Of a DNA stretch of 64,000 nt, positions 1 through 64,000 are shown piece by piece (position 1 is the stretch's first letter; each line of letters begins with the position of its first letter). This DNA is from an uncultured Actinomycetes bacterium. Its GTDB lineage: Bacteria > Actinomycetota > Thermoleophilia > UBA2241. The stretch is from assembly GCA_963755025.1 (NCBI GenBank), contig CAVWIH010000010.1, forward strand, positions 33,370-97,369. The letters are read 5' to 3'. The position numbers and the translations under genes are program-made. The notes under the pieces are model-generated. The model searched no databases, had not been told where the DNA came from, and worked only from the letters and a program-made list of their open reading frames with translations.

Positions 1-129
1 TCCTTGCTTGTGTCATATACTCACCTCCGTAGTATAGCTGGGCGTCCGGGCCGATAGCCTGTCGGTCCGCTTGCCCCGCGCACCAGGCAAACGCCCGTCA
101 GGGCCGGTCCGTGAAGGGGTGCGGGCAGC

Positions 130-1302
130 ATGGCCATACGCTCTCGCGAAGAGCTCACACTTGCCGATCTGTTCGCTCACACGCTGGGCAACCTGATCGC
201 CCTCACGGGCCCCGAAGAGCAGCGCGTGGCGCCCACCGCCCAGCAGATCCTCGAGGCCCCCGACGGCGAGGTCTGCATACAGCCGGCCCTGTTCCGGCTC
301 ATGCAGCTCGTGCTGCTGCCCGAGGTGCTCGGCGCCAACTCCGGCCCCATCCTCTACGTCGCCGCCAAGCGCTTCAGCGGCAGCCTCGAGCTGCAGTCCA
401 TCCAGGACCTGAAGTCGTGGTTCGCCACCATGATGCTCGGCGAGCTCGAGGTCGAGCTCGACGAAGAGAAGGTGCTGGTCAAGCTCTCGAAGTGCATGAC
501 CTGTTACCGCCTGCCGCCCACCGGCAGCGCGCTCTGCGACTTCGAGCGCGGCCTGGTCGACGGCGTGCTCGAGCACATCACCGGCGCCGAGGTGATCACC
601 AAAGAGACGTTGTGCTGGGGCCTGGGCGACACCGTCTGCCAGTTCGAGGCCTACAACACGGGCGCCGACGGCTACGTCTACACCGAAGACGGCACCCAGC
701 GCGAGGTGCAGCGCCGCCTGCTGTCCGGCATCGCCGACCAGTCCGACATCGCCCTCGAGAACCTGCAGCTGGTGGGCGACCACCGCTACGCCGAGACCCG
801 CGACGCGCTGACCGGCATGTACAACTTCCGCCATCTGCGCGAACACGCCAGCCTCGAGCTCGCCCGGGCGCGCCGCCACGACCGCAAGGTCGCCTTCGTC
901 ATGCTCGACATCGACAGCTTCGCCACCGTGAACGAAGCGGTCGGCGAGCAAGGCGGCGACGCCGTGCTGCGCCAGTGGGCCGATCAGCTCCGCGCCCTGC
1001 TGCGCGCCTGCGACCTCACCTGCCGGTACGGCGCCGACGAGTTCCTGCTCGTGCTGCCCGAGACCGGCGACGCCGAAGCCGACCAGGCCCTCGCCCGCCT
1101 GCGATCGGCGCTCGGTGAGATGGTCTGCACGGCCGACGGCCGCAGTTTCTCGCTCAGCGCCAGCGCCGGGGTGGCGACCTTCCCCGAAGACGGCGTCATC
1201 GTCGAAGAGCTGGTCGCCAAGGCGACCACGACCATGTACGTCGCCAAGTCGCGCGGCGTGGGCCAGATCGGCTTCTACTCGCCGCCCGGGCAGCCGGCTT
1301 GA
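130..1302 (+). CDS. V4R-domain diguanylate cyclase (GGDEF domain)
   Basis: Cys-rich V4R-like N-terminus (CMTC...LCDFERG...ETLCWGLGDTVCQFE). C-terminal RDALTGMYN, MLDIDSF, RACD I-site and RYGADEF signature. Confidence 0.85.
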   Translation: MAIRSREELTLADLFAHTLGNLIALTGPEEQRVAPTAQQILEAPDGEVCIQPALFRLMQLVLLPEVLGANSGPILYVAAKRFSGSLELQSIQDLKSWFATMMLGELEVELDEEKVLVKLSKCMTCYRLPPTGSALCDFERGLVDGVLEHITGAEVITKETLCWGLGDTVCQFEAYNTGADGYVYTEDGTQREVQRRLLSGIADQSDIALENLQLVGDHRYAETRDALTGMYNFRHLREHASLELARARRHDRKVAFVMLDIDSFATVNEAVGEQGGDAVLRQWADQLRALLRACDLTCRYGADEFLLVLPETGDAEADQALARLRSALGEMVCTADGRSFSLSASAGVATFPEDGVIVEELVAKATTTMYVAKSRGVGQIGFYSPPGQPA

Positions 1303-1385
1303 GTCTGGGCGGCGGGCGGGGCCGCGGGCCCTGCCACGCCGCGTTCGTTGCTCGCGCCGCGAGGCTCGTGGTAGCGTAGCCTGCC

Positions 1386-1850
1386 GTGCCCGAACGCCTC
1401 GAGATCTTAGCCGTCGGTCGCCTCGACGCCGACCTGCGGCCTGCCTTTGCGCATTACGAGCGGCTCATCGCCGGGCTTTGCCGGCTCTCGGTCCGCGAGG
1501 TGCGCGAGGTGTCGCTGCGCGGGCGCGCGGCCGGCGAGGTGCTGCGCGACGAAGGGCGGCGGCTTCTGGTGGGCCTGCCGGCCGGCGGGGTGGTGGTGGC
1601 GCTCGACGCCGCCGGCCGCGGCTACGACAGCGAAGCCTTCGCGGCGCGGCTGCAGGCGTGGTCGCAGGTCGGGCCCGTGACGTTCGTGGTGGGCGGCTCG
1701 CTGGGCATGGCCGACGACGTCAAGGCGGCCGCACACGAGCGGCTGTCGCTCTCGCCGCTGACGCTGCCCCATCAGCTCGCCCGGGTGGTGCTGGCCGAAC
1801 AGCTCTTTCGCGCGCTGAAGATCGCGCGCGGGGAGACATACCATCATTGA
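1386..1850 (+). CDS. rlmH: 23S rRNA pseudouridine-1915 N3-methyltransferase
   Basis: SPOUT motifs FVVGGSLG, LSLSPLTLPHQLARVVLAEQLFRA, and C-terminal GETYHH. Confidence 0.93.
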   Translation: MPERLEILAVGRLDADLRPAFAHYERLIAGLCRLSVREVREVSLRGRAAGEVLRDEGRRLLVGLPAGGVVVALDAAGRGYDSEAFAARLQAWSQVGPVTFVVGGSLGMADDVKAAAHERLSLSPLTLPHQLARVVLAEQLFRALKIARGETYHH

Positions 1851-1897
1851 CGTGCGCCGGACACGGCACAGGCAACTGCGACAGAGGGACGACTGAC

Positions 1898-3640
1898 ATG
1901 AGCGAGCGCGACGACCACGAGGAGCTGTACGGGCTGACCGGCCTGGGGCGGTCGCTCGGGCGAGCGCTCGCGGAGCTCGTGCCCGGCGAGCCGGCGGCGG
2001 CCGAGGTCACGCTGCCACCCAAGGCCGAGTTCGGCGACGTGTCGACCCCGGTCGCCCTGGCCGTGGCGCGCCGCGTGGGCCGTAACCCCCGCGAGCTGGC
2101 CGCCGAGCTGGGCGAGCGCTGGTGCTCCGGGGCGGGCGCGGCCGTGTGCGCTCGCTTCGAGGTCGCCGGTCCCGGCTTTCTCAACCTGTTCCTGAACGAC
2201 GCCTGGTATCGCGAGGCGACGCGGCGCATGGTGGCGCTCGGCGCCGATCACGGCCGCGACGTCGTGCCCCCCGACGAGCGTCGCAAGATCAACGTCGAGT
2301 TCGTCAGCGTCAACCCCACGGGGCCGCTGCACGTCGGCCACGCGCGCTACGCGTCGATGGGCGACGCCCTCTGCCGCCTGCTCGGCTTCGCCGGTCACCA
2401 GGTGACCCGCGAGTTCTACGTGAACGATTTCGGCACGCAGATGGTGAAGTTCGGCCAGTCGCTCACCGCGCGTTACGCGCAGCGCCTGGGGATCGACATC
2501 GAGGTGCCCGCCGACGGCTACCTCGGCGATTACCTGCTCGAGGTCGCCGACCGGCTCATCGACGAGGTCGGCGAGCGCTACCGGCCGGCAATCGCCGCGG
2601 CCGCGCCCGACCTCTCCGCCGTGCCGCCCGAGGTAGTCGACCAGATCAAGGTGTGGGGCCGCGACGCCATCCTCGGACGTTTTCGCACCACCCTGGGGAA
2701 CCTGCGGGTGCCTTTCGACGTGTGGAAGAGCGAGGCGTCGCTCTACGAGGGCGGCCCGGCTCACCGCGGCTTCGCCGGCGAGGTCGGCAAGGCGCTGCTC
2801 GAGCTGGACGACGACGGCGAGCTCTTCGACGCCGACGGCGCCGTGTGGCTGCGCACCACCGACTACGGCGACGACAAGGACCGCGTGCTGGTGCGCCAGA
2901 CGGGCGCGCCCACCTACTTCCTCTCCGACATCGCCTACCACCGCGACAAGATGGACCGCGGCTTCGATCACCTGATCGACATCTGGGGCGCCGACCACCA
3001 CGGCTACGTGCCGCGCATGAAGGCCATGTTCACCGCCCTGCCGCCGCACGACCCCGACCGGCTCGAGCTGATCATCGGCCAGCTGGTGAACCTGCTCGAA
3101 AGCGGCGTGGCGCGGCGCATGTCAAAGCGCCGCGGCGACATCGTCACGGTCGACGACCTGATCGAGGCGATCGGCGTCGACGCCGTGCGCTTCTTCATGG
3201 TCGCCCGCAGCCACGACTCGACGCTCGATCTCGACCTCGACCTGGCGGTCGAGCAGTCGAGCAAGAACCCGGTCTACTACGTGCAGTACGCCCACGCGCG
3301 CATCTGCAGCGTGCTCGCCAACCTGCCCGGAGGCGACGTGGCGTCCGACCCGGCGTCGTTCGGCGAGGTGGCTGTCGGCCCCTACGAGCGCAACCTGGTG
3401 CGCACGCTGGCGCGTTTTCCGCTGGTCGTGCTCGAGGCCGTCGAGCGCCGTGGGCCGCACCGTGTGCACGCCTACCTCGGCGAGCTCGCCGCTGAGTTCC
3501 ACGTGTTCTACCGCAACTGCCGGGTGCTCACCGACGAGCCCGAGGTGGCGGCCTTTCGCGCCGGCCTGTGCGTGGCGACCCGCACGACCCTGGCCAAGGG
3601 CCTCGAGCTGCTCGGGGTGAGCGCGCCGCAGAGCATGTGA
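1898..3640 (+). CDS. argS: Arginine--tRNA ligase
   Basis: VEFVSVNPTGPLHVGH (HIGH), GADHHGY, MSKRRG, YVQYAHARICS, C-terminal LLGVSAPQSM. Confidence 0.96.
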   Translation: MSERDDHEELYGLTGLGRSLGRALAELVPGEPAAAEVTLPPKAEFGDVSTPVALAVARRVGRNPRELAAELGERWCSGAGAAVCARFEVAGPGFLNLFLNDAWYREATRRMVALGADHGRDVVPPDERRKINVEFVSVNPTGPLHVGHARYASMGDALCRLLGFAGHQVTREFYVNDFGTQMVKFGQSLTARYAQRLGIDIEVPADGYLGDYLLEVADRLIDEVGERYRPAIAAAAPDLSAVPPEVVDQIKVWGRDAILGRFRTTLGNLRVPFDVWKSEASLYEGGPAHRGFAGEVGKALLELDDDGELFDADGAVWLRTTDYGDDKDRVLVRQTGAPTYFLSDIAYHRDKMDRGFDHLIDIWGADHHGYVPRMKAMFTALPPHDPDRLELIIGQLVNLLESGVARRMSKRRGDIVTVDDLIEAIGVDAVRFFMVARSHDSTLDLDLDLAVEQSSKNPVYYVQYAHARICSVLANLPGGDVASDPASFGEVAVGPYERNLVRTLARFPLVVLEAVERRGPHRVHAYLGELAAEFHVFYRNCRVLTDEPEVAAFRAGLCVATRTTLAKGLELLGVSAPQSM

Positions 3641-3689
3641 CGCGGGGTCGCGGCGCGCGCGGCGTGGGAGCCTGAGGCCTGACGACAGA

Positions 3690-3729
3690 CGCGGGGGGCG
3701 AGTCGCTTGTCGGCGACTCGCCCCCCGCG
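3690..3729. terminator. 17-bp GC hairpin between convergent argS and BlaI-family gene
   Basis: CGCGGGGGGCGAGTCGC-ttgtcg-GCGACTCGCCCCCCGCG is a perfect inverted repeat. Confidence 0.65.
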
Positions 3730-3761
3730 GTATCGGCGCCCTCGGGGCGCCGCCTGAGGCG

Positions 3762-4182
3762 TCAGGCGGCGAAGTGGTCTTCGGCGTACTTGCGCAGCTC
3801 CTCGGCCTGCTCGGGGTTGAGGTCGCGCTTCAGCCCGAGGAGGTGCGACAGCGCCAGGTTGGCCCGCCCGCGGAACAGGCGCTGGACGACGCTGTCGAGG
3901 ATCGTGCTGGCCACTTCGTTGCCGGGGATGGCCGGCGTGTACACGTAGGCGATCGCCGGTGCGGTCCTGCGTGAGCAGCTCTTTCTTGACCAGGTTGTTC
4001 ATGACCGTCATGACGGTCGTGTAGGCGATCTGGCGCTGCTCGCGGAGCGTCTCGTAGACGTCGCGCACGGTCGCCTGCTTGCGTTCCCAGATGATCGCCA
4101 GGATGTCGGCCTCGAGCGAGCCGATCCCGGTGAAGGGAGCACCCTTTGTGCTCTTGAGCCACTTTGGTCTGATGCGTTCCAT
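3762..4182 (-). CDS. BlaI/MecI/CopY family transcriptional regulator (apparent frameshift ~3960)
   Basis: LEADILAIIWERKQATVRDVYE...IAYTTVMTVMNNLVKK. The C-terminal part (YTPAI...) continues in the 3762..3944 frame. Confidence 0.85.
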
Positions 4183-4570
4183 GCGCCCGCCCCCTTTCGG
4201 AGCCACGTTATGCCGCCCGACGGACCACTTCCGCGAAAGCGGTAACGAAGGACCTCGTACATCACTACCATAGCCATGGAGCGGCCGCAACAATGCCGTT
4301 TACGGGTCGTTTCGTACGCCGGCGGCCGTGAGTCACTGAACGTACGCGGAGTCTTTGCGGCCAGCTCCGATCCGGACCGGGGGCGCGGTATGAATGTCCA
4401 CATGCGTAGTTTGGTCAGTCCGGATAAATCCAAACGCCCTGCGCGTCCCCGTGGGCGAGGCCTTGCCGGCGCGCGCCCTACGGCGGTTTGGTAGGATGGC
4501 CGCGGCCCCGGCGGCGGGGCTCCGGCCGCCCGTTCCGCGCGCGGCCGGCCCCAACGAGGAGGTACGTGTC

Positions 4571-5646
4571 ATGGCGCCCGACGTCGGCTTGTTGCGCGAT
4601 CTGGTCACGGCGTTCGGGCCGAGCGGCTTCGAGCAGCCTGTGCAAGAGGTCCTGCGTCGTCGGGTCGCGCCCGTCGCCGCCCCCGAGACCGACGTGCTGG
4701 GCAATGTCGTCGCCACCGTCAATCCGGGCGGCGCCCCCTCGCTCGTGGTCGCCGCCCACGCCGACCAGATCGGCTTGCAGGTGACCTGGGTCGACGAGCA
4801 CGGGTTCGTCTACTTCGACAAGCTCGGCGGCATCGATCACCTGTTGCTGGCCGGCCGGGCGGTCGTCATCCAGGGTCGCGAGGGCGCAGTCGACGGGGTG
4901 ATCGGCAAGCGGCCCACGCACCTGATCGCCGAAGCCGAGCGCGGCAAGGCCGCCGAGCTGTGCGATCACTGGATCGATATCGGCGCGCCCGACCGCGAGG
5001 CGGCGCTGGCGCGCGTCGCGGTCGGCGACCCGATCGTCTTCGCGCCGCACTTCGTCGAGCTCGCCGGCGGCATCGTCGCCGGCCGGGCGCTCGACGATCG
5101 CGCCGGCCTCTACGTGGTGGCGCGGGCGCTCGAGCTTTACGCCGGCGGCGCCCGGCGCCGCGGCGCTCACGGGCGCTCTCGACGGTCCAGGAGGAGACGC
5201 GCTACATGGGCGCGCACGTGCAGGCGCGCCGCCAGCGTCCCGACTGCATGATCGTCGTCGACGCCGAGTTCGCGACCGACCAGCCCGAGGTCGAACCGCG
5301 CCGCGCTGGGCGGCGCCGCCCTGCTCGGTGGCGGTCCGGTCCTGGGTCGCGGCGGCGCCGGCAACCCCGCGCTGCTCGCCCTGTTTCGCGAGGTGGCGGC
5401 CGCCGAGGCGACATCGCCGTGCAGATCAAAGCCTTCCCGGGCGACACGCAGACCGACAGCGAGTACCTGCAGACCGCGGGCGGCGGCGCGGCCGCCATCA
5501 ACCTGGGCCTGCCCGTGCGCTACATGCACTCGCCTCACGAGGTCGCCCACCTCGACGACCTCGAGGCGGCGGCGCACCTGGTGGCGGCGGTCGCGCGTCG
5601 CGCGGGCGAGGTCTTCGAGCCCGGTTACTTCACGCCGCGCGCCTAG
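4571..5646 (+). CDS. M42/M20 family aminopeptidase (several apparent frameshifts)
   Basis: GPSGFE, AAHADQIG, GGID, WIDIGA, RALDDRAG, STVQEE, PVRYMHSPHE motifs spread over two frames. Confidence 0.88.
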
Positions 5647-5730
5647 CGGCGCCGCCGCCGCGACCCGTCGCGCGACCCCCGGCGCGACCTTGAAGCGACG
5701 GCGTCGGGTGTGGTGTACTGTGAGCCCGGT

Positions 5731-5806
5731 GCGGATGTAGCGTAGCTGGTAACGCGTCAGCTTCCCAAGCTGAAGACCGCGGGTTCGAGTCCCGTCATCC
5801 GCTCCA
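5731..5806 (+). tRNA. tRNA-Gly (CCC)
   Basis: GCGGATG/CATCCGC acceptor stem, TCAGC-TTCCCAA-GCTGA anticodon arm, GGTTCGAGTCC T-arm, encoded CCA. Confidence 0.96.
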
Positions 5807-5886
5807 GCCTTTGCCCCACCGCCGCGGGTTCGCCTCAAGCGCCGCGCGTTCGCCTCACCGCGCGCGTTCGCCTCACCGGCCGCCCG

Positions 5887-7455
5887 TCAGGGCAGCAGGA
5901 CGCCCAGGTGAAGGCGCTTGATGAGCAGCGCGCCGGCCGTGTTGGCCACGAGCAGAGCCGCGCCGGCCGAGGCCGAGCGGGGCGCCCTTGCCGGGCGACT
6001 GGCGGGCGCCGCTCGTGATGCCGTTCTGCAGCGCGGCGAAGCCGTCGGCGGCCTGCTGTACGGCGGCGTCGATGGCCGGGTCGTCGGAAGCCGCCGCGGT
6101 CGTCGGCGTGGCGGGCGTCTGCCCGCTCGCGGCGGTGCTCACCAGGTGGCCGGCCGCGCGCCAGGCGTCGAGGTAGGGCGTGGGGTCGACCGCCGGCCCG
6201 CCGTCGGGGTGGATCTCGAAGTGCAGGTGCGGCGGCGTGCCCTTGGCGTCGCCGGTGTCGCCCACGTAGCCGATCGTCTGCCCGGCGACCACGTGCTGGC
6301 CCTGCACGAGGCCCGTGGCGAAGCGCGACAGGTGGGCGTAGTAGAAGTAGTCGCCGCGGCGACGTCGTGAGATGGATGTTGTTGCCGCCGATGGGCGTGA
6401 GGCTCATGCCGGTGATGGTGCCGTCCTGCACCGCCACGACGAGCGAGCCGTAGGTCGCGAAGATGTCGTCGCCCTGGTGTCCGCCGGGCATGTCGGCGCG
6501 GTAGGCGCCGAAGGTGTCGGTGTAGGTGTAGGTGCCGACGACCGGGAACACGGCGCCCGGAAACCGGGCGAGGATCGCCGGCGACGGCGTCGCCGGCGCC
6601 GGCATGGCGCTGTAGCTGGTCGGCCGGGTACGACGAGCCGGTCGTCGGCTGTGGTGGGCGTCGCGGTGCTCGTCGGCTGCGGGGTGGGCGTACGTCGTGT
6701 GGGCGTGGCGTGGGGGTCGGGGTCGGCGTGGGGGTGGGCGTCGGGCGTCGGCGTGCCGAGCAGCGCGTCGAGGGTCGCCTGATCGGCGCGCACGTGCGAG
6801 CGTGCCGACGGTGATCGTGGTGCCGGCCGGCAAGCCGTCGGTGGCGGCGTGAGCACGAGGGCTGAGGCCGACGACCGAGGCGCTGGCCTCGCCGCCGCCG
6901 CCCTGCGGAGAACTCCTTGAGGATGGTGAGCGTGCCCACGCCGGGCACCGTCACGGTGCCCTGGTGACGGCAGCGCGGCGTCGTCGACGCCGGCGACGTG
7001 CAGACCCGCTCACGGCGCTGCCGGCGGTGGTGGCCTGGGCGTCGCCGTCGACCACGCTGGCCGTGCCGCTCAGCTGCAGGCGAGTCGGCGGTCACGACGC
7101 CGTCGAGCAGGCTGATGCCGGTGGCCGTCACGCCGGCCTTCGAGACGAGGGTGTGGTCGACGATGAACGACGAGGCGGTCGACGTGCCGCCGGCCAGCGC
7201 GACGGCCGTCGGGCAGGTCGGCGGCGGTGGCGGTGGCGGTGTTGTCGGTCGCGGCGGCGCTGACGGCGACGGCGCCGTACGGTCTGGCCGGCCCCGTCGA
7301 CGGCGACGGCCGCCTGCGCTCCGGCGCCGGTCGAGCCGGCCGCGACGGGCAGCACGGAGAGGGCGGCGAGCAGCGCCGCGCCCTACGGCGAGCGCCAACG
7401 TCGCGCGAAGTGCGCGCCGGCGTTTCGGCAACGGCTGTCGCCTGCGGCGGCCCAT
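5887..7455 (-). CDS. Secreted M23 family peptidase with Pro/Thr linker (multiple apparent frameshifts; ends approximate)
   Basis: HQGDDIFA (HxxxD), [26 protein letters not shown] (HxH). N-terminal Arg-rich plus hydrophobic signal, PTPTPT linker, hydrophobic C-terminus. Confidence 0.8.
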
Positions 7456-7691
7456 GGCCTGCGTCGAGTATAGCATCGCGTCGGGGGGCTGTTCGGCGTG
7501 CGTCGCAGGGCTCGCCGCCGTTGACCCGGTGCGCGCCTCGGAGGGGCTCTCACCGCCGCCTCCGCGTCTGTCGCGGCCCTTGCGGCGTCCCGCCGGACTG
7601 GTAGCATGTGGACGGCCTCAGGGGGGGCGTCCGCACGCGCGACAGGCCCCCTCGCCGCGCATCCGTGCCCGACGCTCGAGGTCCGCTGACT

Positions 7692-8303
7692 GTGAGTCAC
7701 TCGACCGAAGCCATCCGCCACGAGGCGGAGCGCATGCTCAAGGCGGCCGGCGCCACCGGCGCGCCCGTCTCGCTGCGCGACGTGGTGAGCTACCTGAACC
7801 TCTCGCTGGTCGAGCGGCGTCGCGAGCCGTTCGGCTCCGAGGCGGCGCTCGTGGCGCGCGGCGACGGCCACGCCATCGAGCTGCGCGGCAGTCCGGGCGA
7901 GCGCCGCCTGCGCTTCACGATCGCCCACGAGATCGGTCATTTCGTGCTGCACCCGGGGCGCGCCATGAGCGAGCGCGGCGGAGCGACCAACCAGGTCGAC
8001 GGCCCGCCTCGAACGCGAGGCCGACCAGTTCGCCGCCGAACTGCTCATGCCCGAGCAGCTCGTGCGCCAGGCGGTGCTCGACGACGGCGGCGACGCTGCG
8101 CCGCCTGGCCGACCGCTTCGACGTCAGCGACGCAGGCCATGAGCCTGCGCCTGCGCCGCCTCGGCCTGGTCGAGCGCCGCGGCGCCGCGGCGCCGTCCCT
8201 CGCGCGACGCCTGACCTTCGCCGGCGCCGCCCAGCGGCGCGCGCCGGCGCGCGCCGTGTGCGGACGGCGCCCGAGGTGCGCGGTGTCGGCCGCGCGGGAA
8301 TAG
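7692..8303 (+). CDS. ImmA/IrrE family metallo-endopeptidase (3' end uncertain, frameshifted)
   Basis: RRLRFTIAHEIGHFVLH (HExxH). E-A-D-Q-F-A-A-E-L-L-M-P and LADRFDVS occur in adjacent frames. Confidence 0.8.
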   Translation: MSHSTEAIRHEAERMLKAAGATGAPVSLRDVVSYLNLSLVERRREPFGSEAALVARGDGHAIELRGSPGERRLRFTIAHEIGHFVLHPGRAMSERGGATNQVDGPPRTRGRPVRRRTAHARAARAPGGARRRRRRCAAWPTASTSATQAMSLRLRRLGLVERRGAAAPSLARRLTFAGAAQRRAPARAVCGRRPRCAVSAARE

Positions 8304-8398
8304 AGGGGTGCCTCGCAGGGCGCGGCGCGCCACGGTGTTCAGGCTGACGTCCCCGCTCGCGATGTGATGTACTACGGTGCCATCAGACCGGAGGCCAC

Positions 8399-9641
8399 GT
8401 GCGCGATGTCAACGTCGGCCGCAAGTTCCTGGCCGAGTACCAGAGCATCATCTTCAGGGAGTCTGCTGAGCCGAGATCAAAGAGCTCGCCGCGCCGCTGC
8501 AGGGCAAGCGCGTCCTGCACGTCAACGCCACCTCGTTCGGCGGGGGCGTGGCCGAGATCCTCTACACCCTGCTGCCGCTCATGAACGACGTCGGCCTGCA
8601 GGCCGAGTGGCAGGTCATGACGGCCGACAGCGAGTTCTTCAACGTCACGAAGAGCTTTCACAACGGCCTCCAGGGAGCGCCGGTCGAGCTCACCGACGAG
8701 GTGCGCGCGCATCTACGAAGACGTCAACCGGCGCAACGCCGCGCAGCTCACGGGCCACTACGACTTCGTCGTGATCCACGATCCGCAGCCCTGCGCCATG
8801 CGCGCCTGGGTGCCGGACGACGGCGCCGGCGACGCACTGGATCTGGCGCTGCCACATCGACACCTCGACGCCCGACCGGGCGCTCTACGACTACCTGCTG
8901 CCGTTCATCCGCCGCTACGACCGGGCGATCTACACGATGGCCTCGTACGCGCCCGACGGGCTCGGCGTGCCGCTCGAGGTCGTGCCGCCGCGCGATCGAC
9001 CCGCTGGCCCCCAAGAACATGACGCTGGTGCCCGACGACGCCCACTACATCGTGCGGCAGTTCGGCATCGACGTCGACCGGCCGCTGCTCCTGCAGGTCT
9101 CGCGCTTCGACCCCTGGAAGGACCCGCTCGGCGTGGTCGACGCCTACCGTCAGGTCAAGTCGCGCTGGCCTTCGTGCAGCTCGCGCTGATCGGCTCGATG
9201 GCCTCCGACGACCCCGAGGGCTGGGACTACCTCGAGAAGCTCCACGACTACGTGGGCGGCGATCCCGACGTCTACGTGCTCTCCAACCTCGACAACATCG
9301 GCAGCGTCGAGGTCAACGCCTTCCAGTCGCACGCCGCGGTCGTGTTGCAGAAGTCGACTCGCGAGGGCTTTGGCCTGACCGTGAGCGAGGGGCTCTGGAA
9401 GGCGCGCCCGGTGGTCGCCGGCGGCGTCGGTGGCATACCGCTGCAGATCGAAGACGGCGTCACGGGCTACCTGGTCGACTCGAGCGAGGCCTGCGCCGAG
9501 CGCTGCCTCGAGATCCTCGACCGGCCCGAGCCGGCCCACGCCATGGCCCGTCGCGGCAAAGAGCACGTGCGCGAGCACTTTCTCACGCCTCGCCTGCTGC
9601 GCGACTACCTGCGCATCTTCAACGACCTGCTGGCCGAATGA
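8399..9641 (+). CDS. treT: Trehalose synthase TreT-like GT4 glycosyltransferase (frameshifted)
   Basis: HVNATSFGGGVAEIL, TKSFHNGLQG, IHDPQP, WRCHID, QVSRFDPWKD, QKSTREGFGLTVSEGLWK. Confidence 0.8.
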
Positions 9642-9696
9642 CGCGTCGCGCTCCGGCCGCGCCGCCGGCCTGAACGATCGGCAAAGGGGGAGGGTG

Positions 9697-11337
9697 GTGA
9701 CAAGCGCAGAGTCCACGCCCGGGCGCTCCGGGCCGCCCGCCGACGGCGAGTCGCCTGTCCGCCCGGAACCGTCTGCGGGCCCCGATCCGGCCGCCCGCCC
9801 AAAGCCTTCCGCGAGCTCCGAGCCGCCCCGCCCCGATCTCATCGTGGCGGCCAACCGTGGTCCCGTGTCGTTCCACAGCGACGCCGCCGGCGAGCCGGTC
9901 GTCACGCGCGGCGCCGGCGGCCTCGTGACCGTGCTCGGCGCCATGCTGCGGCGCCATCCGGGCGTGTGGATCGCGGCCGCGGCGAGCGACGAAGAAGAGG
10001 AGCTCGCCGCGGCCGCTCAGTCGCTGCGCGTCGACCTGGACGGCGAGACCTACCAGGTGCGGTACGTGGCCCCCGAGCGCGAGGCCTACAACCAGTACTA
10101 CAACATCATCGCCAACCCCATGCTGTGGTTCATCCAGCACTACCTGTGGGACCTCGCCCGCCACCCCGACGTGCGCCAGAACGAGATCGACGCCTGGCGC
10201 GACGGCTACCTCGTGGTCAACCGCCTGTTCGGCGAGGCCATCCTCGACGAGCTCGGCGACGACGGCGCCGGTCGCGTGGTGATCGTCCACGACTACCAGC
10301 TCTACGCGGTGGCGCCGGTGGTGCGCGCCGGCGCGCCGCGCGCCTTTCTGCAGCAGTTCGTGCACATCCCCTGGGCGCAGTCCGACTACTGGAAGGTGCT
10401 GCCGCGCGACATCCGCGAACAGATCTTTCGCAGCGTGCTGGCCAACGACGTGGTCGCCTTTCACACGCAGCACTACGTCGACAACTTCCTGCAGGGCTGC
10501 GTCGACGTGCTCGACGTCACGGTCGACACGGCCGAGAAGGCGGTGCTGATCGACGACCGCACGGTCTGGGTGCGCGCCTACCCCGTCTCGATCGACCCCG
10601 AGGTGCTCGAGCAGGCCGTGCGCTCGACGCGCGTGGCGCGCGCCGAGCGCCAGCTGCTCGAGCGGCGCCGCAAGTACCTGCTGGTGCGCGTCGACCGGCT
10701 CGACCTGTCGAAGAACATCCTGCGCGGCTTTCTGGCCTTCGACCGCTTTCTCGAGCTGCACCCCGAGTTCAAGGGTCAGATCACGTTCCTGGCGCGCCTG
10801 CAGCCGTCGCGCGAAGACGTCGAGGAGTTCGTCGCCTATCGCGACCGCGTCATGCGCCTGGTGGCCGAGATCAACACGCGCCACGGCAACACCGACTGGA
10901 TGCCGATCGACGTGCGCCTCGAAGACAACTTCGCGGCCACCCTCGCCGCCTACCGCCACTACGACGCGCTCATGGTCAACGCCATCTTCGACGGCATGAA
11001 CCTGGTGGCCAAGGAGGGCGCCCTCGTCAACACCATGAACGGCGTGCTGATCCTCTCCGAGAACACCGGCGCCTTCGAGGAGATCGGCGCGCTCACGGTG
11101 GCGGTCAACCCGTTCGACATCGAAGACCAGGCGCAGGCCATCTACCGGGCGCTCACCATGCCCGAAGCCGAGAAGGCGGCGCGCGCCAAGGCCATCCGCG
11201 GCGTGGTCCTGGGCAACAGCGTCGAGAAGTGGGTGGCGGCGCAGTGGCGCGACATCGCGCGCAAGCGCGCCCTCGAGGGGCTAGAGGGTGGGCGTCACGA
11301 CAGCGCGGGCCGCGCGTCGCGCACGAGCTCGCGGTAG
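9697..11337 (+). CDS. otsA: Trehalose-6-phosphate synthase (GT20)
   Basis: ANRGP, GAGGLV, VHDYQL, FVHIPW, RVDRLDLSKNILRG, DGMNLVAKE, LILSENTGA, VNPFD. Confidence 0.9.
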   Translation: MTSAESTPGRSGPPADGESPVRPEPSAGPDPAARPKPSASSEPPRPDLIVAANRGPVSFHSDAAGEPVVTRGAGGLVTVLGAMLRRHPGVWIAAAASDEEEELAAAAQSLRVDLDGETYQVRYVAPEREAYNQYYNIIANPMLWFIQHYLWDLARHPDVRQNEIDAWRDGYLVVNRLFGEAILDELGDDGAGRVVIVHDYQLYAVAPVVRAGAPRAFLQQFVHIPWAQSDYWKVLPRDIREQIFRSVLANDVVAFHTQHYVDNFLQGCVDVLDVTVDTAEKAVLIDDRTVWVRAYPVSIDPEVLEQAVRSTRVARAERQLLERRRKYLLVRVDRLDLSKNILRGFLAFDRFLELHPEFKGQITFLARLQPSREDVEEFVAYRDRVMRLVAEINTRHGNTDWMPIDVRLEDNFAATLAAYRHYDALMVNAIFDGMNLVAKEGALVNTMNGVLILSENTGAFEEIGALTVAVNPFDIEDQAQAIYRALTMPEAEKAARAKAIRGVVLGNSVEKWVAAQWRDIARKRALEGLEGGRHDSAGRASRTSSR

Positions 11338-12356
11338 AGCGCCTCGTAGCCCGAGGTCATCGCCGCCACGCTGAAGCGCCGCTCGACGGTCGCGCGGCAG
11401 ACGTGCGGGTCGATCTCGTCGAGCCGGCCGACGGCGGTCACCATCTGGTCGACGTCGTCGCAGATGAAGCCCGTGACGCCGTCGTCGATGACCTCGTCGA
11501 CCGAGCCGTTGCGCAGGGCGATCACCGGCGTGCCGGTGGCCAGCGCCTCGACCATCACCAGGCCGAACGGCTCGGGCCACTGGATGGGAAAGAGAAAGCC
11601 CTTGGCGTGCGCGAACAGCTCGTGCTTGCGCTCGTCTGAGACCTCGTCTTCGAAGACGATGCGCTCGCCGTCGACCTGGGGCTTGATGCGCTGCTCGTAG
11701 TAGTCGCGGTACCAGTCCTGCACGACGCCGGCCATGATGAGCCGGTGGCCGGTACGCCGCGCGACGTCGATGGCCAGGTGGAAGCCCTTGTCGTCGCACA
11801 CGCGGCCGAAGGCCAGCAGGTAGTCGTCTTTGTCGGTGACCAGCGGCCAGCCCGCGATCGGCAGGGCGTTGTGCACCGTGCCCGCCCAGCTCATGCCGGG
11901 GGGCGCGAGGCTGCGCTGAAAGTCGCTGATCGAGGCGTAGGCGACGTCGTCGCGGAACTGCTCGTAGAACGGGTAGGCGTGGGCGTCGAAGGCGCAGTGC
12001 ACCGTGTGCAACACGGGCGGCAGGTCGAGGAAGCGGCTGAAAGCGACCAGCAGAAAGCCGGAGTGGTCGTGCACGACGTCGAAGTCGCCGTCGTCGAGGA
12101 TCTGCTCGACGGCGAAGCTCACGTGGCGCGCGTCGTAGGTCGTCATGGCCGAAGGCAGCGCCATCATGGCGGTCTGGGGCTCGGGGAACAGGGCGCGCAG
12201 CTCGGCCGGCGTGCGCGAGTCGCCCGACGCGAACAGCACGACCTCGTGCCCGGCGGCGGTCAGGCCATCGCACAGGTGCTTGACCACCCACTCCGTGCCA
12301 CCGTAGCCGGCGGGCGGCACGGTGATCCAGGGAGGAGCTATCTGGGCGATCTTCAT
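11295..12356 (-). CDS. GT4 family glycosyltransferase
   Basis: MKIAQIAPPWITVPPAGYGGTE, FPIQWPEPFGLVMVEALATGTPVIA. Leaderless-type TACAAT 6 nt upstream of the ATG. Confidence 0.9.
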   Translation of the reverse strand: MKIAQIAPPWITVPPAGYGGTEWVVKHLCDGLTAAGHEVVLFASGDSRTPAELRALFPEPQTAMMALPSAMTTYDARHVSFAVEQILDDGDFDVVHDHSGFLLVAFSRFLDLPPVLHTVHCAFDAHAYPFYEQFRDDVAYASISDFQRSLAPPGMSWAGTVHNALPIAGWPLVTDKDDYLLAFGRVCDDKGFHLAIDVARRTGHRLIMAGVVQDWYRDYYEQRIKPQVDGERIVFEDEVSDERKHELFAHAKGFLFPIQWPEPFGLVMVEALATGTPVIALRNGSVDEVIDDGVTGFICDDVDQMVTAVGRLDEIDPHVCRATVERRFSVAAMTSGYEALYRELVRDARPALS

Positions 12357-12457
12357 GAAGGGATTGTATCCACAAGAACGGACCTGCCACGCCTCGCGCA
12401 CCGCGATGCTAGGATGCGGCTTTGTCGGAACGACCGGTGAACGAGCGAAAGGCCCGC

Positions 12458-13691
12458 ATGTCAGCCCAGCGACCCTTGCTCTACCTGCAGTGCCAAAGCG
12501 GGGCGAGCGGCGACATGCTGGTCGGCGCGCTGCTCGGCCTCTTCGCCCCCGAGAGCGCTCCCGCGGCGCTCGCTCGGGTCGTGGCGCCGGCGCTCGCGGC
12601 GGCCGGCATCGACCCGGCGGTCGCCCATGTGGCGAGCGGCGTGAGCGGCGGCCTCGCGGCGCAGCGTTTCACGGTCGACGATCTGCCCGGCTTCGCCACG
12701 TTCGCCGCGCTCGACGCCGCGCTGCGACGTTCGACCCTCGACCGGGCCCTGGCCGACGGCGTCGCCGCGGTGGCCGCGCGCATGGCCGCCGCCGAACGCG
12801 CCGTGCACGGCGCTGCCGGGGGCGAGCACCTCCACGAGCTCGCCGGCCTCGACACCGCCGTCGACCTCATCAGCGTGCTGGCCCTGGTCGCCGCGCTCGA
12901 TCCCGCGCGTATCGTCGCCTCGCCGCCGGTGCTGGGCGGCGGTACCGTCATCACGGCCCATGGCGAGCTGCCCGTGCCGACCCCGGCCGTCCTTGAGCTG
13001 CTGCGCGGCCTGCCGACCGGCGGCGCCGGCCCGGCCGGCGAAGCCGCCGAGCTGACCACGCCCACCGGCGCCGCGCTGCTCGCCCACCTGGCCGACGAGT
13101 TCGGGGCGCTGCCGCCGGGCCGCCTGTGCGGTTCGGGCCTGGGCGCCGGGCAGCGCGAGCTGGCCGGACGGGCCAACGTGCTGCGCGCCCTGCTCATCGC
13201 GCCTCTCGACCGCGCTCCGGGCGGCGAGGGCGGCCCGTGGGCCGAAGACGACGCCGAGCTGCTCGAGACGACCATCGACGACCTGCCCGCCGAGCTGCTC
13301 GCCGAGGCCGCCGCGCGGCTGCTCGCCGCCGGCGCGCTCGACGTCTGGGCGACGCCGGCGACCATGAAGAAGAGCCGTGCCGGCGATGGTGCTGCACGTG
13401 CTGGCGCGGCCCGCGCAGCGGGCCGCGCTCGCCGAGATCGCCTTCGCCGAGACCTCGACCTTCGGCCTGCGCGTGACCGCCGTGCGCCGCCTGCTGCTCG
13501 ACGAGCGCCGCGTCACGGTCACCGTGGCCGGCGAGGCGGTGCGCGTGCGCCTCGGGTACCTGGGCGAGCGGCTCGTCACCGCCTCGCCCGAGTACGAGGA
13601 CTGCCGGCGCGCGGCCGAGCGGGCGGGGCGGCCGGCCAAGGATCTCTACGACGAGGCGCGCGCCGCCGCGCGGGGGCTCGGCGGCGCGTGA
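12458..13691 (+). CDS. larC: LarC (DUF111) nickel-pincer cofactor nickel insertion protein (frameshift ~13378)
   Basis: SGASGDMLVGALL, HLHE, AHGELPVPTPA, ELTTPTGAALL, LETTIDD, MKKSR, ETSTFGLR, PEYEDC. Confidence 0.85.
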
Positions 13692-13828
13692 GCGACGCCG
13701 CGCGCGACACGGTTTGACCCCTTAATTTGGGGCCTTGTAGTATCTGTCACAAGAAGACGACCGCGACGCGGGTCTTCCGGCCTCACATCCCGGACGCGTG
13801 AAACAGTGGATCTACAGAGGAGGGCGCG

Positions 13829-15548
13829 TTGAGTTCTGCCGCATAAGCCTGTCCGTCTATCTCCGGTGCCGCGAGACATCGAGATCGCTCAGGCGGCGAC
13901 CATGAAGCCGATCACCGAGATCGCGGCCAAGGCCGGCATCCTCGAAGAGGAGCTCGAGCTGTACGGCCGCTACAAGGCCAAGATCGACTACATGGCCCTG
14001 CTGAAGCGCTTGAAAGATGTGCCCGACGGCAAGATCATCGACGTCACGGCCATCACCCCGACGCCGCTCGGCGAGGGCAAGACCGTCACCGCCGTGGGTC
14101 TCTCCGAGTCCATGAACGCGATCGGCATCAAGACCATGCTCGCCCTGCGCGAGCCGTCGCTCGGGCCGGTCTTCGGCATCAAGGGCGGCGCGGCGGGCGG
14201 CGGCTACTCGCAGCTCATCCCCATGGAAGACCTGAACCTGCACTTCACCGGCGACATCCACGCCGTGGGCACCGCCAACAACCTGCTGGCCGCCATGATC
14301 GACAGCCACCTCATGCACGGCAACGAGCTCGACATCGACCCGCTGACCATCTCCTGGCGGCGCGTCGTCGACCTGAACGACCGCGCCATGCGCGAGATCG
14401 TCAACGGCCTCGGCGGCCGCCTGAACGGCGTCCCCCGCCAGACCGGCTACGACATCACGGTGGCCTCCGAGGTCATGGCCATCCTCGGCCTCGCCACCTC
14501 GCTCAAAGACCTGCGCGCGCGCCTGGGCCGCATCACCTTCGCCTACAACAAGTCGGGCAACCCGCTGACCGCCGACGACATCGGCGCCGGCGGCGCCATG
14601 ACGGTGCTGCTCAAAGACGCCATCAAGCCGAACCTCATGCAGACCCTCGAGGGCAACGCCGCCCTCATCCACGCCGGCCCCTTCGCCAACATCGCCCAGG
14701 GCAACAACTCGATCATCGCCGACCAGGTCGCCATGAAGCTGGCCGACTACCTGGTCACCGAGAGCGGCTTCGCCGCCGACCTCGGCGCCGAGAAGTTCAT
14801 GGACATCATCTGCCGCTACGGCGGCTTTGCCCCGAGCGCCGTGGTCATCACCTGCACCATGCGCGCCCTCAAGATGCACGGCGGCCTGCCCATGGATCCC
14901 GAGGGCCTCAAGGCCGAGAACAACGCCGCCCTCGAAAAGGGCTGCGAGAACCTCGTCAAGCAGATCGAGAACATGAAGCTCTTCGGCCTGCCCGTCGTGG
15001 TCACCATCAACCGCTTCGCCTTCGACCGCCCCAGCGAGATCGAGATCGTGCGCAAGGCGGCCGTGGCGGCCGGCGCCGAAGACGCCGTGCCGATCAACGT
15101 GCACGCCATGGGCGGCGACGGTGGCCAGGAGGCGGCCGAGGTCGTCAAGGCGGCCGCCGACAAGGGCGGCAAGTTCGAGTTTCTCTACTCGCTCGACGCC
15201 TCGATCAAAGAGAAGATCGAGACCATCGCCACCAAGATCTACGGCGCCGATGGGGTCGACTACCTGCCCGAAGCCGAGGCCAAGATCAAGCTCTTCACCG
15301 AGCAGGGCCTCGACAAGCTGCCGCTCTGCATGGCCAAGACGCATCTGTCGCTCTCGCACGACCCGGCGCTCAAGGGCCGCCCGCGCGGCTTCCGCGTGCC
15401 GATCCGCGACATCCGCCCGGCGACCGGCGCGGGTTACCTCTACCCGCTGCTCGGCGAGATGCGCACCATGCCCGGCCTGGCCAAGCGCCCGGCCGCGGTC
15501 GACGTCGACATCGATACCGAGACCGGCCGTATCAAGGGCCTGTTCTAG
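13829..15548 (+). CDS. fhs: Formate--tetrahydrofolate ligase
   Basis: PTPLGEGKT, REPSLGPVFGIKGGAAGGGYSQ, HAGPFANIAQG, TMPGL, ends IKGLF. The true start is probably TTG 13829 behind GAGGAGG with a 1-nt read insertion; the clean ORF starts at 13866. Confidence 0.96.
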
Positions 15549-15733
15549 AGACCACTCAAAAACAGGGACAACGGTAGCGAGCGATACCGACCGCGGGGCG
15601 GCGGCGCCACAGGCGCCGCCGCCCCGCGCCGCGAGCGGCCCCCACAACGGGCCGCCCGCGACGCCGGCCTCCGGCCGGCCGGCCCATCCGCCTCTCCTGC
15701 CCTGCTTTTGAGCGAAGCGATCGGAGGAACGCG

Positions 15734-16375
15734 TTGAGCGACGAGGCCACCATCTACCGCGACGAACCACTGCGGGTCTACCTCGACGACGCCGCGTCGG
15801 GCAAGCCCGCGCCCGGCGGCGGCAGCGTGTCGGCCTGCGCCGGCGCCCTGGGCGCCGGCCTGGTGTCGATGGTCTGCAACCTGACGATCGGCAAAGAGAA
15901 GTTCGCCGGCGTCGAGGAGGCCCTCACCGACGTCGTCGCGCGCTCCGAGGCCCTGCGCGCCCGGCTCGAGGAGCTGCTGCAGGAAGACACCACCGCCTAC
16001 AACGCCGTGCTCGTGGGCTATCGCCTGCCCAAGGACTCGCCCGAGCAGCAGGCCGCCCGCACCGCCCACATCCAGGCGGCGCTCAAGGTGGCCGCCAACG
16101 TGCCGCTCGAGATCGCCCGCGTGGCGCTCGACGTCTGCCGCCTGGCCAGGACGGCGGCCGACCTCGGTAACCCGGCCGCCGTGACCGACGCCGCCATCGG
16201 CGCCATCCTGGGCGAAGGCGCGGCCCAGGGCGCCGCCCTGAACGTGCTCATCAACCTGGGCACGATCAAAGACGTCACCTACGTGGCCGCCTGTCGCGCC
16301 GAGCTCGACGGCCTTCTCGCCGAAGCAGTCGACCTGCGCACCGAGGTCATGGCGATCACGCACACGAAGCTGTAG
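15734..16375 (+). CDS. fchA: Methenyl-THF cyclohydrolase / cyclodeaminase (FchA, FTCD_C family)
   Basis: ASGKPAPGGGSVSA, LVSMVCNLTIGK, NVPLEIA, GNPAAVTDA, AALNVLINL. Lies between fhs and folD; GGAGG RBS. Confidence 0.85.
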   Translation: MSDEATIYRDEPLRVYLDDAASGKPAPGGGSVSACAGALGAGLVSMVCNLTIGKEKFAGVEEALTDVVARSEALRARLEELLQEDTTAYNAVLVGYRLPKDSPEQQAARTAHIQAALKVAANVPLEIARVALDVCRLARTAADLGNPAAVTDAAIGAILGEGAAQGAALNVLINLGTIKDVTYVAACRAELDGLLAEAVDLRTEVMAITHTKL

Positions 16376-16429
16376 GGGCCGCGCGGCGGCCCGCCGCGCG
16401 CAAGGCAAGCGACAAAGGACTGGACTGAC

Positions 16430-17284
16430 ATGACAGCGCAGATCATCGACGGCAAGGCGATCGCCGAGCAGGTGCGCGCCGAGATCGTCGCCGAGGTCGG
16501 CAAGCTCGCCGCGCGCGGCGTCAAGCCGGGCGTGGCGACCATCCTCGTGGGCGACGACGGCGGCGCGCAGTTCTACCGCGGCCAGATCGAGAAGAACACC
16601 GGCACAGTGGGCTTCAACTACTTCAACCACACCCTGCCGGCCGGCACGAGCCAGGCCGAGGTGCTCGAGCTCATCGCCACGCTCAACGCCGACGCCGCCG
16701 TGCACGGCATCCTTGCCCTCATGCCCATGGCCGGCGGCATCGACCAGAACGCCGTGTTCAACGCCATCGCGCCGATCAAGGACCTCGACTGCGTGAACCC
16801 GGCCAACGTGGGCCACGTGCTGCTCGGCGACTTTCTGTTCGCGCCGGCGACGCCGTCGGCGTGCATCGAGATCCTCGACCGCGAGGGCATCGAGCTGCAG
16901 GGCCTCGACGTGACGATCGTCAACCACTCCAACATCGTCGGCAAGCCGGCCGCGCTGCTCTGCCTCAACCGCAACGCCTCGGTGCACGTGGTGCACGTCT
17001 TCAGCAAAGACGTGCCGGCCGCCTGCCGCGAGGCCGACGTGCTGATCTGCGCGGCGCCCGTGCAGAACCTGATCAAGCGCGACATGGTCAAGCCGGGAGC
17101 GGTCGTGGTCGACGTCACCACCATCCGCCACGAGGGCAAGCAGGTCGGCAGCCTCGAGTTCGAGGGCGTCTGCGAGGTCGCCTCGAAGGTCACCCCGGTG
17201 CCCGGCGGCGTGGGCCCCGTGACCAACGTCATCCTGCTCAAGAACGCCCTCGTGGCCTGCAAGGCCCAGAGCGGCGTCGCCTGA
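16430..17284 (+). CDS. folD: Methylene-THF dehydrogenase (FolD family, cyclohydrolase residues absent)
   Basis: MTAQIIDGKAIAE, KDLD, PATP, SNIVGKP, TPVPGGVGPVT. Confidence 0.9.
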   Translation: MTAQIIDGKAIAEQVRAEIVAEVGKLAARGVKPGVATILVGDDGGAQFYRGQIEKNTGTVGFNYFNHTLPAGTSQAEVLELIATLNADAAVHGILALMPMAGGIDQNAVFNAIAPIKDLDCVNPANVGHVLLGDFLFAPATPSACIEILDREGIELQGLDVTIVNHSNIVGKPAALLCLNRNASVHVVHVFSKDVPAACREADVLICAAPVQNLIKRDMVKPGAVVVDVTTIRHEGKQVGSLEFEGVCEVASKVTPVPGGVGPVTNVILLKNALVACKAQSGVA

Positions 17285-17557
17285 CGCTCCGCGCGAGCAC
17301 CGCGGCCGCGTGCGCGGCCCCTCGGCCGCGGCCATGCGCCGCGGGCCGTGCGGTCCACCTCTGGTCGCCCGAGCTCCCGCTCGACGCGAGCGCCGTGGTT
17401 GCGCGACTCGCCGCCGAGGCGCGACAATGGGGCGACCGGCGACTTGCGTCGCGACCGCGCGCCAAGGCGCGGCCGGCGGCGCGCGCCGAAGCGCAGCCGA
17501 CGTTGATGATGGAACGCCCCCCACGGGCCGTTCGTGGTGACGAAGCGGAGTGATGCG

Positions 17558-18184
17558 ATGCCCAGGCGCGAGACAGAATCTCAGGCACACACCGGCACGG
17601 CCGTCCCCGCGCTCGACCTGACCGAGGTCGGTCGCGTGGTCGACGAGATCGACCCGCACGGCAACCTCATCGCCGTGCTGCAGCACGTGCAGGCCCACTA
17701 CGGGTACCTGCCCGAGCCGGTGATCAACGAGATCGCCCGGCTGTCGGGCGTGCCGGCCTCGCGCATCTACGGCATCGTCACCTTCTACGCCCAGTTCTCG
17801 ACCGAGCCCAGCGGGCGCCACAAGGTCTTCGTGTGCCACGGCACCGCCTGCCACGTGGCCGGCGCGCCGCGCATCACCGAGGCCATCGAGCAGGAGCTCG
17901 GCGTGGCCGACGGCGGCACCACGCCCGACATGAGCTTCACGCTCGACTCGGTGGCCTGCATGGGCGCCTGCTCGCAGGCGCCGGTCATGCGCATCGACGC
18001 CGACACGTTCGGCAACCTGACGCCCGACTCCACCCGCAAGTACATCCTCGGCGTGCTCGACGAGCTCGGCCTGAGCGCCGCCGACCTGGCGGGCGGCGCG
18101 GCCGCCCCCGAGGACGCCGCCCAGGCGGCTCCCGACACCGCGGCCCGCACGGCAAGCGACGCAAGCGAAGGACGGCGGCCATGA
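17558..18184 (+). CDS. NuoE/HydC-like [2Fe-2S] subunit
   Basis: LIAVLQHVQAHYGYLP, TFYAQF, VCHGTACH, CMGACSQAP. Confidence 0.9.
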   Translation: MPRRETESQAHTGTAVPALDLTEVGRVVDEIDPHGNLIAVLQHVQAHYGYLPEPVINEIARLSGVPASRIYGIVTFYAQFSTEPSGRHKVFVCHGTACHVAGAPRITEAIEQELGVADGGTTPDMSFTLDSVACMGACSQAPVMRIDADTFGNLTPDSTRKYILGVLDELGLSAADLAGGAAAPEDAAQAAPDTAARTASDASEGRRP

Positions 18185-20073
18185 GCGAACCCACGACCGT
18201 GCCCCAGGGCGTGCGCGTCGGCGTGGTGCCGGCGCCGGGCGGCAAGCGTCGCGTGCAGGTCTGCGCCGGCACCGCCTGCGTCTTTGCCGGCTCGCTCAAG
18301 ATGTTCGCCGCCTTCGAGGCCGAGATCGCCGCGGCCGGACTGGCCGACGAGGTCGAGGTCGCCATCATCGGCTGCCACGGCCTGTGCTCGCAGGGTCCGC
18401 TCGCCGTCATCGCGGGCGAGGAGACCTACTATCCCAAGCTCAAGGCCAAGCACGTCAAGCGCATCGTCGAAGAGCACCTGGTCGGCGGCAACATCGTCGA
18501 GGACCTGCTCTACGTCGAGCCCGGCAGCGGCGAGCGCATCGCCTGCTGGCACGACATCCCCTTCTACGCCCAGCAGACGCGCATCGCCTTGCGCGACGTG
18601 GGCAGCATCCACCCCGAACGCATCGAGGAGTACGTGGCGCGGGGCGGCTACGCCGCCGCGCGCACCGTGGTCACCGAAAAATCGCCCGAGTGGGTCATCG
18701 ACGAGGTGCTCGCCTCGGGCATCCGCGGCCGCGGCGGCGCCGGCTTTCCCACCGGCCAGAAGTGGAAGTTCGCCTATAACTCGGTGAGCGACCAGAAGTA
18801 CCTCATCTGCAACGGCGACGAGGGCGACCCGGGCGCGTTCATGGACGCCTCCATCATGGACGGCGACCCGCACGCCGTGATCGAGGGCATGATCATCGGC
18901 TCGTACGCGATCGGCGCCCGCGACGGCTACATCTACGTGCGCGCCGAGTACCCGCTGGCCGTCAGCCGGCTGCGCCTGGCGATCTCGCAGGCCGAGGAGC
19001 TCGGCTACCTGGGCGACCACATGTTCGGCTCCGACTGGAGCTTTCACCTCAAGATCAAAGAGGGCGCCGGCGCCTTTGTGTGCGGCGAGGAGACGGCCCT
19101 CATGGCGAGCATCGAGGGCCGCCGCGGCATGCCGCGCTCGCGGCCGCCGTTCCCGGCGGTCTCGGGCCTGTGGGGCAAGCCCACCAACATCAACAACGTC
19201 GAGACCTTCGCCAACATCCCCTGGATCATCACGCACGGCGCCGCGGCCTACGCGGCCCTCGGCACCGAGAAGAGCCGCGGCACCAAGGCCTTCTCGCTGG
19301 CCGGCAAGCTGGTCAACGGCGGCCTCGCCGAGGTGCCCATCGGCTCGACCATCCGCGAGATGGTCTACGGCGTGGGCGGCGGCATCAAGGACGGCCGCGA
19401 GTTCAAGGCCGTGCAGCTCGGCGGTCCCTCGGGCGGCTGCGTGCCGGCCGCGCTGATCGACACGCCGATCGACTACGAGAGCCTGGCCGCCACCGGCGCC
19501 ATCATGGGCTCGGGCGGCATGGTCGTCGCCGACGACCAGACCTGCATGGTCGACCTGGCGCGCTACTTCTTGCAGTTCACCCAGAACGAGAGCTGCGGCA
19601 AGTGCGTGCCCTGCCGCATAGGCACCAAGCGCATGCTCGAGATCCTCGAGCGCATCACCGCGGGCGAGGGCGAAGACGGCGACATCGAGCGCCTGCAGAA
19701 GCTGGCCGCCACCATCAAGCGCACCAGCCTCTGCGGACTGGGCCAGACGGCCCCCAACCCGGTGCTCACCACCATCCGCTACTTCCGCGACGAATACGAG
19801 GCCCACATCTACGGCGGAGCCTGCCCGGCGCGGGCCTGCAGCGCGCTCATCAGCTACCACATCGACCCCGAGGCCTGCACCGGCTGCGGCCTGTGCGCCA
19901 AGAAGTGCCCGGTCGGCGCGGTGAGCGGCGAGCGCAAGCAGGCGCACGCGATCGACCTCGACGTGTGCACCAAGTGCGACACCTGCCGGCAGGTCTGCAA
20001 GTTCGGCGCGGTCGAGCGGCTGACCGGCGACGAAGTGGGCGCTCTGGCGAGCGCCGCGGCGCCGCCGGCCTGA
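18181..20073 (+). CDS. NuoF/HydB-like NADH-binding FMN/FeS subunit with N-terminal 2Fe-2S and C-terminal 2x[4Fe-4S]
   Basis: SGIRGRGGAGFPTG, CNGDEGDPGAFMD, GAGAFVCGEETAL, NESCGKCVPCRIG, two C-terminal CxxCxxCxxxC motifs. Confidence 0.93.
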   Translation: MSEPTTVPQGVRVGVVPAPGGKRRVQVCAGTACVFAGSLKMFAAFEAEIAAAGLADEVEVAIIGCHGLCSQGPLAVIAGEETYYPKLKAKHVKRIVEEHLVGGNIVEDLLYVEPGSGERIACWHDIPFYAQQTRIALRDVGSIHPERIEEYVARGGYAAARTVVTEKSPEWVIDEVLASGIRGRGGAGFPTGQKWKFAYNSVSDQKYLICNGDEGDPGAFMDASIMDGDPHAVIEGMIIGSYAIGARDGYIYVRAEYPLAVSRLRLAISQAEELGYLGDHMFGSDWSFHLKIKEGAGAFVCGEETALMASIEGRRGMPRSRPPFPAVSGLWGKPTNINNVETFANIPWIITHGAAAYAALGTEKSRGTKAFSLAGKLVNGGLAEVPIGSTIREMVYGVGGGIKDGREFKAVQLGGPSGGCVPAALIDTPIDYESLAATGAIMGSGGMVVADDQTCMVDLARYFLQFTQNESCGKCVPCRIGTKRMLEILERITAGEGEDGDIERLQKLAATIKRTSLCGLGQTAPNPVLTTIRYFRDEYEAHIYGGACPARACSALISYHIDPEACTGCGLCAKKCPVGAVSGERKQAHAIDLDVCTKCDTCRQVCKFGAVERLTGDEVGALASAAAPPA

Positions 20074-20311
20074 AGGCCACGCGCCACGGGTCCCCGCCCC
20101 TCGCATTGACGGACGAGGTGCGATAGTCTGCGCGCCATCGGGGGGGAGCGCCGCGACATCCTTGCGTCGCGGCGCTTGTAGGCCCACACTGTCAGAAACC
20201 GACGCCCTCGGTGGGTCCGTTGTTCGAATCCTACGAGGCTTCGCAGTAGGTTGACATTTTCCGACTGTTGCATTGAAGTAAGTCAGTCGTCTATGTGATG
20301 AGGGGTCAGGG

Positions 20312-20803
20312 GTGACGTTCAGTCTCGACGCGATCGATCGCCAGATCGTCGCACTGCTTGCAGAAGATGGCCGCATCTCTTCAGCCGAGATGACGCGTCG
20401 CATCGGTCACGTCTCCGAACGCGCCGTGCGCTATCGCATCGAGCGCCTCACGCGGGCCGGCGTCGTCAAGATCACCGCCATCGTCAACCCCCAGGCCGTC
20501 GGCTACCGGGTGACGGGCGACGTGATCATCGAAGTCTCGCCCGGCATGCTGCAAGACGTCGCCGAACAGCTCTGCGGCCTCGATAACATCAGCTACGTCG
20601 CCGGCTCCGTGGGCGACGGCGATCTGAGCGCGCAGGTCTATGCGCGCGACACCGAAGACCTGTTGCGCTTCGTCGACGAAGTCATCGGCAAGGTCAGGGG
20701 AGTCTCACGCACGCGTACAGCCGTGGTCCCCTGGAAGCTAAAAGACATCTATCAGTGGCGCATCCCCGAGACGATCGGGGAGAAGGGAGGCGGCGGACTC
20801 TAG
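20312..20803 (+). CDS. Lrp/AsnC family transcriptional regulator
   Basis: LDAIDRQIVALLAEDGRIS...SERAVRYRIERL...GVVK N-terminal HTH; 163 aa. Confidence 0.9.
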   Translation: MTFSLDAIDRQIVALLAEDGRISSAEMTRRIGHVSERAVRYRIERLTRAGVVKITAIVNPQAVGYRVTGDVIIEVSPGMLQDVAEQLCGLDNISYVAGSVGDGDLSAQVYARDTEDLLRFVDEVIGKVRGVSRTRTAVVPWKLKDIYQWRIPETIGEKGGGGL

Positions 20804-20892
20804 CTCAGGTAGGTGTGCAAGATTTGGGCGACCGGCCCGGGCTCTCTCCTTACTCGCCCGGGTGGCCGTTGAAGGGATCCAAGGGGGCGATA

Positions 20893-22524
20893 GTGTCTGA
20901 AGAACTAGCTTATGCACGTAAGGCAAGCGGCCTGGTGCGCGGCCTCTCCATGATGGACGCGTTCGCGGTCGGGTTTATGAACCAGGGCCTCACGCCCAGT
21001 ATCTGGGTGGTCGTCAGTCTCGGTCTTGGCGTGTTCCTCGGCGGCAACCTCATCTACGCCGCCATCATCTCGGCGGTGTTCGCCGGCATCGGCTTCCCGC
21101 TCGTCTGGGGTATCCTCGGCGGCTCCATGCCGCGCTCCGGCGGCGAGTATGTGTACAACTCGCGCATCATCCACCCGATCTACGGCATCGCGCAGAGCTT
21201 CGGCGACGCCGCGATCTGGCTGATGTGGCTGTACGTCCTCGCGCCGCTGGCCGTCGACCCGGGCCTCACCATGACGTTCAACTACATGGGCTGGAGCGGC
21301 GCCGCCAACTGGCTGACCGACTCGAGCTGGCACACCTTCATCGTGGCGAGCCTTTTCAACGTGGTCGGCTTTTTGTTCGTGGTCTTCGGCATCAAGATCT
21401 TCGCCCGCGTGCAGAAGATCGTCATGTTCTTCGGCATCGGCGGCTGCGTCATCATCGGCGTCGTGCTGACGATCACGTCGCGCAACTCGTTCATGGCGAA
21501 GTGGAACGCCGCGGCCCTCGCCAACCACGGGCCCACCTACCACTCGTTCGTCGCTCAGGTCGGGGTGCAGGCAGGGCGCATCATGCCCACGCACACCAAC
21601 TGGAGCGCCACGTTCGGCACCATGGTCGCCATGTCGTGGCTCTTCGCGTACGCCTACTCGATCGCCTTCATCGCCGGCGAGGTCAAGCGCCCCGACAAGT
21701 CGATCATCTGGGCCAACACGTTCGCCATCGCGGTGCCGTTCCTCTTCATGCTCTGGATCGCCATCGTGCTCTACAAGACGGTCGGCTTCCAGTTCCTGAA
21801 CGCCACCGCCTGGAACGACAACAACGGCAACACGCTGGCCTCGATGGCCCACATGCCGCACGGCACCAACTTCATCGACCTCGCCGTGTACTCGTTAGGC
21901 TCATCGGCGACCTGGGCCAAGGTCCTGGCGGCTCTCATGGGCCTCTCGTACGTGGCCTTCACCGTGTGGTGGCTGGCGCTGTCGTACCTGGCCTTCCCGC
22001 GCATCCTGTTCGCGTGGGGCATGGACCGCATGGGCCCGAAGTGGTTCACCGACATCAACCCGCGCTTCGCGAGCCCGGTCAAGAACCACATCCTCTGCCT
22101 CGTCCTCGGCCAGAGCCTGCTGATCCTCTACTACGCGGCCCTGCAGAATCAGATGCAGAACATCGTGCTCACCGGCATGCAGGTGACCTCGGTCTTCATC
22201 CCCACGGCAATCGCCGCCCTGTGGTTCCCGTACTCCAAGCGGGCCAAGGGCGTCTGGGATTCGTCGCCGTACAAGAAGTGGATGTTCCTCGGCCTGCCGG
22301 TCGTGGTCTGGGGCGCCGCAGTCGACCTCGTGTACCTCGGCATCCTGCTCTACTACTTCATCTTCAACTCCGCCGCCAAGCAGTTCACCGGCCCTTCGGT
22401 GATCCTCTTCGTCGGCGTCTGGGTGCTGGGCATCATCTGGTACTTCTCCTGGAGTGCCTACAACAAGGCGAAGTCCGGCATGGACATCTCGGCCGTCACC
22501 TACGGCGAGCTGCCTCCGGAGTGA
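20893..22524 (+). CDS. APC-family amino acid/amine permease
   Basis: About 12 hydrophobic segments. ARKASGLVR N-terminus, MPRSGGEYVY, AGEVK, PRILFAWGMDR motifs. Confidence 0.88.
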   Translation: MSEELAYARKASGLVRGLSMMDAFAVGFMNQGLTPSIWVVVSLGLGVFLGGNLIYAAIISAVFAGIGFPLVWGILGGSMPRSGGEYVYNSRIIHPIYGIAQSFGDAAIWLMWLYVLAPLAVDPGLTMTFNYMGWSGAANWLTDSSWHTFIVASLFNVVGFLFVVFGIKIFARVQKIVMFFGIGGCVIIGVVLTITSRNSFMAKWNAAALANHGPTYHSFVAQVGVQAGRIMPTHTNWSATFGTMVAMSWLFAYAYSIAFIAGEVKRPDKSIIWANTFAIAVPFLFMLWIAIVLYKTVGFQFLNATAWNDNNGNTLASMAHMPHGTNFIDLAVYSLGSSATWAKVLAALMGLSYVAFTVWWLALSYLAFPRILFAWGMDRMGPKWFTDINPRFASPVKNHILCLVLGQSLLILYYAALQNQMQNIVLTGMQVTSVFIPTAIAALWFPYSKRAKGVWDSSPYKKWMFLGLPVVVWGAAVDLVYLGILLYYFIFNSAAKQFTGPSVILFVGVWVLGIIWYFSWSAYNKAKSGMDISAVTYGELPPE

Positions 22525-22537
22525 CCTGACAGTCCGC

Positions 22538-22577
22538 GTGGGGGGCGGGAGCCCTGCTCCCGCCCCCCACTTTTGTT
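22538..22577 (+). terminator. Intrinsic terminator between permease and metallophosphoesterase
   Basis: 15-bp stem GTGGGGGGCGGGAGC-cct-GCTCCCGCCCCCCAC followed by TTTTGTT. Confidence 0.7.
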
Positions 22578-22594
22578 CACGAGGAGCGTGATAG

Positions 22595-23527
22595 ATGATC
22601 AAACTGTTCTACGTCACAGATATCCACGGATCAAACGTCTGCTACCGCAAGTTCCTGAACGCGCTGCCTATCTACGGCGTCGACGTCGCCGTGCTGAACG
22701 GCGACCTGCTCGGCAAGGTGCTCATCCCCATGGTCGAGAAGGCCGGCGGGGGCTGGGAGTGCCACCTCATGGGCATGTACACCGAGATGAACACCGAGCA
22801 GGAGCTCGCCGACGTCAAGAAGATCATCGAGAACGCGGGCTACTACTGGATTCACCAGACCCGCGAGGAGTTCGAGGCCACCAAGGCCGACCCCAAGCAG
22901 ATCGACAAGCTCTTCAAGCACGCCGCCTACGAGCGCATCCAGCAGTGGCTCGAGCTCGCCGACGAGCGCCTCGAGGGCAAGAGCCACCAGATGTACATCT
23001 GCCCGGGTAACGACGACTGGTGGGAAGTCGACGACATGATCTCCTGCATGAAGGTCATCAAGCCGTGCGACAACCTCGTCGTCGACATCGACGGTCACGA
23101 GATGGTCTCGTGCTCGCGCAGCAACCCGACCCCGTGGGACACGCCCCGCGAGGAGTCAGAAGAAGACCTCGCCGTGCACCTCGACGAGCTCTGCAAGCGC
23201 GTCAACAACTACGAAGGGGCGATCTTCAACTTCCACGTGCCGCCCCACGGCTACTCGCTCGACCTCTGCCCCAAGCTCGACAAAGACATGAAGATGTCGG
23301 CCGAAGAGAAGATCCACGCCGGCAGCCTGGGCGCCAAGCAGGTCATCGAGAAGTATCAGCCGCTGCTGGGCCTTCACGGTCACATCCACGAGTCGCGCGG
23401 CGCCCAGAAGGCCGGTCGCACGCTCATGATCAACCCCGGCAGCGAGTACTCCGAGGGCATCCTCAAGGGTGTCATCATCATGCTCGACAAGAAGAAGGTG
23501 AAGGACTACGTCTTCACGCAGGGTTGA
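22595..23527 (+). CDS. Icc-like calcineurin-fold metallophosphoesterase
   Basis: TDIHGS, NGDL, PGNDD, FHVPP, GLHGHIHES, INPGS. Confidence 0.88.
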   Translation: MIKLFYVTDIHGSNVCYRKFLNALPIYGVDVAVLNGDLLGKVLIPMVEKAGGGWECHLMGMYTEMNTEQELADVKKIIENAGYYWIHQTREEFEATKADPKQIDKLFKHAAYERIQQWLELADERLEGKSHQMYICPGNDDWWEVDDMISCMKVIKPCDNLVVDIDGHEMVSCSRSNPTPWDTPREESEEDLAVHLDELCKRVNNYEGAIFNFHVPPHGYSLDLCPKLDKDMKMSAEEKIHAGSLGAKQVIEKYQPLLGLHGHIHESRGAQKAGRTLMINPGSEYSEGILKGVIIMLDKKKVKDYVFTQG

Positions 23528-23585
23528 TCTGCATGCAGCGCGTCCCGAGAGCCTCCTTGTGGCCCAACAAAGGCGGTAGCAGGCG

Positions 23586-24398
23586 ATGAGCACCAAGCCC
23601 TTCATCCTGCCCAAGGACATACCGATCGAGCAGTACCCCAAGCCCGAAGCCTTCCTGGCCGAGGGCAAGCGGATCGTCGACGCGGCTCGCGAAGCCGGCA
23701 TCGTCATGCGGGTCATGGGCCCGCTGGCGCTGCACTACTACTTCCCCGAGCAGATCGAGCTGTACGCCAGGCTCGAGCGCTTAGGCGAGCGCTATTTCAC
23801 CGACATCGACTACGCCGCGTACGGCAAGACCAGCGGCAAGATGCCCAAGTTCATGGAGACGCTCGGCTACGAGTGCGACCTGCAGACCATGATGAGCTCG
23901 GGCAAGACCCGGCACATCTACTACGCCGGTCCCGTCCCCATGATCGACGTGTTCTTCGACAAGCTCGACTACTGTCACGAGGTCCTCTACAAAGACCGCC
24001 TCGAGCTCGACCCCTACAGCGTGTCGCTCGCCGACATCATGCTGCAGAAGTTGCAGATCTGGGAGATCAACGACAAGGACCTCAAGGACATCGAGTACCT
24101 GCTCACCACCGCCGCGATCGGCGACGACGACACGCAGAAGATCAACCAGTCGTACATCGCCAAGCGCTTCGGCGACGACTGGGGCTTCTGGTACACGGCC
24201 ACCACCAACTTCGGCCGGGTCAAAGACCACGTCGACAAGGTGGCGGCGTTCACCGAAGAGCAGAGACAACACATCAAGGACCGCTGCGACCAGTTCCTGG
24301 CGCGCATCGAGGCCGAGCCCAAGACCAAGGCGTGGACCAAGCGCGCCAAGAAGGGCACGGACAAGCTCTGGTACAACACGGGCTTCTCGGACTGGTGA
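23586..24398 (+). CDS. Conserved hypothetical protein, possible nucleotidyltransferase fold
   Basis: Strong coding bias; RVMGPLAL...TDIDY (hG..A...DxD), IDVF, KLQI and NDKDLKD. Confidence 0.65.
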
Positions 24399-24456
24399 CA
24401 GTCGGCGGTTCCCAGCTGCGGCCCTGAGGGGGGCGGCTGCACGGGCGGCGGAGGTA

Positions 24457-24503
24457 GCGGCGACGGTCGGGGGGCCGTCGTCGCCCCGCCGCCCTTTTTC
24501 TTT
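24457..24503 (+). terminator. Intrinsic terminator after the permease operon
   Basis: GC hairpin (GCGGCGACGG...CCGTCGTCGC) followed by TTTTTCTTT. Confidence 0.5.
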
Positions 24504-24756
24504 GGGCGCGCACGGGCGCGCACGGGCGACAGGCGCGGTCCGTGCGCCGCACCGGCCCCCGAGCCCGCGCCACCGCTGCTGTGCGAGCCTGCGGCCCGCT
24601 CGACACGCCGCTGGGAGTACGAGTTTCTTCCTATGTATTTGCAGCGCCGCTCGAGGTGGTGTAGGTTTTCGGCGTTGTGGAACGGTCGTCGCTTGTAGCG
24701 GCGACCCCGGGGGGTTGCCGCACGGCAAACCGCGGCAGGTAGCAGGAGGGAACGCG

Positions 24757-24960
24757 TTGGCCCGAGGAACAGTCAAATGGTTCAGCAATGAGAAGGGGTA
24801 CGGCTTCATCGAGCGCGAAGAAGGTGAAGACCTGTTCGTCCACTTCTCGGAGATCCAGGTCGACGGCTACAAGACCCTGAACCAGGGTCAGGCCGTCGAG
24901 TTTGAGATCGCCCAGAGCGACAAGGGCCTGCAGGCCTCCAAGGTCGTGCCGGTCGGCTGA
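24757..24960 (+). CDS. cspA: Cold-shock protein
   Basis: [15 protein letters not shown]...[17 protein letters not shown]; AGGAGG RBS before TTG. Confidence 0.93.
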
Positions 24961-24985
24961 CACCGACCCGAACCTTGTACCGCTC

Positions 24986-25032
24986 CGCGACCCCGCCGGC
25001 CCCACACGGGCCGGCGGGGTCGCGTTTCGTTT
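24986..25032 (+). terminator. Intrinsic terminator after csp
   Basis: 17-bp stem CGCGACCCCGCCGGCCC/GGGCCGGCGGGGTCGCG followed by TTTCGTTT. Confidence 0.75.
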
Positions 25033-25169
25033 GAGATGGGCCTGGCGGGGTCGCGTTCGTAGCGAGTCCGGAGCGCCGCTCGCCACGCTCGCCACGGGCC
25101 TCTTGCCCAGCGCGTCCTGTGGTACGATTGCAGGCCCGCGCGAGCGGGGTGTGTGAGGAGGACTCGCGT

Positions 25170-25454
25170 ATGATCGACCAAAACGATGTCCGTCACGTCG
25201 CCCGTCTGGCGCGGCTGCGCCTTGAGCCCGGCGAGGCCGAGCGCATGACCACGGAGCTCGCCAAGATCCTCGAGCACATCGACAAGCTCAGCGAGCTCGA
25301 TCTGAGCACGGTCGAACCCACCGCTCATGTGCTCGCGGTGACCGACGTGGTGCGGCCCGACAAACCGCGGCCCAGCCTGCCGCGCGCCGAAGCGCTGCGC
25401 AACGCGCCCGCGGTGAGCGACGACTGTTTCCGCGTGCCCCGGATGCAGTCATGA
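25170..25454 (+). CDS. gatC: Asp/Glu-tRNA amidotransferase subunit C
   Basis: VRHVARLARL...ILEHIDKLSELD...EPT...NAP...FRVP; upstream of gatA. Confidence 0.93.
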   Translation: MIDQNDVRHVARLARLRLEPGEAERMTTELAKILEHIDKLSELDLSTVEPTAHVLAVTDVVRPDKPRPSLPRAEALRNAPAVSDDCFRVPRMQS

Positions 25455-26965
25455 CGGCCGGTCTCGACCCACTGCGCCTGACGGCGCGTGAAGCCCGGCG
25501 CCTGCTGACCGACGGCGAGATCGCCGCCTCCGAGCTCACCAAGACCTACCTCGACCAGATCGCGCGCGTCGAAGGCAAGGTGCACGCCTTCATCCAGGTG
25601 ACCGCCGACAACGCCGCCAAGTACGCCACCGAGATCGACCAGGAGATGGGCGCCACGCGTGGCGCCCTGGCCGGCCTGCCCACCGCCATCAAAGACAACA
25701 TGGTCACCGAGAGCGTCACCACCACCTGTGGCTCGAAGATGCTCGGCAACTACCAGCCGGTCTACACCGCCACGGCGGTGCGCCGCATCTGGGGCGACCA
25801 TATCGTCATGCTGGGCAAAGCCAACATGGACGAGTTCGCCATGGGTTCGTCGACAGAGAACTCGGCCTTCGGCCCCACCCACAACCCCTGGGACCTCGGC
25901 ACCGTGCCGGGCGGCTCGTCGGGCGGCTCCGCCGCCGCCGTGGCGGCCGGCGAGGCGCTGTGGGCCCTGGGCTCCGACACCGGCGGTTCCATCCGTCAAC
26001 CGGCGGCGCTGTGCGGCGTCGTGGGCATGAAGCCCACCTACGGCGCCGTGTCGCGCTACGGCCTCATCGCCTTTGCCAGCTCGCTCGACCAGATCGGGCC
26101 GCTCACCCGCACGGTCTACGACTGCGCCCTGCTGCTGCGCCGCATCGTCGGTCGCGACCCCTGCGACTCGACCTCGGTGGCCCTGCCCGGCGAGATCGAG
26201 CTGCCCACCGCCGAGCGCCTCGACGGCCTGCGCTTCGGCATTCCCGCCGAGTACGTGGCGACCGGCATCGAGCCCGGTGTGCTGGCCCGCTTCGAAGCCA
26301 CCGTGGCCCTCATCGAAGAGCTCGGCGCGACCTGCGTCGAGATCAGCCTGCCGCACACCGAGTACGCCCTGCCGGCCTACTACATCATCGCGCCGGCCGA
26401 GGCCAGCGCGAACCTGGCGCGCTTCGACGGCGTGCGCTACGGCTACCGTTCGGAGCACGCCGCCGACCTCACCGAGATGTACGAAGCCACCCGCGGCGAG
26501 GGCTTCGGCCCCGAGGTCAAGCGCCGCATCATGATCGGCACGCACGCCCTCTCGTCGGGCTACTACGACGCCTACTACGGCCAGGCCCAGCGGGTGCGCA
26601 CGCTCGTGCGGCGCGACTTCGAGACGGCTTTCGCCCAGGTCGACCTGATCGTCTCACCGACCTCGCCCACGGTCGCCTTTGGCCTGGGCACGCGCACCGC
26701 CGACCCGCTCGCCATGTACCAGAGCGACATCTGCACGATCCCCGTGAACCTGGCGGGGCTGCCGGCGATCTCCATACCGTGCGGCCTGGCGGGCCACCTG
26801 CCGGTCGGCTTTCAGCTCATGGGGCCGGCCTTCTCCGAGAACCGCCTGCTGAGCGCGGCCCACGCCCTCGAAGGGGCGATCGGCTTCAGCGCCGTGCCCA
26901 CCTTCACCGACTCGCGCGCCGCGGCGGGCGGGCCGGGCGGCACAACGGCCGAGGAGCGCTCATGA
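25451..26965 (+). CDS. gatA: Asp/Glu-tRNA amidotransferase subunit A
   Basis: IKDN, NMDEFAMGSSTENS, GGSSGGSAAAV, GSDTGGSIRQPA, EVKRRIMIGT. Confidence 0.96.
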   Translation: MTAGLDPLRLTAREARRLLTDGEIAASELTKTYLDQIARVEGKVHAFIQVTADNAAKYATEIDQEMGATRGALAGLPTAIKDNMVTESVTTTCGSKMLGNYQPVYTATAVRRIWGDHIVMLGKANMDEFAMGSSTENSAFGPTHNPWDLGTVPGGSSGGSAAAVAAGEALWALGSDTGGSIRQPAALCGVVGMKPTYGAVSRYGLIAFASSLDQIGPLTRTVYDCALLLRRIVGRDPCDSTSVALPGEIELPTAERLDGLRFGIPAEYVATGIEPGVLARFEATVALIEELGATCVEISLPHTEYALPAYYIIAPAEASANLARFDGVRYGYRSEHAADLTEMYEATRGEGFGPEVKRRIMIGTHALSSGYYDAYYGQAQRVRTLVRRDFETAFAQVDLIVSPTSPTVAFGLGTRTADPLAMYQSDICTIPVNLAGLPAISIPCGLAGHLPVGFQLMGPAFSENRLLSAAHALEGAIGFSAVPTFTDSRAAAGGPGGTTAEERS

Positions 26966-28437
26966 GCGCCTGGGAGCCGGTCATCGGCCTCGAGGTCCAC
27001 GTCGAGCTCGACACCGCGACCAAGATGTTCTGCGGCTGCGCGGTGACCAAGGGCGACGAGCCCAACACGCACACCTGCCCGGTCTGCCTGGCCCACCCGG
27101 GGGCGCTGCCGGTGGTCAACGAGCGCGCCGTCGAGTACGCCGCGCGCATCGCGCTGGCCCTGGGCTGCACGGTGCGGCCGCGCAGCATCTTCCACCGCAA
27201 GAACTACTTCTATCCCGACCTGCCCAAGGCCTATCAGATCAGCCAGTACGACGAGCCCCTGGCCGTGGCCGGTTCGTTCGACTACTGGGTGGGCGAGCGC
27301 AAGCTCTCGTGTCGCATCAACCGGGTGCACATGGAAGAAGATGCCGCCAAGCTCATCCACGCGGGCGGCGAGGCCGGGCGCATCGCCGGCTCCGACTACT
27401 CCATGGTCGACTTCAACCGCGGCGGCACGCCGCTCATCGAGATCGTCGGCGAGCCCGACATTCCCTCGCCCGAAGCCGCCCGCGAGTTCCTGCAGCAGCT
27501 GCGCAACCTGGTCGTCGGCCTCGGCGTGAGCGAGTGCAACATGGAAGAAGGCCAGATCCGCTGGGACGCCAACCTGAGCGTGCGGCCGGCCGGCAGCACC
27601 GAGCTCGGCACGCGCACCGAGCTCAAGAACATGAACAGCTTCCGCTACCTGCAGCAGGCCCTCGAGGCCGAGTTCCCGCGCCAGGTCGCCGTGCTCGAAG
27701 CCGGCGGCGCCATCGGCCAGGAGACCCTGCACTTCGACCCCGAGACCGGCGTCACCACGCCGCTGCGCTCCAAAGAAGAGGCCCACGACTACCGCTACTT
27801 CCCCGAACCCGACCTCGTGCCGCTGACCACGAGCGAGGCCTGGATCGACGCCGTGCGCGCCGCGCTGCCCGAACTGCCCGCGGCCCGCGTCGAGCGCTTC
27901 AGCACCCAGTACGGGCTGTCGCGCTACGACGCCGCGGTGCTCGGTGGCGGGGCGGCCATGGCGGCCTTCTACGAAGAGCTCGTGGCCGAGGGCACCGACC
28001 CCAAGCTGGCCGCCAACTGGGCCATGGGCGAGTACTCGGCGCACCTGAACGCGGCCGGCCTCGAACCCGGCCACGGCCACGTGACCGCGCCGCGCCTGGC
28101 GGCCCTGCTGCGCCTCGTGACCGGCGGTCAGGTCTCCGGCACGGCCGCCAAGCAGGTCTTCGCCTACATGGTCGACGAGCGCGGCGAGCCGGCCGACATA
28201 GTGGCCCGCCACGACCTGGGCCAGGTCTCCGACTCGAGCGAGCTCGAAGCCGCCGTGGCGGCCGTGCTGGCCGCGCACCCCGCGCAGGTCGAGCAGTACC
28301 ACGCCGGCAAAGAGGCGCTGGCCGGCTTCTTCGTGGGCCAGGTCATGAAAGCGACGCAGGGCAAAGGCAACCCCCAGCTCGTCGGCGAGCTCGTGCGAGC
28401 GGCGCTCGCCGGCGACGAGCGTAAAGGACCGGCATGA
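26962..28437 (+). CDS. gatB: Asp/Glu-tRNA amidotransferase subunit B
   Basis: VIGLEVHVEL, RKNYFYPDLPKAYQISQ, HMEEDA, RSKEEAHDYRYFPEPDL, GFFVGQVMK. Confidence 0.96.
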   Translation: MSAWEPVIGLEVHVELDTATKMFCGCAVTKGDEPNTHTCPVCLAHPGALPVVNERAVEYAARIALALGCTVRPRSIFHRKNYFYPDLPKAYQISQYDEPLAVAGSFDYWVGERKLSCRINRVHMEEDAAKLIHAGGEAGRIAGSDYSMVDFNRGGTPLIEIVGEPDIPSPEAAREFLQQLRNLVVGLGVSECNMEEGQIRWDANLSVRPAGSTELGTRTELKNMNSFRYLQQALEAEFPRQVAVLEAGGAIGQETLHFDPETGVTTPLRSKEEAHDYRYFPEPDLVPLTTSEAWIDAVRAALPELPAARVERFSTQYGLSRYDAAVLGGGAAMAAFYEELVAEGTDPKLAANWAMGEYSAHLNAAGLEPGHGHVTAPRLAALLRLVTGGQVSGTAAKQVFAYMVDERGEPADIVARHDLGQVSDSSELEAAVAAVLAAHPAQVEQYHAGKEALAGFFVGQVMKATQGKGNPQLVGELVRAALAGDERKGPA

Positions 28438-29716
28438 GCGAGTTCCGCCCAGGCGATCTGTCGAGCTTCATCATCGCCGAAGAGGCGCCGGCCGAAGGCC
28501 CGCCGGTGCGCATCGACGACACCACCCTGCGCGACGGCGAGCAGACCGCCGGCGTCGTGTTCTCGAACCACGAGAAGATCCGCATAGCGCGCCTGCTGGG
28601 CGACGTCGGCGTGCACCAGATCGAGGTCGGCATCCCGGCCATGCTGGGCGACGAAAAGGCGGCCATCGCGCAGATCGTCGAGCTTGGTCTCAAGCCCTCG
28701 ATCCTCGCCTGGAACCGCGCCGTCATCTCCGACATCCAGCACTCCATCGACTGCGGCGTCGACGCCGTCGCCATCTCCATGTCGGCGAGCGACATCCACA
28801 TCGAGCACAAGCTGGCCAAATCGAGGCAGTGGGTGCTCGACCAGATCCGCGAGTGCGTGGCCTTCGCCAAAGAGGCCGGCGTGTACGTGTCGGTGAACGC
28901 CGAAGACGCCTCGCGCGCCGACCTCGAGTTTCTGCTGCGCTTCGGGCGGGCCGCCAAGAAGAGGGCGCCGACCGCCTGCGCTTCTGCGACACGCTGGGCA
29001 TTCTCGACCCCTTCGACACCTACAACGTGATCAGCTTCCTCACCCGCCAGGGCCTCGAGATCGAGATGCACACCCACGACGACTTCGGCATGGCCACGGC
29101 CAACGCCCTGGCCGGCATCAAGGCCGGCGCGACCTACGTGAACACCACGGTCAACGGCCTCGGCGAGCGCGCCGGCAACGCCGCCCTCGAAGAGGTCGTC
29201 ATGGCCCTCAAGTTCCTGGGCCACGTCGACCTGGGGCTGCACACCTCGCAGTTCCGCGAGCTGTGCGAGTACGTGGCCGCCGCCTCGGCGCGCTCGATCC
29301 CCTCGTGGAAGAGCATCGTGGGCACCAACGTCTTCGCCCACGAATCGGGCATCCACGCCGACGGCGTCATCAAGAACCCGCTCAACTACGAGGCTTACGC
29401 CCCCGAAGACGTGGGCCTCGAGCGGCAGATCGTGGTGGGCAAGCACTCGGGCTCGCGCACCATCTACCGCAAGTTCCAGGAGTTCGGCATCGAGCTCTCC
29501 GACCACGACGCCAGCGAGATCCTGAAGATGGTCCGCCAGACGGCGATCGAGCTCAAGCGCGCGCTGTTCTCCAAGGAGATCATGTACATCTACCAGGACT
29601 ACATCGCGAGTCTCGCCGCCGCCGCCGAAGCCGATGCCGCCGAGGCCCCCACTGCCGAGGCCCCCGCGGCCGCCGCCGGCGGCGCCGTCACGGCCACGCC
29701 GGCCGCCCGCGACTAG
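28434..29716 (+). CDS. Homocitrate synthase / Re-citrate synthase-like (DRE-TIM) enzyme (frameshift ~28960)
   Basis: DTTLRDGEQTAGV, EDASRAD, CDTLG, HTHDDFGMATAN, GLGERAGNAALEE, FAHESGIH; no LeuA regulatory domain. Confidence 0.85.
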
Positions 29717-29717
29717 C

Positions 29718-30992
29718 ATGGCGGCCACCCTCGCCGAAAAGCTCATCGCCGCGCACGCCGGGCTCGACTCCGTGGCGCCCGGCCAGATCGTGGTCGCCCT
29801 GGTCGACGTGGCCATCGCCCAGGACGGCACCGGCCCGCTCGCCATCCAGCAGCTGCGCGACCTCGGCCGCGTGCACGTCAAGGTACCCACGGCTGTCTTC
29901 TTCATCGACCACGCGGCGCCCTCGCCGCGGGTCGAGCTCTCCAACGCCCACCAGCTCGTGCGGCGCTTCTGCGACGAGACCGGGGCCATCCTGTCCGACG
30001 TCGAGATGGGCGTCTGCCACCAGCGCGTGGCCGAGAGCTTCGCCAAGCCGGGCGACCTGGTGATTGGCGCCGACTCGCACACCTGCACCGCCGGCGCGCT
30101 GGGCGCCTTTGCCACCGGCATGGGCTCGACCGACGTCGCCATCGGCATGGCGACCGGCCAGACCTGGCTGCGCGTGCCCGAGACGCTGCGCGTAGAGGTC
30201 GGCGGGCGCTTCGCCGACGGCGTCGGCGCCAAAGACCTCATCCTCACCGTCATCGGCCGCCTGGGCGCCGACGGCGCCACCTACAAGGCGCTCGAGTTCG
30301 GCGGGCCGGCCATCGAGGCCCTGCCCATGCACGAGCGTCTTACGCTCACCAACATGGCTGTCGAAGCCGGCGCCAAGACCGGCCTCATCGCCAGCGACGA
30401 CGTCACCCGGGTGTTCCTGGCGGCCCAGGGCCGCCCCGACGACTACCGCGCCGTGGCCGCCGACCCGGGCGCCGCTTACGAACGCTCGCTGTCATTTTTG
30501 GCCGACGAGCTCGTGCCCATGGTCGCGGCGCCGCACACGGTCGACAACGTGCGCAGCGCCGCGTCGCTCGCCGGAACCAGGGTCGACCAGGTGCTGATCG
30601 GCACGTGCACCAACGGCCGCCTCGACGACCTGCGCTCGGCCGCCCGCCTGCTGCGCGGCCGCCGGCGCGCGCCACGCACCCGCCTGATCGTCACGCCGGC
30701 CTCGCAGGCCGTGTGGCGCGCCGCCGCCGACGAAGGCCTGCTGCAGGCCTTCGCCGAGGCCGGCGCCGTGGTCACCAACCCCGGCTGCGGCGCCTGCGTG
30801 GGGGTCCACCAGGGCATCCTCGCCGACGGCGAGGTCTGCCTGAGCACCGCCAACCGCAACTTCAAGGGGCGCATGGGCAACACCCTGGGCGCCATCTATC
30901 TGGGCTCACCGCTCACGGCGGCCGCGGCCGCCGTCGCCGGCGAGATCGTCGACCCGCGCGAGCTGCTCGGCTCAGGCGAGTCCGCAACCTAA
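29718..30992 (+). CDS. LeuC/homoaconitase-type dehydratase large subunit
   Basis: [46 protein letters not shown]. Confidence 0.92.
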
Positions 30993-31002
30993 GGAGAACA
31001 GC

Positions 31003-31518
31003 ATGGCTAAGCAGTACGACGCGCCGCCGGCGATGGCTATCGATCCGGCAAAGCGCTACACGGCGACCATCACCACCGACCGCGGCGACATCGTCGCCGA
31101 GCTCTACGCCGACAAGGTGCCGGTCACCGTCAACAACTTCGTCGTGCTGGCCCGCGACGGCTACTACGACGGCGTCACCTTCCACCGCGTCATCGGCAAC
31201 TTCATGGCGCAGACCGGCGACCCCACCGGCACCGGCCGCGGCGGCCCCGGCTACAAGTTCGCCGACGAGTTCGACCCGAGCCTGCGCCACGACGGCCCCG
31301 GCGTGCTCTCCATGGCCAACGCCGGGCCCAACACCAACGGCTCGCAGTTCTTCATCACCCACAAGGCGACGCCGCACCTCGACGGCAAGCACGCCGTGTT
31401 CGGCCGCGTCACCGAGGGCATGGACGTCGTCTTCTCGATCCCCGACCGCGACCCCATGAGCGCCCGCGAGCCCGGCGTCGCCATGACCAAGGTGACCATC
31501 ACCGAGAGCGACGCCTGA
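31003..31518 (+). CDS. Cyclophilin-type peptidyl-prolyl isomerase
   Basis: [50 protein letters not shown]. Confidence 0.95.
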
Positions 31519-31523
31519 GCCCC

Positions 31524-32051
31524 ATGCCCGTGCCCGCCACCCACGACGTCCTGCGGGGCCGCGCCTGGACCTTCGGCGACGACATCTCGACCGACCAGAT
31601 CGCGCCGGGCCGGCTGTTCCACCTGCGCACCGACCTGCCCGAGCTCGCCAAGCACGCCCTCGAAGACGAGAACCCCGAGTTCGCCAAGCGCATCAAGCCG
31701 GGCGACTTCGTGGTCGGCGGGCGCAACTTCGGGCTGGGTTCGAGCCGCGAGCACGCCCCGCGCATACTCAAGATCGCCGGAGCGGGGGCGGTGCTGGCGC
31801 AGTCCTTCGCGCGCATCTTCTTTCGCAACGCGATCAACGTGGGGCTGCCGGTCCTGACCTGCGACACCGCCGCGATCGCGCAGTGGGACGACCTCGAGGT
31901 CGACCTCGCCGCCGGCTGCGTGCGCGACCTCACCACGGGGGCGACGGCGCCCTTTGCGCCGCTGCCGCCGGTCATGCGCAAGATCCTCTCCGACGGCGGC
32001 CTCGTCGAGCACTTCCGCAAGTACGGCGAGTTCCATCTGCCCGAGGACTAG
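31524..32051 (+). CDS. LeuD/homoaconitase-type dehydratase small subunit
   Basis: FGDDISTDQIAPG, NFGLGSSREHA, SFARIFFRNAINVGLP, GGLV. Confidence 0.92.
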   Translation: MPVPATHDVLRGRAWTFGDDISTDQIAPGRLFHLRTDLPELAKHALEDENPEFAKRIKPGDFVVGGRNFGLGSSREHAPRILKIAGAGAVLAQSFARIFFRNAINVGLPVLTCDTAAIAQWDDLEVDLAAGCVRDLTTGATAPFAPLPPVMRKILSDGGLVEHFRKYGEFHLPED

Positions 32052-32138
32052 GCGTGCGACGTAATCTCACCAGCCTGAGCGGCATCGACGCAGTCGAATG
32101 ACGGACTAGGCGTGCGACGTAATCACACCTGGCTGAGC
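32045..32138. repeat. Imperfect ~36-bp direct repeat (2 copies, 58-bp period)
   Basis: GGACTAGGCGTGCGACGTAATC is identical at 32045-32066 and 32103-32124; each copy is followed by a similar xCACCxGxCTGAGC. Confidence 0.8.
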
Positions 32139-32172
32139 CTCAACGACGTCAATCCCTTGAGGGGGTAGAGCG

Positions 32173-33192
32173 ATGGCCTACAGGGTGACGCTCATTCCTG
32201 GCGACGGCACCGGCCCCGAGCTGGCCGCCGCCCTGGAGACGGTGATTGCCGCGAGCGGCGTGGCCGTCGAGTGGGAGCGCCACGACGCCGGCGCGGCCGT
32301 GCTCGCGCGCCGCGGTACGCCGCTGCCCGACGAGGTCATCGAGTCGGTGCGCGCCACGAAGGTGGCCATCAAGGGGCCGATCACCACGCCGGTGGGCTCG
32401 GGCTTTCGCTCGGTCAACGTGGCCCTGCGCGTGGCGCTCGACCTGTACGCCTGCCTGCGTCCGGCCAGGTCGCTTGTCGGCGTGCCCAGCCGCTTCGCCG
32501 GCGTCGACCTCGTGGTCGTGCGCGAGAACACCGAAGACCTCTACGCCGGCGTCGAGCACCAGGTCACTCCCGACGCCGCCGAGTCGATCAAGATCATCAC
32601 CCGGCGCGCCACCGAGCGCGTGGCGCGCTTCGCCTTCGACTACGCCCGCGCGCACGGGCGCCGCCGCGTCACCGCCGTGCACAAGGCCAACATCATGAAG
32701 CTCACCGACGGCCTGTTCCTGCGCGTGGCGGGCGAGGTGGCCGCCGGCTACCCCGACATCGCCTTCGACGACCGCATCGTCGACAACCTCTGCCAGCAGC
32801 TCGTCATGGCGCCCGAGCGCTTCGACGTGCTGCTCTGCCCCAACCTCTACGGCGACATCGTGAGCGACCTCTGCGCCGGCCTGATCGGCGGCCCCGGCGT
32901 TGCTCCCGGCGCCAATATCGGCGCCGGCTGCGCCGTGTTCGAGGCCGTGCACGGCAGCGGCCCCGACATCGCAGGCCGCGACATCGTCAACCCTACGGCC
33001 TTCCTGCTGTCGGGCGCCCTCATGCTCGAGCACCTGGGCGAGGGCGCGGCGGCCGGGCGCGTCTCCGACGCCGTGGCCGCCGTCATCGCCGAGGGCCGCC
33101 GCGTCACCCGTGACCTGGGCGGCACGGCCGGCACGCAGGAGTTCGCCCAGGCGGTGGCCGCACGCCTGCTGGCAGCCGCCGTCACCCCCTAA
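32173..33192 (+). CDS. Isocitrate/isopropylmalate dehydrogenase family, IDH-like
   Basis: [57 protein letters not shown]. Confidence 0.9.
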
Positions 33193-33203
33193 AGGAGTCC
33201 ACC

Positions 33204-33500
33204 GTGCCAATGGAACCAGACGAACGCCACTTCAACATCCACGCCACGCCCGAGATGATGGCCGGCGTCTACGCCAACTTCGCCAACGTCAGCCACTCCG
33301 ACTACGAGTTCTCCATCACCTTCATGCGCCTCGACCACGAGAACGAGACCGAAGAAGAGATCAACGGCGTCGTGGTGTCGCGCATCAACATGTCGGCGCG
33401 CTTCATGAAGGAGCTCATCGAGGCGATGAACGACAACTTCGGCAAGTGGCAGGCCGGCGAGAACATCCGCAACCTGCCCGAGGCGCCCGACCACGACTGA
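33204..33500 (+). CDS. DUF3467-like small protein
   Basis: GVYANFANVSHSDYEFSITF...VVSRINMS pattern; AAGGAG RBS. Confidence 0.75.
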   Translation: MPMEPDERHFNIHATPEMMAGVYANFANVSHSDYEFSITFMRLDHENETEEEINGVVVSRINMSARFMKELIEAMNDNFGKWQAGENIRNLPEAPDHD

Positions 33501-33569
33501 GCGCGCGGCGCGTCGGTACGCGTGCGGGGCCGGCTCCGTCCGGCGCCGCGCCGGGCACCCCTTCTCCTC

Positions 33570-33585
33570 TGGTACCATGAGAGCG
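33570..33585 (+). promoter_or_regulatory. Extended -10 promoter giving a leaderless nitroreductase-pylBCD transcript
   Basis: TG-G-TACCAT followed by exactly 6 nt and then the in-frame GTG at 33585. Confidence 0.55.
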
Positions 33586-34265
33586 TGATGATTCCCCCCG
33601 AGACCCTCGCCGGATTCGTGGCGGCCGTCGAAGGCCGCCACAGCGTGCGGCGCTTCACCGACGAGCCCGTGTCGCGCGTCGACGTGCGCGAGATGGTGCG
33701 CCTGGCGACGCTGTCGGCCAACGCCGGCAACGCCCAGCCGTGGCGCTTTGTGGCCGTCGACGACCGCGCGCTGCTCGAAGCCATGGGCGAGGCGGTCGGG
33801 GAGCGCATCGACGCCATGGCCGCCTGGCCCGAGGTCGAGGCGGCCGGCATGGCCCGCAAGACGAGCACCATGCGCGGCTACTCCACCTTCTTCGCCAACG
33901 CGCCGCTGGCGATCGCCGTGTGCGGGCTGCCTTACGAGTCGGCGAGCGACCGCGCGCTCGAGCTGCGCGGGGTGTCGCGAGACGAGCACGACAGGCTGCG
34001 CGCCCGTCCCGACGTGCAGAGCGTGGGCGGCGCCATACAGGTGCTGGTCACCGCGGCGTACGCCCTGGGCTACGGCGCCTGCTGGATGACCGCCCCCGTG
34101 CTGGCCGCCCCCGCCCTCGAAGAGCTGCTGGGCGTCGCCGAGCCCGCTCGCCTGATGGCGATCGTCGCCCTTGGCCGGCCCGCGGCCGAGGGCAAGCCGG
34201 CGCCGCGCCGCTCCCTCGGCGAGGTCCTGCGTTTCCTGCCGCCCGAACCCGACGAGGACTCATGA
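33585..34265 (+). CDS. Nitroreductase-family flavoprotein, translationally coupled to pylB
   Basis: RHSVRRF, SANAGNAQPWRF, APLAI, GYGACWM; ATGA overlap with pylB. Confidence 0.85.
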   Translation: MMIPPETLAGFVAAVEGRHSVRRFTDEPVSRVDVREMVRLATLSANAGNAQPWRFVAVDDRALLEAMGEAVGERIDAMAAWPEVEAAGMARKTSTMRGYSTFFANAPLAIAVCGLPYESASDRALELRGVSRDEHDRLRARPDVQSVGGAIQVLVTAAYALGYGACWMTAPVLAAPALEELLGVAEPARLMAIVALGRPAAEGKPAPRRSLGEVLRFLPPEPDEDS

Positions 34266-35419
34266 CGACCCCCAGCCACGCAGAGACCGGTCCGATCATC
34301 GCCCGCGCCCTGGCCGGCGAGACGCTCGCGACCGCCGAGATCGCGAGCCTGCTCGCGATCGACGACCCGGCCGCCGCGGCGCCGCTCTATGCCGCCGCCG
34401 CCGAACTGCGCCGCCGCCACTTCGGCGACGTCATCTTCTTGTACGGCTTTGTCTACTTCTCCACCTGGTGCCGCAACGACTGCACCTTCTGCCTCTACCG
34501 CCGGGCCAACGCCGAGAGTCCGCGCTACCGCAAGCCGCGCGACGAGATCGTCGAGGTGAGCGTGGGTCTGGCCGCGTCGGGCGCCCACCTGATCGACCTG
34601 ACCATGGGCGAGGACCCGCTGTACTTCGCCCGCGGCGAGTTCGACGCGCTTGTCGAGCTGGTCGACGCCGCCAAGAAGGCCACCGGGCTGCCCGTCATGG
34701 TGTCGCCGGGCGTGGTGCCGCGCGAGGTGCTGGCCGCGCTTGCCGGCGTGGGCGCCGAGTGGTACGCCTGCTATCAGGAGGTCCACGACCGCGCGGCGTA
34801 CGCGCTGTTGCGCACAGGGCAGGACTACGACGTGCGCTCTCAGGCGCGCGCCGACGCCGCCGACCTGGGGCTGCTCGTCGAAGACGGCATGCTGCTCGGC
34901 GTGGGCGAGACCGTCGCCCAGCGCGCCGTCACGGTGGCCGCCATGCGCGAGCAACGGCTCGCCCAGGTGCGCGCCATGACCTTCGTGCCGCAGCGCGGCA
35001 CGCCGCTCGCCCGGCGCACCCCCGCCGGTCGCATCGGCGAGCTCGTCACCATCGCCGTGCTGCGCCTGACCATGCCCGACCGCCTCATTCCCGCCTCGCT
35101 CGACGTCGACGGCATCGCCGGCCTCGAGTCGCGCATCGCCGCCGGCGCCAACGTGGTCACGTCGCTGGTGCCGCCTGACACCGGACTCGCCGGCGTGTCG
35201 CAGTCCGAGCTCGACATCGACGAGGGCCTGCGCACCGCTCCGGTGGTCACGCAGCGTCTCGAGACCGCCGGCCTGCGCGTGGCCACGGCGGCCGAGTACG
35301 CCGCCTGGGTCGCGAGCGCCCGCGAGCGCGCCGCCGTTGCAGCCGGCCCTTCGGCTGCCGGCCTGGCGTCCTCCGCGCCGGCTGCCGGGGCTCAGACGCC
35401 CGCCCCAAAACCCGCCTGA
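34262..35419 (+). CDS. pylB: Methylornithine synthase (radical SAM lysine mutase)
   Basis: LYGFVYFSTWCRNDCTFC (CxxxCxxC), DLTMGED, WYACYQE, RLIPASLDVDG, AGANVVTS, GLAGV; directly upstream of pylC/D/T. Confidence 0.93.
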   Translation: MTTPSHAETGPIIARALAGETLATAEIASLLAIDDPAAAAPLYAAAAELRRRHFGDVIFLYGFVYFSTWCRNDCTFCLYRRANAESPRYRKPRDEIVEVSVGLAASGAHLIDLTMGEDPLYFARGEFDALVELVDAAKKATGLPVMVSPGVVPREVLAALAGVGAEWYACYQEVHDRAAYALLRTGQDYDVRSQARADAADLGLLVEDGMLLGVGETVAQRAVTVAAMREQRLAQVRAMTFVPQRGTPLARRTPAGRIGELVTIAVLRLTMPDRLIPASLDVDGIAGLESRIAAGANVVTSLVPPDTGLAGVSQSELDIDEGLRTAPVVTQRLETAGLRVATAAEYAAWVASARERAAVAAGPSAAGLASSAPAAGAQTPAPKPA

Positions 35420-35464
35420 GGTGACCCGCATGAGAACGAGCGGCGCGGCGTGGGGAGGAGGGGC

Positions 35465-36659
35465 ATGAGGCTGGCGATCGTCGGCGGCAAGCTGCAGGGC
35501 ACCGAGGCCGCCTACCTGGCCGGCGAGGCCGGCTACGAGGTCGTGGTCATCGACCGCCGGGCCGGCCGCCCGGCGTCGGGCCTGGCCGCCGAGACCCACG
35601 TCTTCGACGTGACCGCCGACCCGGTGCGCACCCGCGAGCTGCTGCTCGGCTGCGACGCCGTGCTGCCGGCCTGCGAAGACGAAGCCACCCTCGAGTTTCT
35701 GAGCCTCGTTCGCGCCCGGGCTGGGCGTGCCGCTGCTCTTCGACTTCGACGCCTATCTGGTCACGCAGTCGAAGATCGCCTCGAACGAGCTCTTCGCGCG
35801 GCTCGACGTGCCGCGGCCGCGGCCGTGGCCGGCCTGTGGGCTGCCCGCGGTCGTCAAGCCGAGCGTGGGCAGCGGCAGCACCGGCGTTCGCCTGGTCGTG
35901 TCGGAGCCCGGCCTCGTGCTGGCTCGCGCGGCGCTGGCGGCCGAGGGCGAGCAGGCGGTGGTCGAGGAGTACGTCGCCGGGCCGTCGCTGTCGATCGAGG
36001 TGATCGCGCTCGGCGGTGAGGCGCTGACCCTGCTGCCGACCTTCCTCGAGTTCGACGCGGTCTACGACTGCAAGCGCGTCGTGGCGCCGGTCGAGCCCGT
36101 GGCGCCGGTGAGCGAGGCCACGATGACCGCGCTCGACGACGTGGCGCGCCGCCTGGCCGACGGCGTCAGCCTGAGTGGCGTCATGGACGTCGAGGTGATG
36201 GTGGCCGCCGACGGCACGCCCAAGGCGATCGAGATCGACGCCCGCCTGCCCAGCCAGACCCCGGCTGCGGTGTTCCACGCAAGCGGCGCCAACATCGTCG
36301 AGCTGCTCGTCGAGAGCTTCGCCGCCGGCCGCCCGCCGGCAGCGCCCACGCAGGCCTTGCGCGGCGCCGTCTACGAGCACGTCCTGGTCGACGACGGCCG
36401 CGTCGAGGTGCTCGGCGAACACATCGTGGGCGCGGCCGGCCCGCTGCGCCGCTGCGACGGGCTGTTCGGCGCCGACGTCGTGCTCACCGACCGTCCCGAC
36501 TCGGGCGCCGCGCAGGGCCGCTGGGTGGCCGTGCTCATGACGCGCGGCGCGACCGCGGCGGCGGCCCGCGGGCGGGCCGCCGCCGCGGTCGCGCGCCTCG
36601 CCTACGAGCACGGCCTCGAGCTCGTGACCGAGTCCGAGCCCACCTTGGCCACACAGTGA
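35465..36659 (+). CDS. pylC: 3-methylornithine--L-lysine ligase (ATP-grasp; frameshift ~35705)
   Basis: IVGGKLQGTEAAYLA, FDFDAY, VKPS-GSGS, EEYVAGPSLSIEV, YDCKRV, GVMDVEV, EIDARLPSQTP, YEH, GEHI. Confidence 0.92.
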
Positions 36660-36702
36660 CCCGTCCGGGCGCAGGGCCGCGTCGCGATCCGTCTGAGCGG
36701 GT

Positions 36703-37662
36703 GTGGCCTGGTTTGACCCGGTCGAGCGGGCGCGCCGCGCCGTGACCCGCCTCGTCGAAAGCGACGTGCGCGTACTGACCGCGCACCTCGACGAGGTCGA
36801 GGGAGCGCTGCTGCGCCTCACCGGCTGCGACTTCGTGACGCTCGCCGCCAGGGCGTGCGGCGTGAGCGAGGGCGTCGCGCGCGACGCCCTCGCTCACGCC
36901 GCCGTGGCCGTCGTGCCCATCACGAGCGGCGAGGGCGTCATCGCCGGCTTCGTCGACTGCGTGGCGGCGATCTGCGCGCGGCTGGGCTGCCGCGCGGCGC
37001 GCGTCACCGGGGCGACCGACGTCGCCGGCTTCGCCGAAGCCTTCGCCGGCGGCGACGATCTGGTCTTCGCCGCCGACGACCGCCACTTCCTGGCCTTCGA
37101 CCTGCGCAGCCGCGCCGTGGCCGACGACGACCCCTGCACCGCCTACGCCTACGCGGCCGCCCTCGATGCCGCGGCAGCTCGGAGCGGCTCGACGGGGACC
37201 GGCGGCGCCGACGCCGCGACCGGCGCCGGCGCGTCAAGCGACGTCGCGCCCGACTCTGTCGCCGGCGTGGCCGGCAAGCCCGTCCTGGTGCTCGGCCTCG
37301 GCCCCGTGGGGCGCGCGGCCGCCGCGCGCTTAGTCGCGCTGGGCGCCGAGGTGCTCGTCTGCGAGCCCGACGAGGCGCGTCTGGCGGCAGTCACCGCGGC
37401 GCTGCCGGTCTCCCCCGTCACGCTGGCCGACGGCCTGTCGCGCAGCCGCCTCGTGCTCGATGCCACACCGACTCCCGACTTGATCGACGAGGACTGGCCG
37501 GGCGGCGACGGCATCGTCTGCTCTCCGGGCCTGCCGCCCGGCGTCACGGCTGCGGCCGCCCGCGTGCTGGGCGAGCGCCTCGTGCACGAGCCGCTCGCCC
37601 TGGGCGTGGCCGTGATGGCGGTGCAGGCCCTCACCGGGAACTCCGGCCCGGCGGGCCGGTGA
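36703..37662 (+). CDS. pylD: 3-methylornithyl-N6-L-lysine dehydrogenase (start may be GTG 36742)
   Basis: VVPITSGEGVIAGF, TDVAG, ADDRHFLA, Rossmann GLGPVG, DATP, PGLP, EPLALGVAVM. Confidence 0.9.
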   Translation: MAWFDPVERARRAVTRLVESDVRVLTAHLDEVEGALLRLTGCDFVTLAARACGVSEGVARDALAHAAVAVVPITSGEGVIAGFVDCVAAICARLGCRAARVTGATDVAGFAEAFAGGDDLVFAADDRHFLAFDLRSRAVADDDPCTAYAYAAALDAAAARSGSTGTGGADAATGAGASSDVAPDSVAGVAGKPVLVLGLGPVGRAAAARLVALGAEVLVCEPDEARLAAVTAALPVSPVTLADGLSRSRLVLDATPTPDLIDEDWPGGDGIVCSPGLPPGVTAAAARVLGERLVHEPLALGVAVMAVQALTGNSGPAGR

Positions 37663-37686
37663 CGCGCTTGCACAGGGGCGCCCGTT

Positions 37687-37715
37687 TTGCCGGACGCGCG
37701 CCGATGCGCTAGCCT
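37687..37715 (+). promoter_or_regulatory. Sigma70-type promoter for pylT
   Basis: TTGCCG-17 nt-TAGCCT, ending 11 nt before the tRNA 5' end. Confidence 0.5.
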
Positions 37716-37726
37716 AGAGGCGGCGC

Positions 37727-37799
37727 GGGGGGTCGATCGGAAGGATCAGCGTGGACTCTAAATCCACGTAGAGGGGTGTAACTCCCCTACTCCCCGCCA
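37727..37799 (+). tRNA. pylT: tRNA-Pyl (anticodon CUA, amber-decoding)
   Basis: GGGGGGT/ACTCCCC acceptor stem plus GCCA; GATC-GGAAG-GATC D-arm with 5-nt loop; 6-bp anticodon stem CGTGGA-CTCTAAA-TCCACG (CTA at 37758-37760); 3-nt variable loop; T-loop TGTAACT without TTC. These are the known tRNA-Pyl hallmarks. Confidence 0.96.
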
Positions 37800-37933
37800 G
37801 TGAGACTCCCCCGCACTGAGCGGACCTGCAGGTCAGGCCAGGCCGAGGCCTTCGGCATCGGATAGACGCCCCGAGCGGCGGCAGGCGGCTCGTCCCGCCG
37901 GCGTCGTGCCGGGAGCGCCGCGCCCCCCGCCTT

Positions 37934-37949
37934 TGCTACACTCCTTACA
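37934..37949 (+). promoter_or_regulatory. Extended -10 promoter, leaderless pylSn
   Basis: TG-C-TACACT, then 6 nt, then ATG; no Shine-Dalgarno sequence. Confidence 0.55.
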
Positions 37950-38287
37950 TGCCGACCGATCCCACCAAAGCCGTCTATTACCGCAAGCAGGTGCCGCTCT
38001 TCCGCCTGGTCGAGAAGATGAAGCTCTGGCCGTCGCGGCGCGGCCTGCTGCACGGCATCAAGGAGTTCGAGGTGCTGGGAACGCGGGCGCGCCTCACCAC
38101 GCACTGCGGCAAGGTCATGATCGTGCGCGATTCAAAGACGAGCCGCTCGGCGCGCTGGCTGCGCAACAAGCTGTTCTTCGAGGCCTGTCCGCAGTGCCGC
38201 ATACCCGATTGGAAGCTGCAGAAGTACGCCGCCACCACCTTCAAGCGCGGCTACGGCTCGTACCTGCGCGACGAAGGGCCGCGCTAG
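37949..38287 (+). CDS. pylSn: Pyrrolysyl-tRNA synthetase N-terminal (tRNA-binding) subunit
   Basis: KMKLWPSRRGLLHGIK, TTHCG, DSKTSRSARWLRNK, CPQCRIPDWKL; adjacent to pylT. Confidence 0.93.
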   Translation: MPTDPTKAVYYRKQVPLFRLVEKMKLWPSRRGLLHGIKEFEVLGTRARLTTHCGKVMIVRDSKTSRSARWLRNKLFFEACPQCRIPDWKLQKYAATTFKRGYGSYLRDEGPR

Positions 38288-38357
38288 CGCTCCCCTCGCG
38301 TACGACGCTGCGGCCGCGCTGCCGTGCGGTGCGCGGCAGACCCGCGAGCGCCCTGCG

Positions 38358-38828
38358 CTAGCCGCCGATCCCGTAGTCGACGTCGCGGCCGAGACCGCGA
38401 TCTGAGCGCGACCAACGGTCGATGTCGAAGGCGAACGGCCCGCTGCGGTGGTCTATGCCGACCGCGCTCGCGAGGGGCGCCGGCAGGCGCCCCACCCGAC
38501 CGAGCAACGACTCGTTGAAATCGCCGACCTCGAGGAACAGCGCCACGAGCTCGACGCGCCCCGAGTAGCCGGCTTCGCGAGCCAGCCGGGCGATCGCCCG
38601 GCAGTCGAAGCGGTCGCTGCAGTGGGCGCCGGGTTCGAGCAGGAACGGGTAGGCAAGGCGGGGCGGAGCGGAGCGTATGCGCAAGCCGAGCGGCAGGACG
38701 ACGGCGCAGCCGACGATCTCGATCGCCTTGGCGTCGAGGTTGCGAGCCATGACCTGAAGCGCATCGGTGGCGGCGCCGGCGGCGCCGACGGGCCGAACGT
38801 GAGCGACCTGCACTTCGAGCCTGCGCAC
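38358..38828 (-). CDS. Hypothetical protein
   Basis: 156-aa ORF with a GGGAGG RBS before GTG, filling the gap between pylSn and the radical SAM gene; no motif recognised. Confidence 0.5.
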   Translation of the reverse strand: MRRLEVQVAHVRPVGAAGAATDALQVMARNLDAKAIEIVGCAVVLPLGLRIRSAPPRLAYPFLLEPGAHCSDRFDCRAIARLAREAGYSGRVELVALFLEVGDFNESLLGRVGRLPAPLASAVGIDHRSGPFAFDIDRWSRSDRGLGRDVDYGIGG

Positions 38829-38886
38829 CTGGGACCTCCCCCCGGTGGTCTACTTGAGCGACCCTGCGCGACGCACGTTCCTTACA

Positions 38887-39765
38887 CTACAGCAGCCGCA
38901 ACCCCTCTGGCTTGAATCGTATCTGTTGCGGCGTCGTCAGCACGCCGTCGAGGGCGGCCAGCACGGCCTGCTTGTCGTGCGGCAGCCGGCCGCCGACGGG
39001 CAGGTAGTTCGAGGCGTGGTTGGAGCGGAACACGGCGTCGGTCACGGTGGTGGCGGCGACGATGGTGCGCAGCTCGCGCAGCATGGCGAGGGCGTCGGGC
39101 ACGACGAACTCGCCGCGCGCCACCCGCGCCGCCAGGCGCGTGCCGGACACGACCATGAGGCTGAGGATGCCGATGTACCGGGGGTCGATGGCCGACAGGG
39201 CCGCTCCGGTGGCCGCGGCGTGCACGAGCGAGCGCTGCGCGCCGGCCACGCCGAGGATCGCCGTGATCGACAGCTCGAGGCCGGCCGCCGTCGCCTTGGC
39301 GCAGCCCTCGATCTGCTGGGCGACCGTGACGCCCTTGTGGATGGCCGCCAGGGTCTGGTCGTCGCCCGACTCGAGGCCCAGGTAGAGCAGTTCGAGGCCG
39401 GCGGCGCGCACGGCGCACAGGTCGTCGGCGCTCTTGGCGAGCAGGTTGTGGGCGTTGGCGTAACAGCTCACCCGCTCGAGCGCCGGCAGCTCGCGGTGCA
39501 GCAGCTCGAGCACGTCGAGCAGCCGCCGGCGCGACAGCGCCAGGGCGTCGCCGTCGGCCAAAAAGACGCGCCGCACGCGTTCTTTGACGGCGACCGGAAG
39601 GCCGGTGAGGTCGGCGGCGACTTCGTCGGCCGGACGCAGCGCGAAGGGTTTGTCGAGGTAGGTCGCGCAGAAGTCGCACGAGGCGTTGGAGCAGCCGTAG
39701 GTCACCTGCACGATCAGGCTCGAGGCTTCGCTCGGAGGCCGGATGACGGCGCCGTGGTACCGCAT
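38887..39765 (-). CDS. Radical SAM protein (uncharacterised, CxxxxCxxC type)
   Basis: IRPPSEASSLIVQVTYGCSNASCDFC, FLADGDAL, YLGLESGDD, FRSNHASNYL; leaderless TG-A-TACACT-N6-ATG. Confidence 0.88.
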   Translation of the reverse strand: MRYHGAVIRPPSEASSLIVQVTYGCSNASCDFCATYLDKPFALRPADEVAADLTGLPVAVKERVRRVFLADGDALALSRRRLLDVLELLHRELPALERVSCYANAHNLLAKSADDLCAVRAAGLELLYLGLESGDDQTLAAIHKGVTVAQQIEGCAKATAAGLELSITAILGVAGAQRSLVHAAATGAALSAIDPRYIGILSLMVVSGTRLAARVARGEFVVPDALAMLRELRTIVAATTVTDAVFRSNHASNYLPVGGRLPHDKQAVLAALDGVLTTPQQIRFKPEGLRLL

Positions 39766-39968
39766 ATTTGCAGTGTATCAAGTCGTCCGCGGCGTGTGGC
39801 CGTCGGTGCGCCGGCGGCGGCGGTTTGCGCGTGAGCCGTCCTGTATACTTGTGCGCGACGCCGGGCAGCCCTCCATGGCTCCACGGCTGGTGAGGGCGCT
39901 GGTCGCAGGTTCACAAGCTTGCGACGCGCGAGTGGACGGCACGAACGTTTGAGGAGGAGTTGCCCAAC

Positions 39969-40610
39969 ATGGCCAACCGAGACGAGCTCATCCAAGAGGC
40001 GATCGACTCGATCGTCAACTACGACGCGGCGGCCGCCCACGACGTGGCCACCCGCGCCCTGGCCGCCGGCATCGCCCCCGGCGACATCATCAACCAGGGT
40101 TTTGTGGTCGGCATCTCCCAGGTCGGCGACGCCTTCGAAGGCGGCGAGGTCTTCCTGCCCGAGCTCATGCTGGCCGCCCAGGCCATGGACGCCGCCACCA
40201 AGGTCTGCAACGCGGCGCTTGAGGGCGGCCAGGCCGAGAAGAAGGGCGTCGTGGTCGTGGGCACCGTGCAGGGCGACGTGCACGACATCGGCAAGGCGAT
40301 CGTCATCGCCTACTTGAAGGCCCACGGCTATGAGGTCACCGACTGCGGCCGCGACACCCCGGCCGAGACCTTCATCGCCAAGGCCAAGGAGCTGCACGCC
40401 GACATCATCGGCATGAGCGCCCTGCTGACCACCACCATGGAAGAGCAGCGCCGCGTCATCAAGATGATCAAAGACGAGAGCCTGCCCTTCAAGACCGTGG
40501 TGGGCGGCGCCCCCTGCACGCAGCGCTGGGCCGACCAGATCGGCGCCGACGCCTACGCCGAAGACGCCTCCGACGGCGTCAAGAAGATCGACGCCCTGCT
40601 CGGCAGGTAG
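39969..40610 (+). CDS. Methyltransferase cognate corrinoid protein (MttC/MtbC/MtmC-like)
   Basis: FEGGEVFLPELM cap domain, GTVQGDVHDIGK (DxHxxG), GMSALLTTT, VVGGAP, IGADAYAEDA. Confidence 0.92.
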   Translation: MANRDELIQEAIDSIVNYDAAAAHDVATRALAAGIAPGDIINQGFVVGISQVGDAFEGGEVFLPELMLAAQAMDAATKVCNAALEGGQAEKKGVVVVGTVQGDVHDIGKAIVIAYLKAHGYEVTDCGRDTPAETFIAKAKELHADIIGMSALLTTTMEEQRRVIKMIKDESLPFKTVVGGAPCTQRWADQIGADAYAEDASDGVKKIDALLGR

Positions 40611-40700
40611 CAGGCCGCCAGGCCGCACCTGTCGCCCCGGCTGACAAGGCGGGGCCACGGCAGGCGGTCGCGCAGACGCACACGAACACGAGACCGTCAC

Positions 40701-40744
40701 GAGCGGGCGGGGCGCCGGCAGGCGCCCCGCCCGCTCTTCGTTTC
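40701..40744 (+). terminator. Intrinsic terminator after the corrinoid gene
   Basis: 16-bp stem GAGCGGGCGGGGCGCC-ggca-GGCGCCCCGCCCGCTC followed by TTCGTTT. Confidence 0.7.
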
Positions 40745-40842
40745 GCCCTCGAACGGGAAGCTCGCGAACAACGAGAAGCGTGTGAACGACGGAGGTGCTC
40801 ACGCCATCCGCGTGAAGGGCCGCCGGCGCCGCGCCGTCTGAC

Positions 40843-41433
40843 CTAGCAGCGCGGCTTGCCGTGCGCGGCTTCGCCGCGACACGCCTGCAGGCCGCCTTCG
40901 ACCTTGCGCAGCAGCCTGAGAAGCTCGGCGCGCTCGGCTGTATCGAGCGACTTCACCGTCTGGGCCTCGAGCTCGCTCCACAGGGCGGTCACGGCGTCTT
41001 GCAGGCCGCGCCCCGCCGGCGTGAGGGTGACGATCACGACGCGCCGGTCGCTGGGCGAAGGCGCGCGGCGCACCCAGCCATCGCGTTCGAGGCGTTGCAG
41101 CATCTTGGTCACGGTCGAGGCGTCGAGCCCCAGGCGCTCGACGAGGTCGGCCTGCGAGCAGCGGTCGCGGTCCCAGAGCTGCAGGAGCAGCAGCTCCTGG
41201 CCGGGCGCCAGGCCGAGCTCACGCAGCAGGCCGCCGACGATCGTCTTGTGCATGCGCGACAGGCGAAAGACGGCGTGCACGGTGGGTCCGGTGCGCTCGG
41301 CCAGGGACGTGCTGCGCGGCCAGTGCTCGCAGGTCAGCGCCCGGGCGCGGTCGTCGACCGGCTCGCCGGTGCTGTCGGCCGCGTGGGGCCTGCCTCTGCC
41401 GCTTGTGACGTCGGTGTCGGTCATCGCGCTCAC
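40843..41433 (-). CDS. MarR family transcriptional regulator
   Basis: LGLDASTVTKMLQRLERDGWVRR...DRRVVIVTLTPAG. Confidence 0.9.
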   Translation of the reverse strand: MSAMTDTDVTSGRGRPHAADSTGEPVDDRARALTCEHWPRSTSLAERTGPTVHAVFRLSRMHKTIVGGLLRELGLAPGQELLLLQLWDRDRCSQADLVERLGLDASTVTKMLQRLERDGWVRRAPSPSDRRVVIVTLTPAGRGLQDAVTALWSELEAQTVKSLDTAERAELLRLLRKVEGGLQACRGEAAHGKPRC

Positions 41434-41445
41434 TGTCTACCCGAA

Positions 41446-41492
41446 TGTTTGGTCAGCCAACTATCGCGGGTAAGTAGTTGCGCGACCAACTA
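41446..41492. promoter_or_regulatory. Two putative MarR operator palindromes between divergent marR and yceI
   Basis: TGTTTG-N6-CAACTA (41446-41463) and the perfect TAGTTG-N6-CAACTA (41475-41492). Confidence 0.6.
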
Positions 41493-41515
41493 TTTCGTTG
41501 TAAAGGAGCCGTCCG

Positions 41516-42073
41516 ATGGCCTGGACCACAGATCAGCAGCACTCCCAGTTCGAGTTCGCCGTGCGCCACATGGTCGTCTCGACCGTGCGCGGGCACTTCG
41601 CCGAGTTCGCGATCGACGCCGACATCGACGAGACCGACCTCACCAGGTCGACCGGCGCCGTCGCGGTGAAGACCGCCAGCATCAGCACGCGCGAGGCGCA
41701 GCGCGACGCTCACCTGGCGTCGCCCGACTTCTTCGACGCCGAGAAGTTCCCCGAGCTCACCTACGTCGTCAAGAAGATCGCCGGCGGCGACGGGCAGTAC
41801 ACGATCACCGGCGACCTCACCATCAAGGACGTCACGCGCGAGGTCGTGCTCGACGCCGAGATCTCGGGCCCCGTAGCCGACCCGTGGGGTAACAGCAGGA
41901 TCGGCCTGTCGGCCACCGGCAAGATCAATCGCAAAGACTTCGGTCTGGGCTGGAACGTGGTCACCGAGGCCGGCGGCCTGCTGGTGGGCGACGACGTGAA
42001 GCTGAGCATCGACGCCGAGTTCGTGAAGGCACAGGAGACCGCCGAGGTCGCGGGCGCCGCCGCGTCGGCCTGA
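41516..42073 (+). CDS. YceI family protein
   Basis: HSQFEFAVRHMVVSTVRGHF, RDAHLASPDFFDAEKFP, GDLTIKDVT, INRKDFGL. Confidence 0.93.
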   Translation: MAWTTDQQHSQFEFAVRHMVVSTVRGHFAEFAIDADIDETDLTRSTGAVAVKTASISTREAQRDAHLASPDFFDAEKFPELTYVVKKIAGGDGQYTITGDLTIKDVTREVVLDAEISGPVADPWGNSRIGLSATGKINRKDFGLGWNVVTEAGGLLVGDDVKLSIDAEFVKAQETAEVAGAAASA

Positions 42074-42115
42074 GGCAGGGCGAGAGACAGGCGCAGCGCA
42101 CGGGCGCGAGCGCAA

Positions 42116-42148
42116 GCGGGCGGGTGAGGCAGAGCCTCACCCGCCCGC
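42116..42148. terminator. 15-bp hairpin between convergent yceI and pylSc
   Basis: GCGGGCGGGTGAGGC-aga-GCCTCACCCGCCCGC. Confidence 0.6.
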
Positions 42149-42158
42149 CCGTCGTGTG

Positions 42159-43007
42159 TCAGGAGAGCTGCAGCCTGACGCCGTCGAGGTAGCTCAGACT
42201 GCGACCGACACGCTCTATGCCGGCCAGGCCGCCGCTCGCCACGAGCAGGCGTTCGAGCCCGAAGCCGAGGCCCACCCAGGGGTCGGTGATCGCCCAGGCG
42301 TCGTCGAGCGGGTGCGGGCCGAGGGCGGTCGAGCAGACCTCGAGGCCGCCGACCACCACGTCGAGCTCGTCGCCGTACACCTCGGAGCTCTTCAGGACGA
42401 ACTCGTAGCCGCTCACGCCGGCGGCCTCGAGGACGACGACGGCCAGCTCGCGCAGGCGGTCGTCGCGCCGTGCGAGCGGCGTGCCGAGCTCGACCAGGTT
42501 GAGCATGGTGAACTCGTTCAGGTGTCTGGCGCCCTTGGTGTCGCGGCGAAAGCACGAGCCCATCTCGTAGATGCCGAAGGGCATCTTCCAGGTGCGCGAC
42601 AGGCGGCGCATGACGGTGTAGAGGTTGGGCGCGAGCATGGGGCGCAGGGCGCGGTCGGAGTCGAGCCGAAAGACCTGCTCGCCCATCTCGCTGTGGGGCT
42701 CGACGCCCATCTTGCGCAGCGCGTCGCCGCTCACGATCGTGGGCGTGACCACCTCGACCAGGCCGGCCGCGGCGAGCGCCGCGCGCAGCGACTCCTCGAG
42801 ACGGCGCAGCGCGGGCACGCGCGGCCCCGCGCGCAGCTCGTCGAGCGCCGCCCGCCCCGCGCCGGTGAGCTCGGTCGACAGGCGGCGGAAGGCGTCGTCG
42901 CGCTCGCCTGCGTCGGCGAAGGTCCGGCCGGTCGCGGCGGTGTCGGCGCCCAGCTCGTACAGGCGCTGGAGCTGCGTCGCGGTAAAGGCGGAGGGGCCGG
43001 GAGTCAC
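42159..43007 (-). CDS. pylSc: Pyrrolysyl-tRNA synthetase catalytic subunit
   Basis: TQLQRLYEL, VEVVTPTI, LRPMLAPNLY, motif 2 CFRRD...HLNEFTMLNLVE, SEVYG, motif 3 PWVGLGFGLERL, RSLSYLDGVRL. Matches the bacterial (Desulfitobacterium-type) PylSc layout. Confidence 0.95.
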   Translation of the reverse strand: MTPGPSAFTATQLQRLYELGADTAATGRTFADAGERDDAFRRLSTELTGAGRAALDELRAGPRVPALRRLEESLRAALAAAGLVEVVTPTIVSGDALRKMGVEPHSEMGEQVFRLDSDRALRPMLAPNLYTVMRRLSRTWKMPFGIYEMGSCFRRDTKGARHLNEFTMLNLVELGTPLARRDDRLRELAVVVLEAAGVSGYEFVLKSSEVYGDELDVVVGGLEVCSTALGPHPLDDAWAITDPWVGLGFGLERLLVASGGLAGIERVGRSLSYLDGVRLQLS

Positions 43008-43025
43008 GAGCGGGGCGCCGTCGCC

Positions 43026-44105
43026 CTAGGCGCGGGCCAGGTAGCGCGTGAAGCCGCCGACCACGGCGCCCGCCAGCCGTTCGACGTAGTCGGGGCGGCC
43101 CGCGCGGGCGTCGTCGTCGGGGTTCGTGAGAAAGAGCGGCTCGACCATGACGGCGATCGCCGTGGGTTCGCGCAGCACGGCGAAGTTGCGGCCCACGCTG
43201 CCGATGAAGCCGGCGCCGCCCAGGCGCCCGACCTCGGTCCCGATGTAGTCGGACAGGCGCGCGCCGTGCTCTGAGTAGTAGTGGCTGCGCTGAAAGAAGT
43301 AGCCCACGGCGCCGGCGGCGGCGGGGCTCTGGTCGCCGTTGAAGTGCAGGCTGACGAGGTAGTCGGCGGCGGCCGCTTCGACTGCGTCGGTGCGGTCGTA
43401 GAGCGGCACCGCCCTGTCGGTCTCGCGGGTCAAGGCCACTCGGCTGCCCTCGGCGCGCAGCAGCTCGGCGAGGCGCAGGCCGACGGCCAGCGTGAGGTCC
43501 TTTTCGGCGCGCCCCGTGGGCGAGATCACGCCGGTATCGGGCCCGCCGTGGCCCGGGTCGATGGCCACGACCACGCCGGTGAGGCTGGCCACCGGGGCGA
43601 AGCCCTCGTCGCGGTCGGGGATCTTCTTGCCCTCGCGACCGGTCTCGGCCTTGCGCAGCGCTTCGAGCTTGCGCAGGGTGTCGTCGCCCACGATGCCGTC
43701 GGCCTGCAGCCCGGCGTTGCGCTGAAAGTCGATCAGGGCGCGTTCGACCGCCGTGTCGAAGATGCCGCGCTCGGGCCCGGCGTTGAAGCCGAACAGGTTG
43801 AGCTTGACCTGCAGGGCGAGCACGTCGTCGCCGCGAAAGTTGGGCATGCGCAGGTAGAGCAGCCGGTCGCCGAGCGCGTAGCCGGCTTCGACCAGCTCAC
43901 GCCAGGTGTTGGCGCCCAGCACGCCGTCGGCGAGCAGGCCGCGCTCCTGCTGAAAGGCGCGCAGGGCGAGCTGGCTGCGCGGCCCCAGAAAGCCGTCGAG
44001 GCCTTCGTTGCCGAGCTCGTAGCCGAGCGCGTGCAGCCGTTGCTGCACGTCGGTGACTTCTTTGCCGCGATCGCCGAGGGTCAGTGTGCGCATGAGGGTC
44101 GTCAC
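43026..44105 (-). CDS. CwlM-like N-acetylmuramoyl-L-alanine amidase (2 peptidoglycan-binding domains plus Amidase_3)
   Basis: Two LQ..L...G...DG.FG...AL..FQ...GL..DG repeats; IDPGHGG, EK, SLHFN, VMVEP; no signal peptide. Confidence 0.88.
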   Translation of the reverse strand: MTTLMRTLTLGDRGKEVTDVQQRLHALGYELGNEGLDGFLGPRSQLALRAFQQERGLLADGVLGANTWRELVEAGYALGDRLLYLRMPNFRGDDVLALQVKLNLFGFNAGPERGIFDTAVERALIDFQRNAGLQADGIVGDDTLRKLEALRKAETGREGKKIPDRDEGFAPVASLTGVVVAIDPGHGGPDTGVISPTGRAEKDLTLAVGLRLAELLRAEGSRVALTRETDRAVPLYDRTDAVEAAAADYLVSLHFNGDQSPAAAGAVGYFFQRSHYYSEHGARLSDYIGTEVGRLGGAGFIGSVGRNFAVLREPTAIAVMVEPLFLTNPDDDARAGRPDYVERLAGAVVGGFTRYLARA

Positions 44106-44148
44106 TTTCGTCTACGCCGCGCCTGGTTCGCTCAAACCGAGCCGCCAA

Positions 44149-44157
44149 AGTATAGCA
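44149..44157 (-). promoter_or_regulatory. Extended -10 promoter for amidase(-pylSc)
   Basis: TG-C-TATACT on the minus strand ~45 nt upstream of the amidase start. Confidence 0.5.
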
Positions 44158-44300
44158 ACAGCAACAGGGCCCGCCGGCCGGTGCCGCCGGTCCGGGCGCG
44201 CGCCGCCGCGGTCGCATCCGCTCACGACGGGGCGCGCGCCGCCGCTCGGCTCGCGCCGCCCAGTGCCGGGCTCGCGCGGCCGCGCGAGCCCGCGCCTGCC

Positions 44301-45149
44301 TCAGATCCCCGTGGCGTGCCGCAGGCCGGTGGCGATCACGATCAGCAGCGCGGTCGCCACGATCAGGCGATAGGCGACGAAGATGGCGAAGGTGTGGGTG
44401 CGCAGGTAGCCGAGCACGAACCAGATGGCCGCCAGGCCGCTCAGCGCGGCGGCCACCATGCCCACCAGGAAGGGCTGCGCCATGTGGGGCGGCATGCCGT
44501 CTTTGACGAGCTGGGCGGTCTTGAGCAGCGCCGCGCCGCCCACGACGGGCACCGACAGCAGGAACGAGTAGCGCGCGGTCGACTCGCGGTCGAGCCCCAG
44601 GAAGAGGCCGGTGACCATGGTGACCCCCGAACGCGACACGCCCGGCGCCAGCGCGACGGCCTGCGCTACGCCGATGCCGAGCGCTCCGGGCCAGCGCAGG
44701 TCGTCCATCGACTTGTTGAGCTTGGCCGTCATGTCGGCCGCCATCATGACCAGGGCGAAGGCGAACAGCATGATGCAGATGAGGTAGGGCTTGCCGAGCT
44801 GGTCGGTGATGAAGTTCTCGAGGAGCACGCCGACGATCCCCGCCGGTACCGTGCTGATGAGCAGCAGCCAGGCGATGCGCTCGTTCTGGGTCTCGATGCG
44901 GCGACGGCGCAGGCTGCGCAGCCAGGCCCGCACGATCACCACGATGTCGCGCCAGAAGTAGACCAGGGCGGCGACGAAGGTGCCCAGGTGCAGGGCCACG
45001 TCGAAGGTCTTGTTGAGGGCCGGGTTGTTCTGGAAGAAGTGCCAGCCGAACAGCCAGGGCACCAGGATGAGGTGACCCGAGCTCGAGATCGGCAGGAACT
45101 CGGTGAGGCCCTGGACGATGCCGAGGATCAACGCCTGCAGGATACTCAT
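44301..45149 (-). CDS. uppP: Undecaprenyl-diphosphate phosphatase
   Basis: LGIVQGLTEFLPISSSGHL, LHLGT, ALAPGVSRSG, ARYSFLLS. Confidence 0.95.
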   Translation of the reverse strand: MSILQALILGIVQGLTEFLPISSSGHLILVPWLFGWHFFQNNPALNKTFDVALHLGTFVAALVYFWRDIVVIVRAWLRSLRRRRIETQNERIAWLLLISTVPAGIVGVLLENFITDQLGKPYLICIMLFAFALVMMAADMTAKLNKSMDDLRWPGALGIGVAQAVALAPGVSRSGVTMVTGLFLGLDRESTARYSFLLSVPVVGGAALLKTAQLVKDGMPPHMAQPFLVGMVAAALSGLAAIWFVLGYLRTHTFAIFVAYRLIVATALLIVIATGLRHATGI

Positions 45150-45412
45150 GAGCGTGGCGGCGAGAGCCGGCGGTCGCGGTCGGTCATGGCGCGCAGTCTC
45201 CTCGGTCGGTCGTTCAAGAGTCGTCGGCGTCGCGTGCGGCTCGCCGGCCGCGAGAGCGTGCATGAAGACGTCGGCTCGCCGCGGATGCTGGCAGTCTAGC
45301 GCACCGCGGCGGCGACCCGGTAGCGCCCGGCCGCCGGATTGCCACTGTCTCGAGCGTTGTTTGCTGCGCGCCGTTTCCAGTACGATGAGCACTCCAAGTG
45401 AGGGGGACGTTC

Positions 45413-46108
45413 GTGGATCAGCAACACAGGCTCACAGCCGTCCTTGCCGACGGCACCCGCTACGGCATCTACCGGTCGATCGTCGAGCGACCCGGCGACG
45501 AGGTCACCGTGGCCAGCGTGGCCACGCGCTTCGCGCTGCACCCCAACGTCGCCCGCATGCACCTGACCAAGCTCGAGCGCGCCGGCCTGCTCGCCACCTC
45601 GCTGCGCAAGGACGGCTCGGGTGGACGCCCCGCCCGCCTCTACCGCCTGAGCGACCAGGTCTCCACGCTCACCATGCCGCCGCGGCGGTACGACCTGCTC
45701 TCCGACCTCGCCCTCAAGGCGCTGGCCGCGACCGGCGACCTCGAGACCGTGGCCGCCGTGTGCCGCACCACCGGCGCCGCCGCCGCTCGCACCTACGTCG
45801 CCGACCACCCCGAGTTTCGCCACCCCGGGCGCGACGAGCTCGTCAGGGCCATGCTCGACGTGGGCGAAGAGGTCGGCATGCTGCCCGAGATGGAGTGGGA
45901 CGAATCGACGCTCGCCCTCGACGTGCGCAACTGCGCCTTCAAAGAGCTCTCGACGGCGCAGCCCGACCTGGTCTGCGTCATGCACCGCGCTTTTCTCGAG
46001 GGGTTCATAGAGCAGCTCGCCGCCGCCGGCAGCGCGGTCGCCATTCAGGCCTCTTCGGCCATCAGCCGGGGTGCCGACCGCTGCCACATGCGCGTCGTCT
46101 TCGGCTGA
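45413..46108 (+). CDS. ArsR-like HTH transcriptional regulator with Cys-containing C-terminal domain
   Basis: LHPNVARMHLTKLERAGLL...GGRPARLY; RNCAF, LVCVMH, C-terminal RC. Confidence 0.8.
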   Translation: MDQQHRLTAVLADGTRYGIYRSIVERPGDEVTVASVATRFALHPNVARMHLTKLERAGLLATSLRKDGSGGRPARLYRLSDQVSTLTMPPRRYDLLSDLALKALAATGDLETVAAVCRTTGAAAARTYVADHPEFRHPGRDELVRAMLDVGEEVGMLPEMEWDESTLALDVRNCAFKELSTAQPDLVCVMHRAFLEGFIEQLAAAGSAVAIQASSAISRGADRCHMRVVFG

Positions 46109-46204
46109 GCAAGCGGCCCCTGCGGCTCCCCCAGCTACGCTCGTCGTGGGCGTGATACAGTACTCGCGTTTGCGCCACCCTCCGAAGCGGGGAACCACCA
46201 CCTG

Positions 46205-47605
46205 ATGCAGCTCGACGACCTCAGCCCAGACCTGCTGAACGCCACCATCCGCCGCGCCCTGCGCCACGGCGGCGACTTCGCCGAGGTCTTCGTCGAAGAC
46301 CGCCGCTCGCTCGGGCTCTCGCTCGAAGACCGGCGTGTCGAGCGCGCCGTCGGCGGTCGCGAAGCCGGGTTCGGCGTGCGCTTGACGAGCGGCGACCGCA
46401 CCTACTACTCCTACTCCGACGACCTCTCCGAAGCCGACCTGCAGGGCGCCGCCGACGCAGTCTCGGCGGCGCTGCGCGGCGCGTCGGGCACCGTGACCGT
46501 CAGCAACCTCGGCGCGCTGCGCCCGGCGCGGGCCACAGCGGCCATCGCCGTGCGCCCCGACACCGTCGCCACCGACGTCAAGGCGGCGCTGCTGCGCGCC
46601 GCCGACGACGCGGCGCGCGCCGCCGACCCGGCCGTCACCCAGGTCAGCGCCGGCTACCTCGAAAGCCGCCAGCGCCTGCTCGTGGCCAACTCTCTGGGCA
46701 CTCTGGTGGCCGACGACCGGACGCGCGTGCGCTTCACGGTGAGCGCCGTGGCGCGGCGCGACGGCGTCATTCAGACCGGCTACGAGAGCCTCGGCAAGAG
46801 TCTCGGCTTTGAGATCGTCGACGAAGGAATCGCCCAGGACATGGCGCGCGCCGCGGCCCACAAGGCGATCACCATGCTCGACTCACGGCCGGCGCCCACC
46901 GGCCCCATGTCGGTCGTCATGGGCAACGGCTTCGGCGGCACCCTGTTCCACGAAGCCTGCGGCCACGGCCTCGAAGCCGACGGCATCGCCAAGGGCTCGA
47001 GCATCTACGAGGGCAAGATCGGCGACCTCGTGGCCGCTGCCGTGGTCAACGCCTACGACGACGGCACCATCGCCGGCGAGTGGGGCTCGGCCGGGGTCGA
47101 CGACGAAGGCGCGCCCACGCAAAAGACCGTGGTCATCGAGAACGGCCGCCTGCGCGGCTTTCTCTACGACGGCCTGCGGGCCCGCGAACAAGGCGTCGCC
47201 CAAACGGGCAACGGCCGTCGCCAGTCGTTCCGCCACGTGCCCATCCCGCGCATGACCACCACCTGCATCGCCCCCGGCGACGCCACCGCCGACGACATCA
47301 TCGCCGCCACCGAGCGCGGCTTCTACGCCAAGACGCTGGCCGGCGGCCAGGTCGAGCCGGCCAGCGGCAACTTCGTCTTCGGGGTGGCCGAGGGCTACCT
47401 CATAGAGCACGGCCGCATCACGGCGCCGCTGCGCGGCGCCACCCTGGTGGGCAACGGCATCGACGTGCTCAAGAGCATCGACATGATCGCCTCAGACTTC
47501 GAGGTCAAGTCGGGCATCTGCGGCAAAGACGGCCAGAGCGTGCCGGTGGGCACGGGCCAGGCCACGCTGCGCATCGCCACCATGACCGTGGGCGGCACGG
47601 GCTAG
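46205..47605 (+). CDS. tldD: TldD metalloprotease
   Basis: GGDFAEVFVE, LFHEACGHGLEAD, DDEG, GNGRRQS, PRMT, CGKDGQSVPVG. Confidence 0.93.
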   Translation: MQLDDLSPDLLNATIRRALRHGGDFAEVFVEDRRSLGLSLEDRRVERAVGGREAGFGVRLTSGDRTYYSYSDDLSEADLQGAADAVSAALRGASGTVTVSNLGALRPARATAAIAVRPDTVATDVKAALLRAADDAARAADPAVTQVSAGYLESRQRLLVANSLGTLVADDRTRVRFTVSAVARRDGVIQTGYESLGKSLGFEIVDEGIAQDMARAAAHKAITMLDSRPAPTGPMSVVMGNGFGGTLFHEACGHGLEADGIAKGSSIYEGKIGDLVAAAVVNAYDDGTIAGEWGSAGVDDEGAPTQKTVVIENGRLRGFLYDGLRAREQGVAQTGNGRRQSFRHVPIPRMTTTCIAPGDATADDIIAATERGFYAKTLAGGQVEPASGNFVFGVAEGYLIEHGRITAPLRGATLVGNGIDVLKSIDMIASDFEVKSGICGKDGQSVPVGTGQATLRIATMTVGGTG

Positions 47606-48945
47606 TGATCGACGCCGTCGACAGATTGCTCGAGCGCGCCCTGGCGCGCGGCGCCAAGGCCGCCGAGGTCTACGCCGAGCAAAGCAGCACGCACCGCGTC
47701 AAGGTGTTTCGCGGCGCGGTCGAAGAGCTCACCGCGGCGCGTCGCAAGGGCGTCGGGCTGCGCGTCTTTCAGGACGGCTCGGTGGGCTACGCCTACACCT
47801 CAGACCTGTCCGATGCGTCGCTCGACGACGTCGTCGCGACCGCCCTGGCCAACGCCCGCGTGGCCGACCACGACCCCGACTCCGTGCTGCCTGCGCCGCA
47901 CGACAAACCGGCCGCGGTCGACGTGTACGACCCCGGTCTCGAGCAGGCCACCGACGAGCAGCGCATCGACCTCGCGCTGGGCGTCGAAGCGGCCGCCCTG
48001 GCGGCCGACCCGCGCGTCAAGTCGGTCGACGAAGCGGTCTACGCCGACGGCGACGCCCAGGTCTTCCTGGCCAACTCGGGCGGCGTGCGCGGCAGCTTCC
48101 GCGAGGGTCACTGCTACGCCTACGCCTACGTGCTGGGCGAGCACGACGGCCAGATCGAGACCGGCCTGTCGTTCACGGTGGGCCGCAAGCCGGCCGACCT
48201 CGACCCGCGGGCCTGCGGCGCCGAGGCCGCCAGGCGCGCCGTCGAGCTGCTCGGGGCGACCAAGACGAAGACCGTCAAGACGACCGTGGTGCTCGACCCC
48301 TTCGTGGCGGCCTCGTTCTTCGGCGTGCTCTCCTCGGCGCTCACCGCCGAAGCCGTGCAAAAAGGCCGCTCGCTCTTTGCCGGGCGTGTCGGCGAGCAGA
48401 TCGCCGGGCCGGGCGTCACGCTCACCGACGACGGCATCCACCCCGACGGCCTGGCGAGCGCGCCGTTCGACGGCGAGGGCGTGCCCTGCCGCCGCACGCC
48501 GCTCATCGCCGACGGCGTGCTGCAGGGCTTTCTCTACAACGTGCGCTCGGGGCACCGCGACGGCCGCGAATCCACCGGCAACGGCGCCCGCGGCTCGTAC
48601 CAGACCATGCCCGGCGTGGGCCCCACCAACCTGGTGCTTTCCGGCCCGCAGGTGCCCATCGCCGAGCTCATCGGCGGCATCGACTACGGCGTGCTCGTGA
48701 CCAACGCCATCGGCATCCACTCGGGCGCCAACCCGGTCTCGGGCGAGTTCTCGGTGGGCATCAGCGGCCTGCTCATCGAGGCCGGTCGCGTCACCAAGCC
48801 GGTGCACGAAGTCACTATGGCCGGCGACATCGTCTCCATGCTGCGCAGCATCGTGGCGCTGGGCGACGACGCCCGCTGGGTGCCGAGCGGCAGCATCCTC
48901 ACGGGGTCGGTGGCCATCGAAGGAGTCTCGATCGGCGGCGTCTGA
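47605..48945 (+). CDS. pmbA: PmbA/TldE protein
   Basis: GVGLRV, PFDGEG, STGNGAR, ANPVSGEFS; GTG overlaps the tldD stop. Confidence 0.88.
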   Translation: MIDAVDRLLERALARGAKAAEVYAEQSSTHRVKVFRGAVEELTAARRKGVGLRVFQDGSVGYAYTSDLSDASLDDVVATALANARVADHDPDSVLPAPHDKPAAVDVYDPGLEQATDEQRIDLALGVEAAALAADPRVKSVDEAVYADGDAQVFLANSGGVRGSFREGHCYAYAYVLGEHDGQIETGLSFTVGRKPADLDPRACGAEAARRAVELLGATKTKTVKTTVVLDPFVAASFFGVLSSALTAEAVQKGRSLFAGRVGEQIAGPGVTLTDDGIHPDGLASAPFDGEGVPCRRTPLIADGVLQGFLYNVRSGHRDGRESTGNGARGSYQTMPGVGPTNLVLSGPQVPIAELIGGIDYGVLVTNAIGIHSGANPVSGEFSVGISGLLIEAGRVTKPVHEVTMAGDIVSMLRSIVALGDDARWVPSGSILTGSVAIEGVSIGGV

Positions 48946-49030
48946 CGGCGCCCGCGGGTCGCACCCGTTGCGCGCCGCGGCATCGGCCGGGGCGCGACAA
49001 GCAGCAGCAACGACACCACTGGGAGATCAC

Positions 49031-49555
49031 GTGAGCGGACTCGGCGACCGGCTGCTGGCAGCCAGCTACCTCGAAGGCGATTTCGTGCTGCGCTCGGGCG
49101 TGCACAGCTCGTTCTACCTCGACAAGTACCTGTTCGAGACACGCCCCGACCTGCTCGGCGACATCGCCGCCGGCCTGGCCGCCAAGCTCGCCCCGTATGA
49201 GCCTTTCGACCTGCTGGCCGGCCCCGAGCTCGGCGCCGTCGCCCTGGTGGCGGCGCTGTCGCTGGCCACCGGCAAGCCGTTCGTCATCGTGCGCAAGGGC
49301 GAGAAGGACTACGGCACCAGGCGCCTGCTCGAGGGCCGCGCCGAGGCCGGGCAGCGCGTCGTGGTGATCGAAGACATCGTCACCTCGGGCGGCGCGGCCC
49401 TGCAGGCGGTGCACGTGTTGCGCGACACTGGCCTGCAGGTGCCGGCCGTGCTGTGCGTGGTCGACCGCGAGCAGGGCGGCCGCGAGGCGTTCGCCGCCCA
49501 GGGCGTCACGCTCGACCCGCTGTTCACGGCGAGCGGCCTGGGCATCAAGGTCTGA
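49031..49555 (+). CDS. pyrE: Orotate phosphoribosyltransferase
   Basis: GDFVLRSG..SSFYLDK, GPELGA, VRKGEKDYG, VVIEDIVTSGG, VVDRE. Confidence 0.92.
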   Translation: MSGLGDRLLAASYLEGDFVLRSGVHSSFYLDKYLFETRPDLLGDIAAGLAAKLAPYEPFDLLAGPELGAVALVAALSLATGKPFVIVRKGEKDYGTRRLLEGRAEAGQRVVVIEDIVTSGGAALQAVHVLRDTGLQVPAVLCVVDREQGGREAFAAQGVTLDPLFTASGLGIKV

Positions 49556-49601
49556 GGGCGTAGGGCGGCTCGGCCGCGGCGCAGGTGCGGCCGGCGCGCC
49601 A

Positions 49602-49701
49602 CGCCACACGCGACGCCGCGCCCACCCCGCAGCCGGTGCAGCGCGCCACACGCGACGCCGCAGTCACCCCGCGGGCGATGCGGCGCCACACGCGACGCCG
49701 C
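49602..49701. repeat. Three 18-bp direct repeats (CGCCACACGCGACGCCGC), period 40-42 bp
   Basis: Exact copies at 49602, 49644 and 49684 in the convergent intergenic region. Confidence 0.8.
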
Positions 49702-49715
49702 GTCCCCGTCGTGTC

Positions 49716-50351
49716 CTAGCTCGCCTCGAACGAGGCGATGGCGCGGGCAAAGAGCGGGCGCTCGCCGTTCCATTGGCCGGCCGTGGCGCCCGCGGTGAGC
49801 ACGTAAATGCGCCCGCCCGACGACAGCACGTAGAGCCAGCCCACCACCGGCCGCCCGGCGATCGTCACGCCGTAGGGCACGACCACGCCCGTGAGGCCGT
49901 TCAGCGTCACGTCGGACACCGTTCCGGCGCGGGCGTTCGCGCCCAGCTTGGCCACCATGGTGGCGCCCAGCGTGCGCAGCGAGGCGTTCAGCTGGGCGGC
50001 CTGCTGGGCGCTGGGCGACGTGCCCGTGTTCACCAGCGACACGGTGAGCGCGTCGAGGTGGCGGCCGGCGACGATCGCCCCTGAAGTGTCGACGAACGAG
50101 ACCTCGAAGGCGCCGGCGCTCGCCACGCTGGCCGTGCGCCACTGCGTGAGGCGCCGGTCGACGCTTATCGAGATGCCGTAGGTCGTGTTGCTGAAGTGCG
50201 CGACGCCGGCCTTGGGCGCGCCGCAGCCCGCCGTCGCGAGCCCGAGCGCCAGGACCACCGCCAACGCCAGGCACGCGGCAAGCGCTGCCAGGGCGCCGCG
50301 GGCGCGAGTCGTCGGCCGCCCCGGGCGTGCGTGTCGCGTGCGGCGGGGCAT
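49716..50351 (-). CDS. Hypothetical secreted/lipoprotein
   Basis: Arg-rich N-terminus, hydrophobic stretch, ATAG-C lipobox-like site. Fused to the decarboxylase in the ORF track only because of frameshifts. Confidence 0.65.
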   Translation of the reverse strand: MPRRTRHARPGRPTTRARGALAALAACLALAVVLALGLATAGCGAPKAGVAHFSNTTYGISISVDRRLTQWRTASVASAGAFEVSFVDTSGAIVAGRHLDALTVSLVNTGTSPSAQQAAQLNASLRTLGATMVAKLGANARAGTVSDVTLNGLTGVVVPYGVTIAGRPVVGWLYVLSSGGRIYVLTAGATAGQWNGERPLFARAIASFEAS

Positions 50352-50365
50352 GTCGGCGCGACCCC

Positions 50366-51846
50366 TCAGCTCACGACGCGCAGCGTCATTAGGGTGAGGT
50401 CTTCGGGGCCGTGCACGTGCAGCTCGCGCGCCGCGGCCTCGCCCAGGTAGGCGGCGATCTCGTCGGAGATCTCTTCGCCGGGCGCGACGACCGGTATGCC
50501 GGGCGGGTAGGGGGCCACCATCTCGGCGCTCACGCGCCCCGGCGTGCTCGCCACCGGCAGCGGCTCGGAGCGGGCGAAGAAGGCGTCGCGCGGGCTCATG
50601 ACCTGGCGCGTGAAGCGCGGCCAGCTCGCGAGCGGCGTGGCGCAGGCGACGGCGCCGGCGTCGCGGCGGCGGGCGGCAAGGTCGGTCATGGCGGCGACGA
50701 AGCAGGCGACGTCGTCGCGCGAGTCGCCGTAGGTGACGTTGAGCAGCACGTTCAGCGGGTCGGCGGCCTCGACGGCGATGCCGTAGTCGTCGCGCAGCGT
50801 GGTCTCGAGCTCGTAGCCGGTCAGGCCCAGGTCGCAGGCCGACAGCGTGAGGCGCGTGCGGTCGAGGTCGGCCACGCCCGGGCGGCTGAGGACCTCGTCG
50901 GACAGCACGCGCACGCCGGCGAGCGGCGCCAGGCGCTCGCGCGCCCAGGCGGCGTTGCCGAGCGCCTGCGTCCCAAAGCTCTTCGCCCTGGGTGGCCATC
51001 TGCGCCCGGGCGGCGTCGATGGAGGCGTAGATGAGCACCTGGGGGCTGGTCGACTGGGTCATCTTGACGACGCTCTCGAGGCGCTGCAGGTTGAGGCGCT
51101 GGCCGCGGGCGACGAGCACCGACGACTGCGTGATGCCGCTGATGAGCTTGTGCGTGCTGGCCACCATGGCGTCGGCGCCGGCCGACATGGCGTCGAGCGG
51201 CAGGCCGCTGCAAAAGCGCAGGTGCGGCCCCCAGGCCTGGTCGACGACGAGCGGCAGGCCGGCGCCGTGCGCCACGCCGGCGATGGCGTCGAGCGCGGCG
51301 CACACGCCGTTGCTGTTGGGCGAGACGACGAACACGGCCTTGGCGTCGGGGTGCTCGGCGACCGCCGCGGCCACGCGTTCGACGGGTACGTTCAGGGGGA
51401 TGCCCCAGAGCGGGTCGATCTCGGGTTCGACGTAGTGCGGCACGGCGCCCGAGAAGATGAGCGCCGCCTGCAGCGACTTGTGGGCGTTGCGCGGCACGAT
51501 CACCGAGTCGCCCGGTCCGGCCAGGCTGAGCAGCAGGGAGTGGATGCCGCTGGTCGAGCCGTTCACCAAAAAGAAGCAGCGCTCGCCGCCCCAGGCCGCG
51601 GCGGCCAGGTCTTCGGCGCCGCGCACCAGCGCCGTCGATTCGCGGGTGTCTTCGACGCCGCCCGCCATGGCCACGTCGACGGCCAGCAGGGCCGAGCCGA
51701 AGACCTCGCGCATGATCGGCGGGCGCGCCCTTGCCCAGCTTGTGGCCGGGCGTGTGGAAGGGCACGATGCCCTGCGTGCGGTAGCCGAGCAGGGCATCGA
51801 TGTACGGCGTGGCCGCCTGAGCGGGTGTCTGCATGGGCTTGTCCAT
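50366..51846 (-). CDS. Orn/Lys/Arg decarboxylase (PLP; frameshifted)
   Basis: PFHTPGHKLG, FLVNGST, PRNAHKS, VDQAWG, STHK, STSP, PYPPGIPVVAPGE. Confidence 0.9.
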
Positions 51847-51952
51847 TGTTCTGCCCGGGTCGCGGGACGGTGCCTTGCAGTCTACCACTCGAGCCTCCCG
51901 AGGGCGCGGCGGTGGTAGACTCGAACGACGGTCCGACGGTAACGACAAGGTG

Positions 51953-53581
51953 GTGACCATCAGTCTCGACCACACGGTGAGGGTACGCTTCGCGCCGAGC
52001 CCGACGGGCACGCTGCACATCGGCTCGGCGCGCACCGCGCTCTACAACTTTCTGGTCGCCCGCCACGCCGGCGGCGCCTTCGTCGTGCGCATCGAGGACA
52101 CCGACGCGGCGCGCTCCGAGGAGCGCTTCGAGCGCGCCATCCTAGACGACCTCGCCTGGCTGGGCCTCGACTGGGACGAAGGCCCCGACCGGGGCGGGCC
52201 CTACGGCCCCTACCGCCAGGCCGAGCGCGTGCCCATCTACCGTCGCGCGGCCGACGACCTGGTCGCCGCCGGTCTCGCGTACCCCTGCTTCTGCAGCCAG
52301 GAGCGCCTCGACACGCTGCGCGCCGCGGCCCACGCCGCGGGCCGCCCGCCGCGCTACGATGGCCGCTGCCGGGCGCTCGAGCCCGCCGCCGTGCAGGAAC
52401 GCCTCGCCGCCGGCGAGCCGGCCGCGCTGCGCTTCGCCGTGCCGGCGGGAGACGTGCGGTTCGACGACGTCATCCGCGGGCCCATCACGATCGGCTCCGA
52501 GCAGATCGGCGACTTCATCATCCTGCGCTCCGACCACCTGCCGAGCTACAACTTCGCGGCCGTGGTCGACGACGCCGCCATGGCCATCACCCACGTCATC
52601 CGCGGCGACGACCACCTCACCAACACCGCCCGCCAGGAGCTGCTGCGCCGCGCCCTCTACCCCGGCGCGGCGGCGCCCGTCTACGCCCACCACGCCATGA
52701 TCCTGGCGCCCGACGGCGGCAAGCTCTCAAAGCGCCACGGGGCGACGGCGGTGGGCGACTACCGCAGCCTCGGCTACCTGCCCCAGGCGATCGTCAATTA
52801 CCTGGCGCTGCTCTCGTGGTCGCACGGCGACGACGAGGTGCTCGGCATCGAGCGGCTCGTCGCCGAGCTTCGAGCTCGCGGCGCTGTCGGGCAGCCCGGC
52901 GATCTTCGACATGGGCAAGCTCGACTGGCTGAACCACCAGTGGATCATGGCCTCGAGCGACGCCGACCACGAGCGCCTGGTCGGCGAGCGCCTGCCGGCC
53001 GGCACCCCGGCGCCCGCGGTAGCCGCCATCGCCGCCGCCGTCAAGTCGTCGCTCGAGCGCTACGGCGACGTGCCCCAGGCCGCCGCCCCGCTGCTCGAGC
53101 GCCCCACGCTCGACGCCGCGACGCTTCAGGTCGTCGCCGGCGCCGCGACCGCTCGCCCTCTTCGCCGACTTGCGCCGCGCCGCGCCGGCGCCCTACGTCA
53201 CGCGCGAGCAGGCGCGCGAGCTGCTCGGCGAGTACCGCCGCCTGGGCAAGGAGCGTTCGCTCAGCGCGCGCGAGCTGCTCATGCCGCTGCGCCTGGCGCT
53301 GACCGGCCGCGAGCACGGTCCCGAGCTCGCCTTCGTGCTCGCCGCCATCGCCGCCGACGAGACCCTCGAGCGCCTTGCCAGCGCCACAAGCGCGCACCGC
53401 CCGCCGCCGTTCGCGCGGCGCCGGGCCGCCCGCCGCCGTTCGCGCGCCGCCGCCCCGCCCGCCGCCGGCCGCCCGCCGCCGGCCGCCCGGCGCCGGGCCG
53501 CCCGGCGCGATCGCCCCTGCCGACGAGACCGCGCCGCCGTCCGGCGCGACCCCCGCCACGACCGAAGGAGACCAACGGTGA
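51953..53581 (+). CDS. gltX: Glutamate--tRNA ligase (frameshifted; 3' end approximate)
   Basis: VRVRFAPSPTGTLHIGSAR, RIEDTD, ITHVIRGDDH, KLSKRHG, PLRLALTG..HGPEL. Confidence 0.92.
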
Positions 53582-55162
53582 TCAGGCTCTTCAACTCTCT
53601 CACGCAGCGCAAGGAGGAGCTTGTCCCGCGCGACGCAGGCAAGGTCGGCATCTACGCCTGCGGCCCCACGGTCTACAACCTCGTGCACATCGGCAACGCG
53701 CGTCCCTACGTGGTGTTCGCCGTGCTGCGCGCCTGGCTGACCGCGCGCGGCTACGACGTCACGCTGGTCGAGAACATCACCGACGTCAACGACAAGATCA
53801 ACGCCAAGGCCGACGCCGAGGGCCGCTCGCCCAGCGCGGTGGCGGCCGAGTTCACCCAGGCCTACCTGGACGACACCGACCGCCTCGGCGTGCCGCGGCC
53901 CGACCTCGAGCCGCGGGCCAGCGAGACCATCCCCGAGATCATCGACCTCGTCTGCCAGCTCATCGCCGGCGGCCACGCCTACGAGTCGCAGGGCAGCGTC
54001 TACTTTCGCGTGCGCAGCTTTCCCGACGTACGGCAAGCTCTCCAACCAGCGCATCGACGAGCTCGAAGAGGCCACCCGCGTCGAGGCCGAGCCGGGCAAA
54101 GAAGACCCGCTCGACTTCGCCGTCTGGAAGGCGGCCAAGCCCGGCGAGCGCGAGCACCTCTGGGAGAGCCCCTGGGGCACGGGCCGGCCGGGCTGGCACA
54201 TCGAGTGCTCGGCCATGGGCCTGCGCTACCTGGGCGCCGGCTTCGACATCCACGGCGGCGGCCGCGACCTGATCTTCCCCCACCACGAGAACGAGATCGC
54301 CCAGGCCGAGGCGGCCGGCATGCCCTTCGCCCGCATCTGGATGCACAACGGCATGATCCGCTCCGGCGGCGAGAAGATGGCCAAGTCGGTCGGCAACATC
54401 TTCCTGCTGCGCGAGGTGCTCGACCGCTACCCGGCGCCGGTCGTGCTCACCTACTTCCTCACGACCCACTACCGCAGCCCGCTCGAGTTCTCGCTCGAGA
54501 AGCTCGACGAGGCCAAGGCCGCCTACGGGCGCCTGGTCGAGGCGGTGCGCACGGCCAGCTTCCGCGCCGACAACCCCGGCCGCGGCGAGCTCTACGACGC
54601 CGACCGACCTGCGCGCCGCGCTCGACCGCACGCGCGCCGCCTTCGCCGAGCACATGGACGACGACCTGAACACCGCCGCCGCGCTGGGCGAGCTCTTCGG
54701 CCTGGGCCGCGAGCTCTTTCGCTACGTGGCCGCCGCCGACGCCGCCGGCCGTTCGGCCGACGCGGCCGCCCTCGAAGACGCCGAGGACCTGCTCGTGCAC
54801 GGCCTCGACGACCTCTGCATCGCCCTGCCCGACGCCAGCGCCGGTGGTCGCCGGCTTCGACGCCGACGAGCGGCGGCGCCGCGACGGCTTCGCGCGACTC
54901 CGACGGCGAGGTCTGCGCGACCGACGTCGTGCCGCTGCCGCCGGCCGCGCGCCTCGCCGACGAAGGCCGCTGGGCCGACATCGCCGAGCTGGTCGACGAG
55001 CGCCTCACCTGCGGCGACGCCACCTACGCCTGCCTGCTGCGCGACCACCTGCGCGCCGAAAAGGACTAGGCCAGCGCCGACGCCCTGCGCGCCCGCCTCG
55101 AGGCGGCCGGCTTCGAGGTGCGCGACACGCCGGGCGGCACGCAGGTGGTGCGCAAGGGCTGA
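53578..55162 (+). CDS. cysS: Cysteine--tRNA ligase (frameshifted; in-frame TAG at 55067-55069)
   Basis: [57 protein letters not shown]; C-terminal [12 protein letters not shown]...VRDTPGGT. Confidence 0.93.
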
Positions 55163-56041
55163 TGGGCGCCGTTCTGCCTGACGGGAACGCGGCCGGTCCC
55201 GACCGGAACGCGGCGGGGGCGGCGGGGCGGCGGCCTGCGGCCGCCGCCCCCGCCGCTGACCGTGGACTGGCTCTACGGCCGGCAGGTCGTGCGCCTGGCC
55301 TGCGCGGGCGGCGCGAAGCGCCGCCCGCGCAGGCTCGTGGCGACCACCGAGGCGCTCGCCTGGCTGACGGCCGCATAAGGTCGACAGCGGCGCCCTGCGG
55401 GTCGAGACCACCGAGGCCCACGACATCGCCCAGCTCACCGGCAGCCGCGAGCACCAGGGGGTCGCCTGTCTGGTGGGCGACTATCCCTACGCGCCGCCCG
55501 GCGACCTGCTCGCCTGCGACCTGCTGGTCGTGCTCGACGAGGTCACCGACCCGCGCAACCTGGGCGCCATCGCGCGCAGCGCCCTGGCGGCCGGCGCCGG
55601 CGGCCTCGTGCTGCCGCGCCACCGTCGGCGGCGGTCACGCCGGCGGCGGTCAAGGCGTCGGCCGGGTCCACCGAGCACCTGGACATCGCCCACGTGACCA
55701 ACGTCGTCGCCTTTCTTGCCGAGTGCAAGCAGGCCGGCCACTGGATCTACGGGGCGGCCGGCGACGAGCCGCGCCCGTACGGCGCCCTCGACCTCACGGG
55801 CAAGGTGGCGCTCGTCTTCGGCGCCGAGGGCCGCGGCCTGCGCCCGCTGGTGCGCCGCGCCTGCGACGAGCTCGGCGCCATCCCCATGCAGGGTCCGGTC
55901 GGCAGCCTCAACGTCAGCGTGGCGGCGGCGCTGTTCCTCTACGAGGCGTACCGCCAGCGCGCCGCCGCCGCGCCGGCCGCCCAAGCCGGCGCGCGGCGCA
56001 AAGCCCGCGCCCGGCGCCTCCGGCGGCCCGCGCGGGCATGA
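55162..56041 (+). CDS. rlmB: 23S rRNA G2251 2'-O-methyltransferase (frameshifted)
   Basis: LYGR, HQGV, LDEVTDPRNLGAIARSA, KASAG, GAEGRGLR, IPMQG..GSLNVSVA. Confidence 0.88.
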
Positions 56042-56600
56042 GCCGCGCCCCGGCGGGGGAGCCTAGGCGCATGGCGTCAAAGGCCCACGACTCCCACGAC
56101 TCGTACATCGTCGACGGCTACAACGTGCTGCACGCGCTGTTTCCCGGCCTGCGCCAGCGAGCAGCTCGAGGACCGGCGCCGCTGGCTGGCCGAGCAGCTC
56201 GCCGGCTTCGCCGCGCTGCGCGGCGCCCAGGTGGTGCTGGTCTTCGACGCCCACTCCCAGCCGCGCGGCGACCTGCGAGCCGCTCGCCGGCACGCGCGTC
56301 GAGGTGTGCTACGCCGGCGGTTCGCAGTCGGCCGACGAGGTGATCGCGCGCCGCATCGCCGAGCGAGCCGGCCGACGCGGCGATCGTCGTGGTGTCGGCC
56401 GACTACGAAGTGCAGCGCACGGCGACCAGGGCCGGCGTGCGGCGCATGACGCCGCGCGAACTGGGCGCCGCGCATGGGCGTCGACCACAAACGACTTGCA
56501 AACGACGAGAACAACAGTAGAATGGCGACAACACTTGAGGATAAACTTAGACCTTGAGACTTGGCGAAAGCTGGAGCGCCTGAGACGCGAAGGCGGTTAG
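56038..56600 (+). CDS. NYN-domain RNase (YacP/Rae1-like; frameshifted)
   Basis: YIVDGYNV, VVLVFDA, SADEVI, VVSAD; conserved position between rlmB and sigH. Confidence 0.75.
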
Positions 56601-56638
56601 CCGCCCCACTCAGGCTCAAGCTCGGGGGGCAGAGGGCG

Positions 56639-57323
56639 ATGACGCAGCGGCGACAGCCGACAGCAGCCGAACGGCGGGCCGCCTGTCTAACCCTCAGGTC
56701 CACTCAGAGAGTTCCGATCTCGCCCTCGTCAACTCCTACCGCCGCGGCAACCAGGGCGCCCTCAACGCCCTCATGCTGCGTTACCACCAGTTCGTGCGCC
56801 TCAAGGCGAGCTCGTACTTTCTCGCCGGCGGCGACTCCGAAGACCTGATCCAGGAGGGCATGGTCGGCCTCTACAAGGCGGTGCGCGACTACCGCGACGA
56901 CCGCCAGGCGTCGTTTCGCAGCTTCGCCGAACTGTGCATCACCCGGCAGATCATCACGGCCATCAAGACGGCCACGCGCCAAAAGCACGTGCCGCTGAAC
57001 GGCTACCTGTCGTTCAGCCACACCCCCGGCGACTCGGGCGACGACAGCGAATGCAGCCTGGCCGACATACTGCCGGGCTCGTCGGTCAACGACCCCGTCA
57101 ACCAGGTGATCTCGGCCGAAGAGGTCGCGAGCCTCAAGCACTGCCTCACCCGCATGCTCTCGACCCTCGAGAGCCGCGTCCTGCGGCCTGTACCTGCAGG
57201 GCCTGTCGTACGAAAAGATCGCCCGGCGGCTCGAGTGCGACTGCAAGACGGTCGACAACGCGCTGCAGCGCATCAAGCGCAAGGTCGACCTGCACCTCGA
57301 AGAGGCGCAAGGTCCTGCAGTAG
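56639..57323 (+). CDS. sigH: RNA polymerase sigma factor, SigH/Spo0H-type (ends approximate)
   Basis: YFLAGGDSEDLIQEGMVGLYKAVRDY, SFRSFAELCITRQIITAIKTATRQKHVPLN, KTVDNALQRIKRK. Confidence 0.88.
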
Positions 57324-57473
57324 GGTCCCGCAGGGGCCAGGTGCCGCGCAGCGCGCGGGGGCCGCGCGAGCCAGACGCCTGGGTAAGGCGTGTGAGCGCG
57401 GCGGCCGCTCGGCGGCCTCGGCGGCTACCAAGCGCGCGGCGCCGGCCGGCGCTTGCCGGGCCGCTGCGAGCAT

Positions 57474-58568
57474 CTAGAAGGTCATCAGGCTGACGTCGTG
57501 GCCCTTGGCCTGCACGAGCAGCTTGAAGTCGTGCGGGTTGGTGAGCACCTGGGCGGCGTCGTGCAGCGTGATCAGCCCCTCCTCGTAGAGGCTCAGCAAG
57601 CGCCTGGTCGAAGGTCGTCATGCCGTAGAACTCGCCCTCTTTGATGGCCTGGCCGATCAGCGAGGTCTGGTCGGGGTCGAGCACGAAGTCGCGGATGCGG
57701 CTGGTCATGACCATGACCTCGACGGCCGGCACCCGGCCCTGGCCGTCGGCGCGCGGCAGCAGGCGCTGCGAGATGATGCCGCGCAGCGTGCCGGCGAGCA
57801 TGATGCGCACCTGCTTCTGCTGGTGCAGCGGGAAGAAGTCGATGATGCGGTTGATGGTCTCGGTGGCGTCGATGGTGTGCAGCGTGCTCATCACGAAGTG
57901 GCCGGTCTGGGCGGCGGTGAGCGCCGCCGAGACGGTCTCGACGTCGCGCATCTCGCCGATCAGGATGTCGTCGGGGTCCTGGCGCAGCACGTACTTGAGC
58001 GCCGACGCGTACGACTCGGTGTCGAGGCCGATCTCGCGCTGGTTGATGATCGCCTTGCGGTCCTTGTGCAGCACCTCGATGGGGTCTTCGATGGTCACGA
58101 TGTGGCGGCGCACGGTGTTGTTGATGTGGTCGATCATGGCCGCCAGGGTGGTCGTCTTGCCCGAACCGGTGGTGCCGGTCACGAGCAGCAGGCCGCGGGG
58201 CTCCAGCGCGAGGCGCTTGATGATGTCGGGCAGGTGCAGGCTCCTCGAACGAGGGGATCTGCGTGGCGACCTGGCGCATGGCGACCGAGATGCTGCCGCG
58301 CTGCCGGTAGATGTTCACGCGAAAGCGGCCGATGGTCGGCGGCCGAGTAGGCGAAGTCGATCTCGTTGTGCTCGCTGAAGCGGCGGATCTGCTTGTCGGT
58401 CATGATCGAGGCGGCGGCGTCTTTGGTGTCCTCGGGCGTGAGGACGGGCTCGTCGAGCAGGTGCAGCTCGCCGTCGACGCGCACGACCGGCGGGCTGCCG
58501 GCCTTGATGTGAAGGTCGGAGGCGTTGCGCGAGACCATCTCGTTGAGCAGCTCGTCTACCGTCTTCAC
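57474..58568 (-). CDS. pilT: Type IV pilus retraction ATPase PilT/PilU (frameshifted)
   Basis: ASDLHI, VTGTTGSGKTTT, TIEDPIE, LRQDPD, IGEMRD, TGH...STLHT, GMTTFDQ. Confidence 0.9.
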
Positions 58569-58732
58569 GTGGCGTCATCTCCGTCTGCTTTACACGGGTT
58601 CCCCTACATAATCGGCCGGACGCCGCAGATGTTTACCCTTGGGGCGTGTCGCAAGGCAGAAAAAGAGGAGCGCGCAACGGCGGGCGGGCCGCGGCGCAGG
58701 CGTGGGCTACCGGGCGCGCCGGCAGAGGCGGG

Positions 58733-59755
58733 TCAGGGCCGGCCGAACCCCGAGTTACCGGAGACGGAGCCGTAGCTCACCATGGCGCCGGTGTGCGGCG
58801 CGTCGATCATGCTGCCCCCGCCGGCGTAGATGCCGACGTGGTAGGCGGGGCTGCCGAAGAACACGAGGTCGCCGGGCTGCGCCTGGGCGGCCGACACGGG
58901 TGCGCACATGGCCTGCTGGGCGGCGGCGTTGTGCGGCAGGCTCACGCCGAAGGCGGCCCAGCAGTACATGGTGAAGCCCGAACAGTCGAAACCCTGTGGC
59001 GTGGAGCCGCCCCACACGTAAGGCACCTTGCCGACGAAGCTCGCGGCGAAGGCCACCACGCTGCTGTGGTCGGGGTTGACCGGCGTGGCGACGCCCGTCG
59101 AGACGTAGCCGCCCGACTTTTTGGCGGACTGGCGGGCGGCCTGGGCCTGCTGCGCTTCGAGCTGGGCGATCTGCGACTTGACGCCGCGGAGCAGCGACTG
59201 GCGCGCCGCCAGGGCGCTCTCGACGCCGGCCTTTTCGGTGGCGCGCTGGGCCACGACCTTCTGGGCGGCGGCCTGGTCGACGACCAGCGACTTCTGGGCC
59301 GCCTTGATGGTCGTCTGGAAGCTGGCGATCGAGTTGACCATGGTCGACTCGCTGGAGCTCACGCGGTGCAGCATGTTGAGCTGGTCGACCATCGACGAGA
59401 AGCTCTTGGTCTGGACGATCACGTCGAGCATCTCGACGGGGCGCTGCTTGTACATGGCCACCACGCGCTGGTCGAGCATGGCCTTGGCCAGCTGCAGGTT
59501 GTAGCGCGTGACGGCGAGGGTGTGGCGGTTGGCGGCGATCTGGCTATCGATCGTGGCGAGCTTGCCGGTGGCGGCGTCGTAGCGCTCGACGACCTGTTCC
59601 ATTCTGTTGTCGAGGGTGGTGAGCTGCCCCATGATCTCGTGCGCGCGAGCCTTCTTTTGGGCGAGCGTGTCGGCGGCGGCGACGGAGGGGAGAACGAAGG
59701 GGAGGACGAGAAGGGCGGCGAGAGCGACGAGGAACAGTCTGCGATTGCGCTTCAA
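58733..59755 (-). CDS. Secreted NlpC/P60 peptidoglycan hydrolase with coiled coil
   Basis: Signal peptide from TTG 59755 (AAGGAGG RBS), coiled coil, PYVWGG..GFDCSG, GDLVFF, HVGIY. Confidence 0.92.
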   Translation of the reverse strand: MKRNRRLFLVALAALLVLPFVLPSVAAADTLAQKKARAHEIMGQLTTLDNRMEQVVERYDAATGKLATIDSQIAANRHTLAVTRYNLQLAKAMLDQRVVAMYKQRPVEMLDVIVQTKSFSSMVDQLNMLHRVSSSESTMVNSIASFQTTIKAAQKSLVVDQAAAQKVVAQRATEKAGVESALAARQSLLRGVKSQIAQLEAQQAQAARQSAKKSGGYVSTGVATPVNPDHSSVVAFAASFVGKVPYVWGGSTPQGFDCSGFTMYCWAAFGVSLPHNAAAQQAMCAPVSAAQAQPGDLVFFGSPAYHVGIYAGGGSMIDAPHTGAMVSYGSVSGNSGFGRP

Positions 59756-59883
59756 TGCATCGCCTCCTTGCGGGGCGCGACAGGCCGGTGTGTGACGCTC
59801 GCGCTGGAACGCGCGCGCCGCTTGTGCCCGATGCGACAGTCCATAAAAGAATCGACCCCACTGGCTCCTTCGAGGTCGGTCGT

Positions 59884-59912
59884 ACCGTACCATCGGCCCC
59901 AGGGCATTTCAA
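59884..59912 (-). promoter_or_regulatory. Sigma70-type promoter of the NlpC/P60 gene
   Basis: TTGAAA-17 nt-TACGGT with a TG extension. Confidence 0.5.
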
Positions 59913-60046
59913 GGACGGCCCCCCGAAACGGCGTCCAGTTGTCGCCCGGGTCGCCGCGGGCATACAGTGCTCGAGCGAAGGGGTGACGGTGTGATCGCGA
60001 GCTTCTCAGACGACGTTCGGCGGCGCTCGACGGCGCCGCCGCCGAC

Positions 60047-60721
60047 ATGAGCACGGTGGTCTTCGTCGACCGCGGGCTCGATCAGGCCGTGCCCGCGTCG
60101 TTGCCGGGCGCCGAGCTCGTGCCCGAGCGTCGCGCCGGCCGGCGGCCCGCCTACCTGGGTCCGGAGCGCCGCCGCCGCGCCGCACCGCGCCTCGAGCCCC
60201 GCGAGAACGGCCTCGCCGTCGTGCACACCTGCTCTGCCTGCGGGCGTCTCTCCATCGTGCCGTACGTGCCGGGCACAGGCCTCGCGACCGCGCCGCCCTG
60301 TCCGTGCTCCCGGACGGCTCCGGCGGGCGCCGCCGTGCTGACCGTGTTCCCGCCGGCTGCGGCGGCTGCGCTCCCGGCGGCCACGCTGCCCGCGGCGCCC
60401 ATCGCGCGGCCGTCGGCGCGGCGCGAGCGCTCGGCGGTGATCGCCGTCTCGCTCGTCTTGCTGTGGCTGCTCAACCTGGACGACGTGCTGCTCACGAGGC
60501 GCGCCCTGCAGATGGGCGCGGTCGAGGCCAACGCCGTCATGGCGCAGTTCCTGCGCCTGGGGTTCACCCAGGCGGCGCTCATCAAGATGGCCGTGGTCAC
60601 GGCCGGTGCGGTCTTTCTGTGGACGCAGCGCCGGCGCGCCATCGTGCTGGTCGCCAGCGTGGGCCTGGCGAGCGTCTACCTGGCGCTGGTCGTCTATCAG
60701 CTGGTGATCCTGAGCACCTGA
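60047..60721 (+). CDS. Membrane protein with DUF5658-like C-terminus (start uncertain)
   Basis: LNLDDVLLT...GAVEANAVM...KM plus 3 hydrophobic segments; N-terminal CxxC/CxC. Confidence 0.6.
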   Translation: MSTVVFVDRGLDQAVPASLPGAELVPERRAGRRPAYLGPERRRRAAPRLEPRENGLAVVHTCSACGRLSIVPYVPGTGLATAPPCPCSRTAPAGAAVLTVFPPAAAAALPAATLPAAPIARPSARRERSAVIAVSLVLLWLLNLDDVLLTRRALQMGAVEANAVMAQFLRLGFTQAALIKMAVVTAGAVFLWTQRRRAIVLVASVGLASVYLALVVYQLVILST

Positions 60722-60817
60722 GCGCGGTCGCGCGCCGGGGAGTGGCAGCCGGCCGGTGTTCCACGCCGCGACCCGCAACCGGCCGGTATCGGGCGCCGCG
60801 AACTGCTGCAGAAACGA

Positions 60818-60855
60818 GCGAAGGGCGCGGCGGCCTTGGCCGCCGCGCCCTTCGC
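60818..60855. terminator. Hairpin between convergent genes
   Basis: GCGAAGGGCGCGGCGGCC-tt-GGCCGCCGCGCCCTTCGC. Confidence 0.6.
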
Positions 60856-60901
60856 GGTTCTTGCGCTGCGCTCCCGATGGGCGCGCGCGGCAGTCGCTGT
60901 C

Positions 60902-62310
60902 TTAGTGCTTGGCCTCGCTTGCCTGGGCGACGGCCTGCGAGCGCGGCCGCGGCAGCTTGCGCAGCGACTCGACGAACGACTGGTTGGCCTTGTTCTTGCG
61001 CCAGGTGCGCACGATCCACCAGCCCCAGGTCTGGAACAGCAGCTTGGTGAAGCGGAAGGTGAAGAAGTACTTGGCCCACTGCTTGAGCGAGTAGAACTTC
61101 ATGTAGCCGCGCAGGGCTTCGCGCTGCAGCTCGTAGGGGGTCATGTTCTTGGGCTCGAACACCACGTGCTGGGCGTCGTAGAGGTACCAGTTCTTCTCGA
61201 AGATGCGTCCCGCGGCGTTGAGCTCCTCGAAGAGCGGCGTGCCGGGCAGCGGCGTGAGCGCGGCGAGCTGGATGGTGTCGATGTGGTTCTTCATGGCGAA
61301 CTTGACGGTCTCGCGCACCGACTGGATGGTGTCGGTGTCGGCGCCCAGCACGAACATGCCGTGCGACTCGATGCCGTGCTCGTGGAGAATGCGGATGGCC
61401 TGCACGATGTCGTCGACGCTCTGGTGCTTGTCGAAGGCGTCGAGCGTCTCCTGGTTGACCGACTCGAGGCCGAGGTAGGCGCGGAAACAGCCGGTGCGGT
61501 GCATGAGGTCGAGCAGCTCGGGGTCGCGCACGACGTCGGTGCGCATCTGGGCCGACCAGGGCACGACGATGTCTTCGTCGAGCATGAGCTGGCAGAGCTC
61601 CTTGAGGCGCTTCTTGTCGGCGGCGATGTTGTCGTCGTAGAAGAAGATCTTGCGCGGCTTGCGCTGCTTGAGCTCGGCGATGATGTTCTCGGCGCTGCGG
61701 AAGCGGTACTTGCGGCCGAACATGGCCGTGACCGAGCAGAAGTTGCAGTGGAAGGGGCAGCCCCAGCTCGTCATGATCGGCATCGTCTTGATGTTCTCGT
61801 AGCCCTGGATGAGCTCGAGAGTCGGGGAACGGCAGCTCGTCGAGCACGGTGCACTGGCCGCGCGCTTCGTTGTGCACGGTGTGCCCGTCGCGGTTGAACG
61901 ACAGGCCCTTGATGTCGTCGAACGGAGCGCCCGACTCGAGCGCCGCGATGAGCTCGAGCATGAGCTGCTCGCCGCCCTCGCCGCGGGCCACGAAGTCGGC
62001 GTGCTCGAGGGCTTCGTCGGCCATGAAGGTGACGTGCGAGCCGCCCATGATGACCGGGATGCCGCGCTCGCGGCAGTCGTCGGCGAAGCGGTAGCCTTCG
62101 GTGGCCGTCGAGGTGGTCGTGGAGATGCCTACCAGATCGGCTGCGTTGACGTCGTTCCAGTCGATCGGCGAGATGTTGGAGTTGTAGATGTTGACGTCGT
62201 GGCCGGCCGCCTTGAGGGTGGCGCCGATGATCGGCAATCCGAGCCGCGGCAACTGGATCATGCTGAAGATGTTCATGTCGGGCGGTTGGCTCGATCATGC
62301 GTATTCTCAT
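60902..62310 (-). CDS. B12-binding-domain radical SAM protein (frameshifted copy)
   Basis: LVGIST, IMGGSHVT, VARGEG, TSWGCPFHCNFC, FFYDDN, LGLES, GMFVLGAD, LTPLPGTPL. Confidence 0.9.
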
Positions 62311-63970
62311 ACTCACCTCAACTGCCCTGGAGGGCTACCGGCGACGCCTGCGCGAACTCGCGCGGCGGGGGGACAATGGTCGGGACGTGAATCGATCAAC
62401 GCTACTGCACAGGTAGCTCGCGAAGTCAAAACACGTGCTCGAGCTCTGGGCTCGCGCGGCGGGGCTACAGGAGGTGGATCGAGGGGCGTAGGCGCCGCCG
62501 CGCGAGCCCAGACTCGAGCACGCGTTTTGACTTGGAGCGTACCGGTGCGGTAGCGTGGATTGATTCACGTCCGACCATATGTCCCCCCGCCGCGCGTGTT
62601 CGCGCAGGCGTCGCCAGAAGCCCGCAGGGCAGTTGAGGTGAGTATGAGAATACGCATGATCGAGCCCGAACCGCCCGACATGAACGTCTTCAGCATGATC
62701 CAGTTGCCGCGGCTCGGATTGCCGATAATCGGCGCCACCCTTAAGGCGGCCGGCCACAACGTCAAGATCTACAACTCCAACATCTCGCCGATCGACTGGA
62801 ACGACGTCAACGCAGCCGATCTGGTAGGCATCTCCACGACCACCTCGACGGCCACCGAAGGCTACCGCTTCGCCGACGACTGCCGCGAGCGCGGCATCCC
62901 GGTCATCATGGGCGGCTCGCACGTCACCTTCATGGCCGACGAAGCCCTCGAGCACGCCGACTTCGTGGCGCGCGGCGAGGGCGGCGAGCAGCTCATGCTC
63001 GAGCTCATCGCGGCCCTCGAGTCGGGCGCTCCGTTCGACGACATCAAGGGCCTGTCGTTCAACCGCGACGGGCACACCGTGCACAACGAAGCGCGCGGCC
63101 AGTGCACCGTGCTCGACGAGCTGCCGTTCCCCGATCTCGAGCTCATCCAGGGCTATGAGAACATCAAGACGATGCCGATCATGACGAGCTGGGGCTGCCC
63201 CTTCCACTGCAACTTCTGCTCGGTCACGGCCATGTTCGGGCGCAAGTACCGCTTCCGCAGCGCCGAGAACATCATCGCCGAGCTCAAGCAGCGCAAGCCG
63301 CGCAAGATCTTCTTTTACGACGACAACATCGCCGCCGACAAGAAGCGCCTCAAGGAGCTCTGCCAGCTCATGCTCGACGAAGACATCGTCGTGCCCTGGT
63401 CAGCCCAGATGCGCACCGACGTCGTGCGCGACCCCGAGCTGCTCGACCTCATGCACCGCACCGGCTGCTTCCGCGCCTACCTCGGCCTCGAGTCGGTCAA
63501 CCAGGAGACGCTCGACGCCTTCGACAAGCACCAGAGCGTCGACGACATCGTGCAGGCCATCCGCATTCTCCACGAGCACGGCATCGAGTCGCACGGCATG
63601 TTCGTGCTGGGCGCCGACACCGACACCATCCAGTCGGTGCGCGAGACCGTCAAGTTCGCCATGAAGAACCACATCGACACCATCCAGCTCGCCGCGCTCA
63701 CGCCGCTGCCCGGCACGCCGCTCTTCGAGGAGCTCAACGCCGCGGGACGCATCTTCGAGAAGAACTGGTACCTCTACGACGCCCAGCACGTGGTGTTCGA
63801 GCCCAAGAACATGACCCCCTACGAGCTGCAGCGCGAAGCCCTGCGCGGCTACATGAAGTTCTACTCGCTCAAGCAGTGGGCCAAGTACTTCTTCACCTTC
63901 CGCTTCACCAAGCTGTGTTCCAGACCTGGGGCTGGTGGATCGTGCGCACCTGGCGCAAGAACAAGGCCAA
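60985..63970. repeat. ~1.5-kb inverted repeat / fold-back centred at ~62480
   Basis: 62500-63970 is the reverse complement of ~60985-62465, with only a ~20-nt unpaired centre. Confidence 0.92.
62644..63970 (+). CDS. Inverted second copy of the B12-binding radical SAM gene (3'-truncated)
   Basis: MRIRMIEPEPPDMNVFSMIQLPRLG... is near-identical to 60902..62310 and open until ~63915; probably the same locus read twice. Confidence 0.6.
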
Positions 63971-64000
63971 AAGCATCGCTGGTCAAATCAAGCGATACAT

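Follow-up and report, generated by a model that had tools for sequence, protein, structure and literature searches.

The window, that is, the whole 64,000-nucleotide stretch of DNA analysed, carries all six components of a system for pyrrolysine (Pyl), the 22nd amino acid, with pylB, pylC, pylD, tRNA-Pyl(CUA) and pylSn on the forward strand and pylSc on the reverse strand (Table 1). The host is an uncultured MAG of the class Thermoleophilia, Actinomycetota (84% complete, 5% estimated contamination, ~70% GC). The gene content, the distribution and the conserved gene order suggest that this is, with good probability, a resident, working, bacterial-type pyl system belonging to a Thermoleophilia family. 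The system is apparently in use, as read from conserved in-frame TAG codons in six mtbB and five mttB methyltransferase genes. A complete six-part system had been claimed in a preliminary description of this DNA. All six parts were indeed recovered by profile matches and ARAGORN; however, a frameshift in pylC had been missed. Since pylC is broken as assembled, the system is not literally complete.

Components of the pyl locus

Five curated equivalog models and one covarying tRNA fall within 8.7 kb, a clustering far beyond chance. Both pylB and pylD scored above cut-off, each as a single open frame. pylB begins at 34262 with an ATG that shares bases with the stop codon (TGA) of the gene before it, and PylB contains the CRNDCTFC motif. 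The nitroreductase-family gene is also located 5' of pylB in two related loci (L037 and L045). Of the genes lying between pylSn and pylSc, the one for the 292-aa radical SAM protein is kept inside the actinobacterial pyl loci (66-80% identity in related loci); B12-radical SAM enzymes match it weakly, in their radical SAM half. The translation of the MtbC-like corrinoid protein gene contains a DVHDIGK motif. An ORF at 38358-38828 (-) was rejected as a gene, having no family match and no relative in any compared locus. A scan of 33000-45600 gave no sigma-70 consensus promoter, a result of little weight in a high-GC actinobacterium.

Table 1. Features of the pyl locus and its flanks (window coordinates)
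Feature	Position	Strand	Evidence or remark
Nitroreductase-family gene	33522..34265	+	Pfam PF00881, E 9.7e-30; conserved 5' of pylB
pylB, methylornithine synthase (radical SAM), 385 aa	34262..35419	+	TIGR03910, 421.7 bits vs cut-off 348.2
pylC, 3-methylornithine--lysine ligase, frame broken by a single extra C	35465..36659	+	TIGR03909, two frames
pylD, 3-methylornithyl-N6-lysine dehydrogenase	36703..37662	+	TIGR03911, 173 bits vs cut-off 150.05
pylT, tRNA-Pyl, anticodon CUA, G73, CCA encoded	37727..37799	+	ARAGORN
pylSn, tRNA-binding small subunit of PylRS, 112 aa	37949..38287	+	TIGR03912, 125.8 bits vs cut-off 51.15
Radical SAM protein, 292 aa, without B12-binding domain	38887..39765	-	PF04055
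Methyltransferase-cognate corrinoid protein (MtbC-like)	39960..40610	+	TIGR02370, 213.4 bits; NF041607 MtbC, 212.5 bits
Terminator-like hairpin, 16-bp, GC-rich	40701..40736	.	Between corrinoid gene and marR
MarR-family regulator	40843..41433	-	NCBIfam MarR-type matches; only in window, L025, L026
YceI-family protein	41516..42073	+	NF002994, E 1.2e-35; only in window, L025, L026
pylSc, catalytic subunit of PylRS, 282 aa	42159..43007	-	TIGR02367, 277.6 bits vs cut-off 178.15
N-acetylmuramoyl-L-alanine amidase, peptidoglycan-binding repeats	43026..44105	-	18 nt upstream of pylSc, same strand
BacA/UppP undecaprenyl-diphosphatase	44301..45392	-	PF02673, E 1e-81; first in conserved BacA-amidase-pylSc row

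The best solved relatives of PylSc were the D. hafniense PylSc structures 3dsq and 2zni (E 7e-86, end-to-end alignment), and the LRPMLAPNLY, HLNEFTMLN and DPWVGLGFGLERLL stretches of the D. hafniense protein are retained. PylSn aligned with the N-terminal domain of M. mazei PylRS (5ud5; E 3.7e-13), including a His, a Cys and a CxxC, which we take to be the zinc-binding residues. Judged by sequence, the synthetase is most simply described as an ordinary Desulfitobacterium-type split PylRS.

ARAGORN called the canonical CUA tRNA-Pyl that the preliminary description had reported. Its cloverleaf folds at -33.5 kcal/mol, with 1 base between the acceptor and D stems, a 5-nt D-loop, an anticodon stem of 6-7 bp and a short variable loop. 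Compared over 20 Thermoleophilia copies, 98.7% of cells are paired, and at five pairs both sides have changed. In the 10 distinct sequences, the seventh anticodon-stem pair was GU five times, GC four times and AU once. No Rfam family was matched at E 0.1 or better in 33000-44500, the tRNA-Pyl site included. We read this as a failure of the general tRNA model to score an atypical tRNA; the gene itself is not in doubt. More speculatively, and with rather low probability, the extra seventh pair may be the mark of a distinct tRNA-Pyl class, one that might prove orthogonal to the pairs in current use for genetic-code expansion. For genetic-code engineering, the locus offers one more candidate split PylRS/tRNA pair, whose tRNA differs slightly.

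Methyltransferase genes and the reading of UAG

All six full-length mtbB genes contain a single internal TAG at the same alignment column (DGL-X-VG), and five mttB genes have one in-frame TAG each, likewise at a shared column (AG[AL]-X). Non-Pyl paralogues have V, G or A at the TAG column. A search of the 84%-complete assembly found no mtmB. Two RACo/RamA activases are encoded in the genome, and genes for formate-THF ligase, cyclodeaminase and FolD were located in the window. The 84%-complete genome yielded no CdhC/acetyl-CoA synthase, a result that does not show its absence.

From these genes we infer the enzyme activities, the suppression and the fate of the methyl groups. PylB, PylC and PylD would convert two lysines into pyrrolysine. 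The split synthetase would then charge tRNA-Pyl(CUA), with PylSn holding the tRNA and PylSc catalysing, and the charged tRNA would read one in-frame UAG per gene in the ~eleven mtbB (dimethylamine) and mttB (trimethylamine) methyltransferase genes. Methyl groups would pass to corrinoid proteins, kept active by RamA-type activases, and from there into tetrahydrofolate C1 metabolism.

Eleven genes need UAG to be read as Pyl, and four of them also end in TAG, as might be seen if every TAG in the genome meant pyrrolysine, the code reported for some archaea. Against such a code, RF1 (prfA) is present and scored above cut-off (446.9 bits), and TAG terminates 590 of 1790 coding-like ORFs (33%). A family member that lacks PylSc has the same TAG share of stops (17/52), and another family has a similar one (25/114). 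One third of all genes end in TAG without a nearby back-up stop: there was no enrichment of back-up stops after TAG, the median next in-frame stop lying at 67 codons for TAG versus 54 for TGA. In a scan for a wider Pyl proteome, which was crude and recovered the known Pyl genes only in part, in-frame coding-like sequence followed the stop in 40/590 TAG, 11/145 TAA and 26/1055 TGA cases, with no TAG excess over TAA. Since TAG is an ordinary stop and RF1 is present, this is not an all-TAG-as-Pyl code, and we regard a genome-wide recoding as extremely improbable.

Because RF1 still terminates normally at UAG, the insertion of Pyl has either to compete with termination or to depend on a conditional switch. 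The bacterium would be a natural example of a cell in which UAG is both a sense codon and a frequently used stop. More speculatively, UAG might be truly two-valued in this Thermoleophilia family, with Pyl decoding under two-module control. pylSc may be expressed along with the cell-envelope operon BacA-amidase-pylSc, and pylBCD-pylT-pylSn could be a separate switchable unit, such that suppression would take place only during methylamine use. We put this regulatory reading forward tentatively and consider it rather unlikely.

The frameshift in pylC

The TIGR03909 profile matched pylC in two pieces lying in different frames, at 35465-35719 (profile positions 2-81, 67.1 bits) and at 35727-36659 (profile positions 88-370, 244.3 bits, slightly below the cut-off of 248.3); together they span nearly the whole profile. 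Compared with the intact pylC genes of the same-genus genomes G004 and G002, the window carries a single additional C in GAGCCTCG, at 35704/35705, and this breaks the frame. A programmed frameshift was rejected because the relatives lack a shift site.

The extra C is absent from all three contigs that cover the site, which come from runs X1, X3 and X4 of three studies; these contigs are only 95-99% alike and therefore may stem from other strains. Contigs of run X2 are alike at 99% or more, yet do not cover 35705-35785, and among runs X1-X4 there were no same-strain reads across the extra-C site. The runs in which part of the stretch occurs are labelled as soil, peat, freshwater and wetland metagenomes, with no RNA run listed among them. 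rpoC, used as an indel test, lies in one frame and hence gave no sign of widespread indels, although as a contig-end piece it carries little information; rpoB, considered for the same test, is not in the assembly.

A real frameshift would imply that the system is decaying in this strain: pyrrolysine would no longer be made (or would be scavenged), and the TAG-bearing methyltransferase genes would be turning into pseudogenes. The extra C does stand in the sequence as given, and the 84%-complete assembly holds no second pylC copy. Several copies of mttB and mtbB are spread over two or three frames; each of these split genes has two breaks, a pattern that fits pseudogenes and errors equally well. 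PylSc is missing from 7 of the 79 sampled family members, so loss does happen. However, the pylC lesion is one base, and the frames of the remaining pyl genes and, apart from the TAG, those of 11 methyltransferase genes are open. Besides being unbroken in the three covering contigs, pylC lies in one frame in all 11 other same-genus genomes. Unrelated genes of the window are split across frames too, at least two of them, an HMGL-like synthase and a decarboxylase. We therefore consider decay unlikely; an assembly error is the most probable source of the extra base in pylC.

Distribution, residency and comparison with known systems

The nearest loci, in which the flanking amidase and YceI genes too are matched at 94% identity, belong to MAGs titled Thermoleophilia or Actinomycetota, which bears out the actinobacterial host proposed earlier. 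PylSc was found above cut-off in 11/11 other same-genus genomes, 12/13 other same-family genomes and 1/16 genomes of other families of the class. A class sample gave 72/79 genomes for the host's own family, 9/61 for family f4 and 0/260 for ten other families, and a phylum-wide sample gave 1/400. The BacA-amidase-pylSc row is common to all 36 actinobacterial loci, with pylSn opposite in strand to this row in 25 of the 36; of the 30 loci scanned for tRNAs, 19 have pylT opposite as well.

PylSc is patchy across phyla, with relatives in MAGs titled Dehalococcoidales, Aminicenantes, Spirochaetes, Bacillota and Deltaproteobacteria, and the estimated contamination of the MAG is 5%. Both would be consistent with a foreign pyl region, whether by recent horizontal arrival or as a chimeric or mis-binned contig. 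This is very improbable, however. GC through the pyl region is 0.70-0.75, similar to the rest of the window, and the GC3 of the pyl genes (0.88-0.96) is similar to that of their neighbours, in keeping with the GC-rich codon style of the host noted in the preliminary description. That description had also named a chimeric pyl region as an outcome that would refute it, which is contradicted by the presence of PylSc throughout the genus and by the synteny of all 36 loci. In the PylSc tree that it had proposed as a check, the 37 actinobacterial rows formed one clade (SH-aLRT 98). The family-wide occurrence, the conserved layout and this single clade uphold its view of a long-resident system.

Pyrrolysine use, as read from genes, would thus be a family-wide trait of a common actinobacterial lineage of soil, peat and wetland. 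Methylamines are methane precursors, and a bacterium with ~eleven predicted Pyl-dependent tri- and dimethylamine methyltransferase genes has a bearing on who consumes methylamines in such habitats.

The machinery itself is not new, and the locus is an ordinary, if little-described, example of a known system. The D. hafniense-type split system (PDB 3dsq, 2zni) has the same six parts, including PylSn as a separate gene and a tRNA with CUA, G73, a 5-nt D-loop and a long anticodon stem. In contrast to that type, the anticodon stem of the window tRNA is preceded on its 5' side by an additional base, which forms the seventh pair, and the genome is ~70% GC. The gene order also differs from that of Desulfosporosinus, Acetobacterium and other non-actinobacterial loci, which are co-linear on one strand. 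In the window, pylB-C-D-pylT-pylSn lie on one strand, whereas pylSc lies 3.9 kb off on the other strand, behind a cell-wall amidase.

Pyl in Actinobacteria is likewise already in print, contrary to the novelty implied in the preliminary description. Guo et al. 2022 (PMC9630628) include a 'Thermoleophilia_bacterium' and an 'Actinobacteria_bacterium' PylSc in their supplement, and Ellenbogen et al. 2023 (PMC10805028) report Actinobacteriota MAGs expressing Pyl-encoding mttB and mtbB. As far as these records go, they share with the window the phylum and class label, the split type and the inferred use in tri- and dimethylamine methyltransferases. In the rows examined from Guo et al., both actinobacterial entries have blank cells for the PylSn id and sequence, whereas in the window pylSn, pylT and pylBCD were all located. 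The archaeal code in which all TAG codons are read as Pyl (Kivenson et al. 2025, as cited in PMC13695967) resembles the window in combining Pyl machinery with many TAG-containing genes. Unlike that code, as it is cited there, the bacterium described here has kept RF1 and uses TAG as a common stop.

Components of the pyl machinery and the reading frame of pylC

All components of the pyl system named in the preliminary description were found in the window, and the coordinates given there proved exact by ARAGORN, NCBIfam models and inspection of pylB. ARAGORN detected two tRNA genes in the window, one of which encodes tRNA-Pyl with the anticodon CUA. The ATG of pylB overlaps the TGA of the nitroreductase gene upstream, and the radical SAM motif CRNDCTFC is present. 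The system had been called complete; this stands for its components but not, in the sequence as assembled, for the intactness of pylC, the frame of which is split by one surplus C that had gone unnoticed.

Features of the window discussed in the text
Feature	Coordinates	Strand	Basis or remark
C1/tetrahydrofolate cluster	13833-20073	+	formate-THF ligase, cyclodeaminase, FolD, NuoE/NuoF-like subunits
HMGL-like synthase	28349-29716	+	profile 2-157 in one frame, 152-259 in another
pylB	start 34262		NCBIfam equivalog TIGR03910, 421.7 bits (cut-off 348.2)
pylC, first part	35465-35719		TIGR model, profile 2-81
pylC, second part	35727-36659		TIGR model, profile 88-370, other frame
pylD			NCBIfam equivalog TIGR03911, 173 bits (cut-off 150)
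pylT, tRNA-Pyl(CUA)	37727-37799	+	ARAGORN
pylSn	37949-38287		NCBIfam equivalog TIGR03912, 125.8 bits (cut-off 51)
Radical SAM protein	38887-39765	-	292 aa
MtbC-like corrinoid protein	39960-40610	+	within the pyl locus
Hairpin	40701-40736		perfect, 16 bp, GC-rich, then T-rich tail; between corrinoid gene and marR
pylSc	42159-43007	-	NCBIfam equivalog TIGR02367, 277.6 bits (cut-off 178)
Orn/Lys/Arg decarboxylase	49716-51881	-	broken over two reading frames

Alignment with two same-genus genomes, in which pylC occupies one frame, placed the surplus C within GAGCCTCG, at 35704/35705. Logan contigs from four metagenome runs (X1 to X4) were compared with the window over 35300-36100. X1, X3 and X4, each from a different study, have a contig spanning the site, and in every case the surplus C is absent; X2 leaves the site uncovered. 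The base was found in none of the compared contigs. Those spanning the site are 95-99% alike and may represent sister strains instead of the window's own; the break may be a real lesion at strain level. The split synthase and decarboxylase genes suggest that these, like pylC, carry single-base assembly indels. Outside the window, some further copies of mttB and mtbB are likewise broken into two or three frame pieces. Because the spanning contigs lack the surplus C and other genes are also frame-split, an assembly indel is the likeliest cause of the pylC break, and a highly probable one. Four MttB- or MtbB-family genes of the host genome (G000) are in three pieces each (C28:92683-94059, C22:10508-11940, C10:34-1332 and C11:17976-19225); two breaks per gene could mark pseudogenes rather than random errors. 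A second, frame-split pylC copy occurs in a same-genus genome (G007:C13:62888-63971), and a same-family genome has pylC in two frames (G012:C157:3755-4751).

Host lineage and residency of the locus

The window lies on contig C10 of a 3.37 Mb genome in 39 contigs (84% complete, 5% contaminated). The nearest public loci belong to MAGs titled as uncultured Thermoleophilia or Actinomycetes; among them, locus L025 shares 95% identity in PylSc and 94% in the flanking amidase and YceI. These results uphold the actinobacterial host proposed earlier, the class assignment resting on the titles of the nearest MAGs and on genome kinship groups. PylSc scored above the cut-off in all 11 other same-genus genomes, 12 of 13 other same-family genomes and one of 16 from the class's other families. 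In a class sample of 400 genomes, it was found in 72 of 79 from the host's family, 9 of 61 from one further family (f4) and none of 260 from ten other families. A phylum sample yielded one positive among 400 genomes, again from f4.

Synteny was compared in the best 80 loci, 36 of actinobacterial type and 44 of other phyla. The order BacA, amidase, pylSc was found in 36/36 actinobacterial-type loci. The common arrangement continues with the corrinoid gene on the strand opposite pylSc and the radical SAM gene on the strand of pylSc, followed, again on the opposite strand, by pylSn, pylT, pylD, pylC, pylB and the nitroreductase gene. pylSn was on that opposite strand in 25/36 loci, most of the remainder being cut short, and pylT in 19 of the 30 in which tRNAs were sought. 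In contrast, the pyl genes found in the other-phylum loci share the strand of pylSc. The MarR and YceI genes are additions found, among these 80, only in the window, L025 and a further locus, L026. In a quick IQ-TREE analysis of PylSc (81 rows, no outgroup, deeper branches unresolved), a tree the preliminary description had called for, the 37 actinobacterial-type rows formed one clade of the unrooted tree (SH-aLRT 98). The GC and GC3 of the pyl region resemble those of neighbouring genes. The region is not chimeric, and its GC, its spread through genus and family and its conserved layout bear out the earlier view of a long-resident system in the host's GC style.

The radical SAM protein is similar to one half of the B12-radical SAM enzymes, the radical SAM part, and lacks the B12 domain. 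Its gene lies head to head with the corrinoid gene, a pair kept in actinobacterial pyl loci; no relatives of the radical SAM gene were found in the other-phylum loci among the best 80. Locus L057 has the actinobacterial-type amidase-pylSc ... pylSn-pylT-pylDCB layout and a PylSc nested within the Thermoleophilia clade, although its MAG bears the title 'candidate division Zixibacteria'; wrong labelling or faulty binning is probable.

Client genes and the status of UAG

The genome holds 34 MttB-family match segments, including five full-length genes with one internal TAG, and six full-length mtbB genes with one internal TAG apiece; mtmB was not found in the 84% complete genome. The TAGs of the mtbB genes share one alignment column (DGL-X-VG). 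Those of the mttB genes likewise share a single column of their own (AG[AL]-X), which is occupied by V, G or A in the paralogues without Pyl. Two RACo/RamA-type activases are encoded elsewhere in the genome. Given the C1/tetrahydrofolate cluster, methyl groups might be oxidised via tetrahydrofolate; as CdhC was not found in the 84% complete genome, we infer this route rather than report it as a result. The cyclodeaminase gene of the cluster stops at TAG 16373-16375, with FolD next in the same frame.

TAG also terminates 4 of the 11 Pyl-type genes (G000 C11:13507-16429, C16:23860-25281 and C14:392337-393638), and RF1 is present. In the 1790 ORFs that reach 200 codons and show the coding GC pattern, the stop is TGA in 1055 cases, TAG in 590 and TAA in 145. 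TAG accounts for 17 of 52 stops in a same-family genome without PylSc and 25 of 114 in a genome of another family. Back-up stops are not enriched downstream of TAG, and in-frame coding signal is no commoner past TAG than past TAA. On the strength of RF1, the stop census and these downstream results, UAG is both a frequent stop and a Pyl codon. A code reading every TAG as Pyl, described for archaea as cited in PMC13695967, was rejected on the presence of RF1, the commonness of TAG stops and the lack of excess coding signal. The division of the pyl genes into two units and the presence of a MarR gene close by are no more than leads to how UAG read-through is limited.

tRNA-Pyl and relation to known split systems

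The 73-nt tRNA-Pyl gene folds as a cloverleaf (-33.5 kcal/mol). Its acceptor stem has 7 bp and is separated from the D stem by one base; the D-loop has 5 nt, the anticodon stem is long and the variable loop short. Position 73 is G, and the CCA end is encoded in the gene. The window copy was aligned with 19 copies from related loci. Across the 10 distinct sequences, 98.7% of cells are paired and five pairs change on both sides; the covariation score of the alignment was attained by none of 500 shuffles. Compared with most of the other-phylum tRNAs aligned, actinobacterial tRNA-Pyl has one extra base 5' of the anticodon stem. The base after it pairs across the stem in all (GU in five, GC in four, AU in one), thereby forming a seventh anticodon-stem pair.

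In excerpts of Guo et al. 2022 (PMC9630628), two Actinobacteria are counted among 81 bacterial PylRS genomes, a figure repeated in part of a 2025 review (PMC11764691). The portion of the supplement concerned lists 'Thermoleophilia_bacterium' and 'Actinobacteria_bacterium_ADurb.BinA094', with blank PylSn cells for both. Ellenbogen et al. 2023 (PMC10805028), likewise in excerpt, reported expression of Pyl-encoding mttB and mtbB by Actinobacteriota MAGs. The one paper found to pair 'pyrrolysine' with 'Thermoleophilia' is a soil geochemistry survey, irrelevant by its title and the opening of its abstract. The PylSc of the window aligns end to end with that of Desulfitobacterium hafniense (3dsq, 2zni; E 7e-86). 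Its PylSn matches the N-terminal domain of Methanosarcina mazei PylRS (5ud5; E 3.7e-13), and the His, Cys and CxxC positions of the two coincide. Among bacterial split-PylRS systems this one is ordinary, though of a sort seldom described; its gene order is typical of its lineage and its tRNA is slightly unusual.
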